Of a stretch of DNA of 64,000 bases, positions 1 to 64,000 are shown one piece after another. The first letter of the stretch is position 1. Each line of letters starts with the position of its first letter. A program made the position numbers and the translations under genes. The stretch is taken from positions 248,001 through 312,000 of IMG/VR virus record IMGVR_UViG_3300028840_008160; one strand, given 5' to 3'. The notes under the pieces are model-generated. The model saw nothing but the letters and a program-made list of their open reading frames with translations, did not search any database and was not told the origin of the DNA.

Positions 1-1
1 T

Positions 2-679
2 AATGTTAATAAGACTATTTATCGTGATTTGCCAGATTACAAAGTACCTTTAACAGTTAATGGTTTAGAGCAAGCTAAATGTGCCGGACAACAAATTGAT
101 AAGTTTGTAGCTAAGAATAATGAGATGTATGAACTGCCGTTTCCTGGCTGTATGGCTAGAATATATTGTTCTCCATGGTATCGCACAAGACAAACAGCAG
201 ATGCTATTATTAGTCAACTGACATTTGATATTGAGTATAGAGAAGATCCTCGATTACGAGAACAAGAATGGGGCAATTATCAAATTGCTGAAATTGCTGA
301 AAAGATTAAAAATGAACGATATAAATTTGGCACATTTTTTTATCGGATGCCAGACGGAGAATCTGGTGCAGATGTTTTTGATAGAGTGTCAGATTTTTTA
401 GATACACTACATCGTGATTTTCAAAATTCAAATATGCAACCGCATGTAATAATTGTTACACACGGTTTAACGTTACGATTGTTTTTAATGCGTTGGTTTC
501 ATTGGACAGTTGAAGAATTTGAGAGTTTAGAAAACCCTGATAATTGTCAGATTATAAATTTGAAGTTTAATGCAGATAAAGATAAGTATTATTTGGATTC
601 TGAATTAATAACAGTTAATGGTCAAACTTTTCAAGGACCAAAAGACAATGAACGCCGAATCATTCGTAGATCTAATTAA
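2..679 (+). CDS. Histidine phosphatase (phosphoglycerate mutase-like), 5' end outside the window
   Basis: Frame is open from position 2 (NVNKTIYRDLPDYKVPLT); motifs YCSPWYRTRQTA, EDPRLREQEWG, VTHG. The RHG motif would lie upstream. Confidence 0.85.
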   Translation, partial: NVNKTIYRDLPDYKVPLTVNGLEQAKCAGQQIDKFVAKNNEMYELPFPGCMARIYCSPWYRTRQTADAIISQLTFDIEYREDPRLREQEWGNYQIAEIAEKIKNERYKFGTFFYRMPDGESGADVFDRVSDFLDTLHRDFQNSNMQPHVIIVTHGLTLRLFLMRWFHWTVEEFESLENPDNCQIINLKFNADKDKYYLDSELITVNGQTFQGPKDNERRIIRRSN

Positions 680-1301
680 AACAATTAATGGGTCTAACAC
701 CAATCAGAACATATTATGTCTTCATATGTTTAAAACAATTATTGAATCATATGCAGAACCTCATAGGTTCTATCATACATGGACACATATTGTACATGGT
801 TTAAATGAAATGATTGAAGAGATTAATGCTGATAACATTAATCTTCTTCGTCTAGCATATATGTATCACGATATTGTGTACATACCGTGCTATGAATATA
901 ATGAAGAAGCAAGTGCAGCAAAATTATGGGTTGACGGACATCATTTAGGTATTGACACAAAAACTTTGTATGTTTTACGAGATCTGATATTAGTAACTGA
1001 TCATAAAAGTCCTGCTAAATTTCGAGATCACAGACTTATTGCAGATGTAGATTTAACAATTTTTGGTCAGGATTATGATACAATAAAAGAGTATAATAAT
1101 GATATTCGAAAAGAATATTTTTGGCTGCCTGACATGACATATTTGCTGGCACGAATCAAGATATTAAGTCGCTTTGTTAAGAAAGATAATATTTTTTATA
1201 CGCAATATTTTAGAACAAAATATGAAGAAATTGCAAGAAATAATTTACATCGTTTAATTGGTTCACTTCAAAGTGATTTATTAGCTGTTCCTCGGTGTTA
1301 A
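648..1301 (+). CDS. HD-superfamily metal-dependent phosphohydrolase (COG4339-like)
   Basis: YAEPHRFYHTWTHI, YHDIVY, NEEASA, DVDLTIFG. Confidence 0.75.
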   Translation: MNAESFVDLIKTINGSNTNQNILCLHMFKTIIESYAEPHRFYHTWTHIVHGLNEMIEEINADNINLLRLAYMYHDIVYIPCYEYNEEASAAKLWVDGHHLGIDTKTLYVLRDLILVTDHKSPAKFRDHRLIADVDLTIFGQDYDTIKEYNNDIRKEYFWLPDMTYLLARIKILSRFVKKDNIFYTQYFRTKYEEIARNNLHRLIGSLQSDLLAVPRC

Positions 1302-1302
1302 T

Positions 1303-2055
1303 GTGGATATTCAATTAAGTAAAACAATTTCTTATGTCTTGAGACATGGCCCTCACGAGTTTGGTGTTGAACTTGATGATGAAGGTTGGGTAGAACTTGA
1401 TAAATTGTATACAGCATTAGCTAAGCATAGTCGTTTCAAGACTGTCACTGTTCAAGATATTGAAACAATTATTCGTGAATCAAATAAACAACGATTTGAA
1501 TTGAAAAACAACAAAATTCGTGCATTTTATGGCCATTCAATCAAAAAGAAAATACATCGGTCTTCAGTTGTTCCACCCAGCATACTATATCATGGTACAT
1601 CACCAGAAGCAGCAAAGTTAATTTTTGAAAAAGGGCAAGGATTATTGCCTATGGGTCGTCAGCATGTCCATTTAGCATCGACGATCAAGACTGCTATTAT
1701 AACAGGACGAAGAAAAGCAAGAAAGCCTGTGATATTAATTGTTGATGTAGTTGCTGCTCTTGGACATGTCAAATTTTATGCTGGAAATGAAGATATTTGG
1801 TTGGCAGAACCTGTACAAGTTGAGTTTTTGTCAAGATTCGAACCAAGTAAAGTTGTTGTGTCCGAGGGTATTGGTGGTACATGGCACTATCATTTAAGTT
1901 TTGAAAACAGCATTGCTACATCACTGTGCAGTAAACAGACGATGGCTTCGAATTTGTCTAGGAATTCATGGGGAATTAAATCTCACCTTAATGAGCGATA
2001 CTGCAATGAGTGTATAAGCATAGAGCAAAGTGTCATCTCTTTTATAAATTCGTAA
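1303..2055 (+). CDS. kptA: RNA 2'-phosphotransferase (Tpt1/KptA) with a C-terminal Cys/His extension
   Basis: LSKTISYVLRH, IRAFYGHS, LYHGT, PMGRQHVHL. Confidence 0.9.
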   Translation: MDIQLSKTISYVLRHGPHEFGVELDDEGWVELDKLYTALAKHSRFKTVTVQDIETIIRESNKQRFELKNNKIRAFYGHSIKKKIHRSSVVPPSILYHGTSPEAAKLIFEKGQGLLPMGRQHVHLASTIKTAIITGRRKARKPVILIVDVVAALGHVKFYAGNEDIWLAEPVQVEFLSRFEPSKVVVSEGIGGTWHYHLSFENSIATSLCSKQTMASNLSRNSWGIKSHLNERYCNECISIEQSVISFINS

Positions 2056-2072
2056 TACTAAAGGAGATTTCT

Positions 2073-2978
2073 ATGCGACATGCACAAATTCAGCAAGAAT
2101 TTTTGAAATACGCAAAGACATATCGGTTGCATCGTGCAATTGGGTCGACAGCAATGCACGTTTTTCCTTTTGGTTTAGGAGGACAAGCTCTTCTAGAGAC
2201 TGAAGAAAAAGAAGCAGAAGTGATTAGTCTGGTACGTAAGGCTTTAGATTTGGGCGTGAATTATTTTGATACTGCTCCAATGTACGGGCCGAGCAGATAT
2301 TATTTAGGAAAAGCTTTAGGTGTTGACAGAGAATATGTAATACTTGCAAGTAAAGTTTATGAGCGAAGTTATACAGGTGCAAAGAAAGAATTAGATGAAT
2401 CATTTGATTTACTTAAGACTGACTTTATTAATTTAGTTCAATTACATGGAATGGAAAAAGAATCCGACAAACGAGCTTTGCAAAAGAATGGTTCATTACA
2501 ATTATTACTTGATGCACAACGTGCAGGAAAGATTGAATATATTGGTGTGACTGGGCATCACAATTCAAGAATTCTCATTGATTGTTTAGACGCATATGAT
2601 TTTGATACTGTTTTGTTACCCATAAATCCAGCAACACCCGAATTTGACAGTGTGCTTGATATATGTATAGCTAGACATATTGGAATAATTGGAATGAAAG
2701 TTATGTCAAGAGGCATTTTGCCATTGCACATACCTTATGAGAAAATCTTGGCAAATGCATATGACAAATGCGATGTAGCTATTATTGGATGCAGTAGTAA
2801 CCGAGATGTCGAACGTAATGTAGCTGCTACGATGAATCATTTTAAAGTTGACATAAGTGATATGAGTATGTCGGATGAAGTTAGACAAGAAGCTGCATTC
2901 TTTTCAGAGCATTCAAACGCTAGATGGCCAAAAACATATCAACCAAATTTGCCGACGATAGATTTTGAAGATGAATAA
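2073..2978 (+). CDS. Aldo/keto reductase carrying the shared N-terminal leader
   Basis: SD AAGGAG at 2061-2066 favours ATG 2073 ([15 protein letters not shown]); [35 protein letters not shown]. Confidence 0.85.
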
Positions 2979-3189
2979 TGTTCAACTATTAGAAGTCGTA
3001 GATCCAGAATTAGCAGGATATATTCAACAAATTGCTCAGGGAAAACTTAAAGCTGTAGTTCAAGATACTGAAGTTTATGCTAAAACGCCTTTTCAAGGAC
3101 TAATTCGAATAAATCTCGACGTTGGTCGTAACGACCCGTGCATATGTGGGTCTGGCAAAAAATTTAAGAAGTGTTGTGGAAAATCATGA
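2971..3189 (+). CDS. SEC-C metal-binding motif protein
   Basis: [20 protein letters not shown]. Confidence 0.85.
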
Positions 3190-3265
3190 TGGTGTCGGAT
3201 CTATTTACTATGCTTTGCAGGTGAAGGTAGTAATCACGAGCCGGCATCGACGTTCGCCTGCCCTT

Positions 3266-3299
3266 GGGGAGTTTACTGCAGTAGACTCCCCTTTACTTT
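3266..3299 (+). terminator. Intrinsic terminator
   Basis: GGGGAGTTTAC-tgca-GTAGACTCCCC (11 bp, one G-U) then tttacttt. Confidence 0.7.
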
Positions 3300-3344
3300 G
3301 ACAAAAAACTTGACTATTTAGATGTATTATTTCAAGGATAATAT

Positions 3345-4925
3345 ATGGACATAGAAATTGTTAGGGCATTGCATGAGTTGCACGATTTTGTCAACGAAAA
3401 CACTTCTCAATACTATCATACAAAGCCGCTAGTTTCGTCATCTTCGTCAATCGTTTTACCAACTGCTGTTCATTCGTTTGATGTAGTTTATGGATTGAAA
3501 GATTTGCTTCTTATAGGAGCGATTACTGAAAGTCCAGTGTTAATGACTGGCGGGACTGACCTTGGTAAAACTACATTAGCAAAACTTATGATGAATAGTT
3601 TGTTTGGTAATGATTGGCACAGACTTGATTTTGATCTTGATTTTGGTAAAGATGCATATACAGACATAAGTAGTGATTTCTTTCATGAGAAAGGTAAACG
3701 ATTGTCTGATCTTTACAGTTTACATGATTGGATGCGTTTACCGGGATTTATTGCTGATGAATTGAATGGTGCACATGCTAAGGTTGCAAGAAAAGCGTTA
3801 CATATTATTAAGGAAAAAGACATTACATTGCCAGATGGTAGACGTGCAAAAATAGGACACCCGTTAGATGATTCAGGAAACACATATCAATATCAAATTG
3901 CAACAATAAATGAGGGTAAAGATTATTCTGGTACATTTGATATGGATAAAGCACTGCGCCGGCGTACGACAATAGAAATTCCAATGGATATTTTTAAGCC
4001 AACGCCATTAGATAGATTACTTTTACAAAGGTCAAAGCAAACTGACGTGCAATTTTCAAATTTAGAAAATCATTTGTCAATGGTATTGCATATTCATAGA
4101 CATCTCAATCAATTAAATGTTCATCCAGTAGCAGAGATGTTCCTTGCTTATCTTGAGTCATTTGATTATTGCAAACATTCATTAACCCATGAAAAGTGCA
4201 GTGTAGAATCTAAGAATGGTTCAATTCAACACGTATGCACGCAACCAATTAGAATAGGAGAAACTGCAGCAACTGCAGCTGAACCTATTGGTTGTTTGTT
4301 TATGCGATTATTTGTTAATGAAATGTGTCCAAATGTCAGTGGTATAACTCCCGGTATATCAACTAATCTTGTCGCTGTTGCCCGTGCTTTCGCGCTATTA
4401 AGAGCAGTAAAATTTGTTGAATTAGTTTCTGGTTTTTGTCAAGGACAATTTGAACATCTTCTTAGTTATAAATTGAACAGACATGAATTATTTCGGTCGT
4501 CAATGCAAAAGTATATTGGCGATTATAATATTGATGATAAGCAATTAGCTAAGTTAGTTGTAACAAAATACATAAGTAAACTTGAAGTTGAACAATGCGA
4601 CATTTTGGCTGCAGCACCATTTGTTGCATATTCAAAATTGAATATTAGTTCTATATGGATTCTTAAGCATTATCAAGGAAATAGATTCGGATCTGTAAGT
4701 ACATTTATCAACGAAGCAAATATTAAGTTCAAAGAAGGGTTGTCTAGACCAGAATTTGAACAAATGGAAACTATGATAAAAGGAAATGTATCTAATGAAA
4801 ACATTAGCGAGTTAAAAGCATATTGCGATTCAAGTAATCCGTGGTTATGGCTTGTTATTTCTCCGTATTTGTCAAAATCAAAACCGTTAGATAACGATCA
4901 CATCAAAGCGCTATATGAATCATGA
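3345..4925 (+). CDS. MoxR-like AAA+ ATPase
   Basis: Walker A GGTDLGKTT, Walker B FIADELN, sensor IATINEG, DKALRRR, lid-like VARAFALLR; Cys-rich insert. Confidence 0.75.
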   Translation: MDIEIVRALHELHDFVNENTSQYYHTKPLVSSSSSIVLPTAVHSFDVVYGLKDLLLIGAITESPVLMTGGTDLGKTTLAKLMMNSLFGNDWHRLDFDLDFGKDAYTDISSDFFHEKGKRLSDLYSLHDWMRLPGFIADELNGAHAKVARKALHIIKEKDITLPDGRRAKIGHPLDDSGNTYQYQIATINEGKDYSGTFDMDKALRRRTTIEIPMDIFKPTPLDRLLLQRSKQTDVQFSNLENHLSMVLHIHRHLNQLNVHPVAEMFLAYLESFDYCKHSLTHEKCSVESKNGSIQHVCTQPIRIGETAATAAEPIGCLFMRLFVNEMCPNVSGITPGISTNLVAVARAFALLRAVKFVELVSGFCQGQFEHLLSYKLNRHELFRSSMQKYIGDYNIDDKQLAKLVVTKYISKLEVEQCDILAAAPFVAYSKLNISSIWILKHYQGNRFGSVSTFINEANIKFKEGLSRPEFEQMETMIKGNVSNENISELKAYCDSSNPWLWLVISPYLSKSKPLDNDHIKALYES

Positions 4926-5770
4926 TCAGTCACGATTTTTCAAGAATCAGAGAAGTTTTTCTCGATGAAGTTGGTGATGCAATTGATGACGTTCGCTTTG
5001 AGAACTTCATTAAGCATGCACTTAAGAGCTTTGCAGATAGATATTTGAGAAGCAGGAGCGTTGTTCATCCGCATAGCATATCTTACCGTAATTCTTCAGC
5101 ATCATTATCATTGACAGTTTTTGGTAGCAATGGACAACCTAATATGAGTAGGTGTCGATTTCAAGGTTTTTTCCATGGATGTACTGATGATGTTGTCAAG
5201 CAAATGCCTGAAGCTATTACTGTAGCTGAGTTTGATGAGGAAGCTAACATCAGCAACTTGACACAATTTTTGCAAAAGCATTTAGTGGAATCTGAAGAGA
5301 GAGATGTAACAATTGGTTTGTTAAATGTTCAAAGATCACAAAGACAGCTGAAGAAATTGACATTGCACCCGTTGACGTTAAACATTTGCAAACATATTGT
5401 AGATGAGAAGAAGCGACATAAATTTATGCATGAACGACATCTCGAGCGATCAGTGTCAAGGTTGTTATTTCATGAAGCAACGAAGCTATCACTTAAGCAG
5501 TCTCGTTATGATGATGATAGTATAAGGTCTCAAATACGGTCAGATGATAGGGGTCAATTAGTTCATGAATCATGCATACTTATAAGAAAAAGTAGTGGTT
5601 ACTATTTTTTGGAATATGAAGTACAATCTGCTTCTGAGATAAGATCACTAACAGCAACGACGATGAAAAACGCTATGCACTTTTTCAGCATGGTTCAAAA
5701 CAGTTTTTCATTGGATATGTTAGGTACTATTCAAATGATTGACAGCACTAGGAAAGCAGTCAATGACTGA
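4922..5770 (+). CDS. Hypothetical protein in the AAA-vWA-GHKL operon
   Basis: 282-aa ORF, ATGA overlap with the upstream gene; no motif recognised. Confidence 0.65.
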   Translation: MISHDFSRIREVFLDEVGDAIDDVRFENFIKHALKSFADRYLRSRSVVHPHSISYRNSSASLSLTVFGSNGQPNMSRCRFQGFFHGCTDDVVKQMPEAITVAEFDEEANISNLTQFLQKHLVESEERDVTIGLLNVQRSQRQLKKLTLHPLTLNICKHIVDEKKRHKFMHERHLERSVSRLLFHEATKLSLKQSRYDDDSIRSQIRSDDRGQLVHESCILIRKSSGYYFLEYEVQSASEIRSLTATTMKNAMHFFSMVQNSFSLDMLGTIQMIDSTRKAVND

Positions 5771-7715
5771 CTTAAAACAATTCGTCACGCAAAAATGTGT
5801 CGACTTAATCAAACAAAAAGGTTGGCGACCTTTTCGTGATATAAGTGTTAAGTTTGAAAAAGACACGCCTGCTATGTTTATGGCTGCCTTAGGTATTGCG
5901 ACAAGACGGATTCAGATTACTGTGTATGATGAATCTGACAAAATGATTGAACAGCTTATTAGTCGTTATAGGCTTGAAACTACAACTATGGCTTTAATTG
6001 AAGCAATACTATATTTTTGTGTCGTTCATGAGCATTCGCATCATACTTGTTGTCCAAGAACGAAGGAAAATTTCGAAGCAATTATTGAAGGTGCTTACGA
6101 AGTTGTTAGTACGAAAGAATGCAGGAAAGAACGAATAGAATATGCTTGTTTCAACATTCACAATATGTTTTCAGATACTATTTTGAACGTTGTAAACTCT
6201 CATACTGATACTGATAAGATGGAATATCGTCAAGGTCTTGTTGAAACTTATGACACTGATCTATATTTTTCGTTACAAAAACGCCGACCAACAATTTTGG
6301 GATTTAAAGTTCCTGAATTTATGGAGCCAAAACAAGACAAAGCCATGACGCTATTTCTGCAGTCAATTTTTTTGATGTGCATGGTTGATCATAAGGCTAT
6401 TAGTAGAGTACGACAGCATTTCCCGATAGTATTTCTTGGCAACCAAAGATATCTATATAAGTTGATAACTGTGTTTACTGACGATGAAGAATTAACAGAT
6501 CAATTCATCAATGGGAACGTTGATTCTGCTAAATTGCCAATGTTTTTAGATAGAATTCAAGATACTATGTTATGGAAGCCGATGACTGTTGAATATACTA
6601 AGATTATTTATCAGTTTATGCGTCAACGTTACGATCAATTGAGTAATTCATTCACCAAACCACAACAAGGATCTGGACCGGGACAAGGTGCATCTGGCGG
6701 TCAACAACCACAACAATCTTCAGGTGAAAATCAACAGCAAAGTCAAGCGCAGCGAGCAAAAGACCAAAAAAAGACGGACAAATCGGCAGGGCAAGATGAC
6801 AAGAAGAAAAAGATAGAGAAAGACAAAGATGACAAGAATTCAGTAAAAGACTTTCTTGAGAAATTAGAACAGCAATTGAAAGATCGATTGCCGACGCCGT
6901 CACCGTTGTTGTTGAAATTTCCGCACTTAGACGAACTATACAAGCGCAGAGCAGAAAAGATGATGCTTTCGGCTGAAGTTGGTAATGGGCCTAACCCAGA
7001 GTATGTGTATCACTCTGGAAAAGATCAAATGGCGTTGCAAGAATTTGAGTTCAAAAATGTTGACTGGTCATCAACTGTTGTTGTTGATAATCAAGTGACA
7101 TTATTCAAGCGCGACATGCCGTTTTCGTTGCCTTTTGAAGTCGATGCTAAAGAAGGTAGTTTGCCTGATTTAGCTTTTATATATGACAGTAGTATCAGTA
7201 TGAAATTTGACCCTATAGCAGGAACTGGTGAATATCATTATGCTGTATTAGCATTTTATTCGATCTTGGCTGGGCTTGAATCAAAAGCATTGGCATACTA
7301 TCTGAAATATTTAGCTATAAATTTTTCAGAACGAACAATTTCTTCAGATTGGCAGACTTACAGTCGAATTGATCTTGTTAAGAAGACAATATTTGATTAT
7401 CAACATAATTGCACGGTGCTAGATCCAAAAGCGTTGCGTCATTTGAGAGAGAATAGAAGTGACAATGTAATTGTTTTTATGCTGTCAGACACTGATTTTA
7501 ATTTTGAAGAAAACACTCAAGCATTATTGCAAGAGGTAGATGCAATGATTGGTTGTGGCGGCATTGGGTTGTATTTATTTCAGCTTGGTCCACCAACGAC
7601 ATTTTCAATTGGTATTGAACAACGAGGTTTGCCAGTTCAGTATATTACATCTGCGCAAGACTTCATGAATAAAAGTATACAGTTTACAAAAGATTTGTAT
7701 GGGGAAGTTGTTTAA
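5763..7715 (+). CDS. HExxH metallopeptidase-like N-domain, Q/G/K-rich linker and C-terminal vWA domain
   Basis: VVHEHSHH; linker PQQGSGPGQGASGGQQPQQ; MIDAS DLAFIYDSSISM and VFMLSDTD. Confidence 0.72.
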   Translation: MTDLKQFVTQKCVDLIKQKGWRPFRDISVKFEKDTPAMFMAALGIATRRIQITVYDESDKMIEQLISRYRLETTTMALIEAILYFCVVHEHSHHTCCPRTKENFEAIIEGAYEVVSTKECRKERIEYACFNIHNMFSDTILNVVNSHTDTDKMEYRQGLVETYDTDLYFSLQKRRPTILGFKVPEFMEPKQDKAMTLFLQSIFLMCMVDHKAISRVRQHFPIVFLGNQRYLYKLITVFTDDEELTDQFINGNVDSAKLPMFLDRIQDTMLWKPMTVEYTKIIYQFMRQRYDQLSNSFTKPQQGSGPGQGASGGQQPQQSSGENQQQSQAQRAKDQKKTDKSAGQDDKKKKIEKDKDDKNSVKDFLEKLEQQLKDRLPTPSPLLLKFPHLDELYKRRAEKMMLSAEVGNGPNPEYVYHSGKDQMALQEFEFKNVDWSSTVVVDNQVTLFKRDMPFSLPFEVDAKEGSLPDLAFIYDSSISMKFDPIAGTGEYHYAVLAFYSILAGLESKALAYYLKYLAINFSERTISSDWQTYSRIDLVKKTIFDYQHNCTVLDPKALRHLRENRSDNVIVFMLSDTDFNFEENTQALLQEVDAMIGCGGIGLYLFQLGPPTTFSIGIEQRGLPVQYITSAQDFMNKSIQFTKDLYGEVV

Positions 7716-9373
7716 TGAAAACATATGATATGCCATTGGTTGACTGGATTAGTGTCACTTTGCATAAAGATAGTCTGGCATTTGTACTCAATACTATTCG
7801 TTGCAATAAGCGATTGAAAAGTGATAATATGGAAAACTTCGAATCGAATAAACAATACATGGAGAAAATTCTACGTGAAGAAGTCATTAAGCAATTTAAT
7901 GACTCGAGACGACCGATTCTTGAAGTAATACTAAATTCTATAGATGCAAGACCAAAAACAGAACAGGAGTATGTTGTAAATGTTCAGATGACTAATAAGC
8001 AAGTTACTATAAATGATAATGGTGCAAGTTTGGATTTAGAACAAATTTTGAAGCTATTAATTATTCCATTTAATACAGAAAAAGATGGTATAGAAGAAAT
8101 TGGCAGGTTTGGTGTAGGTTTTCTGTCTAATTTTTACTATTGTGTGAATGATGTTAATGCTCGAATTGTCGTAAAAACAAAAACAAAGTCTGAGCAATAT
8201 CGCATAACATTCTATTGTGAGGATGAAACTGTTGCCGGTTTACGAATGAGACTGAAAAGACTTAGAGGCAAGGGACAAGAAGGAACGAATGTTGACATTC
8301 AATATTTAACATATGACAAGCACGATACATTTGGTTATTTAGAAAAGCATTTAGCTGATATTCCTTCATATATGGCAAAGGTTGTCATTAACAACTCACA
8401 AGTAAATGATAGAACTGAAAATAAATGGTTTGTTAAACCAGTCGAATTAGATATTCGTGGTAGGAAAATTAAACAAACAGTTGGATTACGTATTACAAAC
8501 GATCACAAAATTAGTTTGACATCACAAGGTGTTCTAGTCCAAACACGTTGCTATGAATCAGAATATGAATCAGAAGCATCAAATAAAACACAAACAGCTA
8601 ATATAGGTGCTACGATATCGTTTCCTGCCGCTGTCAAAGTCGTTGAAGGTCGTGATGAATTCAAACTTGATGACAATTTTACAAGGTGCGTTGCTGCTGT
8701 GTTTGAAGCATATGAAGCCTGCATAGTACAATCAAAATTGAATGATGATTTTGTATTTGACATGACAGGTTTGTTTCCTGAATTATTGGCAGCATTTTCA
8801 ATCACTAACATTCACATGATAGCTAATTTGGATGGTATTCGAACTGCATTATTAACGGACAAAAAATACGTACTTACTCGAAGACAGTATGCAATTTTGC
8901 AACCTTTTCTTGGTGAATCATTAGAAAGAGTAGCATTTCGCGCAACAGCTCAAGCATGTAGTTTTTGGATCGAACTATATGAATCAAAGGATGAGTTGAT
9001 GGAAGATTTGTTGACTCCAGTTAACATTTTGTCTAATGGTGTGCTTTTTCATAGTTCTTTGGCTATGCGAAATTTAGTAACACTATCGCAAATACTGGCA
9101 GACATTAAAGAATTTGTGAATGTTTACTTAGTTAACGTGACACCTCATGGTGAAAATCCTATAATGATATTGCCCAAAACTGAAATTGATGAAGCTCGTG
9201 TGTATATTAATTTGTCTCACCCTACGATTATCAATACTCATAAACTTAATGAGTATCAAATCATATGTGATTATTTCTATTTGCCGTTTATACAATCATT
9301 ACATGAGAAAATCACATCACATGATGATGCTGAAAATGAAGCTGTTACATATATCCCAAAGGTTGTTGCTTGA
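7715..9373 (+). CDS. GHKL (Hsp90/MutL/MORC-like) ATPase, soluble
   Basis: ILEVILNSIDA, INDNG, EIGRFGVGF, GTNV. Confidence 0.8.
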   Translation: MKTYDMPLVDWISVTLHKDSLAFVLNTIRCNKRLKSDNMENFESNKQYMEKILREEVIKQFNDSRRPILEVILNSIDARPKTEQEYVVNVQMTNKQVTINDNGASLDLEQILKLLIIPFNTEKDGIEEIGRFGVGFLSNFYYCVNDVNARIVVKTKTKSEQYRITFYCEDETVAGLRMRLKRLRGKGQEGTNVDIQYLTYDKHDTFGYLEKHLADIPSYMAKVVINNSQVNDRTENKWFVKPVELDIRGRKIKQTVGLRITNDHKISLTSQGVLVQTRCYESEYESEASNKTQTANIGATISFPAAVKVVEGRDEFKLDDNFTRCVAAVFEAYEACIVQSKLNDDFVFDMTGLFPELLAAFSITNIHMIANLDGIRTALLTDKKYVLTRRQYAILQPFLGESLERVAFRATAQACSFWIELYESKDELMEDLLTPVNILSNGVLFHSSLAMRNLVTLSQILADIKEFVNVYLVNVTPHGENPIMILPKTEIDEARVYINLSHPTIINTHKLNEYQIICDYFYLPFIQSLHEKITSHDDAENEAVTYIPKVVA

Positions 9374-12300
9374 TGGACAAAGAAAAGCTAATTAAACGAG
9401 AAGTTAGGCGATGTAAAGCTGACGGCGGGCGTGTTTACACGATATCATTAGCTGACTTAGTTATGATGCAAATGGTTGGCGATTTTGATGCGTTTCTTAA
9501 TATGATCGTTTCAAGAACAGATCCTGTAGCAATTGCTCAAGTGATTGAAGATACTAGAAAGAATGTGACAACTCCTCGATTGTTTTCTGGGATTGTAAAT
9601 AAAACTATTGAAGCGCAGTTTGGAAATAAATATGCAACTATTAGAGAATTAGGTCAAAATGCTATTGATTCATATCATTTGTCTGACATTCAAAAACCTG
9701 TAAGATTTCATGTTTGTGGTGATACATCTTATTTAGTATTGAGAATTAGAGATTATGGTTGTGGCATGCAGCTTAAAGATTTAGTAAAAGACTTATTGAT
9801 ACCATACAATTCAGGTAAAGAATTTGATCCTACAAAAATTGGTGAGCATGGTATTGGATGGTATTCAATTGTTGACGTTGCTGATCTTGTTAAAGTGACG
9901 ACGCGAACGCAAGGCGTGACATGTCAAGCTTTGATTTACAATAATGGAGAATGGCAAGCTACAATTCATCCTTTGTCGTCAAATGGTTTTAGTAAGAAGT
10001 TTGATCGTCACGATTTTGGTGGAACTGAAGTAAGTGCTTATGTGCAGTCAATGACAAATAATGATATTATTCATCATTTGTATCAATTTTTGGGAACCGT
10101 AGACAGATCATATGATGTAGTTTATAATAGTCATCAAATAAATTCTGTTGCAGAGACTTATAGAAGAGGTATGCCTGTCGAAACTACAATTAATAAAAAA
10201 CACAAACCTCTTGTCATGAGTGTATCTAAGCGTGAAATCCGCGGCAATTATAGTGACGAACGGTTCAAACACAGAAATCAAAATCTTCATAAAGTACTTT
10301 ACACACAACGTGGGTTATTTATCAAATACGATGATCCAAATTTTGAACAAGAGACCATTCATCATAAACTCATTTTTGACATGATGCAAATGGGTTTAGA
10401 TTTTTGGATTGATATACCTGAACATGTCGGTTTGACAAAAGGTCGAAACAATATTGTTGCTGATCATACTCCTATAGTATTAGACAGTACTTATAAAGCG
10501 TTTGAGAATGTATTTTTGGATATATTACTTGAAGACGATGAAGTATTAGAACACTCTTCTGGTGCATTGATGGCTAGTGTTGCTCAGATTTTTGAAAGAA
10601 AATATGCATTTAGAGTCAGAGAAGTTCAAAAGAATCGATACAGCTTAAAACGACGGATGTCGTCGCTATTTGCTGCTGCGCTAAGCAGTTGTATTGACGC
10701 CATTAGATCTGTGCTGACTGTTTTAGCTACTATGATAAAATTTGCTGTTTGTGATTTGCCAAAATTGTTATGGCAGCTCGGCAAACTCGAGGTTAAACTG
10801 TCAAAAGACGTTTTAGTAAAAACAGCATTTGTGATTGGTATATTGTGCTTCGCTGGTTCTAGTACTTGGGGAGTAATGTTATTGTATAAGTCTTTTGGTT
10901 GGGCGCCGTTTTTATACATGCTTTATTTTCTGATAATTGAAGCAGCTGGTTGTGGTGCATATTATTTGTTAAAAAGTATGCTGAAATATTCTGTTCATTG
11001 CGCAATGGGTTTGCGTGTTGTTTTTCAATATTTGGGGACGAATGCTATACGTGATATAATTGACTTTGGTCGCGGAACAAATGTGATATTTCAAACATTA
11101 ATGCGTAATTTATCATGGGATAAGATGTCTGACATTGGTGTAATGGGAATTTGTTTGATTCCAGTATATATTGCGCTTTGTATTGTACAAATAGTTTGGC
11201 ATACAATTAAGTGGCTAGGGTTGTTGATCGTAAAAGGTTTATGTTCATTGAAACATCCGGCGTTACTAGCACTAAGAGGTTTGCTAATTGCTAAAGTATA
11301 TGTAATTAAGTGGTGGATGGCTGGGCTTCATTTTATTGGTTTGTATATTCACATGGAAGAAAAAAGAGAACGAAAACGTTTAAAGTATTGTAGACGCATA
11401 TCAAAACGATATCTATCATTTATGCATAAAGATGCATTCTTCAAGCGCATTGTACATAAGAAAATGATTAATGCAACAACTTATTATAGTGAAGCAGAAG
11501 CAGCAAGACAAAGAGATGATTCAATGTCATCCATGTTGAGAACGTCATTTGTCGAAACACTTAATGATGTTGCTGGAATATTTTCGTTAAGTGATACACT
11601 GGGGCAACTTATTCCAACGCAAGATTATACTAGTCACAGATATCACGGATTGTCAAAACAAATACAAAAACGTCAGGTGAAGATATCAATTGATGATGTT
11701 ATACAATATTATTTAGAAATGCGATTGAAGTATCAAAAGGACAACAGTAGTTTGACGTTTCATCATGGTGATGTGTTTGTTCAGTACAAGAATCCATTAA
11801 TACAATCAATCATTGATAAAATGGAACAAGTATCTGTCGACATCAGGAATCAGTATGATGTATCAATACTTGAAGATCATTTAGATAACATTGGCGCTGT
11901 ACTTGTACTATTTGGTTTGATGTTTTATTTCATGACAGGTATTGGTTTTGCGCATATGATTTTGAGTTTTATATTTAGATCGCGTGTTAACAATCCATTT
12001 CTCAAAGTCAAGTTCTATATTAAGACGCGTGATTTTATTGTAACATCGGCACGGTGGCTATTTATTGAGAAAAAAGTGCATGTACGATTGGTTCGTTACA
12101 TAATAAGAGGAATTAAGCATTGTATTCGACAAATACCGGACACACTGAATGAGTTAAGAAAGCGCGGTGCTAGTGCATTAAAGATAGTTGTTACATTACC
12201 GTTTATTCTTATAGGCAAAACTGCAAGATTTATGTTTGTTAATGTCATTGTTCCTGTTTGTTGCATGCTTAATCCATTAAGATATCCAACGTACGTAGCA

Positions 12301-13344
12301 TTTGTGTTCGAAAAAGTGTCAATTACAGTTATAGATTTTTTTAGGAACATTAGACAACCATCTCGACAACAGGCTAAGCAAAATCATGATGGATATATAG
12401 CAAAACAAAAAGAAACTGAGCGAGCAAAAGTTAAGCAGTCAAAAAAGATGTTGAAAGCTTTGCTAAAAAATGCGAGCATGTTTGAAAAGTTTTATCATTC
12501 ATGGGTTGAATGGTTTCATAATTCAGCTTTGTTCTATTTCTTTGGTGATGGTTCTTATCGAGGTAAAGATTTTGAAGGAATGTCAAAAGCAAAACTTGCT
12601 AATATTGTTCAATTAGTACGAGTAGCTAAAGGATATTACGATTATTACTGTATGATTGAAGCAATGGATGAAGAAATTTGTAGAGCATTACACAAAAAAT
12701 TATACAAGATATCATTTACTCATCATAATAGACTTTCTCATGTACATAGTCATATGATAGCATTAGATAGAGATTTACAAGTTAATATAGGCGCATCGCC
12801 TAACTATGCTACGCCTGTAATACAATCATATTTTAGATCACAAACATTTGATCACAAATCTGAGAAATCAATTGAAACTTTTGCATTACATTTAATGGAT
12901 GCAATGATTCATTTAAGAGCACATCGTCATGCTAGTGACGCAATGCAAAAACAGCATTCGATTACATTTCATAAAGAGAAAGTCGAGTTAAGACGGAGAG
13001 TCGTTAAGTATTTTCTCGAGAACAATATTAGACCATTAGATATTGTTAAAAGACATTTAGGCACAAATGAAGAAATAGAAGATGTATTTTACAAACTAGA
13101 TAGTGTCGAATTTTCATGTTTAGCGAAGATGACAATTAGACGTTTGAAACATGAAAAGTTAAAATATGATGTTGCACGCGAACAAATAAGGTTAGAGAAA
13201 GAGGAACAAAAAAGAAAAGCTGCTGAACGTAAGGCAGAAGAAGCTAAGGAGAAACAAGAAGAAGAGAAAAAGAAACAAGAAGAAAAAGAGGAAAAGAAGG
13301 TCGAGGAGATTGTCGCAAGGATTAACAGACTCCAAGTCATATGA
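9370..13344 (+). CDS. Large GHKL ATPase with two hydrophobic (multi-TM) regions and a charged coiled-coil tail
   Basis: IRELGQNAIDS, RDYGCGM, IGEHGIGW, GGTEV; hydrophobic stretches at about aa 430-660 and 840-990; EEKKKQEE-type tail. Confidence 0.8.
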   Translation: MMDKEKLIKREVRRCKADGGRVYTISLADLVMMQMVGDFDAFLNMIVSRTDPVAIAQVIEDTRKNVTTPRLFSGIVNKTIEAQFGNKYATIRELGQNAIDSYHLSDIQKPVRFHVCGDTSYLVLRIRDYGCGMQLKDLVKDLLIPYNSGKEFDPTKIGEHGIGWYSIVDVADLVKVTTRTQGVTCQALIYNNGEWQATIHPLSSNGFSKKFDRHDFGGTEVSAYVQSMTNNDIIHHLYQFLGTVDRSYDVVYNSHQINSVAETYRRGMPVETTINKKHKPLVMSVSKREIRGNYSDERFKHRNQNLHKVLYTQRGLFIKYDDPNFEQETIHHKLIFDMMQMGLDFWIDIPEHVGLTKGRNNIVADHTPIVLDSTYKAFENVFLDILLEDDEVLEHSSGALMASVAQIFERKYAFRVREVQKNRYSLKRRMSSLFAAALSSCIDAIRSVLTVLATMIKFAVCDLPKLLWQLGKLEVKLSKDVLVKTAFVIGILCFAGSSTWGVMLLYKSFGWAPFLYMLYFLIIEAAGCGAYYLLKSMLKYSVHCAMGLRVVFQYLGTNAIRDIIDFGRGTNVIFQTLMRNLSWDKMSDIGVMGICLIPVYIALCIVQIVWHTIKWLGLLIVKGLCSLKHPALLALRGLLIAKVYVIKWWMAGLHFIGLYIHMEEKRERKRLKYCRRISKRYLSFMHKDAFFKRIVHKKMINATTYYSEAEAARQRDDSMSSMLRTSFVETLNDVAGIFSLSDTLGQLIPTQDYTSHRYHGLSKQIQKRQVKISIDDVIQYYLEMRLKYQKDNSSLTFHHGDVFVQYKNPLIQSIIDKMEQVSVDIRNQYDVSILEDHLDNIGAVLVLFGLMFYFMTGIGFAHMILSFIFRSRVNNPFLKVKFYIKTRDFIVTSARWLFIEKKVHVRLVRYIIRGIKHCIRQIPDTLNELRKRGASALKIVVTLPFILIGKTARFMFVNVIVPVCCMLNPLRYPTYVAFVFEKVSITVIDFFRNIRQPSRQQAKQNHDGYIAKQKETERAKVKQSKKMLKALLKNASMFEKFYHSWVEWFHNSALFYFFGDGSYRGKDFEGMSKAKLANIVQLVRVAKGYYDYYCMIEAMDEEICRALHKKLYKISFTHHNRLSHVHSHMIALDRDLQVNIGASPNYATPVIQSYFRSQTFDHKSEKSIETFALHLMDAMIHLRAHRHASDAMQKQHSITFHKEKVELRRRVVKYFLENNIRPLDIVKRHLGTNEEIEDVFYKLDSVEFSCLAKMTIRRLKHEKLKYDVAREQIRLEKEEQKRKAAERKAEEAKEKQEEEKKKQEEKEEKKVEEIVARINRLQVI

Positions 13345-13395
13345 TACCATCTTTATAATTCGGCAATAAATGGATCATTAAACATGGAGTTGTTA

Positions 13396-13710
13396 ATGAA
13401 ACATGCGGCTCAATTACACTGTGAATTTGCTAGATATGCAAAAGATTTTTATGGTGATGATATTGATTTAGCAAGAACAATGCAGGCAAAATTTTTGCCG
13501 CGCATCAATTGCGGTCATTGCGGACAACATATGCGACCTATTATTCAAGTTGCAGATGATGGTAAAGTTTCATATACAATTCCAAACTCGATTAAATGGA
13601 AACAACAGTTGAATTTACCAGCTGCGCTTTGGCCACATGATAATATGATTGTTATGATTTATTGGTGTCCGACATGCGGCGAAATTGATGCAGAATATAA
13701 CCAAGGGTAA
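13396..13710 (+). CDS. Leader-family protein with a Zn-finger (CxxC ... CxxC)
   Basis: GGAG SD then MKHAAQLHCEFARYAK; CGHCG, WCPTCG. Confidence 0.6.
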   Translation: MKHAAQLHCEFARYAKDFYGDDIDLARTMQAKFLPRINCGHCGQHMRPIIQVADDGKVSYTIPNSIKWKQQLNLPAALWPHDNMIVMIYWCPTCGEIDAEYNQG

Positions 13711-13716
13711 AAATCT

Positions 13717-14028
13717 ATGGCTAATACTAAATTAAGGAAATTCGGACATCTGACCATTCTCTGGACTATATCAGAGGCCGACAAAAGATGTGCAGATATA
13801 ACAATAAAATGGGATGACGTTGATGTAGCATCTGGAAATGTCAAAGCAAATTTTGATCATTTTAATTGGTCAGCTCAAGTTGATTTGTCAAACACTGCAG
13901 GCAGTATGAATGCATCATATGTGCCGTCGACAAACAAAGTTATATTAATGCTACAGTTTCAGAATTATTCACCAGATCATGGTAAAAAGGATTTTATAGG
14001 TCAACTAGATTCTTGGCTATTGAGTTAA
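13717..14028 (+). CDS. Hypothetical beta-rich protein
   Basis: 103-aa ORF followed by a terminator-like hairpin. Confidence 0.5.
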   Translation: MANTKLRKFGHLTILWTISEADKRCADITIKWDDVDVASGNVKANFDHFNWSAQVDLSNTAGSMNASYVPSTNKVILMLQFQNYSPDHGKKDFIGQLDSWLLS

Positions 14029-14049
14029 GTGTCCGACAGTTATAATAGA

Positions 14050-14088
14050 GGGGCGTTGTCCTCATCGACAAATGAGAGCGCCCCTTTT
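14050..14088 (+). terminator. Probable intrinsic terminator
   Basis: GGGGCG...CTCAT/ATGAG...CGCCCC then TTTT. Confidence 0.55.
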
Positions 14089-14143
14089 CTATGCCTTTAG
14101 GTTTGATTATTATTATTGTATTATGCATAAGGATATCTAATTT

Positions 14144-15154
14144 ATGACACGAGAAGAATTTAGACAGCAAGTATTCATTCGTGATAGTTATAAGTGTGTC
14201 GTGTGTCGACAATCGGCTGTTGATGCGCATCATATTATAGATCGCAGTTTGTGGTTTGATGGCGGTTATTATTTAGACAATGGTGTAAGTCTTTGCGAAC
14301 AGCATCATCTCGAAGCAGAGAAAACATTAATATCATGTGAACGTTTAAGAGTTTTGGCTAATATTGTTAATCATCTCTATCCTGAACATTTTTATCAAGA
14401 TGAGAAATATGACAAATGGGGAAACATATGTTTACCATCTGGAGCTAGAATAAAAGGCGAATTATTTAGCAATGAAAATGTGCAACAAATTTTAAGAGAC
14501 GCTGGTCAGTTAGATTCATTCTTACCATACATTAAATACCCTCGCACATATCATTTTCCATGGTCTGAGAATCTTAAAAATGATGATAGAATGCATTCTA
14601 ATGTCGATTTTTTTGAAGGCAAAGAAGTTGTTGCTACGATTAAAATGGATGGTGAAAACACGTCCATGTATAGAGATTACATTCATGCAAGATCAGTAGA
14701 TTCAAAGCATCATTTATCGAGAAGTTTAGTAAAACAAATTCATGCAACAATTGCTTTTGACATTCCAGAAGGTTGGCGAATTTGCGGCGAAAATATGTAT
14801 GCTAAGCATTCAATACATTATCATAATTTAAAAAGCTACTTTTATTTGTTTTCAATTTGGAATGAATTTAATATAGCATTAGATTGGAATTCAACATTAG
14901 ATTGGGCAAAATTGTTAGGTCTTAATGTTGTTCCCGTTTTTTACAGAGGACAATGGAATAGAGAAATAATTCATAACGCATATGAACAATTTGAATCATT
15001 TGATGAAAAAGAAGGGTATGTAGTTAGAGTAGTTGGAGAAATTTCGTATAAAGATTTTAGACATTCATTTGGCAAATTTGTACGAAAAAATCATGTACAA
15101 ACTAGTCAATTTTGGATGACGCAACCAGTAGTGCCAAATGAGGTTTTAGTATGA
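14144..15154 (+). CDS. HNH-domain / RNA ligase (Rnl2-like adenylyltransferase) fusion
   Basis: N-terminal CVVC...DAHHIIDR...NGVSLCEQHH; ligase KYPRTYH, KMDGEN, CGENMYAKHSIHY, EGYVVR, KFVR. Confidence 0.85.
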   Translation: MTREEFRQQVFIRDSYKCVVCRQSAVDAHHIIDRSLWFDGGYYLDNGVSLCEQHHLEAEKTLISCERLRVLANIVNHLYPEHFYQDEKYDKWGNICLPSGARIKGELFSNENVQQILRDAGQLDSFLPYIKYPRTYHFPWSENLKNDDRMHSNVDFFEGKEVVATIKMDGENTSMYRDYIHARSVDSKHHLSRSLVKQIHATIAFDIPEGWRICGENMYAKHSIHYHNLKSYFYLFSIWNEFNIALDWNSTLDWAKLLGLNVVPVFYRGQWNREIIHNAYEQFESFDEKEGYVVRVVGEISYKDFRHSFGKFVRKNHVQTSQFWMTQPVVPNEVLV

Positions 15155-16047
15155 GAACAATTTGGATGATAAAAGGTATTAGTAGTAGTGGTAAGTCGAC
15201 TTGGGCGCTTGAACAAATGCGAAAGTATCCAGGCCGCTATAAAAGAGTCAATCGTGATTTGTTGAGAGAGATGATTGACGGAAATGCTCTTAGTACTGAA
15301 AATGAAGCATTTTTAAAACGAATTCGAGATTTGTTTATTGAAAAAACTTTATTGCAAGAACATGACATTATTATTGATGATATGAATTTGAACAATGATA
15401 ATTGGAAAACTGTTTGTGATATTGCTTCGCTTATAGGCGATGTAAGAGTTGTTGAAAAATATTTTGAAGTATCATTAAAAGATGCATTGACGAGGAACGC
15501 ATCGAGAAGTAAGCCAGTGCCAGAACACATATTGGAAAATCAATATAAACGATATGTTAGAAATAAACATATTCAAGTGAGAGATGAATATTTTCCGCCG
15601 GTTATTGTAGATTTTACAATTGATCCAAAGAAAAAAATGGCTGCAATTGTCGATATTGATGGCACAATTGCTATGAAGTATAGTGATCGCAGTTATTTTG
15701 ATTTAGAACGTGTTGAAGAAGATACTTTAAATGAACATATATCGACACTTATTGATCTATTAGTTTTAAACGGCAACATGGACATTTTGCTTGTGTCAGG
15801 TCGAGCCGATTTTAATAAAGACAAGACTGAAGCATGGTTACAACAAACTAAACCACACTATGACAAACTTTTTATGAGACGTACTGGTGACCGTCGACCA
15901 GATTGGATTGTAAAGAAAGAAATTTACGAAGATCAAATCAAACCGCATTATAATGTGTTATATGTCATAGATGATAGGCCAATTGTTTGCAGGATGTGGC
16001 GAAACATGGGATTGACAGTTTTGCAAATCAATGATAAAGAAGTTTGA
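15151..16047 (+). CDS. pseT: T4-like polynucleotide 5'-kinase/3'-phosphatase
   Basis: P-loop GISSSGKST, RVNRD; HAD DIDGT, VSGR, DDRP. Confidence 0.9.
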   Translation: MRTIWMIKGISSSGKSTWALEQMRKYPGRYKRVNRDLLREMIDGNALSTENEAFLKRIRDLFIEKTLLQEHDIIIDDMNLNNDNWKTVCDIASLIGDVRVVEKYFEVSLKDALTRNASRSKPVPEHILENQYKRYVRNKHIQVRDEYFPPVIVDFTIDPKKKMAAIVDIDGTIAMKYSDRSYFDLERVEEDTLNEHISTLIDLLVLNGNMDILLVSGRADFNKDKTEAWLQQTKPHYDKLFMRRTGDRRPDWIVKKEIYEDQIKPHYNVLYVIDDRPIVCRMWRNMGLTVLQINDKEV

Positions 16048-16064
16048 TGTCTATGATTTAAGGA

Positions 16065-16406
16065 TTGATTATTATGAATATGGATGGTAAAACGTTTCTC
16101 AGTTTGCGAGCGCTTTTAGATTATATTTACAATGATGAAAAACAGAATTGTGAAAGTTCTGGAAATCCTAAAAATCATATTTTTCATCATATTGAAAAGC
16201 TTAATGCTTTTTGCAAGAATCATCTATTTGATGAAACCAATTTCATGATAGACACATCATCTGCAAATAATACGCCTGTTATTAAAATGCGAATAGTGCA
16301 TTTGCCAACAGGCGTTATAGTTTCTGGTCAAGGTGAACATGTTCAATCGTTAAAAGCTTTACTGTTGAATAAGATTGTAGATAAAATTGGAATGAAACAT
16401 GATTGA
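16065..16406 (+). CDS. Protein with a degenerate RF-1 (release factor) domain lacking GGQ
   Basis: FMIDT...KMRIVHLPTGVIVSGQ resembles the RF segment RIDT...GGQ...VRITHLPTGIVV. Confidence 0.45.
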   Translation: MIIMNMDGKTFLSLRALLDYIYNDEKQNCESSGNPKNHIFHHIEKLNAFCKNHLFDETNFMIDTSSANNTPVIKMRIVHLPTGVIVSGQGEHVQSLKALLLNKIVDKIGMKHD

Positions 16407-17088
16407 AAAACCGCTTAATGCATACTCTGTGCAAATTGTTTTTGCAGATAAAGCTCTTAAAGCTTTATGGGACATTATTTCTAAGAAGTTAGACGATGTT
16501 ATTGAATCAAGACAGAATCATAATCGTTATAGATCTACTAGAATGAATGCATCGTGGCTTAAAGACGATGTGGCAGTTTATATGGGTGACGAAAATAAAG
16601 TCATTGTATCATCATCAAGTGTTATTGGCAAAAAGTCATTTTCATTTTGGAGATATGTGAGGCGAGATGAAAATCTGACAACAGAAATGCTTCAGGCAAT
16701 TGCAGCATTTAATCATAACTACGGACTACATCATTTACGACAATATTTGAAAACATTAACAATGATGATTCGTAATTGCGATATTGATATTGAAATTCGT
16801 GATAGATTAAGAGCATATACTGCAAAAGTTAAGGAAGAAAAAGAAAAGAAATTAGCAGTCATTGCTAAAAAAATCAAATTCAAAAAACGCGACGCATCAT
16901 TTGTTAAAATATTTCCAAATGGTCAACTTAAATTGAGAGATTGTGATGAAGACGGCACATTGACAATTATATTTGGATCAGATGAATGCTTGTTTCGAGC
17001 TGTGTTGACAATTAAAATTCATGTTGACGAGTTTGATGAGATTGCTAAACATTTTTATCCAATTGCTAAATACATTGCTTTGAGATAG
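16399..17088 (+). CDS. Hypothetical protein
   Basis: 229-aa ORF overlapping the upstream stop. Confidence 0.6.
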   Translation: MIEKPLNAYSVQIVFADKALKALWDIISKKLDDVIESRQNHNRYRSTRMNASWLKDDVAVYMGDENKVIVSSSSVIGKKSFSFWRYVRRDENLTTEMLQAIAAFNHNYGLHHLRQYLKTLTMMIRNCDIDIEIRDRLRAYTAKVKEEKEKKLAVIAKKIKFKKRDASFVKIFPNGQLKLRDCDEDGTLTIIFGSDECLFRAVLTIKIHVDEFDEIAKHFYPIAKYIALR

Positions 17089-17099
17089 GAGGATATATT

Positions 17100-17570
17100 A
17101 TGGTAGCAAAAGCTGATGAATTTGTAAATGAATCTAGTTTATTGCGTCGACATTTTCATATTGTTGAACTTGATCGACATTTTGTTCGTGAGACAAATGA
17201 AGAGGGTCAAATATTTGCATGTCCGTTAATTGGTGAAATACCAATTATTATGGCGCGTGATGAAGCAGTGGCAATTAAAGACAACATATCTCGTAGACTG
17301 TTAAATATACGAGCTGATGGTGGCAAAGTTATTATACCTATGTTTGATGTCGACATTGTTGTTAATTCTGGCTCATTAACAGATTTAGATGTTGAAGCAG
17401 CATATAATGAGTATTGTAAACGACAAGTGGAAGTAGAAAATCAACTTTTTACTATACTTAAGAATTTTGATGGCAAGGGTGTAATGTATATCAGAAATTT
17501 TACAGTTATGCCTAATGATTCTGGTGGCTGGAAATTTACAGATAACATAGGCGTTGCGAAAGTGAAATGA
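17100..17570 (+). CDS. Hypothetical protein
   Basis: AGGAGG SD, 156 aa. Confidence 0.6.
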   Translation: MVAKADEFVNESSLLRRHFHIVELDRHFVRETNEEGQIFACPLIGEIPIIMARDEAVAIKDNISRRLLNIRADGGKVIIPMFDVDIVVNSGSLTDLDVEAAYNEYCKRQVEVENQLFTILKNFDGKGVMYIRNFTVMPNDSGGWKFTDNIGVAKVK

Positions 17571-17760
17571 ACAAACATTCAAACAGATTGTCGAAGATGT
17601 AAGGGTTTACGCTGAAAGACTTTACAGCAGAGGCTTTATGATCAAAGGCAATTATGTTTGGGTTGTTGAAGATAGAATCGCTCATTATTTATCTGACATG
17701 CTCAATAGTCAAGAACTACTGCCTAAATCGAATCTACCCGAAGATTTCATTGAATTGTGA
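17567..17760 (+). pseudogene. Small ORF broken by a 1-nt deletion just after the ATG
   Basis: ATG-AA-CAA-ACA-TTC; restoring one base gives about 64 aa (M-x-QTFKQIVEDVRVYAERLYSRG...) with an ATGA overlap. Confidence 0.5.
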
Positions 17761-17814
17761 ACCTCCCTTTATAATTTTGCTAATATGTTGACTAATCTCT
17801 AGTAAGGGAGGCGT

Positions 17815-18066
17815 ATGTCAAAACTATCATCATTACTTAAAGATGGTCAATCTGACAATTGGTCATCGACTAGATTTGCAATGTTATTTACAGTATTATT
17901 GTCTAATATTGTTATTTTTGGTACATGGGCAGCAGTTTGTATTTTGAAGCAAGACATAATAATGATTCCCTCTAGTTTAATTACGTTGTATGGTCTTGCT
18001 AATGGCATAATAGTAACTGGGAAAGTGACGCAAAAACATTTTGAAGGACAGCATACTAAAGTATGA
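17815..18066 (+). CDS. Small 2-TM holin-like membrane protein
   Basis: SSTRFAMLFTVLLSNIVIFGTWAAVCI and SSLITLYGLANGIIVTG; basic C-terminus; strong SD. Confidence 0.45.
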   Translation: MSKLSSLLKDGQSDNWSSTRFAMLFTVLLSNIVIFGTWAAVCILKQDIIMIPSSLITLYGLANGIIVTGKVTQKHFEGQHTKV

Positions 18067-18536
18067 AGCATGTAGCTCAGATACAAACAGAATTTGCGAA
18101 AGAAGCTATTAGTCGTTGGGAAAATCTGTCTTATGAGTCGCAAAAAGCATATTTGAGACGCCATCCTAAGACAAAGCGGCGCGTAACTATGCAACCTATT
18201 AAAGGCACAAAACGACTTGTACGTAGAGCGCTTGACAAGTTTAACAGCTTGAAACGTTTTATGAACAGGTCTAGTAATAAGAAATATGGTTTGAATGAAG
18301 TTAATACGCGAGAAAGAATGTATTCAATATTGACAAAGGCAATTAAAGGAAAAGATGTTAAGTTACTAGATGCTGCTGGTTGGGGCTTATGGTATGAAAA
18401 TGAAAAAGATGTTGAGAATGTAACAACTCAACTTAACAATAAAGTACGTTCACTTATCAGATCTATTAAGAGTATACGCAACCAATTACATAGAGAAAAC
18501 ATGAAAAAAATTAAAGAACAGGTGGAGGCTGTATGA
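18063..18536 (+). CDS. Leader-family basic protein with RHPxSKR module
   Basis: MKHVAQIQTEFAKEAISRWENLSYESQKAYLRRHPKTKRR. Confidence 0.7.
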   Translation: MKHVAQIQTEFAKEAISRWENLSYESQKAYLRRHPKTKRRVTMQPIKGTKRLVRRALDKFNSLKRFMNRSSNKKYGLNEVNTRERMYSILTKAIKGKDVKLLDAAGWGLWYENEKDVENVTTQLNNKVRSLIRSIKSIRNQLHRENMKKIKEQVEAV

Positions 18537-20629
18537 ATCACACTGCTCAAATTCAGAAAGAATTTGTAAAAGAGGCACGCAAGTGGGACGATCTTACGTA
18601 TGAGGAACAAAAAGGATATCTTTCAAGGCATCCTGCTTCAAAAAGAAAGATAACTGCAAAGCAGGGTATGCCGTCAAAGAAAAAACTGAAAGAAAAACTT
18701 GAGAAACGAATTCCTGGCAGTAAGAAAGAAAAAGTTGATGCAGCAACTACTGAAAGACAACAGAAATTAAAAGAGAGAGCTGAAGAACGAAAAAAAGAGA
18801 AAGACATTAGTAAGCGTCAACAAGAACGAGCTGTAAAAAAATCATATCCACCATCACCAGTTTTAGATAAAGCACTTGGTAAATTATATACAAAGTATGT
18901 TGCATTGTTTGAAGCTCATGGACCAATATCAAAATATAATGAATCTTCCCCAGTGACTGCAAAAATTAATCAAATGTGGAAAGCTGCTTTTCCAAGTGAA
19001 AAGATTGAAGGTGAATATGTTTTTGATGCAGTTGAACGTGAATTAGGGCTGGCATCAAAAAGTCATGGTCCTGGAAGAAAAAAGGGTAAACCTACACGTA
19101 AAACGTTACCGACTAAAGAAGAATTTATTGACGCGATGAAAGAAACGTTTATTAATACTGATCGCGAATATCCAAAAGTTGAGGGCGAAAAAGATCCTCT
19201 GATAGCTGAAAACAAAAAATATGGATTTAGTGAACCGATATCTGGTAGTGAAAGAACAAGACTTACAGCAATAGAAGAATCATTGCCAGATGACCAAAAG
19301 AAATTTGCTAAACATTTAGTTGTTAAAGATAGAACATATGGTGTAGATGATAGAGGTCATGATTGGAATGGTCAACGTGAACTAGTTGATACTAGTGATG
19401 ATAGACCTATTATCAAATCAACATATAACAGTCCAAATTATACTGACAAACGAGAAATTACACATTTTCTTGTGCCTATAACTAGTCGATTTGCTGTGAA
19501 AAACTGGGCTCGTGGAATAGGTGGATTAGAGTACGCGCAATTCGATACGCTTGAAAAAGCAAAAGCTGGTATGAGTCAATTGCCAGAACAAGAAACAAAA
19601 GCAAAACTTCGTAATGAAATAGAAGAACTAACAAAGAAGATTAACAAAACTTCTGAAACTATTATTAAAGAAGGATATGGTGAAAATGATCCACCATCTG
19701 GCAGTACTGTAAGAATGATTGCCAGATCAATTTTGGAAGCACCTCGAGAAGATGTGTATTCAACAAATTACAATTCGCAAGGAAAAGTTATTGGTAAATC
19801 GCTTTACAGAAAAGGTCGCGAATTTTTGTTGACTCCTGAACAACAAAAACAGGTTGTAAAAGTAATATCTAATCCGTCTTCTGCTAGTGCTGAAGATATT
19901 GTTGTAGCAAAAGAACACTTCGATTACTTTGTTGACGATTTAGAAAGTAATAAAGATTTACAATCTGAATATGATAAAAAGTATTTGAATAGATTTTTAC
20001 AGCACAAAGACAAATATAAGAAAGCAATTGATAAGATTGAACCAATTGTTATTTTAAGACAGAAGCTGTCAGACCAGCATGGTCATCAAACAAAAGAAGA
20101 TGTCAAACTTCCAGAAGGTTTTGAATTTGCTGATAAGCCGACAATGTCTCATGAATTTAGTGGAGCTGATTTCTTTGTGAAAAGTAAAGATGGTGATATT
20201 GAAATGGCAATAAGCACAAGTGAACCAGCTGTGGGTGGTTATTCGCCAGTTTATGGTGAAGTTTTCTATAAAGTACCAGGGCAAGACGGACTTTATACGC
20301 TTGGTCGAAGAGGAGTTGATTCTGGACTAGATGGCGACTGGAATGATGATGTCAATGATGTAATTAATGAAGCAATCGGACGAGTTAGAGAAAAACAGGA
20401 TAGAATATCAAGATCAGTAACTGTATCAGTGGGTAAGAGCTCTTGGCATGTTACACCAGAAAATTTAGAAAAAATGAAAGAAAAGCTTCGTAATGGTAAA
20501 ACTGTGACTTTCATGCCGCATGGTTTTGGCACAGGATATTATGTGAAAGCTAGACTGGGTCAACCAACAACTGAAACTGAACAAATATTTGGTTTGCCTA
20601 TATCTGTTAGTTCGTTTGACGCTGATTAA
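18533..20629 (+). CDS. Large leader-family protein with RHPxSKR module (putative virion-internal protein)
   Basis: MNHTAQIQKEFVKEARKWDDLTYEEQKGYLSRHPASKRK; 698 aa, hydrophilic. Confidence 0.7.
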   Translation: MNHTAQIQKEFVKEARKWDDLTYEEQKGYLSRHPASKRKITAKQGMPSKKKLKEKLEKRIPGSKKEKVDAATTERQQKLKERAEERKKEKDISKRQQERAVKKSYPPSPVLDKALGKLYTKYVALFEAHGPISKYNESSPVTAKINQMWKAAFPSEKIEGEYVFDAVERELGLASKSHGPGRKKGKPTRKTLPTKEEFIDAMKETFINTDREYPKVEGEKDPLIAENKKYGFSEPISGSERTRLTAIEESLPDDQKKFAKHLVVKDRTYGVDDRGHDWNGQRELVDTSDDRPIIKSTYNSPNYTDKREITHFLVPITSRFAVKNWARGIGGLEYAQFDTLEKAKAGMSQLPEQETKAKLRNEIEELTKKINKTSETIIKEGYGENDPPSGSTVRMIARSILEAPREDVYSTNYNSQGKVIGKSLYRKGREFLLTPEQQKQVVKVISNPSSASAEDIVVAKEHFDYFVDDLESNKDLQSEYDKKYLNRFLQHKDKYKKAIDKIEPIVILRQKLSDQHGHQTKEDVKLPEGFEFADKPTMSHEFSGADFFVKSKDGDIEMAISTSEPAVGGYSPVYGEVFYKVPGQDGLYTLGRRGVDSGLDGDWNDDVNDVINEAIGRVREKQDRISRSVTVSVGKSSWHVTPENLEKMKEKLRNGKTVTFMPHGFGTGYYVKARLGQPTTETEQIFGLPISVSSFDAD

Positions 20630-20655
20630 CTATCTTGTAAACTGGTTTGTAAATT

Positions 20656-20685
20656 GAGCTGCTATTTTTTAGCAGCTCTTTTTTT
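20656..20685 (+). terminator. Intrinsic terminator
   Basis: GAGCTGCTA-ttttt-TAGCAGCTC then T7. Confidence 0.85.
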
Positions 20686-20779
20686 GTCATCTAATATTTA
20701 TTAGTTATGCTAAACTATTAGCAAAAAGTTGCAGTTTTTCATATTCAATGTAATGTAACTTACTGTCAAAAAGGAGGTT

Positions 20780-20968
20780 TTGGTTCATTATAGACATGTT
20801 GGATTATACTTTGATAAAAGCACTAATTGTATAGGATTCAAATATTGAAAATTGAAGACAAGAACTGTAAACAATTCACTAAGAGCAATAATAGCTTTAG
20901 TAAGTTTTTTAATTACTATAGATTACGATACTATTGAAAACAACAAGGTTCAAATTACAAGAAAATGA
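20780..20968 (+). pseudogene. Small ORF with an internal TGA
   Basis: AAGGAGG SD, TTG start; ...GFKY*KLKTRTVNNSLRAIIALV... (TGA 20846-20848). Confidence 0.4.
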
Positions 20969-21005
20969 TGAGCAAATTATATTTATCAGATACAAGGAGT
21001 GTTGA

Positions 21006-21200
21006 ATGCATATTAAAATAGATGGAGATAAACGATTAGTGTCAATGAATGGTGAAGAGCTGGCTGATACATTATTAACTCGATATAAAGCGTCACAAGG
21101 CATTGTGAATTTTAGATTGTTAGTTGATCCGTCTAATATTAAAGTTGAGACAAAAGACGGTAAAATCTCTGACGTGCGATTTGTTGTTACTAGTGAATAA
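21006..21200 (+). CDS. Hypothetical protein
   Basis: AAGGAG SD, 64 aa. Confidence 0.55.
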   Translation: MHIKIDGDKRLVSMNGEELADTLLTRYKASQGIVNFRLLVDPSNIKVETKDGKISDVRFVVTSE

Positions 21201-21426
21201 TAAAGCAATATATCTCATTCAAATTGAACAGATTAGAAATGTCTCTAAAGATGTGACTCAAGATGGTATTGAGAAATATGTTGAGATGCTAAAGAATGAT
21301 AAACTAATCCAGCCGATTGTTGTCAAGAAAATTACAGAAGATTTGTATATGCTAAAAGATGGTTCCCACAGAATTTGTGCGCATTTACAATGCGGAAAAG
21401 ATTCAGTTTTAGCACATATCATATAA
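21193..21426 (+). CDS. ParB/Srx-like N-terminal domain protein
   Basis: IQPIVV...YMLKDGSHRI. Confidence 0.7.
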   Translation: MNNKAIYLIQIEQIRNVSKDVTQDGIEKYVEMLKNDKLIQPIVVKKITEDLYMLKDGSHRICAHLQCGKDSVLAHII

Positions 21427-21435
21427 GGAGATGAC

Positions 21436-21795
21436 ATGAGTGACCTATTACAATTTAAAGCAGCAAGCGGCCATGTTTTCTTTTTAGATAATTTGATTGC
21501 GTTTGTCATTGGAACTGCATCTATGATGTATTTGTGTTGGATGACAGTAAAGAAGCAGTATGACAAAATATTTCATTGTGTATTGAGTGCGCTTATTACA
21601 TTTGTAATAGGTTATGTTCTTCAGATTATTGGTTGGCCGTGGTGGATAGCACCGATAGTGGCTTTAACTATCGGCTTCAGTAAAGAAATGGCTGACAAGC
21701 TCAATAAGAAAAAACAATTATTTGATTGGTTTGACATTGTGGCTGATGTTATTGGCATCACTTCAGTGACAATACCATATTTAGTATTGAAATGA
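21436..21795 (+). CDS. Small membrane protein (VanZ/DUF2279-like)
   Basis: DKIFH...GFSKE...FDWFDIVAD with hydrophobic helices. Confidence 0.55.
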   Translation: MSDLLQFKAASGHVFFLDNLIAFVIGTASMMYLCWMTVKKQYDKIFHCVLSALITFVIGYVLQIIGWPWWIAPIVALTIGFSKEMADKLNKKKQLFDWFDIVADVIGITSVTIPYLVLK

Positions 21796-22223
21796 ATTAT
21801 AGTTATTCTGACTGGTGTATGCATTATTATGGATATGAACTGAACGAGGAATGTTTGTTAGAACAAGAAGAATCTAGTTTAAGACGAGATGCATTCTTTT
21901 CTGGAATACGAAGTCAAGTATATAAAAACGTTTGTAAAGGTGTAGATGGACGATATCAGTGGAATTTAGTTTCAGGTAAACGACATTACAGAAAAGATGG
22001 TAGTAAAATTCATTTAGCAAAAGAGACGACATCAGTCTTGTCACGAATTTTTGAACGTTTTAATGAGACAGAGGGTCGTGATTTACTGTTTGAATTGAAT
22101 ATCAGTGTGCCAGAAAATGAAGATGATGTTATTGAATGGATATCAAATGCTTTACCAAAAAGAGAAATTTCTGCTAGAGCGTTTAGATTTGTGTTAGCTA
22201 AATATAAAAAACAATTTTGTTGA
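21792..22223 (+). CDS. Hypothetical protein
   Basis: 143 aa, ATGA overlap. Confidence 0.55.
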   Translation: MNYSYSDWCMHYYGYELNEECLLEQEESSLRRDAFFSGIRSQVYKNVCKGVDGRYQWNLVSGKRHYRKDGSKIHLAKETTSVLSRIFERFNETEGRDLLFELNISVPENEDDVIEWISNALPKREISARAFRFVLAKYKKQFC

Positions 22224-22277
22224 AAAGAGTCAACAGTTCTAGCAGTTATGTGTTTGGTCTATTAATAGGAGGTGATT

Positions 22278-22535
22278 ATGTTAGACGTCGACATTAAACC
22301 TGGTACAACAAAAGCAAAACTTCATTTGCGTGATCGTAATAGTTTAATTAGTGTTACTAGTGAAATTATGCGAAATGGTCTATTGGGACCCATTGTTCAA
22401 GGTGCGCCATTTTTATCAATTACTTGCGACTGTGGCAAAATGTTTGAATACAAAACAGATCGTGATGTACCTTGCAGCAATGTCAAATGTGATTGTGGTG
22501 CGCAAATTATTCTTTATGATGCAGAGCTTATATGA
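22278..22535 (+). CDS. Small Zn-ribbon protein (paralog of 39961..40290)
   Basis: AGGAGG SD; TCDCGKMF...DVPCSNVKCDCGAQIILY. Confidence 0.6.
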   Translation: MLDVDIKPGTTKAKLHLRDRNSLISVTSEIMRNGLLGPIVQGAPFLSITCDCGKMFEYKTDRDVPCSNVKCDCGAQIILYDAELI

Positions 22536-22671
22536 GTGATATTGTGTTCGATAGACAAAATGGAAAATACACATGTCTTGACTTTACAAGACAAATGACA
22601 AATGATTGTTCTGAATGTAAAAATTGGAATCAGTTCGATTTATTTACAGATAATGATTGAAAGTATGAAAG

Positions 22672-23256
22672 ATGCAATGGGAAGTTCTTGATTTTGTAGA
22701 ATTCTGTAGATCTGTGCCAAAACATGGTTTAGTTGTTGCATCTAGCGGCAATGCTTCTTGTAGGTGTGGCGACGAATCTAATAGATTTATGATTACTAGA
22801 TCAGGCTTGTGGCTTGAAAATATGACAGAAGATGATGTCGCATTCATTCAAGATAATGAAACCTCTAATAATCCGTCAATGGAATTGCCTGTACATCTTG
22901 CTATCTATAATCGACGACCTGAAGCTAAAGTAATTCTTCATTTTCAATCACTTGCAGCTACAGCAATTGCGTGTATAAGGATAATGAATATCCCATTTTG
23001 TATCATTCCTGAAATCAAATACTATTTCAACAAAATCACTTCAATTGGTTATGCAAAACCCGGATCAATTAATCTCATTAATCTTATGACTGTGGCATTT
23101 AAAGAAGCTGATATTGTGCTTGCAGATAATCATGGACAGTTTGTTATTGGAGAATCATTTGAACATGTATTAAGACGAGCTATATTTTTTGAATTTGCTT
23201 GTAACTTGCTTCTTAAGATTGGAGTTGACAATTGGTCAAAAGTGAAAACAATATGA
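22672..23256 (+). CDS. Class II aldolase/adducin-family protein
   Basis: SSGNASCR, PSMELPVHLAIY, ILHFQS, DNHG. Confidence 0.85.
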   Translation: MQWEVLDFVEFCRSVPKHGLVVASSGNASCRCGDESNRFMITRSGLWLENMTEDDVAFIQDNETSNNPSMELPVHLAIYNRRPEAKVILHFQSLAATAIACIRIMNIPFCIIPEIKYYFNKITSIGYAKPGSINLINLMTVAFKEADIVLADNHGQFVIGESFEHVLRRAIFFEFACNLLLKIGVDNWSKVKTI

Positions 23257-23419
23257 TGCTTTATCATGCTTGATAGAATATGTAAATTTGAAGTGGCTGC
23301 TGAGATGCTAGACAACGCTGTAGAATTGGCCAAAGTTTAGTTGCTTACAAATGGAACGATTGACATCAACAATCAAAGTGTGACTATTATGGCAATCATA
23401 TCGAGAGAAAAGGAGATAT

Positions 23420-23878
23420 ATGATTGAACAGACATATACGATTGAACAGATGCTAAAAGTAATTGATGCAGCTTGCAAAAATTTGATAGAATACAAAGAA
23501 AGATCAAGTGAAGAATTTGCAGAAGCAATGAAGCAAATAATTATAAATACTGCAAAACATTTATTTTCTGTTGAAGAAGATCAAATAAAATTCAAGCAAG
23601 ATCCTAATGATGATAAAATAGCGATTATACCGGCAAATCTTTATACGTTATTACTTATGAGAGGTATCGTTCTACCATTTTCATATGTAGAAAAACATAA
23701 ACGTATTAATGATAATGAAGAAGTTGAATTAGATATTCCTGCAAACATACCATATTATAGTGGTCATACGATGGTATTTAAACCAGATTCGGCAAATCAT
23801 TATTTGCGACTTAATAAAGCTCTACAATATATCAAGCTAGATGTCACATTAAATTCAACATCATTACGCGCAGATTGA
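23420..23878 (+). CDS. Hypothetical protein
   Basis: AAGGAG SD, 152 aa. Confidence 0.55.
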   Translation: MIEQTYTIEQMLKVIDAACKNLIEYKERSSEEFAEAMKQIIINTAKHLFSVEEDQIKFKQDPNDDKIAIIPANLYTLLLMRGIVLPFSYVEKHKRINDNEEVELDIPANIPYYSGHTMVFKPDSANHYLRLNKALQYIKLDVTLNSTSLRAD

Positions 23879-23964
23879 TAAGAAGCTACAATAAAATCTC
23901 TTCAAGACAGATTTATTCTACTTAAATCACTAGTTTCATTTCATTTGATAGATTACTATCTATC

Positions 23965-24309
23965 ATGAAATATTTAGCTCAAATACAAGCTGAATTTCTT
24001 AAGTTGTCGCGGTCATTTGAAGAAATGACTATGGAACAACAACAAGAATATCTAAATATGCATCCTAGATCTAAAAAGTCACTTAGGGGTCAAGCGTTAA
24101 ACATTGCGCGTAAATTAGGATTGTATTACAACGGTTATCAACCAGAAATTCATGCGTTCATGTTTACAGAACCCGAAACTGAATCATCGTTTTATGCAAG
24201 AAATTTTGAAGAAGCTGAACATAAGATTCATGAAAAATGCGTGCTTTTTGGTCTTAAACATGCGTCTATCATCAAGCATGAGTATAAGTATCTCGCTACG
24301 CATTGTTAA
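23965..24309 (+). CDS. Leader-family protein with a degenerate RHPxSKR module; the frame continues past the TAA
   Basis: MKYLAQIQAEFLKLSRSFEEMTMEQQQEYLNMHPRSKK; IYDPGNLEMMQDLKRKIKEMRS follows the TAA in frame. Confidence 0.65.
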   Translation: MKYLAQIQAEFLKLSRSFEEMTMEQQQEYLNMHPRSKKSLRGQALNIARKLGLYYNGYQPEIHAFMFTEPETESSFYARNFEEAEHKIHEKCVLFGLKHASIIKHEYKYLATHC

Positions 24310-24380
24310 ATATATGATCCAGGCAATCTTGAAATGATGCAAGATCTTAAAAGGAAAATAAAAGAGATGAGGAGTTAGTT

Positions 24381-25526
24381 GTGAATCATAAAGCACTTAT
24401 TCAACAAGAATTCGAGAAAGTAGCACGTAAGTGGAATGATCTTACGTTGGAAGAGCAAAAAGCGTATCTTAAGAGACATCCTGCATCTAAACGTCGGCTT
24501 ACTGCTAAACCAAGAAGTAAGATACTAACTAAAAGTGAAGAATTAAAAAGAAAAATGCCTAGTCAAAGGATTAAAGAACGTAGGACAAAAGTTAAGCTGG
24601 ATGAGATGCGAGGTGTCGCAAGATTTCATGATCATCTTAGTCGACTTGAAAAATTAGCTGACAAAAATAGTTTAAACCGGCAAAAACTCGTATGGGTTCT
24701 TAATAATGCTCTTAAAAGTAAACGGCCTAGTGGTGGTAAACCAAGAACATATGGTATGTATGATTGGGGTAAAAATAAAGAAGTAGCTAAGAAGCTAGAT
24801 GTTGTTGTCAATAAAATAGCAGATGCTGTTAATGACATGGATGATAGACATTATGGTGCTAATAAAGCTGCTAAAGAATGGATCAACAATCATTTTTATG
24901 TTGAACGTAATGTAAGTGGTAAGAAAACTCCAAAAAGTATTAAAGAAATACGAGAATCAAAACCAAAGAAGTCAAAAGTAGTGAAGAAAAGTAAGACACC
25001 TGAGCATGTGACTACTGGTGATCGTGTAAGTTTTAGTTCTCGCAAAGGTCATATTGAAGGAACAATTACTGACGTTAGACATGGTAATAAATACATTAAG
25101 TATTTAGTCGAAACAGATGATGGACAACATTGGTGGGTAAAACGTCGTGAATCTGGTTATGCTCATGCTGGAATGAAATATTTAGGTAAAACATCTGAAA
25201 AAGATGCTAAACGGCTTCAGACTAACAGACAAGAATTTGATCAAGCATTGCAACACGAAAAACATGAGCGAACTCTCGATGGTCGAGAAAAACTTGAGCA
25301 GTTAGGTGTTCAAAGAGGTGACACAGTAACAATTAAAGGCACTAGATATAATTGGACAGCAAAAGTTATGGATATAGATTATCACAAAGGTGGTGTACGG
25401 ATAGATCAAGAAAGAACTAGACGTCAACGAGGCAGTTGGTTTAGTGATGTTCCTGGAAAGGTGACAACGCATTATAGATTTATACCTGCAAGGTTTATAA
25501 TAAGTTCAAGGAGAGAGGAGATTTGA
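24381..25526 (+). CDS. Leader-family basic protein with RHPxSKR module and two SH3/KOW-like barrels
   Basis: MNHKALIQQEFEKVARKWNDLTLEEQKAYLKRHPASKRR; TGDRVSF...EGTITDV and RGDTVTI...TAKVMDI. Confidence 0.7.
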   Translation: MNHKALIQQEFEKVARKWNDLTLEEQKAYLKRHPASKRRLTAKPRSKILTKSEELKRKMPSQRIKERRTKVKLDEMRGVARFHDHLSRLEKLADKNSLNRQKLVWVLNNALKSKRPSGGKPRTYGMYDWGKNKEVAKKLDVVVNKIADAVNDMDDRHYGANKAAKEWINNHFYVERNVSGKKTPKSIKEIRESKPKKSKVVKKSKTPEHVTTGDRVSFSSRKGHIEGTITDVRHGNKYIKYLVETDDGQHWWVKRRESGYAHAGMKYLGKTSEKDAKRLQTNRQEFDQALQHEKHERTLDGREKLEQLGVQRGDTVTIKGTRYNWTAKVMDIDYHKGGVRIDQERTRRQRGSWFSDVPGKVTTHYRFIPARFIISSRREEI

Positions 25527-25611
25527 GCGTTGACATTAGTGATGAGCCCAAGAGTTGACTGAATTCTTTTTAATTTGCAGAACAGTTTCTCAAAAGAAAT
25601 GGAGCTAACGT

Positions 25612-27420
25612 ATGGCAACATTTTATGTAGATATTGATGACAGTTTTACGCAGGCAGTGGATGCGGATGGTACGCCGTCTAAGCCGTATGATTATAATTG
25701 GTTTACGGGCCCCGCGCCTGCAGGCACACATACTTTTTACTTTCGCGGCAGCAGGACGCTATCAACGAACTTTGCATATAATCCAGCTTTTCAGTTATCA
25801 AGCGTACTTCCTTGGGATATGTCACTATACGGGCCTTGGCGTATAAATGGTGGTTCAAGTTATGAGATGTACATAACAGCTACAATGAAAGGCGGGATAA
25901 TATATTGTCCACGTATACATAGCGCAAGTGGGCCGCCTATGTCTGTTCCAATAGTACTTGAAGATTTATTTATTAACGCTCGATTCGACTTCGACAATCA
26001 GCAGTCGACACCTAATTACCCTACATTTCGTCGTTGTACTGTCTATAACGCAGATATCGCCTCTCAAATTGCAGCTATTTCAGCAGACACATGTGGGGCT
26101 TTTGACAGCTCTCTCTTAAATTGTGGTCTTATTGATAACAACGGGAATATGTTTGGTTCTGTTGACATGTCTGGGACTGCGTCTACAAAAGCTGGATTTA
26201 ACTCTCAGTTTGTTTGGGACGGGGGTCTAGATCCCTACTTAACTCTCAACGATCTTGGCGGAAATGTTTGGGGCGCAACACTTGAGAAATCTCTACCAGC
26301 ATGGGATAGCACGAATCTAACAGATTTTAATTTATTAGATGGTTATGGTGTTGGGGCTACAGGAAGCTGGGCGACAACAACAGCACCAAATTGGGCTTCA
26401 ACATATCCAAAAACTGGTACTATTGGTGGAACGTCTGTAGAGATTTTGTCACAAACAGATATGGACGGAACTTCGTATGCAGTTGTAGCACCTGATGGTG
26501 CAAGCGCACCAACTGCTCAGCAAGTAAAAGATGGCGAAGATAGTACAGGAACGCCTGTTGCTGCTGGTTTTGCTAATTCAGTAGCTTTAATAGCTGATAC
26601 AGAAGCAAATATGTTTTTAACTAATTTGGTATCAGAGACTGCTTATGATATTTATGTTGTAGCTGAAGGTGCATTATTACAAGATAATCCTATTAAGCTA
26701 GATGTAACAACTAGCGATATTACTGATCCTATCAACGCAGCTGGTTATCCGAAAGTAAATACGCTTGGTGAGACGACAGCCTCGTTTTTGACTAAAACCA
26801 ATGAAAATGGTATGGCTTATGTGGTGATAATACCAAGAGGAGCTAATAGTCCTACATCGGTGCAAGTGAAAGCTGGACAAGATAGTACGGGAACGTCAGT
26901 AGCTGCTGGATTTTCTGGATCTGCTTCGTTAGTAGCAAATACAGAAGCTACGTTAAATGTATCAAATTTATCTATAGGTACTCGATATGATGCATATATC
27001 GTTGCTGAAGACGCGCCGTATAATTTGCAAGATTCACCGATTAAAGTTGAATTTTCAACGATACCAAAAATTGTAAGTCAAATGAACGTGCCAAAGTCAT
27101 ATATTGGATCGTATGTTGTGATTAATGTAAATGGGCTTATTGTTACAACAGATAAAACGTATCCTGGGTCATTTACTATTGATGTAGAAGTTGGTAATCA
27201 ATATGAGATCGTACCATATACAGGATTAGACGCGACTGATGTAAAAGTTAGAATAAAAGTGTTGTCGCAGACTAATGATGAATGTCTTGTTTTAATAAAA
27301 GTAAATGATGGTGAGAATGATAGTAATACATTCTATTATAAGATTGTTATTGTAGCTGGAACAGAGAAGCCAAAGACAAAACCCGTGGGTTATGGCATTG
27401 ATGTAACAACTAGACAATAA
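25612..27420 (+). CDS. Putative virion surface/adhesin protein with two Fn3/Ig-like repeats
   Basis: N-terminal TFYVD...GTPSKPY; two ~110-aa repeats YPK...Y(A/V)V...AP(T/S)..QVK.G.DSTGT.VAAG...Y(D)(I/A)Y(V/I)VAE. Confidence 0.6.
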   Translation: MATFYVDIDDSFTQAVDADGTPSKPYDYNWFTGPAPAGTHTFYFRGSRTLSTNFAYNPAFQLSSVLPWDMSLYGPWRINGGSSYEMYITATMKGGIIYCPRIHSASGPPMSVPIVLEDLFINARFDFDNQQSTPNYPTFRRCTVYNADIASQIAAISADTCGAFDSSLLNCGLIDNNGNMFGSVDMSGTASTKAGFNSQFVWDGGLDPYLTLNDLGGNVWGATLEKSLPAWDSTNLTDFNLLDGYGVGATGSWATTTAPNWASTYPKTGTIGGTSVEILSQTDMDGTSYAVVAPDGASAPTAQQVKDGEDSTGTPVAAGFANSVALIADTEANMFLTNLVSETAYDIYVVAEGALLQDNPIKLDVTTSDITDPINAAGYPKVNTLGETTASFLTKTNENGMAYVVIIPRGANSPTSVQVKAGQDSTGTSVAAGFSGSASLVANTEATLNVSNLSIGTRYDAYIVAEDAPYNLQDSPIKVEFSTIPKIVSQMNVPKSYIGSYVVINVNGLIVTTDKTYPGSFTIDVEVGNQYEIVPYTGLDATDVKVRIKVLSQTNDECLVLIKVNDGENDSNTFYYKIVIVAGTEKPKTKPVGYGIDVTTRQ

Positions 27421-27594
27421 AATATGATATTAATTATTACAGCGATATTGTAATCAAGATATTTGTTATACATCTATATTCTTGATACAATGTTCTTGCA
27501 TCACCTACAATTCATTGCAATGGCTTAAGAATAATAGACTTAATGATAATAAGTTGTTAGCACAAATTGAACGAAGTGTTATGACGGGCATAAC

Positions 27595-28059
27595 ATGAAA
27601 CATTTTGCCAAGATACAACAAGAGTTCATTGAATAGATCTTCGCTAAAGATGGTTCAATAGAGAAGATTATTAATGGTGATTTAGAATTGGTTTGTGTGC
27701 CTGAAGATGAGACAAAAGATCATGTTAGTGGATCAGAAGCTAACAAGAATATGGTAAATCGTGTTATCTATATTAACAAACCAATTAAAGAAGTTGCTGA
27801 AAAATTTGATATCAAACTTTGTTTATGCCGTTGTAAAATGCAACAAGCAAGTGATACAGGAAATAAAGTTGCATTATATCACGGAAATGGCACTTTACCA
27901 GGTGGGTTTAGATATTGGATAGCTAATGAGCGATCTGATCTAGAAAATCAAGGATTTCTTGAGAACTCAACTCAATTTTGTTGGTTAAAACCTCATAAAG
28001 TTGCATCTACAAATAAGAATGACAAGAAATTACTAATTCAATTGAGTGGAAAGTTATAG
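27595..28059 (+). pseudogene. Leader-family gene interrupted by an in-frame TAG
   Basis: MKHFAKIQQEFIE*IFAKDGSIEK... (TAG 27634-27636), in frame with the ORF-track ORF at 27688. Confidence 0.65.
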
Positions 28060-28150
28060 CAGGCATAATGTGAGATCATTAATTTTGGGTTATGGCAGAT
28101 TATTAGAAGTCATTTGATAGATAGATTACTATTATATGAAAAATACATAA

Positions 28151-28510
28151 TTAAACAAAATATTTAACTTCTTGCAAGTCAGAATCTTTATTAAGTTGTT
28201 GTTTTATTTCAGATCGCAATTTATTTAGAATTATAATTCGTTTACTTACATCTGCGAATACGACGTCAGGCATTCTATCAGATAGTTTGTGATATTGAAC
28301 TGCTATTAATCTCCACAATTCTCTGTTGATTTCAAACAGTTTCCAAAATTCTTCATGGTATTTATCAATTATTGTAGGATGAAGTTTGTACAACTCATTG
28401 AGTTCTTTGAAGACACTTTCTGGGACGTCTGTAATATTTCTACTTTTAATTTCTAAAATAGTTACTTTATCAATAAATTCGCCAATTGAGATTGGACACA
28501 TGAGCTTCAT
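28151..28510 (-). CDS. DUF6165-like protein (glycosyltransferase-associated)
   Basis: PISIGEFIDKVTILEIK...INRELW...LNKLRSEIK...QEVKYF. Confidence 0.7.
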   Translation of the reverse strand: MKLMCPISIGEFIDKVTILEIKSRNITDVPESVFKELNELYKLHPTIIDKYHEEFWKLFEINRELWRLIAVQYHKLSDRMPDVVFADVSKRIIILNKLRSEIKQQLNKDSDLQEVKYFV

Positions 28511-29430
28511 AATATAGCTTCTATTGCAGATTGTATGTAATTTAATTGAATATGATTACAATCTTCAGTAGGATGCTCTAGTGAAAAAAATGGTGCTTCA
28601 ATATCAAGCGGTTTTGTAAAGTTTGATCCGTATGAATATAGTACAACTGCAGGCTTACCTAAAGCAAATGCTAGATGAGAAAAATAACTATCTACTGTAA
28701 TTACAGCATCAGCCATATCAACAATAGCACTAACATTTCTTAATGTACCACATGCATGAGTACAAGGTAAATTAAATGGATCTGATTGATTAAGATAAAT
28801 GACATTATGATGTTTAATAAGTTCATAAATACTTCTAACTATTTTTTCGTTTAGAGACCGAATAGATACTGATGCTAATGGTGCAAAACAAATATTTTTC
28901 TTTTCATCTGATAAAAATGGTACTACACTAAAACATTCTTCGTCTACTACTTTGTATAAATATTTCCAGCTTGATGGATTAATGCCCATCATTGCAGCAA
29001 AGATTTTTGATGTAGGGCCGTCAATTAGTTTGCTGTATTTTTTACATAATGGTACAATTTCAGGATTGCTTTTACCGCCAGTTTTTTGTAATTGCGCGAA
29101 TTGATTCATAAATTCTACATAAGTGTTGCCAGGGTCGTGATGTGTACCGGTAAATCTATTTTTTGGGCCGATAATACCTCGCCAAATACATTCATCTTTT
29201 GTTGTTTCTGGTCGAATGTCTGTAAAATTGAGAACTACATCGTAGTGTTTGTGGAAGTTCATAGGTAGAACTTGAATAAAGCCAACATCAAACACGTTTT
29301 GCAATGGCTCTGGCGAACTAGTAAAGTCAAAGTGACAAGGGCCAATTTCTTCTTCTAATTTTTTAAAAATAGGAGAGAACCGAATACAATCACCAAGACC
29401 AAAATACGATAAAACGCAGACTTTTTTCAT
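28507..29430 (-). CDS. Glycosyltransferase family 9 (heptosyltransferase-like)
   Basis: Reads on the minus strand; GLGDCI, FAPLAS, VITVDSYFSHLAFALGKPAVVLY. Confidence 0.85.
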   Translation of the reverse strand: MKKVCVLSYFGLGDCIRFSPIFKKLEEEIGPCHFDFTSSPEPLQNVFDVGFIQVLPMNFHKHYDVVLNFTDIRPETTKDECIWRGIIGPKNRFTGTHHDPGNTYVEFMNQFAQLQKTGGKSNPEIVPLCKKYSKLIDGPTSKIFAAMMGINPSSWKYLYKVVDEECFSVVPFLSDEKKNICFAPLASVSIRSLNEKIVRSIYELIKHHNVIYLNQSDPFNLPCTHACGTLRNVSAIVDMADAVITVDSYFSHLAFALGKPAVVLYSYGSNFTKPLDIEAPFFSLEHPTEDCNHIQLNYIQSAIEAIL

Positions 29431-29964
29431 GACTATGCCTTTCGTCATGACTATTTTTGTATATTCTCAGCATAGGATTTACAAGATGATCTCAATTGAT
29501 AATGGACAAATCTGGAAAAATAATGAACATTTTGCAAAAGTCGAGATGAAATTAGCACCTAACTCTAGACATTTTCTTTTTCGAGTTGTCGTGTTTACGC
29601 ATCGATTAGATTTTGTTAAAGTAACAACATGGGTGAAGAAACAGATGTTAGAGCGATATTTGAAAAACGAAGATTATGAAGAAACTAACTATAAATTTGA
29701 TATGCATTGAAAAGCAAATTGATTACTACATAAAGGTTCAAAATGAGATTACTAAAGTTATCAAAGATATTTAGAGACAGATATAACTTAGCAAAAGTGT
29801 TCGGCATCTCTGTACAATTACATTATACTTTTGTTATGTTTTTACTGACAAACAATGGAAATGATGATGGCAATTCCTAAATTAGTTAAAAACATAAAAC
29901 CAAGAGAACGAGATGAAGCTATTATTTGGATTGATGGTCAACCTCAACGATGCAAGGTGCAAAA

Positions 29965-30273
29965 ATGCCAGCAGTCAAATGTTTAAGTTGTGGACGGATA
30001 ACAAATACGGCTGTTGCTGATTGGTTAGATTGCAAACAAAATTATCAAGATAATAAAACATCTCCAGAATTTGCAGACCGATGTTTTGCTGCTGTTGATA
30101 GCAAAAATAATGTATGGGTAAAAGGTTGTGCTTATGATGACGACGATAATTATAAAATGTCATTTGTGAATTAGATTTTAGGTAGTTCGACGTTGCCAAA
30201 AACGCGGGAACAAATGCTGCAAGAATTGGAAGAGTTAACAAAAAATGAGAAAAAAGTTAAGTAGCTTTGTTGA
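29965..30273 (+). pseudogene. Small CxxC protein whose frame continues past a TAG
   Basis: MPAVKCLSCG...YKMSFVN*ILGSSTLPKTREQMLQELEELTKNEKKVK (TAG 30172-30174); read-through fills the 70-nt gap to the next gene. Confidence 0.5.
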
Positions 30274-30628
30274 GACATGCCGTCTAACTAAAGAAAATTG
30301 TAAAATTCCAGATTACAAGTTCATCAGCTCGAAAGATGATGGCAACAATGGTTTATTTATGTTTTCTTTGACTGATAAGAAGTCGGGTCAAAAACGATAT
30401 TTAAGATGTTTGGTTTGTGACGAGGGTGATTGGGATCATGTATCAATATCAGAAGAAACTAGTATGCCAACATGGGAAGAAATATTATTAGTTAAAAGAA
30501 TGTTTTTTGATGAGTCTGAAATTGTATTTCAGTTATATTCATCAGATTTTAAATATGACAACAATGTAATTCATTTGTGGAGGTCTCATAAACTCGATAT
30601 TCCTGTACCACCGAAGGATTATATATGA
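30245..30628 (+). CDS. Conserved phage-type hypothetical protein
   Basis: GNNGLF, WDHVSIS, PTWEE..VKRMFF, HLWR pattern. Confidence 0.6.
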   Translation: MRKKLSSFVETCRLTKENCKIPDYKFISSKDDGNNGLFMFSLTDKKSGQKRYLRCLVCDEGDWDHVSISEETSMPTWEEILLVKRMFFDESEIVFQLYSSDFKYDNNVIHLWRSHKLDIPVPPKDYI

Positions 30629-31097
30629 ATGGGTTCAAAGTTAAATTAGTCGACGATCAACTTATTGTGGAACCAATGAATGAGCCAAATGATATTAATT
30701 GGGATAAGATCATTTGTTACGACGATATTGTACTGATTTATATTGAAGCTATAAATGTTAGTACTGCAAAACGTAAAGCTATGGAAAAAATCAGTAAATT
30801 TCTTCCATTGTTGGATAGATGTCAAGTTATGTTAGAAACAAAACCATTGGTTGGTGTAAAGATTGACGAATGTAAGAAACAACTTTTAAGAAAGGAAAAA
30901 CAGTAATGGATGCTTATCGGCGTGAACTTACGAAACATCGCACGCATGTAGCCGAAGACAAAAAGAAGAAGCAGGAAAAGATTGCACGAATTCGTGAGAC
31001 TTTACTCACGCACAAAGAAAAAAATGGAGATGTTCCATGTACACATGTTCATGGATATGCTCTCGATGAAGTTAACAATATCGTAAAGGTTGTTTAA

Positions 31098-31490
31098 ATG
31101 AGTTTGCCAGAAGTTATCAAAGGCAAAATGGTAATGGAAGTTAGTCCTCAGATACAAATTATTCTATTTCCAGATTATGAGGGTCAGCCGAAAATCGACG
31201 TTGTTCAGGTTGATTTTACTCAGCTTGAAGGTAAAAAGACATCGTTGTTTATGACACCATGCGAAGCATTAGAATTGTTATCGGCTCTTGCCACAGCTGT
31301 ACAATTTTATCTTTACAATCAAGAACAATACCGTAAAGAAATTCTTGAACCAAGAGAAGCGATAGTTGATTCAAGAATTATGTGTCGACGTATCAAATCA
31401 GAATGTCATCACAAAGATTTAAGTGCAAAGTATGAGTGCGAGAAAGAAGATCGCGAATGTGCTTTACGAAATAGTGTTGTAGAAGATTAA
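31098..31490 (+). CDS. Hypothetical protein with a Cys-rich tail
   Basis: 130-aa ORF, convergent with 31487..31831. Confidence 0.55.
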   Translation: MSLPEVIKGKMVMEVSPQIQIILFPDYEGQPKIDVVQVDFTQLEGKKTSLFMTPCEALELLSALATAVQFYLYNQEQYRKEILEPREAIVDSRIMCRRIKSECHHKDLSAKYECEKEDRECALRNSVVED

Positions 31491-31831
31491 GTAGAAAATT
31501 CAACTTTAGTAGGATTATCTTGCAAATTTGATACAGAATCTTCTGATACAACGTATGCATCGTAATTAGTACTTTCTGCTAAATTGATTGCTGCACTATA
31601 AGCTTCAAAATTAGCCACTTGAATTGCTGCACCAGATAAACCAAATGCAACCGGTGTTCCGGTACTATCTTGACCATTTTTTACTTGCTGTGAAGTTGGA
31701 GCTGTGGCACTTCTGTCAACAATAACAAAAAATGTACAGCCGTTTTCGTTCGTTTGCGATGTAATGTCGACAGTTGTCGGTGTTCTATTTACAATTGACG
31801 GATATCCTGATTCATTTATTGGTTTTGTCAT
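31487..31831 (-). CDS. Stand-alone copy of the Fn3/Ig-like repeat of 25612..27420
   Basis: SGYPSI...TNENG...APTSQQVKNGQDSTGTPVA...YDAYVVSED...LQDNPTKVEFST. Confidence 0.75.
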   Translation of the reverse strand: MTKPINESGYPSIVNRTPTTVDITSQTNENGCTFFVIVDRSATAPTSQQVKNGQDSTGTPVAFGLSGAAIQVANFEAYSAAINLAESTNYDAYVVSEDSVSNLQDNPTKVEFST

Positions 31832-31841
31832 CGATTACTCC

Positions 31842-32171
31842 TTAAAAAGCATTGTCTATATTTTCTAAAAAGTCTTGTTCGTGTGGATATATATTTAAAA
31901 TGTGTTGCATTCCTGTTAGATGAAAAGTGTCCATTATATCTTTATTTAACCCATATATGCATAAATTTACTTTTGTACTGTATTCTACTAACAATCCTAA
32001 TGCAGAACTGTCAATTGTATTTACACCAGTTAGATCTAGTACGATATTTGATCTGCCTTGTTTTATAATGGCTTGTAGTCTATCAGCAATGTTGTTAACT
32101 TCGCCATTAGTTATTGAACCTTGAATTGTCAGAACTAGATACATCTCATTTGACGATTCTTGAATCTGCAT
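31842..32171 (-). CDS. STAS-domain anti-sigma-factor antagonist
   Basis: AGGAGG SD before MQIQE; IVLDLTGVNTIDSSALGLLV. Confidence 0.88.
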   Translation of the reverse strand: MQIQESSNEMYLVLTIQGSITNGEVNNIADRLQAIIKQGRSNIVLDLTGVNTIDSSALGLLVEYSTKVNLCIYGLNKDIMDTFHLTGMQHILNIYPHEQDFLENIDNAF

Positions 32172-32253
32172 ATTAAGCCTCCTATGGCCTTTTCTATAAT
32201 TAGCATCTTTATAAAACAACTTATTACAAGTAAAAAGAACTTAACCCATTCAT

Positions 32254-32283
32254 TTGACAGATGAACAAGGGTTCATGTAAAAT
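32254..32283 (+). promoter_or_regulatory. Sigma70-like promoter with an inverted repeat in the spacer
   Basis: TTGACA-18-TAAAAT; ATGAAC-aagg-GTTCAT at 32261-32276. Confidence 0.5.
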
Positions 32284-32303
32284 CAATGAAAGGCATAGAT
32301 AAC

Positions 32304-32465
32304 ATGAGACATCTGGCTCAAATTCAAGAAGAGTTTCTGCGTATTGCTCAGGAAAATACTGTTGACGACACTGTTAGAGACCCACAGAGAGTCCACACCA
32401 TACAAACAGTTAATGACAAGACAACGGGTCATCCTATCGAACCTGCCCGAGCTGACCGAAAATAA
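32304..32465 (+). CDS. 53-aa leader-family peptide (below the ORF-track cutoff)
   Basis: MRHLAQIQEEFLRIAQENTVDD...ADRK*. Confidence 0.65.
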   Translation: MRHLAQIQEEFLRIAQENTVDDTVRDPQRVHTIQTVNDKTTGHPIEPARADRK

Positions 32466-32511
32466 CTACAGTTGACAGACTTTCTTTGTCTTCATGAGTG
32501 ACTATAAACTT

Positions 32512-32700
32512 ATGATGTGGTAGACTAGAGACGGAAGAGTAATGAATATCAAAGACATGGATGCGCAGCATTTGCATAATGTAATTGCTATGTTAGAGCG
32601 AGAAAAACGTCAACCAGATGTTATTGAAGAATTACGCAAAGAATTAGATAGTAGGCAATCTCAAGTGAACAAATTTTCGTTTATTTTAGATCACAATTAA
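32512..32700 (+). pseudogene. Small phage-type protein with an in-frame TAG at codon 4
   Basis: MMW*TRDGRVMNIKDMDAQHLHNVIAMLER fits a W-x-T-x-DG...I-x-DM...HL-x-N pattern (TAG 32521-32523). Confidence 0.55.
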
Positions 32701-32719
32701 CTTTTCATGGAGGTGTCGT

Positions 32720-33262
32720 ATGAAGTGGATAGTGCCAAGTGTCATTATGGGTGTTGTCGTTGTCGGAATTGTGATTGTCGTTTTTATGAAGATTGGTTAC
32801 ACGAATCAAGCAATTGACTATGAAACACAGTACGAAGCGCAGACAGATGCGAACAAAGCTATTTATGATGAAGTCTGGAAAGTACTTCAACAGAAAGCTG
32901 GAGTTGTAAGTCAGTACGCTGATGATTTTAAAAGCGTGTATCAACCTCTTATGGAAGCCAGATATGAGGGTGATGCTAAAGGTGCCCCAATGTTCAAATG
33001 GATTCAGGAACGAAATCCTACGTTTTCAATTGATTTATACAATTCGTTGTCTGATGCAATTTCTGCACAACGCGCTAAGTTTACTCGAGTTCAACTCAAA
33101 TTGAGAGATATCAAGCGTGAACACGATAAATTACGGCTGTCAATTCCGTCATCATGGTTTGTTGGTGGTCGTGATGAATTAGAGGTAGTGCTTGTAACAT
33201 CTGCTAAGACCGAACAGACATTCGAAACTGGCCAAGAAAATGATGTAGAACTTTTTAAATAA
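32720..33262 (+). CDS. Membrane-anchored coiled-coil protein (LemA-like architecture)
   Basis: N-terminal TM; MFKWIQERNP...LSDAISAQRAKF; GGAGG SD. Confidence 0.55.
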   Translation: MKWIVPSVIMGVVVVGIVIVVFMKIGYTNQAIDYETQYEAQTDANKAIYDEVWKVLQQKAGVVSQYADDFKSVYQPLMEARYEGDAKGAPMFKWIQERNPTFSIDLYNSLSDAISAQRAKFTRVQLKLRDIKREHDKLRLSIPSSWFVGGRDELEVVLVTSAKTEQTFETGQENDVELFK

Positions 33263-33271
33263 GGGGCAATT

Positions 33272-34471
33272 GTGAATGGGTTAATGTATGGTTGTTTATT
33301 AGTTCCATTAATAGCTATCATTTTTTTGGCTATCAAATTCAAGGCTAGAATGGCTATTTGGGAATATGTGATCCTTTTCGTAGTGCCGTTGATTACAATC
33401 ATCATTGGTAAGGTTATTTCTATTCATTCGCAGACAGTTGATACGGAATATTGGAACACATATGGCATTAAAGCAATCTATTATGAGGCATGGAATGAAT
33501 GGATAACAAAAACATGCGAAGATTGTACTGAGACATGTACTGGTTCAGGCGAAGATCGGACTTGTACGGAGACATGTGTAGAATATGACTGTTCATATTG
33601 CGACAATAATTCAGCATATTGGGAATTGATAGATAATACTGGTACATCTTTTGGTATTCCGTCATATGAATTTGAACGCATAACAGCACTTTGGGGAAAC
33701 GTAAAACGTGTTGATAGAGGCAAAAGATGTGAATGTGAATGTTTTGGTAATGGTGATCAATTAGACGGCGATCAATATATTACAGTAATGAGCAATGCAA
33801 ATGATATTGATATGACAGTGCCGATATGCAAACAACATACATATGAAAATAAAGTTCAATGTTCTAAATCTGTATTTAACTTTCAAGAGATTGATAGTAC
33901 GACAATAGCTGATTATAAACTATATTGTTATCCTCATTATGAGAGCATGGGCATTCTTCATTATAATCCTCTTATAGGTACAAAAGATGGAAAAGCCGCT
34001 GATAGATTAAACAAGCATAATGCTCGACTAGGCTCTTTTAAACAAGTTCATATGATGATTGTCGTATTTCATAATCAACCATATGATGCAGCACTTCTAC
34101 AAGAGGCATATTGGAAAAAAGGCAATAAGAATGAATTCATTTTATGTATTGGACTTTCTGGTAATAAAATTGTATGGACTTATGTTATATCATGGACTGA
34201 TGAAGAAGAGCTGAAGATTAGAGTAGCTAGAAAAGTAAAAGAAATGGATTATGATCTTATAGCTATAGCTGACTACATGGCTGATGAAGTAAAGAAAAAT
34301 TATGTAAGAAAGCAATTTGTTGATTTTAGTTATATTTCAGTTGAGCCAACATTGAAAGCTGTTTTAATAACTTTCTTTGTGACATTGATCGTTACTATTG
34401 CAATCTCAATTTTTGCAATAGCAAATGATTTCAATTTTGGTGATATGACTAAAGGCCGTCGTAGGTGGTGA
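33272..34471 (+). CDS. Membrane protein with a Cys-rich extracytoplasmic domain
   Basis: Two N-terminal TMs, one C-terminal TM; TCEDCTETCTGSGEDRTCTETC.EYDCSYC. Confidence 0.65.
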   Translation: MNGLMYGCLLVPLIAIIFLAIKFKARMAIWEYVILFVVPLITIIIGKVISIHSQTVDTEYWNTYGIKAIYYEAWNEWITKTCEDCTETCTGSGEDRTCTETCVEYDCSYCDNNSAYWELIDNTGTSFGIPSYEFERITALWGNVKRVDRGKRCECECFGNGDQLDGDQYITVMSNANDIDMTVPICKQHTYENKVQCSKSVFNFQEIDSTTIADYKLYCYPHYESMGILHYNPLIGTKDGKAADRLNKHNARLGSFKQVHMMIVVFHNQPYDAALLQEAYWKKGNKNEFILCIGLSGNKIVWTYVISWTDEEELKIRVARKVKEMDYDLIAIADYMADEVKKNYVRKQFVDFSYISVEPTLKAVLITFFVTLIVTIAISIFAIANDFNFGDMTKGRRRW

Positions 34472-34882
34472 TTCAGTGCGCATAGTTAAGCTATAGCACG
34501 AGTTATTAATCATCTTTTGACAAATCACTAAAAGACAGGAGGCTCAATATAATTGCATACTATATAAGGCTAAAACTAAGGAGTTAAACGTGAGACTTGA
34601 AGTAGATTTTCCTGACGAATTACTGGCACAAGTACCAGATGAAACAGATGAGCGAATCGTCGCATTAGCTATAAGAGACACTGTGACTAGACTTGTTAAA
34701 GATAATAAAGAAACAGTGCCAGATTTGTTACGTCAAAATATCAGTGAAAACGAACAATGGTTGAAAGATATAGTTAATGAAGTAAAAAGCAAAAACGATT
34801 AACGTCTGACATAATTACTTATTTGATAAAGTAACTACTATTAAGTGGTTACTTTTCTTTTGTCTTCATTTTTAGGTCGAAT

Positions 34883-35863
34883 ATGATTGATTTTTTTAAA
34901 CGACTAATTCAATATTTGCGAAATTTATTTTTGGCAAAACAAGCATTTTGGCCAGAGAGTACGTTTGACATTCTTAACAAGGAGAGTACCGTGAGATGTC
35001 CAAAACTGGGTTGGATGCGTGATCTTCCAGATATTAGAGACTATAGTGTTGATACGCCAAAAGTACAAGAAACGTTAAAGATGTATCCTCAATATGGTTC
35101 AACAATACCAGACACTGTTGATTTAAGACAATGGTGCTCTCCTATAGAAGATCAACAAGCTTTAGGTTCTTGCACAGCCAATGCTGCAGTTGGCGCAGTC
35201 GAGTTGTTACAAAGGGCATATTATGGTAATCATATTGATATGTCTAGATTATTTGTTTACAAAACTACAAGAAATCTTATGCAAAGAACAGGTGATACTG
35301 GTGCTACTATTCGTGGAACAATGAAAGCTCTTGCAATGTTTGGTTCGCCACCGGAGCAATATTGGGATTATGATATTCAAGATTTTGATCTTGAACCATC
35401 ACAATTTGCTTATGCAATGGGTCAAAACTACAAGGCAATTAGTTATTACAGATTAGATCCACAAATAAAAACCACAGAAGCTATGAGTCAAACAGTTCAG
35501 CGTATTCAACAACAACTAGCTTGGGGTATTCCTTGTGTGTTTGGTTTCATAGTTTTTTACTCAGTTCCAAGACCTGGTGATGGGAAAATTGATATTCCAA
35601 TGCCAACGCCCGGTGATTATCCAATGGGAGGTCATGCTGTACTAGCTGTTGGTTATGATAATAACCGTATGATGCCAACGACTACTCCTGGCAAATCTGT
35701 GAAAGGTGCGTTTCTTATTCGTAATTCGTGGGGAACTTCATGGGGTGATGGTGGATATGGCTGGTTGCCCTATTCATTTGTAAGGTCTGGTCTTGCAGTT
35801 GATTGGTGGGCACTTGCATATACTGATCATATTGATCTTTCACAATTTGACACCAGGAGATAA
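34883..35863 (+). CDS. Papain-like C1 cysteine peptidase
   Basis: DQQALGSCTANA, GGHAVLAVGYD, LIRNSWG. Confidence 0.92.
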   Translation: MIDFFKRLIQYLRNLFLAKQAFWPESTFDILNKESTVRCPKLGWMRDLPDIRDYSVDTPKVQETLKMYPQYGSTIPDTVDLRQWCSPIEDQQALGSCTANAAVGAVELLQRAYYGNHIDMSRLFVYKTTRNLMQRTGDTGATIRGTMKALAMFGSPPEQYWDYDIQDFDLEPSQFAYAMGQNYKAISYYRLDPQIKTTEAMSQTVQRIQQQLAWGIPCVFGFIVFYSVPRPGDGKIDIPMPTPGDYPMGGHAVLAVGYDNNRMMPTTTPGKSVKGAFLIRNSWGTSWGDGGYGWLPYSFVRSGLAVDWWALAYTDHIDLSQFDTRR

Positions 35864-35865
35864 TC

Positions 35866-36537
35866 ATGAAAAATGTTGATCAGATAGTTAATAGCATTTT
35901 ACAAAAGAGTGCAGCTGATATTGTTGATGATGTAGTGTCGTCGACACTTTTAAGTGAAGCTGTTGTTGATTTCTTGCGCGAAAATCCTAATCCCACAGAC
36001 GCTGATTTGCATAAGTGGGCAGAAGAAAACAATTATAATATACACGAAGTTGAAACAGAAATTTATAAACTAGCAACTAGTTTTGTTCAAGGGTTAAAAG
36101 AGATCAATAAAGAAGCAGAAACAGAACCAGAAGCAAATCCTGATTTGAAAGGATTTGTAACTAACATTGAAGAAGATACAGTTGATAACGATGATTTTAG
36201 ACGTGTTTTGTACACTGGCAAGAACTCTCAATTAGTACTTATGTCAATAGAACCAGGTGATGATATTGGCGTTGAAGTTCATACTGTCGATCAATTCTTT
36301 CGTGTTGATTCTGGTTCTGCACAAGTGATAATTAATGATGTGCCTCATGATGTAGAAGACGGTTTTGCATTCGTTGTGCCAGCAACAGCAAAACATAATG
36401 TTATTAACATAGGTGATGAACCGTTAAAGTTATATTCAATTTATTCACCGCCACAGCATAAAGATGGTACAGTTCATTCTACTAAAGATGAAGCAATGCA
36501 AGCGGAAGAACATTTTGATGGAGAAACTTCAGAATAA
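35866..36537 (+). CDS. Cupin-domain protein with an acidic N-domain and a possible divergent leader
   Basis: FRRVLYTGKNSQLVLMSI.PG.DIG.EVH..DQFFRV..G, HNVIN.G..PLKLYSIYSPPQH; N-terminus MKNVDQIVNSILQKSA. Confidence 0.85.
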   Translation: MKNVDQIVNSILQKSAADIVDDVVSSTLLSEAVVDFLRENPNPTDADLHKWAEENNYNIHEVETEIYKLATSFVQGLKEINKEAETEPEANPDLKGFVTNIEEDTVDNDDFRRVLYTGKNSQLVLMSIEPGDDIGVEVHTVDQFFRVDSGSAQVIINDVPHDVEDGFAFVVPATAKHNVINIGDEPLKLYSIYSPPQHKDGTVHSTKDEAMQAEEHFDGETSE

Positions 36538-36602
36538 CTGCTACAATAATCGTCTACGTTACTACAGTTGATTATATCTACAGCTGACTAATTTTGTCTT
36601 GA

Positions 36603-36628
36603 TGTAAAACTCTTGAATGAGTTTTACA
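36603..36628. promoter_or_regulatory. Perfect 10-bp inverted repeat in an intergenic region
   Basis: TGTAAAACTC-ttgaat-GAGTTTTACA. Confidence 0.45.
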
Positions 36629-36669
36629 ACAATATACGGAAAATTATGTATTGAAGACTGGATGTTGCG

Positions 36670-37113
36670 ATGAAAATTGTTAAGTTTTGGTTTTGGTTTC
36701 TCTTAATTTTAGCTTTGTACGCGTCAATTTTTTACAAAGAAATTTATAACGTCGATAATCGATATTTGAATAATCTACATGTAGTATTTTTTGTATATGT
36801 GATGGTAATTAATGTGCTTATGATATTTGCTGCCTTTGGCATATTTACAATGGTAAACGGACATGTGTCTATTGAACCGCAAGACAAACCAAAGATGTTC
36901 AAATTAGTTAAGTCTTCATTTGGTTTGAATTTTGTTTTGAATAGAATTTTTTGGACTGGCATAATAATAGGTCTAGCTATAATAGATGCTTGGTGGTTTT
37001 TTTCATTTTTACTTTTACAAGAATTTGAAGTATGGTACATACGAACAAAGACGAAAGCATTGAGAGAAATGTGTGGATATAAACAGACTAGAGATGAGTC
37101 AGAAGGCAAATGA
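36670..37113 (+). CDS. Membrane protein
   Basis: 3-4 hydrophobic helices. Confidence 0.6.
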   Translation: MKIVKFWFWFLLILALYASIFYKEIYNVDNRYLNNLHVVFFVYVMVINVLMIFAAFGIFTMVNGHVSIEPQDKPKMFKLVKSSFGLNFVLNRIFWTGIIIGLAIIDAWWFFSFLLLQEFEVWYIRTKTKALREMCGYKQTRDESEGK

Positions 37114-37819
37114 TGGCAGAAAACAAAGTGCTTGAAAAGTTGATCGACGCATTTGCTACGATAGAAAAGTATGATATAAGAGTTGCTCGAATAAATATGC
37201 CCTATCGTGCATATGATGAAATTGTAAAAGATCAAATATGTCGATTTGATTCATCTAGTCTTATATCAACACAACAATCAATAGCGTTAGATAATACTAG
37301 GACTGAAGCACGTATTGGTAATTTGTATGGTGCTGAAGTGTTCTTTTCTGACAAATTTGAAGTCTTTGGCGAACAAAATTTTGCGCCAGCAAGGGCAACA
37401 GATGTTATTATAGAAGTAATCGAATAAAATGTCCAGTACCATTGTACTCATTTATTGGCAATCTTACCATTTATGTTAAATCAAGAGCATTTCCAGTTTC
37501 AAATGTCAGTAAAGAAGAATCAATTGCAATAGAGATGTTACGAGAAATGATCACTGAAGCTGAATACCGTAAGTATATTAAAGATGGATTTATTTGTGTA
37601 AAAGGTGTAAGCGGCAAGATTTATCAAGTTTTTAGACATAACAACCATGTAAGAGTTTGGCATAATGGTAAATTAATTGAAGAAATTTGTTCATATATAT
37701 CTGATACAAGCGTGCCACCGACTGACAAAGTTGTCGCATTTAAAACTATTATTGAAACTGATGAAGAAGAATTTCGTTCACTTGGAAACGTTTACAAAAT
37801 GAGAAGCATGGCAGCATAA
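37110..37819 (+). pseudogene. Frameshifted member of a three-paralog family (with 43550..44203 and 54570..55289)
   Basis: ORFs 37110..37427 and 37442..37819 join through a frame change at about 37400-37424; joined length about 236 aa matches the paralogs; shared C-domain EMLREMITE.E...Y.K.GF...G.SG..YQVFR...EEIC...TD.V.AFK..IE.DE.EF...GN.Y. Confidence 0.7.
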
Positions 37820-38292
37820 TGGGACAAGAATTTTGGATTTTGCCAACAAAAAAAGATAGTAAGCATGTCAGGAAACTTGTAGCTCAAATCGGTTCAACGC
37901 CTAGTGATAAAGGTAATTATCGATACGTTGAAGGACCATCAATTGACAAGTATAAGCTTGATTGTTGGATTCATTGGCGAGGACCAAGACTTGAGATAGG
38001 ATATGCTGCGGGCGCATATTTAGGAGAATGGGCTAAAGCAATTGCGCTTGAAATTTGTAAACGATTTAGACCAAAAAGGGCAGGACATGATGCTATTGGT
38101 TATATAAAAGATCTTGATCAGTTTATAACGACGCGACCATTTGATGTGGAAATGAGATTACGCATGGACGCTATGAAACGATCTAGCGCAAGTGAAGAAT
38201 TGAAAAGAAAATGGGAAAAAGAAATTCAAGACATGAAACAATATCAGAAAATTGTAACAGAAGGTGCTGCTGTCGCATTTAAAGATTTATGA
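37819..38292 (+). CDS. Hypothetical protein
   Basis: 157 aa, TAATG overlap. Confidence 0.55.
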   Translation: MGQEFWILPTKKDSKHVRKLVAQIGSTPSDKGNYRYVEGPSIDKYKLDCWIHWRGPRLEIGYAAGAYLGEWAKAIALEICKRFRPKRAGHDAIGYIKDLDQFITTRPFDVEMRLRMDAMKRSSASEELKRKWEKEIQDMKQYQKIVTEGAAVAFKDL

Positions 38293-38463
38293 AAAATTAT
38301 GATAAAGCAAAAGCTGCTGTTGCTGAAGACGAAGATTTACAAAAAGCTGTTGACGAATTAATGTGGCAATATGTTAGCGAAGACGGCATGTCAAAAAGAT
38401 TGGCTAAACGAAAAGCAATGCGAGTAATTGCTAGAACGTTATCAAAATTGCCAAAGGATAAAA

Positions 38464-39594
38464 ATGATCAACCATCCTGACATCAAGAAAAAGCGGCTGT
38501 CTTCGTATAGCTATATTGAAACTAGAACAGCAAATGATCAACTTTTAGAAGTTCGATGTCCAACTGAATATGTTGATAAAGTTAAAGAAGTTTTAGCTTT
38601 AACTGTATCAATCCAGCCTGCAATAAATCATACAACTAATGTGACTCACGGCGGTTATGGGCGGTATTCAAGATTCAAACTTGACCAGAAAAAATATGCT
38701 GGTGGTCATGGAGGTTATATTGAAGTACTGCGAATTCTAGATGCGCCTGACAACAGATGCCCTAATGTGCTTCATTCAATGTCAGTATATCATGGATCGT
38801 CGTTTACAGAATTCAAAACGATTAAAGACGCTGTTGACGCATGGAATAAGTATTATGGTAAATTATTTGAGAGAGAGTCATTAGAAGAAATACCTGGATT
38901 TATACGACATGTTAAGTGCGGTGTGCTAGATCCTTGGTTTTATGCATTAGGCGATCAGCATATTACAGGGGATTTTGTTTTTCCCGATGTATTTAATGAA
39001 CATCCTCAATATAGAGTAGGGACCAAGTTTATTGTTGATGATAAGGCTGACGGCTGTAGGAAAGTTAAAATGTGTATGGGTGCTGTAACGCGTGAGAAAG
39101 ACAGCGGTAATTATTGGGGCTGCACTGGAAATAAATATCGTGAGACAGAAATCTTCTGGGATGATGGCACGTCGTCATTAGCAACTAATAATGTTCGAAT
39201 ATTACAAGATAATAAATTATGGATTGATGAAGCAATTACGAAATTTAAACGACTCATCTCTGGTACTTGCACGCATTTTGAGATACCATTCGTTGATGGA
39301 AGTAAATTTCTTGGCAGACTTAAATTATGTGATGGAACGTCAAAATCAGAGCCCGGCATTTATGTAATTACTGTCGTCGTCAAGGACAAAAATGGAGAAC
39401 GCACTGTGACAGGGCGACAGTCATTTACGCCAACCGATGACTGCAAAACAATATATGACAGAGTCAAACTGGACGCTGAAATCAAAGGAATTGAATTAGT
39501 TCGATTTGAATCTTGCGTTAAAGAAAACAAACGTAATGAGTCAGCAAAATGGAAAGGCGTTTTCGAGCTTGAAAAAGTTGAAAAAAACATATAA
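38464..39594 (+). CDS. Hypothetical protein
   Basis: About 376-aa ORF; no recognised motif. Confidence 0.6.
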   Translation: MINHPDIKKKRLSSYSYIETRTANDQLLEVRCPTEYVDKVKEVLALTVSIQPAINHTTNVTHGGYGRYSRFKLDQKKYAGGHGGYIEVLRILDAPDNRCPNVLHSMSVYHGSSFTEFKTIKDAVDAWNKYYGKLFERESLEEIPGFIRHVKCGVLDPWFYALGDQHITGDFVFPDVFNEHPQYRVGTKFIVDDKADGCRKVKMCMGAVTREKDSGNYWGCTGNKYRETEIFWDDGTSSLATNNVRILQDNKLWIDEAITKFKRLISGTCTHFEIPFVDGSKFLGRLKLCDGTSKSEPGIYVITVVVKDKNGERTVTGRQSFTPTDDCKTIYDRVKLDAEIKGIELVRFESCVKENKRNESAKWKGVFELEKVEKNI

Positions 39595-39961
39595 TAAAAT
39601 ACCAAAAATTGATTGCGAACCTGGTTGTACTGAATGTTGTGGTATTGTTCCAATTAGTCGTGATGAAGCTAGAAATATTGGTATTAATGATAGACGTCTT
39701 CTACCAGTTAAAGATGACGGAATAACTTGCGCATATGTTTGTAAGACAGGTTGTTCAATTTACAAGAAGAGACCAGTTTTGTGCAGACTAATGGGCGTTG
39801 TTGAAAAAATGCCTTGTCCAAAACGACAACCTGAACGTATGTTGACGCAAAAAGAAGAAGATGAACTTATGAATGAAATATTTCATGGTAAGATTAGTGG
39901 ACAAATGTCAAATGAACTTAGTAATTTGGTAGAAAAATTGAAATGCCAGACAGAGAAGTAA
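39536..39961 (+). CDS. YkgJ-family cysteine-cluster protein
   Basis: CEPGCTECCG...CAYV...GCSIYKKRPVLCRL; start uncertain (39536 or TTG 39569). Confidence 0.8.
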   Translation: MSQQNGKAFSSLKKLKKTYNKIPKIDCEPGCTECCGIVPISRDEARNIGINDRRLLPVKDDGITCAYVCKTGCSIYKKRPVLCRLMGVVEKMPCPKRQPERMLTQKEEDELMNEIFHGKISGQMSNELSNLVEKLKCQTEK

Positions 39962-40290
39962 TGCCGACAATCATAGTTCCAGATAGGTCGTTTCTCGTCG
40001 GCTCAATTCACGGATTGAATGCTGGTCGACGCCTTGAAAAAGGTAATGACATTCAGCCTATTGTTACTGAAACTCAAGGAAATAATGCAAATGAGATTAA
40101 GCATGTACCTTATATGGGTTATTTTTTACATTGCACATGCAGTAAGTGTGGATACATGTTTGCATGGGATGATCCGAATGATATTCCTGAAGAGTCGCTA
40201 GAATGTGGTAATGATGAATGCGATAACATTGTTATTTTGTATGGTGTTGGTAATTCAAATTTGTGGCGAATTGGAACAATAAAACTGTAA
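39961..40290 (+). CDS. Small Zn-ribbon protein (paralog of 22278..22535)
   Basis: HCTCSKCGYMF...DIPEESLECGNDECDNIVILY. Confidence 0.6.
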   Translation: MPTIIVPDRSFLVGSIHGLNAGRRLEKGNDIQPIVTETQGNNANEIKHVPYMGYFLHCTCSKCGYMFAWDDPNDIPEESLECGNDECDNIVILYGVGNSNLWRIGTIKL

Positions 40291-40344
40291 ACTTATCTTG
40301 ATTCGCATACAATAAATTAAGGAGCGTTCAATGAGGAGCAACAT

Positions 40345-40917
40345 TTGGTCGTCCGCAACAAAATTGAGAGTGATCGCATCATCCGTGATCTTGGGGTTAA
40401 CTACTCTCCTTTTTGCTTGGTCTATAATCAAAAAGAGGCTGAAAAAGCGATAGCTAAGATTAAAGAGCTAATCGGAATTAGAGAAAAACGAGCTGGTGGA
40501 GGTCACTTGATTACAGGATTGACTGTTCCACAAGCTTTTTCTTTTGTAAATTCAAAAAATATGGTTGCTTATCCATGTAGTATTTATCATGATATGCGAG
40601 AAACAGAAGATCATCTTAGATATCAAGGTGAAATTCAATTACACCCTGATGGAACAATGTGCGGCATTTACAATACAACTCCTGGGATAAAAAATAGAGA
40701 GGCGTGCATTAGATCTGAAGCTGTTCGTTTTGGGACATATTACCAAAGTCCAGCTATACTTGATGAAGTTTCATGGGATTGGAGGCCAGTACGTGATATA
40801 GTTGATTATTGTTGCGACTACGATTTAATTGGACCTGTTATTGAATACTCATTATATGATGTGCCTGTTGGTTGGAAGAACGAATTTGTAGTGATTTGGG
40901 AGATAAGGAACTATTGA
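40345..40917 (+). CDS. Hypothetical protein
   Basis: AAGGAG upstream, 190 aa. Confidence 0.55.
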   Translation: MVVRNKIESDRIIRDLGVNYSPFCLVYNQKEAEKAIAKIKELIGIREKRAGGGHLITGLTVPQAFSFVNSKNMVAYPCSIYHDMRETEDHLRYQGEIQLHPDGTMCGIYNTTPGIKNREACIRSEAVRFGTYYQSPAILDEVSWDWRPVRDIVDYCCDYDLIGPVIEYSLYDVPVGWKNEFVVIWEIRNY

Positions 40918-41098
40918 TGTCATTACTTATTAAACCAACGCCAGTTCTTACTGGTGAAGATGCGCAGCGTTTTGCAAAGGCTATAGAAAATCCAAAGCCT
41001 GTGTTAAAAGAAGAGTATCTTCGTGCCAAGAAGACGTATGAAGCTGTGGTACGAAAGCATAGTCAATTTTCTATAGAAAATGACTTGACTACTCTTCA

Positions 41099-41713
41099 AT
41101 GAAAGACTATCCAGCAATTTCACGAGACATTCAGTTCGGATTACCTGTTTATGCTTTTGATAAATTGGACGGGTCAAATATTCGAGCAGAGTGGACGCGT
41201 AAGCATGGGTTTAATAAATTCGGCAGTAGAAAACGATTACTTGGCACAGACCAAGAATTTTTGCCAGAAGCGATTAGGCTTGTCAAAGACAATTTTGAAG
41301 AGCAACTTGCGAAGATTTTTGTAAAACAACGATTTGACCGTGTTATGTGCTTCTTCGAATTTTATGGTGAAAACTCGTTTGCCGGAGTGCATGTCAAAGA
41401 ACCCCATCGTGTAGTCTTATTTGATGTTAATCCTTATAAGAAAGGGATAATGTTTCCTCGTGAATTTTTAAGTTTGTTTGGGCATCTCGACATTCCTCGA
41501 TTATTACATCAAGGTAATTGCACTCATCCATTCGTAGATAGTGTCAAAAATAATTCACTTGAAGGACTGACAAGTGAAGGTGTTGTTTGTAAAGCACCGG
41601 GTAAAGGAAAAATGTCATTGCCTATAATGTTCAAAGTTAAGACAGAACAGTGGATCACTAAACTCAAAACATATTGCGGTGATGATGAAAGATTGTTTAG
41701 AGAACTGTTATGA
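41099..41713 (+). CDS. Second, compact RNA ligase-like adenylyltransferase
   Basis: DKLDGSNIR, FEFYG, VLFDV, EGVVCK, FKVKT. Confidence 0.8.
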   Translation: MKDYPAISRDIQFGLPVYAFDKLDGSNIRAEWTRKHGFNKFGSRKRLLGTDQEFLPEAIRLVKDNFEEQLAKIFVKQRFDRVMCFFEFYGENSFAGVHVKEPHRVVLFDVNPYKKGIMFPREFLSLFGHLDIPRLLHQGNCTHPFVDSVKNNSLEGLTSEGVVCKAPGKGKMSLPIMFKVKTEQWITKLKTYCGDDERLFRELL

Positions 41714-42207
41714 ACGTTGATCGAGAACTTATTGAGAAATATTTCAGACGCTTACATCGTTTTGAACGTTTAAGTAACTGTGATGCACCAATGTCAATAC
41801 TAGAGAGTGAATTAGAATTGATTGAGGCTGCGCAAGAAGAATTAACAAATGTTGGATTAGATGTCAATTTGTGGATGACAACACCACAGGGTCAAGTTGA
41901 ATTTCGGACGTTTTGTGCAACGACAGATCATCTTGAAAAATGTAGTGCAAGATGTGGTCAATGTTTTGAATTCAAGTATATTGAACATTTTGGTTGTGAA
42001 TTTTCGTCTGCAACACCATTTCGTTGTCCGTACTTCAAAGATTCCGGGTATTATATCGACGATCGAATTCATCGATTTATGATTAATCGTTGTTCAAAAT
42101 GCAAACATCACACTGAACATAAATTAGCAAATGATCTTGGCTTTGAAATTAATTGTTCAAAGAAGCTGGATCAATTAGCAGAAAAATGCGAGACATTTGA
42201 AGAATGA
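41710..42207 (+). CDS. Cys-rich hypothetical protein
   Basis: CSARCGQC, CSKCKH. Confidence 0.55.
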   Translation: MNVDRELIEKYFRRLHRFERLSNCDAPMSILESELELIEAAQEELTNVGLDVNLWMTTPQGQVEFRTFCATTDHLEKCSARCGQCFEFKYIEHFGCEFSSATPFRCPYFKDSGYYIDDRIHRFMINRCSKCKHHTEHKLANDLGFEINCSKKLDQLAEKCETFEE

Positions 42208-42602
42208 TAAAAGCAATTGAGTTTTTGTTGAATGGTGAGACGCATCGAATTGATGCAAGACATTACTGACTCTATTAAACCACAACTTAAACTAGAATTG
42301 ATTTGTTTTAAATGTGGTGTAAGAGGCGAGATTGGTAAAGATCAGTTCATTGGAAAAGTAAATGTGAAAATCGACTAGATGAAGCTAGCAGAATAGAGAT
42401 AAATGATGGAACAGCCATTGCAATAATGTCAGAACCTCAAGGTGATAGAAAAATTTGCGCGTTTCATGAAACATACAATTATTTGAAATTAGCTCAAGGT
42501 CATTCCAAGGTTTTGAGAAATGGATAGATGAAGCTAAATAAATCGTTGCTTTATAAACGAGATAATATGTTAAATTCGTTCACATTCACAAGGAGCAACG
42601 AT

Positions 42603-42836
42603 ATGAAAGTATTCGCTATTCTTTTGATTGCGGCAGTGTCAGTTCTTGCAAAAGCAGATACCGTTACTGTCATCAAGTGCGATACAATCATTGCATGCAA
42701 AGTATTAAATGTAGTCACTACAACAAAAGATACAACTGTCGTGTCAAAAATTGACACGATAGAAGTTAAAGATCCAGTAAAGCCTATTAAGAAAGAAGAG
42801 ACTGTTGCATCAAAGAAAGAGAAATCAAAGAAATAG
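42603..42836 (+). CDS. Small exported protein with a signal peptide
   Basis: AAGGAG SD; MKVFAILLIAAVSVLAKA then DT-rich repeats. Confidence 0.65.
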   Translation: MKVFAILLIAAVSVLAKADTVTVIKCDTIIACKVLNVVTTTKDTTVVSKIDTIEVKDPVKPIKKEETVASKKEKSKK

Positions 42837-42861
42837 TCGACTATATATTTATTGTGTATAT

Positions 42862-42893
42862 AGGGCACGATGTTTTTCATCGTGCCCTTTTTT
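42862..42893 (+). terminator. Intrinsic terminator
   Basis: AGGGCACGATG-ttttt-CATCGTGCCCT then T5. Confidence 0.85.
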
Positions 42894-43211
42894 GTTTTGG
42901 AGGAATAATGAGTGATGAAAAAGGTTGGTCATATATTTGTTATAGCGGAACAAAGGTATTTAGACGATCTAAATGCGATGAGTCGTTTCAAGATTGGCCG
43001 CTTGTAAAAAACGAATTAAAAGTTGGTGATGAAGTCATTACGTGCGTTTTTGGGACGTATCAACAAGGTATTGTTGTTTGTAAAGACGACTCAGGCTGTC
43101 TATTTGTTGATGCAGGGTCAAATATAACTAACTTGAAATTTGACGAAGATGATCGGCACTGTTGGACAACATCATGTGCTTTTAATAAAGCAGCAATGGT
43201 AAAGGTCAAAC

Positions 43212-43553
43212 GTGAAAATTGATGATGGCAAAATTGTTGTTATTTCGCAACCGACCCATGTGACAATTTCGTGGTACGTTGGTAGTGGTTTTGTTGAAAG
43301 AGCAACGGTAAGCGCAGATTTAGTGGATCAATGGTGGATTAATAGAGTGTTAGTTCAACCAGAAAGTAATCGTGGGCTTGGCATTGGAAGTCATTTACTT
43401 AAAATGTTGAAAGAAGAAGTCAAAAAACAAGGTGGAACAAAAATAGTTGTGGCACCTGGTGGATATGATCAAAATAAGGATCGTCAAGTTAGATTTTACA
43501 AAAAACATAATTTTATTGAATATGAGCAAGGGAGTTATATTTGTTTTCTGTGA
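43212..43553 (+). CDS. GNAT acetyltransferase
   Basis: RVLVQPESNRGLGIGSHLL, RFYKKHNF. Confidence 0.8.
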   Translation: MKIDDGKIVVISQPTHVTISWYVGSGFVERATVSADLVDQWWINRVLVQPESNRGLGIGSHLLKMLKEEVKKQGGTKIVVAPGGYDQNKDRQVRFYKKHNFIEYEQGSYICFL

Positions 43554-44203
43554 TTTCCGACCCAAAGAGTAAATTTATTGCTCAAAAGATTGTAAAAACA
43601 GTTAATGACTGCAGATTAAGAAATTTGCCGGCAGAAAAGATTGTATTGACAAAAAAAGTGTTCAATGATTTGAGTCATGATGAAGACTATTTTGCTGGCT
43701 TTGACATATCTGACAATCAAGAATATCTTTTTGGTGTGAATGTTTGCGTTGTTAGCGACGGTAGGTGTCAAGTAATTGCACCAACACAGTTTGGACGACA
43801 AACATTCGACATACAGTGTAGCAAAAAAGACTTTTTCGTTCATACTATACGGCAAAATCTTTATGTTCGTACTATATCTCGATCAGGGGCAGTAAGTAAT
43901 GTATCACCGGCTGAAGAACGAGCAATTGAGCTTCTTCGAGAGATGATTACAGAAGCAGAATTTCGAAGATACCTTAAATATGGTTTCATTCTTGTTCAGG
44001 CACAAAGTAGTCGAATATATCAAGTGTTTAGAGAAGCAAGACACATAAAAGTTTGGCTGAATGGTAAATGTATTGAAGAAATTTGCGTGCGATTGAACGA
44101 ACTGCCTCAAACTGATTACGTAGTGGCTTTCAAAGTTATGATTGAGACAGATGAAATTGAGTTCAGACAATTAGGAAATTTATATAGGTTGGCAGCTTCA
44201 TGA
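43550..44203 (+). CDS. Two-domain paralog-family protein
   Basis: C-domain AIELLREMITEAEFRRYLKYGF...TDYVVAFKVMIETDEIEF. Confidence 0.7.
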   Translation: MISDPKSKFIAQKIVKTVNDCRLRNLPAEKIVLTKKVFNDLSHDEDYFAGFDISDNQEYLFGVNVCVVSDGRCQVIAPTQFGRQTFDIQCSKKDFFVHTIRQNLYVRTISRSGAVSNVSPAEERAIELLREMITEAEFRRYLKYGFILVQAQSSRIYQVFREARHIKVWLNGKCIEEICVRLNELPQTDYVVAFKVMIETDEIEFRQLGNLYRLAAS

Positions 44204-44670
44204 GATTAACACAAAAACGACTAGATTTTTTAACGACATTTGTTAGAGACAGATCGTACTCTGTACGATTAAGCAATTGTTTAGAGAACTTTTTGTTTAT
44301 GATTGATGTGTTATTGTATTCACAATCAGAGTTACGCAAATTACCGAATTTTGGTGTAGTAGCTGAAGAAGAATTGAAGCAAGATTTCAAAAATCACGGA
44401 TTGAGTTTACGAACAATATTTAGTAAAGCACAGATGTTAAGAATTCGACAGGTTAGATTTGAGAAAGTACTTCATACACCATGCATCAAATATTGGCGAT
44501 TTTTTGATAGAGTGCTTGAGCGTTTAATACCAAAAGATTGCAAAGATAGAGAAATATTCAAAAAACTACTTGTGAGAAAAATGTGTCATAAATGGGCGCA
44601 TGTAAAAGGTGAAAAAAAACGACAGCAAATTATAGAACTTATGAGGTTTGCAAAGTTGGAACACAATTAG
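44200..44670 (+). CDS. RNA polymerase alpha-CTD-like domain protein
   Basis: SVRLSNCL...DVLLYSQSELRKLPNFGVVAEEELK. Confidence 0.75.
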   Translation: MRLTQKRLDFLTTFVRDRSYSVRLSNCLENFLFMIDVLLYSQSELRKLPNFGVVAEEELKQDFKNHGLSLRTIFSKAQMLRIRQVRFEKVLHTPCIKYWRFFDRVLERLIPKDCKDREIFKKLLVRKMCHKWAHVKGEKKRQQIIELMRFAKLEHN

Positions 44671-44753
44671 TTCAAGAGATTGAAGAATTGAGATGGTCTT
44701 GTGAATAGATATTTTATATTTTCAGTAATCAATATACAGCATAAGGTTGCGTA

Positions 44754-44975
44754 ATGAGAATTGATTCAATAAGAACTCAACACTTGCATACACTTACTGC
44801 TTATAATCAAGCGAGAGGCTGAGCTATTGCCGCGTTAAGTCAACGCTTAGTTGAATTGCATAGAAAAGCGTCTGAGACAAATGATCCTATACTTATAAAA
44901 ATTATTAGCAAAATTGAGACAAGAAAGCCATTAACAAATAATCAAATTCAATTTGCTTTTGACCAATTAAAGTGA
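44754..44975 (+). pseudogene. Small ORF with an internal TGA
   Basis: MRIDSIRTQH...QARG*AIAALSQRLVEL... (TGA 44820-44822); read-through ends in a GTGA overlap with the ORF at 44972. Confidence 0.5.
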
Positions 44976-45310
44976 AGGTTTATATGTTTCACATTTTAGA
45001 ATGGTGGCAATTCAATTTAGCTTTACAAATTGAACTTGACCGTCAAAATGATTTTAAAGAACTTTGTATTGATAAAGCAGAAATTTTAGATTGTTTAAAA
45101 AGAGCAAATAAAAGTATTGATGAGATTAAAAGAATCAAATCAAGTTGTCCGTTATTGAGACAACAATCAAATAAGCGTATTCGCCAATTAAAATCTTTGT
45201 CTCGCAAATTCCGCGGCCAGCTCAGACAAGTACAACAGATGCTGAGCAATTACGATCGCTATGGTGAAATAAATCCATAGTCCTGCCTGCTTATCTAAAT
45301 CGTAAATGTG

Positions 45311-45338
45311 TTGAAAAAATTTAAAAAAAATGTACTAT
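45311..45338 (+). promoter_or_regulatory. Sigma70-like promoter candidate
   Basis: TTGAAA-16-TACTAT in an AT-rich gap upstream of an AGGAGG-led gene. Confidence 0.4.
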
Positions 45339-45813
45339 AGAAGTGTATTTTTGACAAAGAGTTATTATTATGAAGAGTGATAAAAGAACAACAAAAGAAA
45401 AGTAGGAGGAAGTGATGGCTATTTGTATATCATACAACAGCATTCCTTCATTAGATGAAACAGTTAAAAGAGTTCAAGTTAGTGAAGATGGTTATGTAAT
45501 GTGGGTTACATTATCAAGCGGAAAACAACTCGTTTCTCGTTTTTTTGACACTAATGAATGGCCTAAAGTTAGACGGCATCTTGCACCGCATGTGATTGTT
45601 GATGATGAAAATGTGCCTAATTTTGAACCTGACGCTGGCAAATATTACTGGGCTAAAAATAAACATGAATCAGTATGGCGAGTTTGGTATATCGGATTGG
45701 ATCCAGATGACAACAAATGGGTTCATCAAATAGATATTAAACCATTAAGATTAGATGATATGGATTTAAGTGAATATGATATTAAAGAAGCAAAGCCATG
45801 TTAAGGAAAATAT

Positions 45814-47463
45814 ATGTATAATGAACCGAAAGCAGATTGCAGTTTAACAGCAGGATACAGATCTTTAGTAGTTAATCCTAAGAATCCTCTATATCATCTG
45901 TTTAATTTTATTGCAAAAGAATATGCAAATGATACAGAGAAATTATTGAAACATTTTACAGGTTTACTTGCGCTAAGTATAGATACGGGTGTGATTAAGA
46001 ATAAAAATTTGCGTGTTGCTGTTAAATTTTTGAAATTTGGAGTAACTGGTTCAATTTTTGGATCTGAATTTATAATGCACATTCGCAATTATATTCATGA
46101 TCAGAAAAGTATGAAAGCTGATCCATTCAAAAAACGTATGATAAAAGCTTCAAAACTGCTCGAAATAAAAGAAGAAGATGCAATGTATGCTAATTTACCT
46201 CACGCTGAAGTAAATATGAGTACAGAATTTGCTATGTGGTTCGTGAATAGACCTCAAACATACAAAGTCAGAATCAAGGGTTATTACAATATGCAATCTC
46301 TTGAAGAAATAACAAAAGAATTAGAATTTGAACCAGGTCGAACTACAGAAGTTGCAATCATATTTGAAATAAACAAAGAATTTTTTATATGGGACCTTGT
46401 TTTTAAGACTGGTATTTTAGGAATATCAGGAGTATCATCATCATATTTTGTAGGCAAGATGATAAATGAAGATAAAGTTAATGACATTCGAAAGGCTATG
46501 TTGTTTGATTTTGCTCAAAGCTTAAACTATAAAGAAAATACTATTTGGTTTGATGGTTGGGGAGGATTATATTCTAAACCGCGCCGCGTTGTTTTGGAAC
46601 AAATTAATCAGTTTGACACAACAAGACTTATTACTGAAATTGAAGCAGTACTCGAACATGGACGAAAACGAGCTTTTGCTTTTGTCGGCAAACAAGGCGT
46701 GGGAAAATCGTCAATTCTTAGATTAATTGAACAGAGATTAACAAAATATATGATTATACATCTTACGCCAGATGATTTTGAATATGCGTCTCGCATTCGA
46801 GATAGATTTGAAGTTACAAAACTTTTTCAACCATTAGTACTTATGATTGAAGATTTAGATGCTTGTGGTTTAAAAGAGAAAAAGAAAACTACTGGAGCGT
46901 TTCTTGATTGTATTGATGAAGTTAATAAAGATTTGAATATAGTTATTTTAGTATCAATTAATGACACTGCATTGGTTCACCGCACAATTATCAATCGACC
47001 TGGGCGGTTCGATCGTGTGTTTGAAATTTTTCCGCCTAAAACAATTGATGAAGCATTATATGTAGTCAAATCAAAAATAAATGCAATCCAATCAAATTAT
47101 TGTGAACAAATGCAACCGAAATTGTTTGCTGACGATCCGACAAACATAAATAAAGTACTAGACAGATGTATTAAACAAGGATTTACGCAAGCTGAATTAA
47201 CAAATGCAATTGCAGAACAAGCACTTATAGAAATTGGTATTGATTTAAAATGTGGTTTGTTAGCCAAAACGTGGAATGATATTACTCATATTGAATTTGA
47301 ATCATATCTTGATAAAGCTGTAGATAGTCATATAGCTACAAGGACTGCTATCAAAAACTGCAATTTTCATGATACTGACCCTGATGACGATGACGAAGCC
47401 AAATGCGTAGACAAGCAGGCGTCTCCTGGTTATGGGGCAGTAGAAGCTATGTCTTCTAGTTAA
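45814..47463 (+). CDS. AAA+ ATPase (BCS1/FtsH-type AAA module) with a large N-domain
   Basis: GKQGVGKSS, LMIEDLD, INRPGRFDRVFEI. Confidence 0.85.
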   Translation: MYNEPKADCSLTAGYRSLVVNPKNPLYHLFNFIAKEYANDTEKLLKHFTGLLALSIDTGVIKNKNLRVAVKFLKFGVTGSIFGSEFIMHIRNYIHDQKSMKADPFKKRMIKASKLLEIKEEDAMYANLPHAEVNMSTEFAMWFVNRPQTYKVRIKGYYNMQSLEEITKELEFEPGRTTEVAIIFEINKEFFIWDLVFKTGILGISGVSSSYFVGKMINEDKVNDIRKAMLFDFAQSLNYKENTIWFDGWGGLYSKPRRVVLEQINQFDTTRLITEIEAVLEHGRKRAFAFVGKQGVGKSSILRLIEQRLTKYMIIHLTPDDFEYASRIRDRFEVTKLFQPLVLMIEDLDACGLKEKKKTTGAFLDCIDEVNKDLNIVILVSINDTALVHRTIINRPGRFDRVFEIFPPKTIDEALYVVKSKINAIQSNYCEQMQPKLFADDPTNINKVLDRCIKQGFTQAELTNAIAEQALIEIGIDLKCGLLAKTWNDITHIEFESYLDKAVDSHIATRTAIKNCNFHDTDPDDDDEAKCVDKQASPGYGAVEAMSSS

Positions 47464-47782
47464 TCTACGTTTTTAGATATGACTACTCTAACATGTCTGT
47501 TGTACCTAATTACATTGAATTCACTAATGAAGAGCTTGTTGATTTAAGTTATCGACTTCAAAATTCAAATTCAATTCATGCTAAACAACTTGCCAAAAAG
47601 ATTGATCGTTCGATAGGTCAATTTACTACGACAAATCTCCTTGGTTCACTAAATTCTTCATTTGAAGATCGTATTTGTAAAGATTTGATTTTTTTCATGT
47701 CGATAAACGACGTGGCAAAAATTGATGATAAAGAACCGTTTAAAACAATAGCATTGTGGAGATTACATTTAGGGAGACAACG

Positions 47783-48013
47783 TTGATTCAAACAGCAATT
47801 TTGATTTTAAGTGGTTTAGCTATTTGGCTAGCGACGACAAAACAACCCGTTTATCGTTTGATTGGTGGTTGCATTGGTTTAATTGGTCAGTCATTTTGGC
47901 TGTATGAAACATTTGTTAAGATTCAATGGGGAATGTTTTTATTGAGTATATGGTTTTTGATCATATATGTGAAAACAATTATTGTGGCATGTAAAGACAG
48001 GAGGCAATCATGA
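47783..48013 (+). CDS. Small 3-TM PnuC-like membrane protein
   Basis: GGCIGLIGQSFWLY...QWGMFLLSIWF. Confidence 0.5.
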   Translation: MIQTAILILSGLAIWLATTKQPVYRLIGGCIGLIGQSFWLYETFVKIQWGMFLLSIWFLIIYVKTIIVACKDRRQS

Positions 48014-48426
48014 GTGTTCCAGGGACATTTTCAGTGACAGAACTAGCAAATGCTAGAGCTGCTGTTATTGCTAGCATTGGCAAAGCTCGTCTTACTAAAG
48101 ATGGAAAAATGATTGGTAGTCCATTTATTACGTACACTGAACTTGCTGACAAAATGGGCTGGACAATTGACGATGAATGGGACGGCGATAGAATGGGATC
48201 ACTAGCTGGTCAAATTTCTGAACAAGAAATAAATATGGGCGGACCATTCATTGGTGCAGTTATTGTTAAAAAAGGTGAAATGCGACCTGGTATTGGGTTT
48301 TATCGATATGGTGCACATCTTAAAAGAATGCAAAAAGATGTCGATAAAGTTGACCCAAATGGCATTGAAGAAAACATTTTTTGGACGAAAGAAGTTATTG
48401 CTTCTGTTGAAAAATATGGCAGGTAA
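48010..48426 (+). CDS. Hypothetical protein (possible winged helix)
   Basis: ITYTELADKMG...AVIVKKGEMRPGIGFY. Confidence 0.5.
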   Translation: MSVPGTFSVTELANARAAVIASIGKARLTKDGKMIGSPFITYTELADKMGWTIDDEWDGDRMGSLAGQISEQEINMGGPFIGAVIVKKGEMRPGIGFYRYGAHLKRMQKDVDKVDPNGIEENIFWTKEVIASVEKYGR

Positions 48427-48428
48427 TT

Positions 48429-49037
48429 ATGCCAGTAGTAACAGTTGATAAAGTTCGTTTTGTCGTACACTGGAAGTCTGAATGGATCGAAATACTAAGA
48501 TATATTGATGAGAATTTTAAGACACTTTCGGGTAATATTGATTGGAAAGCTGCTGAAAAAGTTGGTTTACTTTCTGGCTTTCCAAATGTGTCACTTAAAT
48601 ATATAAGTAGATATTGGTCGACGAAGAAAAGAAAAAGAGATAGAGTTCAACAATCATGTCGATCTGATAACACGCAGCGATTAAGTGTTCTACATAAAAA
48701 TGGAATTCCTAAACGTATACGTTTTCTATGGACAAGACAACAGCAAATTGTTCTTGATCGACTTGTGCGTCGACATAAAAGAAAGTCTGTTGTAGATTGG
48801 AAAGGCGTTTGGAACGATCCTCAAAGAAAAAAACTACCGACTCATTACACATTAGTTTCTTTACGTAAGTATTGGAACAGCACAAATCACATCGATTCAG
48901 ATTTGAACATTAAATCTTCTTTGGCTTGGCGTAAAGCAAATCCAGAACGATATCGACAGCATCAATTGAAAATTGCTCGACGTAGAAAGAATGAGAAAAA
49001 TGCGTTTCTGTATTCTCGAATGGAATATCGTCGTTAG
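48429..49037 (+). CDS. Tandem Myb/SANT-like DNA-binding protein
   Basis: Two repeats, each with three spaced Trp: WKSEWIEIL..IDWK..YISRYW and WTRQQQIVL..VDWK..SLRKYW; basic tail WRKANPERY. Confidence 0.5.
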   Translation: MPVVTVDKVRFVVHWKSEWIEILRYIDENFKTLSGNIDWKAAEKVGLLSGFPNVSLKYISRYWSTKKRKRDRVQQSCRSDNTQRLSVLHKNGIPKRIRFLWTRQQQIVLDRLVRRHKRKSVVDWKGVWNDPQRKKLPTHYTLVSLRKYWNSTNHIDSDLNIKSSLAWRKANPERYRQHQLKIARRRKNEKNAFLYSRMEYRR

Positions 49038-49041
49038 GCGA

Positions 49042-49178
49042 TTTCGCCATTGAGAAGCTTTATTTTCGTGCACTGAGAAGGTATTACTTCTTTTCGCCAC
49101 TGAGAAGCCTTATTTTCGCCTCTGAGAAGGTATTACTTCTTTTCGCCACTGAGAAGCCTTATTTTCGCCTCTGAGAAG
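49042..49178 (+). repeat. Six direct repeats of TTTCGCC(A/T)(C/T)TGAGAAG with alternating 22/27-bp periodicity
   Basis: Cores end at 49057, 49080, 49107, 49129, 49156, 49178; an exact 49-bp unit occurs twice (49081-49129, 49130-49178). Confidence 0.95.
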
Positions 49179-49328
49179 TCAATTAAAATACTAACCCTTC
49201 ACAATTAATTTATAATACGTTTAATATCAATAAGTTAGAAGCATTAATAGGATCATTTTGATGGGTTTTGGGCATGACTACAATAATAGGAAGCGTAGGT
49301 AATGCCACTTAACCAAACGGAGGTTAGC

Positions 49329-51482
49329 ATGAAGCTAACGAGTGCAATATGGATGGTCATCATTTTGATGACGGCGAGCGTAAGCTGGGCAGTCGACACC
49401 CAGAAATCAAAGTCGACGAACTATCCTCTATCTACCACACTCGAAACTGCCGATTCGAGTTGGGTGCTTCAACTCATACAAAATGAGTTGTATTGGGGAG
49501 TTCAGGAACTTGAATCTGGTGATTTTGTTGTCACAGCTACTAACGCAACGGTTGGTGGTTCATGGACGAAAGAATCATCATGGAATGGCAACACAGCACC
49601 AGAAGATTTTTTCAATGAATTATCAGCCGGTGTAAAAGAGGTTCGGTTTCTTCCGGTGGGCACCGATTCTGTTGTACTTGTCATTTCAGGTCCAGACAGC
49701 ACATACCTTTATAGACGTTATGCGACATATCAATCGGCACCGTACATCTGGACAAGAACTGCACTGAATGCAGTTTTTGACTCGCTTCAATATACTACAA
49801 TTCAAGGCGATACTATCATCCGGAATTATCCTAATGCTATAAGCGTTGATGTTCCCGGAATGACAATTATCAGCCGAAGTTTTGGAGTTGATATTTTTGG
49901 CAACGAATATTTTGTCGGCGAAATTGCTGGCAAAAAAGTATTTGCTAAAAATGAAGTTAGCTCAGGCAAGGTAATTTATTGGGAGTACGGAATCGACGTG
50001 CTTCCGATTTTTGATCCAACAAACATCTCTTATTTGATCGCTGGCCGCGGCGGAGTCGATAGCATCTACATCAATCATCCTGTGTATGTTGTCGAAGATA
50101 CCATTTATGTATCAGCATTGGCTGATACTCTTTTAAATGGCGATGACATTGTCAGGATTTATCATCCCATTACGATCATAGACGACAATCAAACAATTCA
50201 TCAGTCAGTGCCTATTGTTCCTGTCTTTTCAGATTGGATACGTTATTCTGGCGACACTACATATTTAGAAATCTCAGCTTCACCGGTAACAATTGGTGCA
50301 ACTTATCCTCTTCGATATCGAATCATCGATCGTTCCTCAAGCAATGACACTAGCCCATGGTTAATGGAAGATACGGTTTGCATGATGATCAAAGTCGTTA
50401 ATGATTCAATGAAGGTCACAGATATTGTCGACCAACAGGCCACTGAAAGTCAATCATTTTCGGTAAATGTAGTAGTATCAAATGGAATGTGGCCAGCTGT
50501 CGAATCTTTCACTGGACCAAGCTGGTTGACGATCAACAACTTCACAATTTCTGGAACGCCGACACATTCAGATGTTGGAGGAGAAGTTGTAGTCGCGATC
50601 TTAGACACAATGATTCAATATCGAGGCATTACTCATACTCAAGTTACTCAACGAGATACAGTTCGTTTCAACATTACTGTTGAATACCTGCCCAATGCAA
50701 TTCCGACCATATCAGTTACACAATCAGCTGATACCATTTATATAGATGAATCGTTAGCTTGCACAACACATGTTGCTGATGCTGATGGCGATCAGCTTAT
50801 TACAACTTATGGAATTGTTGCAAATGCTTCATTTACACAAAATAATGATTCATTATATATAGTAACATTTGGAACAACGGGTTCATACGCACTTATATTC
50901 AAAGTGAATGATGGAGAAGATTCGGCATCTGCGCAGATTGATATTGAAGTTATTGACAGACCAACTGTTAATATACCACCAGTTGTTGCTAACGACACTG
51001 TTAGAACGAAACTTGGCGACGGTGATTGGATTCGTAAAGTGATTCAAGCAACTGACGATGACAATGATCAATTGATGTATGATTTTGGTAACGGTTTTAC
51101 ATTGGATTCGACGTACGTATATGAAGTCATTGAGGCTGATACTTTTGATGTCGAAGTCAAAGTTACAGACGGTACAGACACCGTTACATGCATTTTGACT
51201 GTGATGATAGAAGATGTTCCAACAACTACAATAACAAATCTCAATCGCGTGCCTGCAAATGATTTTGCTAAATTACAAGGCTCACGCATTGATTATGGAA
51301 TCAAGTCAGCTGGGCAAATCAAAATTGTAGCAATTACTTTAGATGGTCGCATTGTTGCCAAAGTGAATGCTTACAAATCTGCCGGTTCATACTTTCTTGA
51401 CATTAATTCTTCGACACCGGTAATTGTTCAAGTGATTGTCGGTTCCATTCGTCAAATGATGAAGATCACAACGATCAAATAA
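49329..51482 (+). CDS. Exported Ig/cadherin-like repeat protein with a T9SS-like C-terminal sorting domain
   Basis: GGAGG SD; signal peptide MKLTSAIWMVIILMTASVSWA; PSWLTI, DADGDQL, VSDG-type Ig motifs; C-terminal IDYGI...GQIKIVAITLDGRIVA...AGSY; visibly more GC-rich than the flanks. Confidence 0.65.
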   Translation: MKLTSAIWMVIILMTASVSWAVDTQKSKSTNYPLSTTLETADSSWVLQLIQNELYWGVQELESGDFVVTATNATVGGSWTKESSWNGNTAPEDFFNELSAGVKEVRFLPVGTDSVVLVISGPDSTYLYRRYATYQSAPYIWTRTALNAVFDSLQYTTIQGDTIIRNYPNAISVDVPGMTIISRSFGVDIFGNEYFVGEIAGKKVFAKNEVSSGKVIYWEYGIDVLPIFDPTNISYLIAGRGGVDSIYINHPVYVVEDTIYVSALADTLLNGDDIVRIYHPITIIDDNQTIHQSVPIVPVFSDWIRYSGDTTYLEISASPVTIGATYPLRYRIIDRSSSNDTSPWLMEDTVCMMIKVVNDSMKVTDIVDQQATESQSFSVNVVVSNGMWPAVESFTGPSWLTINNFTISGTPTHSDVGGEVVVAILDTMIQYRGITHTQVTQRDTVRFNITVEYLPNAIPTISVTQSADTIYIDESLACTTHVADADGDQLITTYGIVANASFTQNNDSLYIVTFGTTGSYALIFKVNDGEDSASAQIDIEVIDRPTVNIPPVVANDTVRTKLGDGDWIRKVIQATDDDNDQLMYDFGNGFTLDSTYVYEVIEADTFDVEVKVTDGTDTVTCILTVMIEDVPTTTITNLNRVPANDFAKLQGSRIDYGIKSAGQIKIVAITLDGRIVAKVNAYKSAGSYFLDINSSTPVIVQVIVGSIRQMMKITTIK

Positions 51483-51509
51483 AAATCCAGCAATCCATGC
51501 TGTGCTGGT

Positions 51510-51537
51510 GGGTGAGCTTTTTGCTCACCCTTTTTTT
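51510..51537 (+). terminator. Intrinsic terminator
   Basis: GGGTGAGC-ttttt-GCTCACCC then T7. Confidence 0.85.
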
Positions 51538-51616
51538 GCGATTTGATACGGCCACATTTTGAGGTTCTCCTTGTTTGATAAGTTCACAAATATGATACTT
51601 TAAAAAGGGAGATATT

Positions 51617-52453
51617 ATGATGAGTTATAATTTGAATTTGATGAAGGATCCGGACGACAAACGCGACTTTCCTTTTTTAGCTAGTTTTACACCAGAAGAA
51701 CTAAAAGCAGGTCGTTTGTCAAACATTCCTGAAATAATTGATCATAGTGATTTGATGTCACCTGTAAAAGATCAAGGTCAACTCGGTAGTTGTGTAGGAT
51801 TTGCTGTTACGGCATTGAAAGAATGGCAAGAGCAGAGAGAACATAAAGAAGAAGTTGAATCGGGTAAGTTTGATCATCGCGATGAAAAGTATTACGACTT
51901 ATCTGAATCTTGGGTATATTGGATGTCAAAAAAGATTGACTGTTGGCCAGGGCTTGAAGGAACATCAATTCGTTATGCTATGAAAGTACTTAATACACTC
52001 GGCGTGCCTTGTGAAAAAGCTTGGCCTTATGACGACAAAGTTAAGGGCGAACCTAAAAGTTGGGCTAAACTCGTTGCTAGATGGTCACTTATTGGTTCAT
52101 ATTATAGAGTAAACACATTGAATGAACTTATCACTGCGTTAGCTCAACACCCAGTAGCAATCGGTATTGCTTGTTTTGAAGGCATTTTCTTTGTTGGTGA
52201 AGATGGCATTGTGCCGATGCCAAGAGATTCTGCTTATTGCTATGGTGGACATGCTGTTTGTGCTGTTGGCTATGATCAACATAAGAAGTTAATAAAGTTC
52301 AAGAATAGTTGGAGTACGAATTGGGGAGAAAAGGGTTACGGTTACTTACATTATGATTATGTAGGTACGAACAATTACATGTGGGATGCTTGGTATTGTA
52401 AAGACCTTTCTGTAACAAAAGACATGCTTGAAGGCACTAGGAATTTGATATGA
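51617..52453 (+). CDS. Second papain-like C1 cysteine peptidase
   Basis: DQGQLGSCVGFA, GGHAVCAVGYD, FKNSW. Confidence 0.92.
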   Translation: MMSYNLNLMKDPDDKRDFPFLASFTPEELKAGRLSNIPEIIDHSDLMSPVKDQGQLGSCVGFAVTALKEWQEQREHKEEVESGKFDHRDEKYYDLSESWVYWMSKKIDCWPGLEGTSIRYAMKVLNTLGVPCEKAWPYDDKVKGEPKSWAKLVARWSLIGSYYRVNTLNELITALAQHPVAIGIACFEGIFFVGEDGIVPMPRDSAYCYGGHAVCAVGYDQHKKLIKFKNSWSTNWGEKGYGYLHYDYVGTNNYMWDAWYCKDLSVTKDMLEGTRNLI

Positions 52454-53061
52454 AACACTTGGCAAGAATTCAAACAGACTTTCTTAAACAAGCTGCTGGT
52501 TGGGAAGATTTTTCAAGACAACGGCAATTGGAATACTTAGGTCAGCATCCTAAATCAAAAAGGCACATTACTGCTGATCTTGTGAATGCAAGCAAAGATA
52601 CAAAAGATAGCTATTTAAGTGGGATGAATAGTTGGGTACAAAATGAAAAACATCATAAACCGTTAGCAATTGTATTGAAAAATTTCATGCACAAATATTT
52701 ACCTGAACGATTCTATAAAAAATTGTACGATGAAGATTTACACGGTGATTTACCGCCAGATTTGTTTGAACGTCTTGCTAACAAATATGATTTACCAATT
52801 TATTTGGATGAAACATCTGGAAAACTGCCTGAAAGCGCGTTAGCTCTTATTAATGAAAAGACAGAAACTGTCTTACCAGGACAAGCGAGCGGAGAGTATT
52901 TGAGGATTAAAGTTGCTACTGGTGTTGTTAATGGCAAGAGAATGATAATTTCGGGCAGTGAAAGAACGGGTTTGGCTGATATCAAAGACAAAGAGGGCAA
53001 AGTAATTGGGCATCATCCATATAAGAGTCATGCAGTTGAATTGATTTTGGGGGCAAAATGA
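52450..53061 (+). CDS. Leader-family protein with RHPxSKR-like module
   Basis: MKHLARIQTDFLKQAAGWEDFSRQRQLEYLGQHPKSKRHITA. Confidence 0.7.
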   Translation: MKHLARIQTDFLKQAAGWEDFSRQRQLEYLGQHPKSKRHITADLVNASKDTKDSYLSGMNSWVQNEKHHKPLAIVLKNFMHKYLPERFYKKLYDEDLHGDLPPDLFERLANKYDLPIYLDETSGKLPESALALINEKTETVLPGQASGEYLRIKVATGVVNGKRMIISGSERTGLADIKDKEGKVIGHHPYKSHAVELILGAK

Positions 53062-53429
53062 AACATTTAGCTCAAATTCAAACTGAATTTTTACAGCAAC
53101 AGCCTGAATGTGGTCGTTTTCTTACTCCAAGGCAACGTCATCGCCGCAAAATGTTACGCCGAATGCAACAGCGACGTGATCCCGAATGTATTGAAGCTTC
53201 TCACCATAAAGAAGCTGCAGATAAAAAGATGAAAGTTATCACTGTAACATGTCGAGATTATGATGACAAATTAGAAAATTTGTTGAATCATATTAAAGAT
53301 ATAGGCAATGTTGGTCATTCATTTCCAATTGTTATTGATGAAGGCTCAGAAACTGAAGGGAAATTTGGTTGGGATGGTGATGGAGCAGATTACATAAAAG
53401 AAATCAAAATGACTTATGAAGACGAGTAG
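53058..53429 (+). CDS. Leader-family protein
   Basis: MKHLAQIQTEFLQQ...HKEAADKK; C-domain GNVGHSFPIVID...FGWDGDGAD. Confidence 0.7.
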   Translation: MKHLAQIQTEFLQQQPECGRFLTPRQRHRRKMLRRMQQRRDPECIEASHHKEAADKKMKVITVTCRDYDDKLENLLNHIKDIGNVGHSFPIVIDEGSETEGKFGWDGDGADYIKEIKMTYEDE

Positions 53430-53438
53430 GAGAATGAA

Positions 53439-54471
53439 ATGCGGCATCTAGCGCAAATACAAATTGAATTCTTGAAAGAAGCTCGTAAGTGGGATGATCT
53501 TACGTATGAAGAACAAAAGGGATCTTAAGCGTCATCCTAAATCAAAACGAAAGTTGACAGCTAGACCTGGAAAAGGTACACAAAAGAAAGAAGCACCTGA
53601 CGAAGTACGAAAGAAGCTTAAAGATAAGAAAAAAGAAGTAAAGCCAAAAGTTGAATTTGAGCCTGAGTCATGGGACAATATTGCTTCAAAGCTATCTAAT
53701 AAATCAAGATCAGATATTCAATCCGAGATTGTTAAATTAGAAACAAAAATGGAGAAAAGAAATCAAGCTGCAATACGAAGAGAGCAACGTGCTCAAGGTA
53801 ATTTAGATGGAACAGCTATTGATGCTGCTTATGAAAGAAATAGACCTGATGAAATGAGAACAAAGTTACTCAAACATTATTTGCAAAATGGTTCAAAACC
53901 ATTGCCCAAAAATCTTAAAGAAGAGTTTGAGCAATATCAAAAAGATCAAGAATGGCGACAAGAACATAAAGAGAAGCGAAAAGAGCGACGTGAACAAGAA
54001 ATGAGTGAACATGGTCATTTGATGGATAAGATGGTTACATGGACTTCAAAGAAGAATTTTGGCCGTGAGATGATAGGCAGAGTCACAGCTGTTAAGTCCG
54101 GTAAGCGCGGTCCATATGTAAAGACAGACACAGGTTGGAAAGTACCAGTATCCATGATAACAAAATCAAAAACTGCTCCAATAGAGGAGCGCCACAAAAC
54201 TAGAGTACAACCGAAATCATTGGTAGGTAAAAAAATTACATGGCCGACTAAACATAGACCACAAATATTTAGGCGACCTCGTCGAATGAGACCAGGACGA
54301 TTGTATAGAGTTGGCCCAAAGCCTGCACCTCCAGGATACGACGCAACTTCAGGAACGGCATCTGGTGTCGTGACTGGAGTAAAAGGCAGTAAGTTGTTAG
54401 TTGATAATTGGACAGTGCCAATAACATTAGTTAAGAAAGTAGATGATAAAGATTTCACTGGGTGGGTATGA
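53439..54471 (+). pseudogene. Leader-family basic protein broken by a 2-nt deletion
   Basis: MRHLAQIQIEFLKEARKWDDLTYEEQKG then gga-tct-taa; the paralog at 18533 reads gga-tat-ctt; restoring TA joins to LKRHPKSKRKLTARP. Confidence 0.85.
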
Positions 54472-54569
54472 TTGGTATGTTGATATTTGAAATATATGGG
54501 TTAAATAATGATAATGATAAACTTAGTTTGAACTAATTTTCTATGTTCTGTCGCATGACTATATAAGTC

Positions 54570-55289
54570 ATGAATATGACAGATCAAATCAGACACGTAG
54601 CAAGATTGCCGCAACGACTTCTTCGTGAACGAGCAATGATTGCAGAGCTTGCTGCAAAGACAGTCCATGTAACAATTCGTGACTTTAAAGCGAAGAATGC
54701 TCCTCCCCCACAAAGTCTAAGTATTTCTCCAGTACTTTCAAGACATCTTAGAAAAGACCCACAACTCGGTTTTCGTGAAAAACCGACGTTTATGGGCATA
54801 CTTATCAAAGTTGATGAAAATCTACGGGAAGGTGAAATTAGACTTAGCTCAGTTGATACATCACGACAACTTAGATACACAGCAAGTTCGATAATTTCAC
54901 CTTATCTTTTTTCAATATTTGGTAATGATTGTTACAATATTGTTATCAAAACTAGAGGCCATCCTGTTAATTTTCACAGCGCCGGACCGGAGCAAACAGC
55001 GCTTGAAATGTTACGAGAAATGATCACTGAAAAAGAGTTTTTTAAGTACCTTAAGTATGGCTTTCTTATTGTTGAAGGTAAAAGTGGTAAACAGTATCAA
55101 GTTTTCAGACTAAATGCACACACAAAAGTTTGGATGAGAGGTAAACTCGTCGAAGAAATTTGTGTAAGAATAAACAATAAAGCAGACGTACCACCAACTG
55201 ACAATGTGATTGCGTTCAAAGTCATGATTGAAAGTAATGAAGATGAATTCAGACGGATAGGAAACGTTTATAGAATGAAGGTTGCATGA
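54570..55289 (+). CDS. Two-domain paralog-family protein
   Basis: C-domain ALEMLREMITEKEFFKYLKYGF...PPTDNVIAFKVMIESNEDEF. Confidence 0.7.
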   Translation: MNMTDQIRHVARLPQRLLRERAMIAELAAKTVHVTIRDFKAKNAPPPQSLSISPVLSRHLRKDPQLGFREKPTFMGILIKVDENLREGEIRLSSVDTSRQLRYTASSIISPYLFSIFGNDCYNIVIKTRGHPVNFHSAGPEQTALEMLREMITEKEFFKYLKYGFLIVEGKSGKQYQVFRLNAHTKVWMRGKLVEEICVRINNKADVPPTDNVIAFKVMIESNEDEFRRIGNVYRMKVA

Positions 55290-55687
55290 TCATTACACCT
55301 CAAACAAAATCAATCTTTCTTGCCGGGCCAATTCCCAGAGTCACTGTTGATTTTCAAGAAACATGGCAGCATGCCGCCGCATTGATTTCAAGACTTGACG
55401 AGAATGTTGTCGTATATTGCCCAATGCCTTTTTCACTTGATGGTTATGAGTCGCAAATTGAATGGGAAGAAGACCATCTTGAAGAAGCATCTGTTATTTT
55501 GTTTTGGGTGCCTAGACATATAGCTGCGTCGGTACCTGAAGTTGACATGTCTGCTTTCACAACAAATGTTGAATTTGGTGACTATTATTTGATTGCTTTG
55601 TACTCTAAATATCGCATTTTTGGAGCATCTTTTGGAAAACCTAGAACTATTTTGCCTGATCTACAAACAGATCCAAGAACTAATTGA
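55286..55687 (+). CDS. Nucleoside 2-deoxyribosyltransferase-like protein
   Basis: SIFLAGP, QIEWE..HL..ASVILFWVPR, TTNVEFG. Confidence 0.75.
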   Translation: MIITPQTKSIFLAGPIPRVTVDFQETWQHAAALISRLDENVVVYCPMPFSLDGYESQIEWEEDHLEEASVILFWVPRHIAASVPEVDMSAFTTNVEFGDYYLIALYSKYRIFGASFGKPRTILPDLQTDPRTN

Positions 55688-55895
55688 AGCTGGCAAAGAG
55701 TTCTATTTGCGTGGGTTGCTTAATCTTATAGAACCTATTGATAAAACAAACGACTACGATCGCGCATTAGAAATGTTACAAATGAGCGTTGATGATGTGG
55801 TTGAAATTTCCGATACTGAATTCCAATGTTTTGTGCAAGATCAATGGGCTTGGACTCAACAAGCATTCATGTCAAATACGAAGTATCTAAAATGA
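55593..55895 (+). CDS. Conserved phage-type hypothetical protein
   Basis: DYDRALEMLQMSVDDVVEI...F..FVQDQW.W; start uncertain. Confidence 0.55.
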   Translation: MLCTLNIAFLEHLLENLELFCLIYKQIQELIEAGKEFYLRGLLNLIEPIDKTNDYDRALEMLQMSVDDVVEISDTEFQCFVQDQWAWTQQAFMSNTKYLK

Positions 55896-56428
55896 GTGGT
55901 GAACAATCATTAAATTTATGTGCGACTAAACGTTTTGGTCTTGATTTGTCGCCAGAAGAGCAAAAATACAAAGAACAATTAAAAGATTTTTTGCTTGCAT
56001 TAAATCATCGGACTGTCAGAATCATAAGGCGCAGTGATTTACCGCTCGAAATAGAACAAGCATTAAAGACATTCAAAGAAAAAGCTGCAAAAATAACGGA
56101 TGAAATTACAGCTAAAGCATGTCAAATTAAAGACGGACAATGCATTAGAACAAGAAAAAACCCAGAAAATAATACTGATTTTTGTTGTTGTAACGAATGT
56201 GGTTGGGGCGTAGGTTATATTAAACAAATTTCGACACAAGAAATTAACGAACGTGCTAAATTTTGGGATAATGAAAAGGGGTTTCACAGAGTTGACGGTT
56301 GTGCGCTTCCTAAAGAAGAACGATCTATAACTTGTCTTTATTACTTATGTGATGATGCGATTGAGAATATTTCAAAATTCGAGCTTGACGTGCTTTATCT
56401 GATAGGTTCGTTTAGAGAAATAATGTAG
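55892..56428 (+). CDS. Cys-rich hypothetical protein
   Basis: FCCCNEC, GCALPKEERSITCLYYLC. Confidence 0.55.
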   Translation: MSGEQSLNLCATKRFGLDLSPEEQKYKEQLKDFLLALNHRTVRIIRRSDLPLEIEQALKTFKEKAAKITDEITAKACQIKDGQCIRTRKNPENNTDFCCCNECGWGVGYIKQISTQEINERAKFWDNEKGFHRVDGCALPKEERSITCLYYLCDDAIENISKFELDVLYLIGSFREIM

Positions 56429-56436
56429 GAGATAAA

Positions 56437-56835
56437 ATGAGCATATTAATTGTGACAGATGAGACATTTGATAAAGAAGTACTAAAAGCTGATAAGCTCG
56501 TGTTAATTGCTTTTTGTGCGCCATGGTGTTCTCATTGTAAGTATCTTGATCGAGTGTTTGAAAGAGTTGAGAAAAAGTTTGGTGAAGCTAAGTATTGCGT
56601 GATCAATATAGATGAAAATCCTCTAACGACTCAAACATTCGATATTGTTGCTATTCCTACTGTGTTTTTTATTAAAGATGGTGAATGTAAAAAGCAAACA
56701 ATAGGCTCGCGATCAGATACTGAATATTTGACAGATATTGCCAAGATACTCGGTAGAAATAAAGATGAAGTTTTGCATACTGACTATCAATGGTCAGTCA
56801 GTCGACATCTAAAACCAAAACCAATATTATTATAA
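56437..56835 (+). CDS. Thioredoxin-family protein
   Basis: FCAPWCSHC, IPTV; AGGAG SD. Confidence 0.85.
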   Translation: MSILIVTDETFDKEVLKADKLVLIAFCAPWCSHCKYLDRVFERVEKKFGEAKYCVINIDENPLTTQTFDIVAIPTVFFIKDGECKKQTIGSRSDTEYLTDIAKILGRNKDEVLHTDYQWSVSRHLKPKPILL

Positions 56836-56878
56836 AACTGTATGAGAGATTTTTGATTTCACTTCATTTTATATCTCA

Positions 56879-56906
56879 GCTCCCTTATAGCTAACTATAA
56901 GGGAGC
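56879..56906 (+). promoter_or_regulatory. Perfect 12-bp hairpin sequestering the SD of 56910..58841
   Basis: GCTCCCTTATAG-ctaa-CTATAAGGGAGC. Confidence 0.75.
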
Positions 56907-56909
56907 ATT

Positions 56910-58841
56910 ATGAATCATTTCTCACAAATTAGCAAAGAATTTTCAAAGCATGCAATTGCAAAAGTTGCTAAAAGTTGGGATGAGTTGTCATTAAATAAGC
57001 AGTATGAGTATCTAAAGAAGCATGCATCAGTGACAAAAACTGCTAGAAAATGGGATGACTTGTCCTATGATGAACAACGAGCTTATTTAAAACGGCATCC
57101 AAAAAGCAAACGTAAAATAACTGCTAGGCCTTCTGCAAGAAAAGAAGCCCCGCAAGAAGATATCAAAAAACCAAAAGTAAAACCTTCTGGCACATCTGAT
57201 ATTAATGAAAACACTTTTCCATTTTTGAAATATTATACACGCGAGTCGGCAAGACAAAAAGTGTTGAGTGCTTTGTCAGCTGCTCAAGAAGCTGTCACTA
57301 GTGGTACAGCATATTTTGATGATTTGAATACATTGTCTAAATTAATTTCAAATGATCCTAATTTACATCTTGATAGAATTATTGGAAGACTTGATAAAAG
57401 AATGTCGAAGGAAGACGTTAAATCATTGTCAAGTAAATTAGGACTCGGATGGTCGACTGATTCACCTAAGGGTGTTAAACAGGTTTGGAGATTTCTTCGT
57501 TCTGGTGAAGATTTGCAAAAAGCGACTAAACAACTTGCTAGTAATATAGCTGCAGTAAAGTTCAATGATAATGAACGACCAATAGTTAATAAATTGCAGC
57601 AGGTTCTTAAAGATTATAAGCCTCTTCTTGAATTACATGACAAATTAAAACAGACAAGAATGGAAAAAGGCTATAGGCCCAAAGAAAAGAAGCCTATTGA
57701 AGTTAATATTGATCAGCCTTTAGAAAAACGTTATCCATTTGTTGGATCTGTCGAAACACATGTTCATAAATTGAGGCAATCTGGAGATGAAAAATCTGTA
57801 GAATCATGGCAACATCGACATGACAAACTAGTTCAAGCACTCGAAGTTGCAGATGAAAGTTTGCAAGAAGGACAAATCTTCAACATTGATTATAAAGAAT
57901 TGAAAGATCGCATTAGTTCTGCTATGCCAAAAGTTGAGATCTATAATTTAGTTGAAAAACATGGTGGTGATAGACAGGCATCACCTGATATTTATTTTTA
58001 TGGACTGAATGAGTTGCCAAAAGCTGTTAGAACTGCAGAAGGATATACTAATAGTAGAAACCCTGCAATTGCTGCTGCAGCAAAAGAATGGCTAGAAATT
58101 TATCAACCATTTTTGGCTGCTAGAGAATTGTTAAAGCAACTCAAGCCTATGATTGTGAAAGGTCGTAAGCCTGATCCAAATGCACCAGAAAAATATGTTC
58201 CACCTGCAGGAGCAATAAAAGATCTTAGAAAAGTAAATGAATTATTAACAGGCATGACTGATAATATTCGTAAGCGCGTAATTGATAGTTCAAAACGTTA
58301 CTATCGTGATGTTGTTGATACGTATATAAATGAAACAAATGGAATGATATCACCTCATGAATGGGCGAAAGAAAAACGAAATAACTTTTATCCACAAGTA
58401 TTAAATGTATTAGTACATCAAACTGGTGATTATGGTAAACAAATATATAAGCCGATTGATGCAATAGATAAGAGAATTGATTTAATGGCAGAACGAGACG
58501 GAGAAGCCGTATTACAAAGATTCATTGCTAAAAATGCTGATAAGTTAGCATCTATTATTGGAGAAAAAGGTGGATTGAAACAGGCATCTTCGCTTGGTAT
58601 TCAAATTGAAGGTCATGACATCAGTGGTAAAATGAGGTTTAAGTTTGATGATGGTAGTATGTTTGATGTTTGGAGCAGTGTAGTACTTCATTTTAGTAGT
58701 GGTGGGAGACTAACTTCTGGTCAGCCATTTTATAGGTATCCAACAACTTTTCATAATATTGTTACACCAAATGGTGAAACAATGAGGGCAGCAACGGAAG
58801 AATGGATGAATGAAACGTTTACTGAATTAAAAACTGCATGA
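56910..58841 (+). CDS. Large leader-family protein with a duplicated W..L..Q..YL module
   Basis: MNHFSQISKEFSKHA..KVAKSWDELSLNKQYEYLKKH..KTARKWDDLSYDEQRAYLKRHPKSKRK. Confidence 0.7.
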   Translation: MNHFSQISKEFSKHAIAKVAKSWDELSLNKQYEYLKKHASVTKTARKWDDLSYDEQRAYLKRHPKSKRKITARPSARKEAPQEDIKKPKVKPSGTSDINENTFPFLKYYTRESARQKVLSALSAAQEAVTSGTAYFDDLNTLSKLISNDPNLHLDRIIGRLDKRMSKEDVKSLSSKLGLGWSTDSPKGVKQVWRFLRSGEDLQKATKQLASNIAAVKFNDNERPIVNKLQQVLKDYKPLLELHDKLKQTRMEKGYRPKEKKPIEVNIDQPLEKRYPFVGSVETHVHKLRQSGDEKSVESWQHRHDKLVQALEVADESLQEGQIFNIDYKELKDRISSAMPKVEIYNLVEKHGGDRQASPDIYFYGLNELPKAVRTAEGYTNSRNPAIAAAAKEWLEIYQPFLAARELLKQLKPMIVKGRKPDPNAPEKYVPPAGAIKDLRKVNELLTGMTDNIRKRVIDSSKRYYRDVVDTYINETNGMISPHEWAKEKRNNFYPQVLNVLVHQTGDYGKQIYKPIDAIDKRIDLMAERDGEAVLQRFIAKNADKLASIIGEKGGLKQASSLGIQIEGHDISGKMRFKFDDGSMFDVWSSVVLHFSSGGRLTSGQPFYRYPTTFHNIVTPNGETMRAATEEWMNETFTELKTA

Positions 58842-58868
58842 GTTAATCTCTCCTTATGTTTGTGAAAG

Positions 58869-58908
58869 AAAAGCTACTCATCTTCCTTATTTGAGTAGCT
58901 TTTTCTTT
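58869..58908 (+). terminator. Intrinsic terminator
   Basis: AAAAGCTACTCA-11nt-TGAGTAGCTTTT then T-rich. Confidence 0.75.
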
Positions 58909-59018
58909 TGTTTCGATGTTAGCTATGATAATTCACATAGTGAATTTGAATCTAAGAATTTCTTTGTCTTCTTGAATGACTATTATTCAATAATAAGAGT
59001 TTTATCAAGGACTAAGTT

Positions 59019-60089
59019 ATGAACATATTGTTTGTAGGTGGCACGTTTGATGATACTGGTGGAAAAGCATCTGGCTATATGACAAAACTTAGCAGCGCAG
59101 TTCATCGAATTTTTCAGTCACAAATGAAAGACGGTGATTCGTTTGTAATACAAAACGGCGGTAATTATAATGACTTGTCAGCTATAAGTTGCGCATGTGA
59201 TCTTTTATTTTGGTTTCCTAACATACCAAATGATAAACCCAAAATTGTTGACAACATTAAGATGAGCTATCCCAAAATGATTTTGGTCGAATCTAAAAAT
59301 AATAAGCAGGAAAAGTACACACATTTTCATCTTATTGCTAGAATGTTGAAGCACAAAACTAATTTAATGATCGAGTTTACTGGAACACGTGTAACATGCG
59401 CTTCAATTCTAGATCCTTTAGGTAACGCATTTACAATGCATGATGATAATATTGATTCAGTGGCAGTAAGATTAGCGTCACGTTGTATAGAATTATTATC
59501 ATTTACTCGAGTGAAAAGCGTTAGTATAGGTGGCGCGATACAATGTGATGATATTCCAGAATTTTTTAAAATTGTTAGAGAACGATCAGACACATTTCAT
59601 GAACTTATACATGCAGCTAATACGTCAAGATTTTTGGGTAACATATCATTTAGATGCGAATCAGGATTTCCTTCTCTTAGACGAGGTGATTTGATATTTG
59701 TATCGCAACGAAACGTTGACAAGCGACAAATTTCTGCTGAATCAATGGTAGCTGTATTAATGACTTCAACGCCAGATGTTCGATATTATGGACATACTAA
59801 GCCATCTGTTGACACGCCTATTCAACGTTTGTTGTATGATTATTATCCAAATGTCAACTACATGTTGCACTCGCATGTATATGTTGACGGTATGATGATG
59901 ACACAGAATGTCATTCCTTGTGGAGCGATAGAAGAGTTTCTAGAAGTTATATCATTGAATACCAATCATGAATCATCTGATTTTTGCGTTAATTTGAAAG
60001 GTCATGGATCACTTGTGTTAGCAAACAGTCTTGCCTATTTGAATCACGTGACATATATAGCAAGACCTTTTCCAGAAGCGCAAATATGA
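59019..60089 (+). CDS. Protein with a C-terminal class II aldolase/adducin domain
   Basis: KPSVDTPIQ..LY, MLHSHVY, NLKGHGSL. Confidence 0.75.
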   Translation: MNILFVGGTFDDTGGKASGYMTKLSSAVHRIFQSQMKDGDSFVIQNGGNYNDLSAISCACDLLFWFPNIPNDKPKIVDNIKMSYPKMILVESKNNKQEKYTHFHLIARMLKHKTNLMIEFTGTRVTCASILDPLGNAFTMHDDNIDSVAVRLASRCIELLSFTRVKSVSIGGAIQCDDIPEFFKIVRERSDTFHELIHAANTSRFLGNISFRCESGFPSLRRGDLIFVSQRNVDKRQISAESMVAVLMTSTPDVRYYGHTKPSVDTPIQRLLYDYYPNVNYMLHSHVYVDGMMMTQNVIPCGAIEEFLEVISLNTNHESSDFCVNLKGHGSLVLANSLAYLNHVTYIARPFPEAQI

Positions 60090-60276
60090 AATTTGTTAAG
60101 GAAATCATAAGAAAACATAAATTGAGAAAGATGAATCAGCTAATTAGAGATACTGAAAACTTTATAGCATGTGCAGATAGTGATAATGCTCTGTCATTAG
60201 CTAGAAACTGTCGCAAACGAAGATCTGAATTAGTTGATTTGTTAGAAAAGCTCGAACAAAAGAAACGAGAACTAGA

Positions 60277-61440
60277 ATGAAGACAGCAATTTACGCTTTG
60301 TCAGCTGATCCAATTACATATGGCCATATCAATATTGTTGATCGAGCATTAGCAGTATTCGATAAAGTTGTTGTAGCTATTGGAAATAATCAGACCAAAA
60401 AGTATACGTTTACATTGGATGAGAGAGAACAACTTGCAAAAGCTGTTTTTTCTGGTAAAAAGTATGAAAATCGTATTGAGGTTGCATCATTTAGAGGCTT
60501 ATTAGTTGATTTTGCGTTTGAACAAAGCATCACGACGATCATTCGCGGTGTGCGAAATACGACTGATTTTACTTTTGAACAGGTGTTAAATGATGTTAAT
60601 CAGTCACAACGTCTTGGTGTAGACATTTATATACTTATAGCAGATCAAACATTGTCACATGTGAGTTCGAGTGCTGTTAAAGAATTACAAGCTAATTCTG
60701 GTAAGAATATTTTAGACTATGTACCTTTAGCAATCAAAGAAGCTTTAGAGATAAGAATAAGTAAACAATTTAGAATCGGGATTACTGGCTCAATTGGTGC
60801 TGGCAAATCATTTGTGTCTAAAAAATTGCGAAAGTATAATAATGATATTAAACATATCAATATCGATGATATTGGCAGATACATTGTTACTGAGTCACAA
60901 CATCCAATAGATGTTCGAACTAGAGAGCAATTAGCTAAAATGTTAAATCTTAGTTTACCGATGTCATTAGATACATTAACTAATTGCATCTTTGGCAATG
61001 CTAATGCATTGCATACATTTAATGAACTTATGCAGGAACCTATTTTATTGAAATTAAGACAACAATTATTTGGTCTTAAAGGCATTATACTTATCGAGTC
61101 TGCAATTTTCGCAGAAACTCATACATCTCATGTTGTCAACAATAATATGATATTAGTAAGCGCATCTAATGATGTTTGTTACGAACGACTTAAATCTAGA
61201 TACAAATTTTTAGCTGATATAAGTGATTCAAAAATAGATGAAGACATTGTACGCAGAATGAGTAGTCAATTTTGTACTGATGACAAACGACGTAGTTTAG
61301 AAGCTGACATCGCAAAAGCAGGACACGGAACAATTATTGATTTTTGTAATGATAAACCATATCAAAGTGATTTTGAAGATTTACTTGTGCGAGTTGAAAA
61401 ATTATCTAAATTGAAAATAACAGGTGATGTAAATGAGTAG
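60277..61440 (+). CDS. coaD: Phosphopantetheine adenylyltransferase / dephospho-CoA kinase fusion (CoaD-CoaE)
   Basis: SADPITYGH, IIRGVR, HVSSSAVKEL; C-terminal IGITGSIGAGKS, ESAIFAE, RMSSQ. Confidence 0.88.
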   Translation: MKTAIYALSADPITYGHINIVDRALAVFDKVVVAIGNNQTKKYTFTLDEREQLAKAVFSGKKYENRIEVASFRGLLVDFAFEQSITTIIRGVRNTTDFTFEQVLNDVNQSQRLGVDIYILIADQTLSHVSSSAVKELQANSGKNILDYVPLAIKEALEIRISKQFRIGITGSIGAGKSFVSKKLRKYNNDIKHINIDDIGRYIVTESQHPIDVRTREQLAKMLNLSLPMSLDTLTNCIFGNANALHTFNELMQEPILLKLRQQLFGLKGIILIESAIFAETHTSHVVNNNMILVSASNDVCYERLKSRYKFLADISDSKIDEDIVRRMSSQFCTDDKRRSLEADIAKAGHGTIIDFCNDKPYQSDFEDLLVRVEKLSKLKITGDVNE

Positions 61441-61565
61441 TAATATTTTTAAATGTAAAAAAACATGGTTGGTCTTTATTTGTTCAAAAAGATAATTCGC
61501 GCCCTTGTAACATATATGCGTGTTTAGCTTGTAAAGAAGAAAAAGAAAAAAGAAAGAAGACCTTC

Positions 61566-61958
61566 ATGAAATACGGTCTTGATTTTCATGGTGTTATAGA
61601 CACATTTCCACAGCAGTTTTGTGATTTTAGTCATACTATGGCTAAACAAGGTCATGAAATTCATGTCATTACTGGAAGCATGTTTAACGAGAAGTTCAAA
61701 GCTAAGTTAGATAGTTTTAATATTCATTATGACAAAATCTTTTCTGTGTCTAATTATTTGATTGCAGAACACAGAAAAGTCCATTTTTCTAGCCCTGACA
61801 ATCCATGGTTTGACGAAACCGAATGGCGACAACAAAAAGGGTTATATTGTAAACGTGAAAAGATTGATATGCATTTTGATGATGGAGAAGAGTATGCTCC
61901 ATATTTTGAACCACCAACAATATTTATGTTGGTAAAACCACCGATTGTAAGATCATGA
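61566..61958 (+). CDS. Small HAD-like phosphatase (phage type)
   Basis: GLDFHGVID, VITGS, K..YC, HFDD. Confidence 0.6.
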   Translation: MKYGLDFHGVIDTFPQQFCDFSHTMAKQGHEIHVITGSMFNEKFKAKLDSFNIHYDKIFSVSNYLIAEHRKVHFSSPDNPWFDETEWRQQKGLYCKREKIDMHFDDGEEYAPYFEPPTIFMLVKPPIVRS

Positions 61959-62389
61959 AAATTGTAGTTAATAACAGAAAGGCTTTTCATGACTACAGTG
62001 TGATTGACACGATCGAAGCCGGTATTGAATTGGTTGGCACAGAAGTCAAGTCAATTCGTGTAGGTAAAATCAACTTAATGGACAGTTATGCGCAATGCTT
62101 AAATGGTGAAGCTTACATCATACATTTGCATATCAGTCCATACAAACAAGGTTATGATAATCATGACCCATATCGAAAGCGCAAATTATTATTGCGCAAA
62201 CGTGAAATATCAAAATTGAAATCTGATATAGATCAGAAAGGTCTCACTCTAATTCCACTCAAAGTGTATTTTAAAGGACAACGTGTTAAGATTGAGTTGG
62301 GATTGTGTCGAGGCAAAAAGAAATATGACAAACGAGAATCGATCAGAGCAAAAGAAACAAAACGACAACTTTCTAGGTTAGGAGTTTGA
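61955..62389 (+). CDS. smpB: SsrA-binding protein SmpB
   Basis: NRKAFHDY, EAGIEL.GTEVKSIR, RKLLL.K.EI, GLTLIPLKVYFK, GKKKYDKRE. Confidence 0.97.
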   Translation: MKIVVNNRKAFHDYSVIDTIEAGIELVGTEVKSIRVGKINLMDSYAQCLNGEAYIIHLHISPYKQGYDNHDPYRKRKLLLRKREISKLKSDIDQKGLTLIPLKVYFKGQRVKIELGLCRGKKKYDKRESIRAKETKRQLSRLGV

Positions 62390-62390
62390 T

Positions 62391-62594
62391 ATGCTTGGTA
62401 GAGTAGTTGTTTGGACAGTACTCGGTGGAAAAGGTTTCGCATTAGGGCCTATTTTGTTAGTAGGAGCTGCTGTTGGAGCATTACTTACTGGTTTTGGATA
62501 TTTAATGGGAAAAAAATCAGCAATAAATGAGTGTGAAGATGAAAACGAAGTCGAAGTTGACGATGACGACAATACACCTCACGGTATTGGTTAA
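62391..62594 (+). CDS. Small Gly-rich membrane peptide with an acidic tail
   Basis: WTVLGGKGFALGPILLVGAAVGA...ECEDENEVEVDDDD. Confidence 0.55.
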   Translation: MLGRVVVWTVLGGKGFALGPILLVGAAVGALLTGFGYLMGKKSAINECEDENEVEVDDDDNTPHGIG

Positions 62595-62613
62595 ACGTTC
62601 GTCTCTGTATAGT

Positions 62614-62641
62614 ATGGCCGGATTTTCCGGCCATTTTTTTT
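62614..62641 (+). terminator. Intrinsic terminator
   Basis: ATGGCCGGA-ttt-TCCGGCCAT then T-run. Confidence 0.85.
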
Positions 62642-63572
62642 GATAACTACGACAATTAGATTGATTACTCTTCTATGACATCAAAAGATGAATATGTAAA
62701 AGCAGCTGAAACTCGAATTGTCCAAACTGCAAAGCAAATTGGCGCAGAAATTCCTGCGTTTGTAAGAACTGCAATTTTGGTCGAGCTTAAAACTTTATAT
62801 GACATTGGACAAAGATCTGTTTCTGAAAGGAACGATTCAGATGCTACAACCTCTTCGATTGAATGATCGCGCACTCAAGAATCTTGGGTTTGCAGATGAC
62901 GATATTCGAAATTTCTCTGAAATTGCTCGATGGGTTGATTTTGTCGAGACGATTGGCACTGGCACGAGTTTATCGAATGCTTTTAGAATTGTAGCTAAAG
63001 GTCGAGAAATGGCCGACAGAATTAGATCATTAAATTCATTATTAGAAAGACTTGGGATACCGAAAGTAGATGAAGCGTCAACGAGCGAACAATGAGTGTT
63101 TATGTTAAATCCAGATATCAATATTGATAGTAACTCTACACGAAGAAACTGCTGAATAGATCAAATTTTGATAATATAACTATTTCTTTACGATTGAAGG
63201 TTAATGTTAAATGAATGTGCCTCGCAAATGTAGTCTTTCAACAAATCACAGTCCAAAAGGTCGTAAAGCTCCTCACAAAGGTCATCCGAAAGGTCCGTGG
63301 CGATTTGAGAATGGGATGTCATTAAGTCAACGAATTACACAGATGAAAATTGATGAAGTTCTTAAAATACGTGCTTATGGATATAAATATAGAACTGTAT
63401 TCAAAATTGCTAAAGATCACGATTTTAAAATTGCTACTAGACTTGTTGGCGATGGTAAATATGTTAACATTTACAGACTTACTTGAAAACAAAAATATGA
63501 GTAAATATTCTTTGATACACGTGATTAACGACGACAAAGAATTTACAAAGTATTTTAACTGGCTATTTACAC

Positions 63573-64000
63573 ATGCAGAAAACGCATTTTGAACGATTTA
63601 AATCGTCACCATTTTGGTATTTGTTTGAAGATCAATTCAAACAATGCGAAATGTTTGACACTAATAAATATCCAATTTCTGAAGTTGCACTTTACAAAGT
63701 GTTTGCTCAAAATAGCACTAATTCATCACTTGATCTCTCATTAGCGATGCATTTATATCATGCATGGAAAGATGGTAATTTTTATGAGCTTACACCTGCT
63801 TTATGCGATGTTTTAACAAAAACTGAATATAGAGATGTTGACACACGATTTATTAGAGTGCCAGAAAGGTCAATGTATTTATCATTACCGAAAGGCAATG
63901 GTCTTGTTGTTCCTTGTAATCAAACAGGGCGATTACACAATGCTGAAGGTATTTATCTAACTTTTCTTGAATTTGAACAGCCATCAACAATTCTTCTAGG
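63573..64000 (+). CDS. Hypothetical protein running off the 3' end (absent from the ORF track)
   Basis: Open frame from ATG 63573: MQKTHFERFKSSPFWYLF...ELTPALCDVLTKTEYRDVDTRFIRVPERSMYLSLP. Confidence 0.6.
   Translation, partial: MQKTHFERFKSSPFWYLFEDQFKQCEMFDTNKYPISEVALYKVFAQNSTNSSLDLSLAMHLYHAWKDGNFYELTPALCDVLTKTEYRDVDTRFIRVPERSMYLSLPKGNGLVVPCNQTGRLHNAEGIYLTFLEFEQPSTILL

What the first reader, a model, noticed from the sequence alone, without database searches (positions are those of the whole stretch)
3345..13344. Five-gene translationally coupled operon: MoxR AAA+, unknown, HExxH-vWA, GHKL, membrane GHKL
Seen: every junction overlaps (ATGA, 8 nt, TAATG, TGATG) across 10 kb, after a terminator, in a region otherwise made of small genes. 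Established: MoxR AAA+ proteins work with vWA partners as chaperones, and some MoxR-vWA ternary operons are described as conflict systems. I do not recognise a described system that pairs this core with two Hsp90/MORC-like GHKL ATPases and a metallopeptidase motif. Inference: an undescribed ATP-driven remodelling or proteolysis machine at the membrane, for superinfection exclusion, anti-defence or a captured defence system.
Basis: partly seen in the sequence, partly recalled or inferred. Interest (0 to 1): 0.8.

Follow-up and report, generated by a model that had tools for sequence, protein, structure and literature searches.

The report
MoxR–vWA–double Hsp90-like operon in phage
A jumbo phage carries an intact ten-kilobase, five-gene cassette that otherwise occurs mainly in tiny DPANN archaea and joins a MoxR ATPase, a protease-tagged vWA partner and two very divergent Hsp90-like ATPases; no described system has this combination and its role is still unknown.

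Summary
Five + strand genes (3345-13344) follow a terminator-like hairpin and overlap at all four junctions.

- **g1** is a divergent MoxR-type AAA+ ATPase.
- **g2** is a fast-evolving protein that matched nothing.
- **g3** has an invariant HExxH N-domain with a zincin-like predicted fold, a disordered linker and a vWA domain with a complete MIDAS motif.
- **g4 and g5** are paralogues of each other. They are best described as very divergent Hsp90-like ATPases rather than MORC-like ones. g4 matches HtpG and TRAP1 over its whole length.
- **g5** adds a long C-terminal region that is strongly hydrophobic in the phage copies.

The same gene order occurs in every related locus long enough to show it. 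These are Woesearchaeota, Pacearchaeota and Nanoarchaeota MAGs, two Acidobacteriota, and one related phage contig. Flanking genes differ from locus to locus, so the cassette is self-contained and probably mobile. In a quick g1 tree the two phage copies sit inside the clade dominated by archaeal sequences.

PADLOC, Pfam, NCBIfam, PHROGs and nine literature searches found no described system with this composition. My best reading is an ATP-driven protein remodelling and processing complex, membrane-tethered in the phage. Its biological role (conflict, or assembly and proteostasis) is not resolved.

The parts
3266..3291 (+). Terminator-like hairpin upstream of the operon, followed by TTTACTTTGA
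   Evidence: 11-bp stem with 6 G-C pairs and a 4-nt loop. Sequence read.
3345..4925 (+). g1: divergent MoxR-type AAA+ ATPase, 526 aa. Walker A is GGTDLGKT (nt 3549-3572). Walker B is in the stretch PGFIADELNG (nt 3741-3770). Other invariant residues are N189 (in ATINEG) and R207 (in ALRRRT, where R205 and R206 are nearly invariant). An insert after the core carries four invariant Cys (C276, C298, C317, C328).
   Evidence: The family profile's best PDB sequence match is 2r44 (E 5.5e-8 over positions 57-271), which I recall, not checked here, to be a MoxR-type ATPase structure; Midasin also matches. Some homologues carry PF07728 and JGI names some 'MoxR-like ATPase'. Invariant columns. The window protein itself gets no Pfam hit.
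4922..5770 (+). g2: 282-aa protein of unknown fold. Its position is conserved but its sequence evolves fast (14-25% identity to the cellular orthologues, 53% to the related phage). Only the N-terminal FSRIxELF-like motif is semi-conserved.
   Evidence: positional orthologues of 227-282 aa in 14 loci. No hit in Pfam, PHROGs, NCBIfam, PADLOC or the ESM Atlas.
5763..7715 (+). g3: 650 aa. The N-domain (residues 1-290) has invariant HExxH (HEHSH within nt 6018-6059) followed by invariant C97-P98, plus N134, D138 and N142. The segments 296-359, 371-376, 402-420 and 452-464 are modelled with pLDDT below 50. The C-terminal vWA domain (residues 468-650) has MIDAS D475-S-S477-I-S479 (within nt 7179-7205), T551 and D576.
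   Evidence: Alignments. AF2 model: pLDDT 76, both domains about 87-88. Foldseek against PDB matches vWA/MIDAS domains (MDN1 8ql1_C at 8.7e-5, integrin I-domains, BatB, NorQD 9qhg_G). 11 of 33 distant family members hit Pfam VWA. The N-domain's structural neighbours include Peptidase_U49, M48 and DUF4344 clusters at TM about 0.5.
7715..9373 (+). g4: 552-aa soluble Hsp90-like ATPase with an N-M-C arrangement. Bergerat motifs are LEVILNSIDA (N74, D77), NDNG (D101, G103), IGRFGVGFLS (G130, G133, G135, S138) and GT (T191). The middle region has an invariant G312-R313-D314 motif.
   Evidence: Pfam HATPase_c_3 at 6.9e-7. The profile's best PDB sequence matches are HtpG, TRAP1 and Hsp90. AF2 model: pLDDT 84.8, pTM 0.79. 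The Foldseek PDB top 50 are all Hsp90-family entries, at E 1e-17 to 1e-11; full-length chains align over about 600-690 columns. In the viral library the best matches are a giant-virus Hsp90 and phage rIIA models at about 1e-13.
9373..13344 (+). g5: 1323 aa. The N-terminal 440 aa or so is a paralogue of the g4 N+M region (RELGQNAID, RDYGCGM, IGEHGIGWYS, GGTEV, KGRNN). It is followed by a variable region with hydrophobic segments (residues 476-535, 588-622, 836-862 and 932-962; nt 10798-12258) and a K/E-rich helical tail (from nt 13135).
   Evidence: BLASTP of g4 against the g5 N-terminus: 21% identity over 445 aa, E 6e-11. Shared invariant columns. The profile matches Hsp82/Hsp90 N-domains at 1.1e-10. 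Hydropathy peaks reach 2.57 in the phage copy and are weaker in archaeal orthologues.

Best explanation
The region is a self-contained five-gene cassette encoding an ATP-driven protein remodelling and processing complex built from chaperone-type parts. It occurs mainly in DPANN archaea and was captured by a lineage of jumbo phages.

**Shown**
- g1 is a MoxR-type AAA+ ATPase.
- g3 is its vWA/MIDAS partner, fused to an N-terminal HExxH domain with a zincin-like predicted fold.
- g4 and g5 are paralogous, highly divergent Hsp90-like GHKL ATPases.
- g5 carries a long, partly hydrophobic C-terminal region.
- g2 is a rapidly diverging fifth subunit.

**Inferred mechanism**
- g4 and g5 form an ATP-gated heterodimeric Hsp90-type clamp. 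In the phage version the C-terminal segments of g5 tether it to the membrane.
- The g1 hexamer is recruited through the MIDAS face of g3, as in the other MoxR-vWA pairs I recall (RavA-ViaA, NorQ-NorD, CbbQ-CbbO).
- g1 remodels a client held by the clamp, or feeds it to the g3 HExxH domain for cleavage.
- g2 supplies specificity, or is itself the processed substrate.

**Likely role in the phage.** The cassette sits among RNA-repair counter-defence genes (Tpt1-like, RNA ligase, polynucleotide kinase), and g4 resembles rIIA in fold. So I lean towards a conflict role, such as protecting infection against a host response at the membrane or excluding competitors. This last step has the least support.
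For: - **Composition:**
- **Conserved five-gene synteny with variable flanks** in DPANN, Acidobacteriota and a related phage. The g1 and g4 families have similar sizes (69 and 59 clusters at 90% identity), which fits one-to-one co-occurrence.
- **Catalytic motifs intact** in both phage copies.
- **A simpler relative exists:** a g3 relative next to an upstream 534-aa gene, with no g2 and no GHKL gene. This suggests the GHKL pair and g2 were added to a two-gene core.
- **Patchy, cross-domain distribution**, with the phage copies nested in the clade dominated by archaeal sequences (SH-aLRT 99-100 in a quick tree).
- **Phage context of RNA-repair genes:**
- **Fold similarity to rIIA:**
- **A MoxR plus metallopeptidase-vWA pair** is already reported in group 2.2 jumbo phages (PMC7824862).
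Against: - There is no expression or interaction data. No RNA run was listed.
- Peptidase activity is inferred only from the HExxH motif and a TM of about 0.5 to predicted peptidase clusters. The third metal ligand is not identified.
- The membrane anchoring of g5 is weak in archaeal orthologues.
- There are no PADLOC hits beyond GHKL-level similarity to TmtA.
- Archaeal flanks are mostly housekeeping genes.
- There is no classical toxic effector.
- The apparent g3-g4 fusion in L019 is probably an assembly artefact, so there is no Rosetta-stone evidence for contacts between the proteins.
Confidence: 0.5

Rival explanations
1. It is a dedicated assembly or proteostasis chaperone system with no conflict role. 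MoxR-vWA plus the Hsp90-like pair fold or assemble large or membrane-bound complexes: virion or tail parts in the phage, surface or attachment structures in DPANN cells. The HExxH domain carries out maturation cleavage.
For: All recognisable parts are chaperone-type. The jumbo-phage MoxR plus metallopeptidase-vWA pair was proposed to act in virion assembly, and a MoxR-vWA system is reported as required for tail assembly of the Acidianus two-tailed virus (PMC7824862). Archaeal flanks are housekeeping genes. HSP90 appears to have emerged in bacteria and was likely transferred horizontally to archaea (PMC8166112), so a private Hsp90-like pair could fill a gap in small archaeal genomes.
Against: The cassette is rare and patchy, with only 59-69 clusters at 90% identity. 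Only one IMG/VR contig carries it, and GenBank phages gave no match. So it is not a core morphogenesis function. g2 and the C-terminus of g5 evolve fast. In the phage the operon is not next to recognisable structural genes.
Confidence: 0.27
2. It is a cellular anti-virus (abortive infection) system carried by the phage for superinfection exclusion. The MoxR-vWA core sets a threshold. On sensing infection, the HExxH peptidase or the hydrophobic g5 protein acts as the effector: Lit-like cleavage of a host factor, or membrane damage.
For: MoxR-vWA cores regulate the ternary conflict systems described in PMC7159879 and PMC8195603. The structural neighbours of the g3 N-domain include clusters carrying Peptidase_U49, the Pfam family I recall as that of the Lit phage-exclusion protease. 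The cassette is mobile and patchy and crosses domains. An integrase, TPR-CHAT genes or a MazE gene lie nearby in some loci. g2 evolves fast.
Against: There is no PADLOC match beyond the GHKL core. There is no VMAP or iSTAND third component and no effector C-terminal to the vWA domain. Most loci are not in defence islands. Hsp90-like clamps are not known effectors.
Confidence: 0.15
3. It is an enzyme-activation or metal-centre insertion module of the CobS/CobT, NorQ/NorD or CbbQ/CbbO type, in which MoxR-vWA remodels one specific enzyme and the Hsp90-like pair assists.
For: vWA fold matches include the NorQD complex. Feature-based neighbours of the g3 N-domain include viral clusters in which 15% of members carry the CobT family.
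Against: No conserved client enzyme gene lies next to the cassette in any locus; flanks differ everywhere. Such systems have no HExxH domain or GHKL pair.
Confidence: 0.05
4. It is an assembly chimera or a decaying captured fragment with no function in the phage.
For: The source is a metagenomic contig, and no transcript data are available.
Against: All five ORFs are intact and all catalytic motifs are present. A related phage contig from another sample has the same operon at 53-75% amino-acid identity, with the same flanking small ORFs. The upstream junction is contiguous in the contigs of two listed runs.
Confidence: 0.03

Closest known systems
MoxR-vWA chaperone/co-chaperone pairs (RavA-ViaA, NorQ-NorD, CbbQ-CbbO, CobS-CobT, the MoxR-vWA system of Acidianus two-tailed virus)
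   Same: A MoxR-type AAA+ gene is linked to a gene for a vWA protein with a complete MIDAS motif. The vWA fold matches MDN1-MIDAS and NorQD.
   Different: g1 is 526 aa, with a Cys-bearing insert and a long C-terminal extension. A fast-evolving gene sits between the pair. The vWA protein has an N-terminal HExxH domain. Two Hsp90-like genes are always attached. No client enzyme gene is linked.
MoxR plus metallopeptidase-vWA pair of group 2.2 jumbo phages (Iyer et al. 2021, PMC7824862)
   Same: The two-protein architecture is the same (MoxR, then a vWA protein with an N-terminal metallopeptidase domain), and it occurs in a jumbo phage.
   Different: GenBank phages gave no sequence match for g1, g3 or g4. 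Here the pair is part of a five-gene cassette whose relatives are archaeal. Homology to the published pair was not tested directly.
Hsp90 / HtpG / TRAP1 chaperones
   Same: The Bergerat motifs are present. The g4 model aligns with full-length HtpG, TRAP1, GRP94 and Hsp90 (E down to 1e-17). The g4 and g5 profiles hit only Hsp90-family N-domains among the matches listed.
   Different: The proteins are extremely divergent: 20.8 bits against the 455-bit cutoff of the NCBIfam HSP90 model. There are two paralogues, one of which replaces the C-domain with about 880 aa of hydrophobic and charged sequence. They are encoded in a MoxR-vWA operon.
Phage T4-type rIIA (GHKL, membrane-associated protector against prophage-induced early lysis)
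   Same: The g4 model matches many predicted rIIA structures at E about 1e-13. rIIA has an N-terminal GHKL domain and a variable C-terminal domain (PMC7824862). The phage g5 is hydrophobic.
   Different: No rIIA family was hit in PHROGs. No rIIB-like partner was recognised. The relatives are cellular and archaeal rather than phage.
vWA-MoxR ternary conflict systems (VMAP, iSTAND, TERNS3; Kaur et al. 2020 and 2021)
   Same: They have a MoxR-vWA core plus extra, rapidly varying components, and they are mobile and patchy.
   Different: Those systems place effectors C-terminal to the vWA domain and have VMAP, iSTAND or TERNS3 third components, mostly in multicellular bacteria. Here the extra domain is N-terminal, the partners are Hsp90-like, and the hosts are DPANN archaea.

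Membership tests
MoxR-type AAA+ ATPase (g1) | Walker A, Walker B (hhhhDE), and conserved Asn and Arg residues at the positions I take for sensor 1 and the arginine finger | tested here: met
   G69-T76, E139, N189 and R207 are invariant across 29 homologues, and D138 is nearly invariant. Residues checked in the window sequence. The sensor-1 and Arg-finger roles are my assignment from general knowledge of AAA+ proteins.
MoxR-type AAA+ ATPase (g1) | Closest similarity to MoxR / AAA_5-AAA_3 models rather than to other AAA+ clades | tested here: inconclusive
   The profile's best PDB match is 2r44 at 5.5e-8, ahead of ClpB/ClpC at 1e-4 to 1e-5. A few homologues carry PF07728. The window protein itself has no Pfam hit.
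vWA domain with MIDAS (g3 C-terminus) | DxSxS...T...D metal-ion-dependent adhesion site | tested here: met
   D475, S477, S479 and D576 are invariant and T551 is nearly invariant.
vWA domain with MIDAS (g3 C-terminus) | vWA (Rossmann-like alpha/beta) fold | tested here: met
   AF2 C-domain pLDDT is about 87. In the Foldseek PDB search every match listed at E up to 1e-3 is a vWA or MIDAS domain. 11 of 33 distant relatives pass the E-value limit for Pfam VWA, though the window protein does not.
Zincin-like metallopeptidase (g3 N-terminus) | HExxH in a helix that follows a small beta-sheet | tested here: met
   H89, E90 and H93 are invariant in 19 sequences. The model has strands at 27-55 and then helix 75-92, which carries the motif.
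Zincin-like metallopeptidase (g3 N-terminus) | An identified third zinc ligand and a fold match to a solved peptidase | tested here: inconclusive
   The candidates are C97 and D138, both invariant, but neither is assigned. Only predicted-model neighbours (Peptidase_U49, M48, DUF4344) match, at TM about 0.5. The PDB search was dominated by the vWA domain.
Hsp90 family (g4, g5) | Bergerat-fold motifs I-IV | tested here: met
   N74, D77, D101, G103, G130, G133, G135, S138 and T191 are invariant across both paralogues. The catalytic Glu (E70) is nearly invariant; Gln replaces it in two orthologues.
Hsp90 family (g4, g5) | N-M-C domain architecture | tested here: met
   For g4, the Foldseek top 50 are all Hsp90-family entries, and full-length chains align over about 600-690 columns. 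g5 shares only the N and M parts.
Hsp90 family (g4, g5) | Score above curated family thresholds | tested here: not met
   NCBIfam HSP90 PRK14083 gives 20.8 bits against a 455-bit cutoff. The sacsin-type model NF047352 gives 36 and 26 bits against a 50-bit cutoff. The proteins are Hsp90-like, not canonical members.
Hsp90 family (g4, g5) | Middle-domain catalytic arginine and C-terminal dimerisation | not testable with these tools
   An invariant G-R motif (R313 in g4, R358 in g5) is a candidate. No residue-level superposition or multimer prediction was available.
Phage rIIA | Sequence membership in rIIA families | tested here: not met
   There is no PHROG hit for g4 or g5 at E<0.01. Only fold-level similarity was found.
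Known anti-phage defence systems (PADLOC-DB 2.0) | Any component matching a system model | tested here: not met
   Only g4 matches TmtA models, over about 70-100 residues of the GHKL core (E 1e-5). g1, g2, g3 and g5 match nothing.
vWA-MoxR ternary conflict systems (VMAP/iSTAND/TERNS3) | A VMAP, iSTAND or TERNS3 third component, and an effector C-terminal to the vWA domain | tested here: not met
   g3 ends with the vWA domain, so no C-terminal effector is present. g2 and the Hsp90-like pair match no known family in Pfam, NCBIfam or PADLOC. Dedicated VMAP or iSTAND profiles were not available.

The most novel reading that the evidence does not exclude
The cassette is a previously unrecognised class of prokaryotic and viral machine in which a heterodimeric, membrane-docked Hsp90-type clamp is mechanically coupled to a MoxR AAA+ motor and a vWA-tethered zincin. 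It would be the first Hsp90-like system native to DPANN archaea. A jumbo phage would use it as a new counter-defence or exclusion device, functionally analogous to the still unexplained rIIA/rIIB system.
Probability: 0.2. Interest if true: 0.85.

Novelty: new variant of a known kind. Interest (0 to 1): 0.62.

Why it matters
MoxR-vWA pairs and Hsp90 are both widespread, but none of the searches run here found them described as one genetic unit. A conserved operon that joins them with a HExxH domain predicts a physical and functional coupling between two different ATP-driven remodelling machines.

It also gives some DPANN archaea a private Hsp90-like pair. These organisms have very small genomes, and HSP90 is thought to have reached archaea by horizontal transfer from bacteria (PMC8166112). 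Spending about 10 kb, roughly 1% of such a genome, on this cassette implies a strong benefit.

The cassette's capture by a jumbo phage, next to RNA-repair counter-defence genes, offers an experimentally tractable entry point. The fold similarity of g4 to rIIA could also help with the long-standing question of what rII proteins do.

Tried and rejected
- **Megablast and tblastn of the region, g1, g3 and g4 against GenBank phages:** no match.
- **IMG/VR scans with g1 and with the g1 family profile:** only the window's own contig.
- **Pfam, PHROGs, NCBIfam and PADLOC on the window proteins:** only weak GHKL hits. A phrog_345 hit on g3 lies in the low-complexity linker, and I disregarded it.
- **g2:** no similarity by any method. 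The ESM Atlas model has pLDDT 0.32. I ran no further search on it.
- **g5 C-terminal region in the Atlas:** nothing above noise.
- **g3 profile against PDB sequences:** only spurious hits. The fold had to be tested by AF2 and Foldseek.
- **Apparent g3-g4 fusion in L019:** rejected as evidence for an interaction, because that MAG contig has frameshifts and N runs.
- **MORC-like reading of the GHKL genes:** rejected. All the top sequence and structure matches listed are Hsp90-family.
- **Bat/aerotolerance operon:** considered and rejected. Pfam found no DUF58 or TPR component among the five proteins, and the only link is generic vWA fold similarity to BatB.
- **RNA evidence:** no RNA run was listed. 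`read laying` could only confirm DNA contiguity.
- **dN/dS between the two phage copies:** not attempted, because synonymous sites would be saturated at 53-75% amino-acid identity.
- **The careful maximum-likelihood tree:** did not finish in the time allowed. Only the quick tree is reported.

Full report
**Observation**

The ORF scan and the junction sequences confirm five consecutive + strand genes:
- g1: 3345-4925
- g2: 4922-5770
- g3: 5763-7715
- g4: 7715-9373
- g5: 9373-13344

The mechanical list starts g3 at TTG 5739, but alignment with orthologues supports ATG 5763. The mechanical list starts g5 at TTG 9370; I take the ATG at 9373 as the start.

A terminator-like hairpin with an 11-bp stem lies at 3266-3291. 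No such site follows g5. Neighbouring ORFs are small, 74-336 aa.

**What the window is**

- The window is identical to part of IMG/VR contig IMGVR_UViG_3300028840_008160, which is 329.8 kb long. The same protein is also on a 335.7-kb contig.
- It has about 34% G+C and is almost entirely coded on one strand.
- It has no tRNA or Rfam hits.
- Most of the proteins I scanned match no known family.
- The recognisable genes are phage-like. They include an RNA ligase with an HNH-like N-terminal part, whose relatives at 45-52% identity are in jumbo phages of 310-485 kb, and a T4-type polynucleotide kinase.
- A related 105-kb contig (L005) shares the operon and its flanking small ORFs. Its flanks also carry a Tpt1-like gene, a prokaryotic YEATS gene and an RlaP gene.
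- I did not see capsid or terminase genes inside the window. 'Jumbo phage' is therefore well supported but not proven.

**The five proteins**

*g1.* The window protein has no Pfam hit. A profile of 29 homologues has invariant Walker A (G69-T76), E139 of Walker B (D138 is nearly invariant), N189 and R207. I read N189 and R207 as sensor 1 and the arginine finger. The profile's best PDB sequence match is 2r44, which I recall to be a MoxR-type ATPase, at E 5.5e-8; Midasin also matches. A few homologues carry PF07728, and JGI names some of them MoxR-like ATPase. Four invariant cysteines lie in an insert after the AAA+ core.

*g3.* It has no sequence-level match to any family. The alignment shows invariant H89-E90-x-x-H93, then C97-P98, and a full MIDAS signature: D475-x-S477-x-S479, T551 and D576.
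- An AF2 model has pLDDT 76, with both folded domains at about 87-88.
- Its C-domain matches only vWA or MIDAS structures at E up to 1e-3. These include MDN1-MIDAS, integrin I-domains, BatB and the NorQD complex.
- An exhaustive profile search found 594 family representatives. Of 33 distant ones, 11 hit Pfam VWA.
- The nearest predicted-structure neighbours of the N-domain include clusters carrying Peptidase_U49, M48 and DUF4344, at TM about 0.5. They also include archaeal and bacterial proteins with the same N-domain-plus-vWA architecture.
- The HExxH/zincin reading is therefore supported at lead level, and the vWA reading firmly.

*g4.* It hits Pfam HATPase_c_3 and has all the Bergerat motifs. 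Its AF2 model (pLDDT 84.8, pTM 0.79) matches only Hsp90-family entries in the top 50 PDB hits. These include HtpG, TRAP1, GRP94 and cytosolic Hsp90, at E down to 1e-17. Full-length chains align over about 600-690 columns, which covers the N, M and C domains.

*g5.* Its first 440 residues or so are a paralogue of the g4 N+M region: 21% identity over 445 aa, E 6e-11. The two share invariant motif residues and a G-R motif in the middle region. Its profile hits Hsp82/Hsp90 N-domains at 1.1e-10. The remaining 880 residues or so vary between orthologues. In the two phage copies this part has strong hydrophobic peaks, with Kyte-Doolittle values up to 2.57. In archaeal copies the matching segments are glycine-rich and only weakly hydrophobic. 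So 'membrane GHKL' is safe for the phage copy and uncertain elsewhere.

*g2.* It matched nothing. It is conserved in position and size (227-282 aa) but hardly in sequence.

**Distribution**

g1 has 69 homologous clusters at 90% identity and g4 has 59. Where a source names the organism, they come from the following:
- Woesearchaeota, Pacearchaeota and Nanoarchaeota MAGs;
- a Blastocatellia genome (1.31-Mb contig), a Bryobacteraceae MAG and another Acidobacteria MAG;
- single contigs binned as Methanosarcinales, or labelled only as archaeon.

In eight distinct loci with enough downstream sequence, all five genes are present in the same order and tightly spaced. In six shorter contigs the order holds up to the contig end. 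No counter-example was seen.

Flanks differ in every cellular locus. They include fumarase, a cation ATPase, EF-1alpha with ribosomal protein S10, Met-tRNA synthetase, TPR-CHAT genes and an integrase. The cassette is therefore self-contained.

The small ORFs after g5 in the window are shared only with the related phage contig. One more distant g3 relative has only an upstream 534-aa gene as neighbour, with no g2 and no GHKL gene. Another variant lacks a recognisable GHKL gene. This suggests that g2 and the Hsp90-like pair were added to a two-gene core.

In a quick maximum-likelihood tree of g1, the two phage sequences form a pair nested within a 19-sequence clade that contains archaeal MAG proteins (SH-aLRT 99-100). 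The Acidobacteriota form a separate clade. The root is a midpoint root, and the five most divergent homologues fall at the base. The careful tree search did not finish, and many neighbouring sequences have no taxonomy. The direction of transfer into the phage is therefore likely but not formally tested.

**Mechanism**

*Shown.* The cassette contains a MoxR-type motor, a MIDAS-bearing vWA partner with a HExxH domain, two paralogous Hsp90-like ATPases, one of which has a hydrophobic extension, and one orphan subunit. All are co-inherited as a unit with their catalytic motifs intact.

*Inferred from what I know of the families.* I recall GHKL clamps acting as ATP-gated dimers, so g4 and g5 probably heterodimerise. 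I recall MoxR hexamers engaging their vWA partners, which suggests that g1 and g3 form the second sub-complex. The permanent linkage of the two pairs suggests hand-over of a client between clamp and motor, with optional cleavage by the HExxH domain. g2 could be an adaptor or a substrate.

*Biological role.* This is unresolved.
- A conflict role is suggested by several points: patchiness, mobility across domains, the fast-evolving g2 and g5 tail, the phage's RNA-repair neighbourhood, Lit-like structural neighbours of g3, and the fold similarity of g4 to rIIA.
- An assembly or proteostasis role is suggested by the all-chaperone composition, the housekeeping flanks in archaea, and the published proposal for MoxR plus metallopeptidase-vWA pairs in jumbo phages (PMC7824862).

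**Comparison with known systems**

The g1-g3 pair resembles known MoxR-vWA pairs, and specifically the metallopeptidase-vWA variant noted in group 2.2 jumbo phages. I found no sequence match to GenBank phages.

g4 and g5 are Hsp90-like by motif, profile and fold. They fall far below the curated family thresholds, so I do not file them as Hsp90 family members.

Nothing matches a PADLOC system. The published vWA-MoxR ternary systems have different third components and a different effector placement. Nine literature searches found no paper that links MoxR-vWA with an Hsp90-like or GHKL pair, or that describes this cassette in DPANN archaea.

**Verdict**

This is a real, conserved and apparently undescribed five-gene module. 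It is a new variant built on a MoxR-vWA core, with two Hsp90-like paralogues attached. It is native mainly to DPANN archaea and was captured by a jumbo phage.

Confidence in the composition is high, in the complex-level mechanism moderate, and in the biological role low.

Noticed in passing
window 1303-2055, 14144-15154, 15151-16047, 41099-41713: The operon sits inside an RNA-repair cluster. It contains a Tpt1-like 2'-phosphotransferase, an RNA ligase with an HNH-like N-terminal part (phrog_24030, relatives only in jumbo phages), a T4-type polynucleotide kinase (phrog_505) and a second RNA-ligase-like ORF. I recall T4 polynucleotide kinase and RNA ligase repairing tRNA cut by a host anticodon nuclease, so this looks like a counter-defence cluster.
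   Followed up: partly
window 60277-61440: A single ORF fuses a cytidylyltransferase-like domain (PF01467) to dephospho-CoA kinase (PF01121). That would put the last two steps of CoA synthesis in one phage protein.
   Followed up: no
window 2010-2978: An aldo/keto reductase gene lies between two ORFs that are adjacent in the related phage contig L005. It looks like a recent insertion just upstream of the operon.
   Followed up: partly
window 34883-35863 and 51617-52453: Two ORFs both match the same PHROG 'peptidase' family (phrog_16701), so they may be paralogues.
   Followed up: no
window 24381-25526 and 45814-47463: There is a weak CDC48_N-like hit in one ORF and a classical AAA (PF00004) domain in another, so the phage has further AAA-type machinery.
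   Followed up: no
L022:727-8957: A contig binned as Desulfobacterales encodes a 1512-aa ORF with both Rpb2 and Rpb1 RNA-polymerase domains. It is followed by a 296-aa ORF, an AAA_5 MoxR-like gene and a 495-aa ORF. It looks like a phage contig that was mis-binned.
   Followed up: no
L019:2773-12342: The UBA10216 Woesearchaeota contig has g1 and g5 split by frameshifts and an N run at the g3/g4 junction. Its apparent g3-g4 fusion ORF of 1275 aa is probably an artefact.
   Followed up: partly
L027:7389-11142: A distant relative of the cassette has only two genes (534 aa and 713 aa), with no g2 and no GHKL genes. It lies next to rubrerythrin and desulfoferrodoxin genes.
   Followed up: partly
L003:485-8375: In the Blastocatellia genome the cassette lies directly downstream of a run of TPR and TPR-CHAT (caspase-like) genes, which may be a separate conflict system.
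   Followed up: no
window 4170-4328 (g1 residues 276-328): Four cysteines are invariant across the g1 family, in an insert after the AAA+ core. They may form a metal-binding or redox site.
   Followed up: no
window 12900-13134 (g5 C-terminal region, approximate) and the matching columns of alignment A4: A semi-conserved L-x-D-x3-H-x3-H...H...K-x2-LR pattern appears near the C-terminus of the g5 orthologues. Its meaning is unknown, and I did not map its coordinates exactly.
   Followed up: no

Follow-up and report, generated by a model that had tools for sequence, protein, structure and literature searches.

Iteron plasmids and lambda-type origins of replication carry direct repeats of a period comparable to that described here, and in sopB-sopC of plasmid F and in parB-parS, tandem repeats or sites are found beside the gene of a DNA-binding protein. 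In eukaryotes, the Myb-type factors Reb1 and TTF-I bind repeated terminator boxes. To our knowledge, almost nothing has been established about the replication origins of uncultured huge phages or about their regulatory circuits, so that a conserved and unique repeat array in such a genome is a usable experimental handle.

In the locus analyzed here, six direct repeats directly follow the gene of a Myb-like protein, P0001. Arrays of phage operators or activating sites resemble it in their direct repeats, which measure about 16 bp and are spaced by helical turns, in their position at an operon boundary upstream of promoter-like blocks, and in the conservation of the array together with the putative regulated gene. 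Unlike most phage operators, which have fewer sites, this array has six candidate sites over 137 bp, and these are asymmetric direct repeats and not palindromes. Iteron origins (lambda ori, P1 oriR/incA, R6K, RK2, and F oriS) likewise have direct repeats of about 22 bp, and in this phage the gene of a predicted DNA-binding protein and AT-rich DNA lie beside the array. In contrast to such origins, conservation does not extend to the AT element, and the related phage locus L239, which keeps the array, lacks the candidate initiator; DnaA boxes, a skew signal, and a winged-helix Rep fold are likewise missing here. The order of sopB-sopC and parB-parS, in which a DNA-binding-protein gene is followed by a tandem-repeat array, is also seen here, but there is neither a partition NTPase nor a ParB fold, and the linkage of gene and array is not conserved. 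Like the Myb/SANT proteins (TRF1, Reb1/TTF-I, and the Myb-type helix-turn-helix proteins of jumbo phages), P0001 is predicted to contain a three-helix domain with three spaced Trp or aromatic residues, present in two tandem copies (superposition Z scores of 4.5–5.8), and is very basic. It differs from them in the lack of a significant Pfam Myb or NCBIfam match, in the longer spacing of the Trp residues (23–25 residues), and in an extra N-terminal β-hairpin and C-terminal helical hairpin.

The repeat array and its setting

The window, which is the whole stretch of 64,000 nucleotides that was analyzed, comprises positions 248001–312000 of a 329.8-kb IMG/VR virus record. The record derives from an uncultured huge phage. 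It has a CheckV completeness of 67% and a GC content of about 35%, and it is labeled as a provirus in IMG/VR. The + strand bears 354 of the 392 crude ORF calls, and the GC skew is above zero in every 5-kb bin. The array is distant from a region rich in tRNA genes and from the gene of a DnaB-like helicase, which is at record position 137.8 kb. For most of the window proteins, Pfam and PHROG searches gave no family match. The features of the locus in window coordinates are as follows.

47465–47485, + strand: candidate promoter of the operon that closes with the Myb-like gene, CTACG-N8-TATGACTA, directly before a 97-aa ORF; kept in L239
48010–48426, + strand: gene of 138 aa (p138), 69% identical in L239 by tblastn; left edge of a variable slot
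48429–49037, + strand: ORF of P0001, 202 aa, very basic (pI 10.9); single copy in the record
48468–48635, + strand: repeat 1 of P0001, residues 14–69 with Trp 15, 39, and 63, placed by hhalign against repeat 2 and by the model
48726–48893, + strand: repeat 2 of P0001, residues 100–155 with Trp 101, 124, and 149; predicted three-helix Myb/SANT-like fold (VIA-align)
49042–49178, + strand: direct-repeat array, three 49-bp double units with six cores
49179–49253, no strand: AT-rich spacer, with 22% GC over 49179–49260; 51% identical to L239
49254–49280, + strand: conserved blocks CATTTTGATGGG (49254–49265) and CATGACTA (49273–49280), identical in L239; presumably a promoter or other control sequence of the gene behind them
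49329–51482, + strand: downstream gene, 717 aa, predicted to be secreted; it has a signal peptide and matches PKD weakly

That p138 might be an MGMT-like helix-turn-helix protein was supported neither by a PDB sequence search nor by an Atlas search.

The stop codon TAG of the P0001 gene (49035–49037) is followed by the four bases GCGA and then by the first core, so that the array starts 5 nt past the stop codon, as the preliminary description had noted. The six cores and their spacing of 23/27/22/27/22, measured at the 3′ ends, were likewise found as described there. The cores start at positions 49042, 49064, 49092, 49114, 49141, and 49163. Five are exact copies of the 16-mer TTTCGCCWYTGAGAAG, whereas the site at 49064–49080 is a degenerate 17-nt variant, TTTCGTGCACTGAGAAG, with an intact spacer. 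In shuffles of the window TTTCGCCWYTGAGAAG matched 0.08 times on average and never five times. Tandem Repeats Finder reports a 49-bp unit in 2.8 copies with a 94% match, and units 2 and 3, the last two, are 100% identical. Two types of core alternate: A-type cores are preceded by CTTCT and have AC or AT at the center, and B-type cores are preceded by CTTAT and have TC at the center. The six cores thus form three A+B pairs, the two cores of a pair being 22 bp apart and each pair following the previous one at 49 bp, and all copies are oriented along the direction of transcription.

The search of the whole record for further cores that the preliminary description had called for was performed, and on either strand of the 329.8 kb no copy with up to two mismatches was found outside the array. 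Weaker matches in the record need three or four mismatches, are nearly all situated in coding sequence, and fit chance. There are also no core copies near the promoter of the operon that holds the P0001 gene. In IMG/VR and metagenome contigs the core 16-mer gave single matches per contig and no arrays, and these matches were taken as chance. A Logan contig from the same phage population (SRR6963591_80404, L007) has its 3′ end inside the array, in the third core, most likely because the repeat interrupted the assembly.

Three other classes of repeat were considered and rejected. On inspection, repeats of 16 nt with spacers of 6–11 nt do not match the geometry expected of a CRISPR-like array. 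A coding repeat is excluded by the 49-bp period, which is not a multiple of 3, and by the stop codons present, and a transposon end by the absence of an inverted core copy from the whole record.

The AT-rich tract that had been described behind the array is present. Its GC content over 49179–49260 is within the lowest 0.8% of 82-nt windows, but the record contains about 151 separate tracts that are just as AT-rich, and the tract is therefore ordinary for this genome. The tract that matches it in L239 has 36% GC compared with a locus mean of 38%.

Sequence, family, and predicted fold of P0001

The two repeats of P0001, each with three Trp residues as the preliminary description had pointed out, align by hhalign (residues 14–69 against 100–155) with a probability of 97.4% and an E-value of 1.5e-11. 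They are therefore homologous and represent a tandem duplication of about 55 residues. The protein has a net charge of approximately +31.

An exhaustive HMMER search of 1.84 billion representative proteins yielded 28 relatives of P0001, the best of which is 47% identical. The relatives are about 200–300 aa long, most of them 200–240 aa, and with the exception of one weak outlier (P0021), the pI within the family is 10.0–11.6. The family alignment reveals a conserved N terminus, MPxV...RWxPEWD, and two W...W...W/Y blocks; among 26 family members, Trp-39, Trp-101, and Trp-124 are invariant and Trp-15 is nearly so. Word-based searches with P0001, and also with its profile, returned only P0001 itself, and tblastn against GenBank phages gave no match. 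A search of viral contigs for relatives gave nothing usable with P0001 or the AAA ATPase, with the P0001 family alignment, which is too little conserved, or with alignments of the 726-aa protein and the peptidase.

Sequence models do not support membership of P0001 in the Myb/SANT family. Pfam gave no match at E ≤ 1, and PHROGs and NCBIfam, including the RsfA model, gave nothing relevant. The model Myb_DNA-bind_6 is touched by 3 of 26 relatives at an E-value of 0.025, which is below the cut-off, and a PDB profile search returned only 2cqr, a DnaJC1 chain, at an E-value of 0.68.

Using a 26-sequence alignment, AlphaFold2 gave a model of P0001 with a pLDDT of 88; the model from the single sequence (pLDDT 43) was useless. 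The predicted layout consists of a β-hairpin, a first Myb-like domain, a basic linker, a second domain, and a long C-terminal helical hairpin, and the helices of repeat 1 comprise residues 17–29, 39–44, and 56–68. When residues 97–155 were compared with known structures by VIA-align, they superposed as whole domains on the DNA-binding domains of TRF1, ARR1, LUX, MTA1-SANT, c-Myb R1, Reb1, and GcrA, with Z scores of 4.5–5.8 and root mean square deviations of about 2–3 Å. For 1w0t_B, the Z score is 5.7 and the deviation 2.2 Å with 52 of 52 residues aligned, and the Reb1-Ter complex 5eyb_B matches with a Z score of 4.9. Among the top 50 rows, almost all are Myb, SANT, or homeodomain-like, with Z scores of 4.1–5.8 that are modest for a domain of this size. 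Foldseek against PDB and BFVD found nothing significant for P0001, and the weak Foldseek and Atlas matches fall into the same Myb/SANT class. The model, the superpositions, and these same-class matches together support a Myb/SANT-like fold for the predicted domains, the assignment of domain 1 resting on its homology to domain 2, which is the one covered by the superposition. The Myb/SANT-like character proposed earlier from the letters of the sequence is thus upheld at the level of the predicted fold.

P0001 belongs to a family that is rare and lacks annotation; its members are very basic and are predicted to contain two helix-turn-helix domains of the Myb/SANT-like type. Sequence-specific DNA binding is predicted, with indirect support from the pI of 10–11.6 across the family. 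The family is small and scattered through unrelated phage contexts and could be added to domain databases. The preliminary description regarded Myb domains as mainly eukaryotic and the fold as unusual; such domains are indeed uncommon in phages, but the oddity was overstated, because Myb-type helix-turn-helix transcription factors have been reported in jumbo phages, e.g. Bacillus phage G (PMC7824862). A Myb fold in a phage is therefore uncommon but not unprecedented.

Gene and array in related phages

The AAA ATPase encoded beside the array has homologues in other huge-phage contigs, the closest of which, at 70% identity, is that of L239, a locus on a 107.8-kb contig (run SRR22808017) of which 21.6 kb was covered by the comparison. 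L239 is collinear with the window over p130, AAA, p97, p85, p138, the orthologue of the 726-aa protein, and a C1 peptidase. The tblastn identities are 61% for p130, 70% for the AAA ATPase, 56% for p97, 64% for p85, 69% for p138, 61% for the 726-aa protein, and 83% for the C1 peptidase. L239 is the only syntenic relative found; L240, which came from the AAA alignment, is distant and non-syntenic, and L241 shares only the AAA gene.

No match to P0001 is present in the 21.6 kb of L239 compared. Its place in L239, where p138 and the 713-aa gene flank the slot, is taken by two small, unrelated, acidic ORFs of 60 and 53 aa. The variable slot extends from p138 to the array (window 48427–49041, L239 12623–13002), and on its right side the replacement reaches up to the first array core or cuts into it. 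The array itself is retained. In L239 it occupies positions 13003–13090, its first base lying 3 nt past the last stop codon, and it consists of four cores, CTCGCCACTGAGAAG, TTTCGCCGCTGAGCTA, TTTCGCCATTGAGAGG, and TTTCGCCTCTCAGAGA, spaced 22/28/22. The same alternation of A (CTTCT-preceded) and B (CTTAT-preceded) cores is observed, with CCTTAT and TCTTAT spacers.

The opposite situation is found in ten contigs that encode relatives of P0001, seven of which were compared as DNA and three as gene tables. In all ten the next gene starts 0–61 nt past the stop codon of the relative, or an ORF fills the gap, and none of the seven contigs with DNA has a direct-repeat array near the gene. These contigs share only this gene with the window, and its neighbors there include a tyrosine integrase, an AcrVA2-like gene, and a weak GIY-YIG match.

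The preliminary description had interpreted gene and array as a cognate pair, a view that was to be given up if the array proved absent or unlinked in relatives. Gene and array are uncoupled in both directions, the array being missing behind the gene in the ten contigs with P0001 relatives and present without the gene in L239. The array is most likely not a dedicated partner of the P0001 gene, judged from these comparisons, and the gene looks like an accessory insertion in a variable slot that ends the upstream operon. Because L239 keeps the array without the gene, the array is reassigned to the putative control region of the downstream gene. A single syntenic relative sufficed for this uncoupling, and the position of a DNA-binding gene next to a repeat array was no evidence of a cognate pair here.

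Over the array, 72 of 86 aligned nucleotides are identical to L239 (84%), a value slightly inflated by the choice of register that a repeat alignment leaves. By comparison, third codon positions in six flanking genes are 46–59% identical, and three control intergenic regions are 65–66% identical. The conservation corresponds to a binomial p of 2e-8 against p0 = 0.55, with a single comparison behind it since one syntenic relative was found. Given the lower identity of third positions and other spacers, the array looks like a real, selected cis element. Part of it is evolutionarily young, because units 2 and 3 are identical and the copy number differs between the two phages (three against two); the sequence of the third 49-bp unit clearly marks it as a recent duplication.

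The presumed control region before the downstream gene and possible functions of the array

The gene behind the array is listed from an ORF start at 49302, which gives 726 aa, and its likely start is the ATG at 49329 behind GGAGG (49319–49323). Its orthologue in L239 encodes 713 aa (tblastn identity, 61%). The conserved block CATGACTA in front of it is enriched in the intergenic DNA of the record and is part of a bipartite 21-nt motif, CTA[CT][GA]-N8-[CTA][AT]TGA[CT]TA, of which the + strand has 15 copies and the − strand 3, compared with 4.3 in shuffles. Eleven copies are intergenic, and they end 8 to ~220 nt before gene starts on the + strand. Copies start at window positions 14089, 16051, 29433, 41071, 47465, 54541, and 62647, and eight lie elsewhere in the record. 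The motif is a candidate phage-specific promoter; matches to sigma-70-like promoters are at chance level. The copy at 47465 precedes the p97-p85-p138-Myb operon, is conserved in L239, and is presumed to be the promoter of this operon. With copies of the motif or conserved blocks on either side, the array is situated between two co-oriented transcription units. There is no intrinsic terminator between the P0001 gene and the next promoter-like block. A canonical one is present after the 726-aa gene at window ~51510–51537, composed of GGGTGAGC-TTTTT-GCTCACCC and a T run, and it is kept in L239.

Two further repeats were observed in such regions. At G000:C1:326528-326591, outside the window, a perfect tandem repeat of 21 bp × 2, TTTGTCACTTGGCCCCCTTCC, abuts CTACG-N8-CATGACTA and is a second case of direct repeats before the bipartite motif. 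The 10-mer CATTTTGATG occurs twice, 105–107 nt apart, at window 49254–49263 and 49361–49370 and at L239 13169–13178 and 13274–13283, with one copy in the upstream control region and the other within the codons for the signal peptide of the downstream protein.

We tentatively favor the explanation that the array is a conserved cis element that belongs to the region controlling the downstream gene and not a dedicated partner of the P0001 gene. The six 16-bp cores would be tandem candidate sites for a sequence-specific DNA-binding protein of the phage or its host. Bound at the boundary of the two co-oriented units, such a protein could activate or repress the promoter-like blocks CATTTTGATGGG and CATGACTA, which lie 76–95 nt beyond the array, and it could also act as an insulator that limits read-through from the terminator-less upstream operon. 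Both the binding of a protein to the array and its role in transcription are inferred. In the one relative compared, the array is conserved together with the downstream gene and above the level of neutral DNA. This argument is weakened by the fact that the iterons of an origin would likewise be conserved between relatives. The earlier suggestion of an operator holds in a weakened form, insofar as the array appears to be a conserved cis element; an autoregulatory operator of the P0001 gene is unlikely, because the array is downstream of this gene and not at its promoter.

Alternatively, P0001 itself could bind the six cores, with one helix-turn-helix domain per half-site, and act locally, either regulating the downstream promoter from an operator or terminating transcription as a roadblock where its own operon ends; it would then resemble Reb1 and TTF-I. 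We consider this unlikely. The array starts right behind the P0001 stop codon, and proximity alone makes P0001 a candidate binder, an assignment to which we give equally little weight. Two homologous helix-turn-helix domains, the strongly positive charge (about +31), and the long C-terminal hairpin of helices, through which the protein could oligomerize, are consistent with the proposal, as are the structural match to Reb1-Ter and the missing terminator ahead of the next promoter-like block. Against it, L239 conserves the array in the absence of the gene, neither an array nor room for one is found in any of the ten contigs with relatives, and core copies are absent from the promoter of the P0001 operon and from the rest of the record.

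It is distinctly unlikely that the array is an origin or genome-maintenance site of a clade of uncultured huge phages, or that this phage has recruited its Myb-like protein as a roadblock of the Reb1/TTF-I kind, which insulates the two units by binding to repeats that existed before. If either were true, this would be a prokaryotic-virus counterpart of the eukaryotic Myb-type proteins that bind repeat arrays.

As an iteron-type origin of a huge-phage lineage, more specifically, the array would have an initiator bound to the repeats and DNA unwinding in the adjoining AT-rich tract. The six direct repeats with their 22-bp sub-period exceed the minimum of three repeats, of about 17–22 bp each, expected of such an origin, a tract of 22% GC adjoins them, and the array is conserved in a relative and unique in the record. 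We nonetheless regard this origin as improbable. There is no conserved unwinding element, since the corresponding tract of L239 has near-average GC and is 51% identical, and equally AT-rich tracts are frequent in the record. There is no DnaA box within 49000–49400, the DnaB-like helicase is 159 kb away, the neighboring genes are not replication genes, and the candidate initiator is missing from L239. The skew profile suggested earlier as a check was run on the whole record of 330 kb; the skew is positive throughout and does not inflect at 297 kb, a finding of little weight given that the genes are co-oriented. The proposal of a replication origin thus gained nothing from the analysis.

An element acting at the RNA level is equally improbable. 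On read-through, the array would be contained in about 290 nt of untranslated mRNA and could form a platform for RNA-binding proteins or a processing signal. That all copies point along transcription, that no terminator separates the two units, and that the next intrinsic terminator, after the 726-aa gene, is conserved in L239 would fit such a role. The predicted folds do not: with z-scores of +0.38, −0.46, and −0.30, neither strand is more stable than shuffled sequences, and Rfam gave no family match.

We think it quite improbable that the array is a functionless tandem duplication, i.e. a slippage minisatellite in a spacer. The identity of units 2 and 3, the different copy number in the two phages, the degenerate core at 49064 with its intact spacer, and the Logan contig that breaks inside the array are what slippage would produce, but the array is better conserved than silent sites and other spacers, and both the A/B alternation and the 22/27–28 spacing are preserved in L239.

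A partition (centromere-like) or pac site bound by a dedicated protein is highly improbable: tandem repeats directly after the gene of a DNA-binding protein recall sopB-sopC and parB-parS, and the record bears the provirus label, but there is no ParA-, ParM-, or TubZ-type gene nearby, the neighbors being a classical AAA protein (PF00004), which is the only NTPase, and proteins of unknown function, the linkage of array and protein is broken in relatives, a terminase (PF03237) was not detected near the array or record-wide, and the only ParB_N-like match is sub-threshold and 28 kb distant. Without a ParA-type gene adjoining the array, the partition site proposed in the preliminary description also gained no support. 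The ParB_N-like match concerns a 100-aa ORF at window 21241–21423 and scores 24.1 bits against a cut-off of 26.3.

Several other features of the record were observed. An RNA ligase with an HNH-like N terminus adjoins a polynucleotide kinase at window 14144–16047, which suggests an RNA-repair pair, and a further gene of the RNA-ligase family is situated at window 41099–41713. Outside the window, a perfect tandem duplication of 54 bp × 2 is found at the 3′ end of an ORF (G000:C1:7677-7785). Near the start of the record (G000:C1:1290-1450), several alternating CGCGCG/GCGTGCGCGCG tracts occur within a 350-nt intergenic region, unlike the remaining AT-rich genome.
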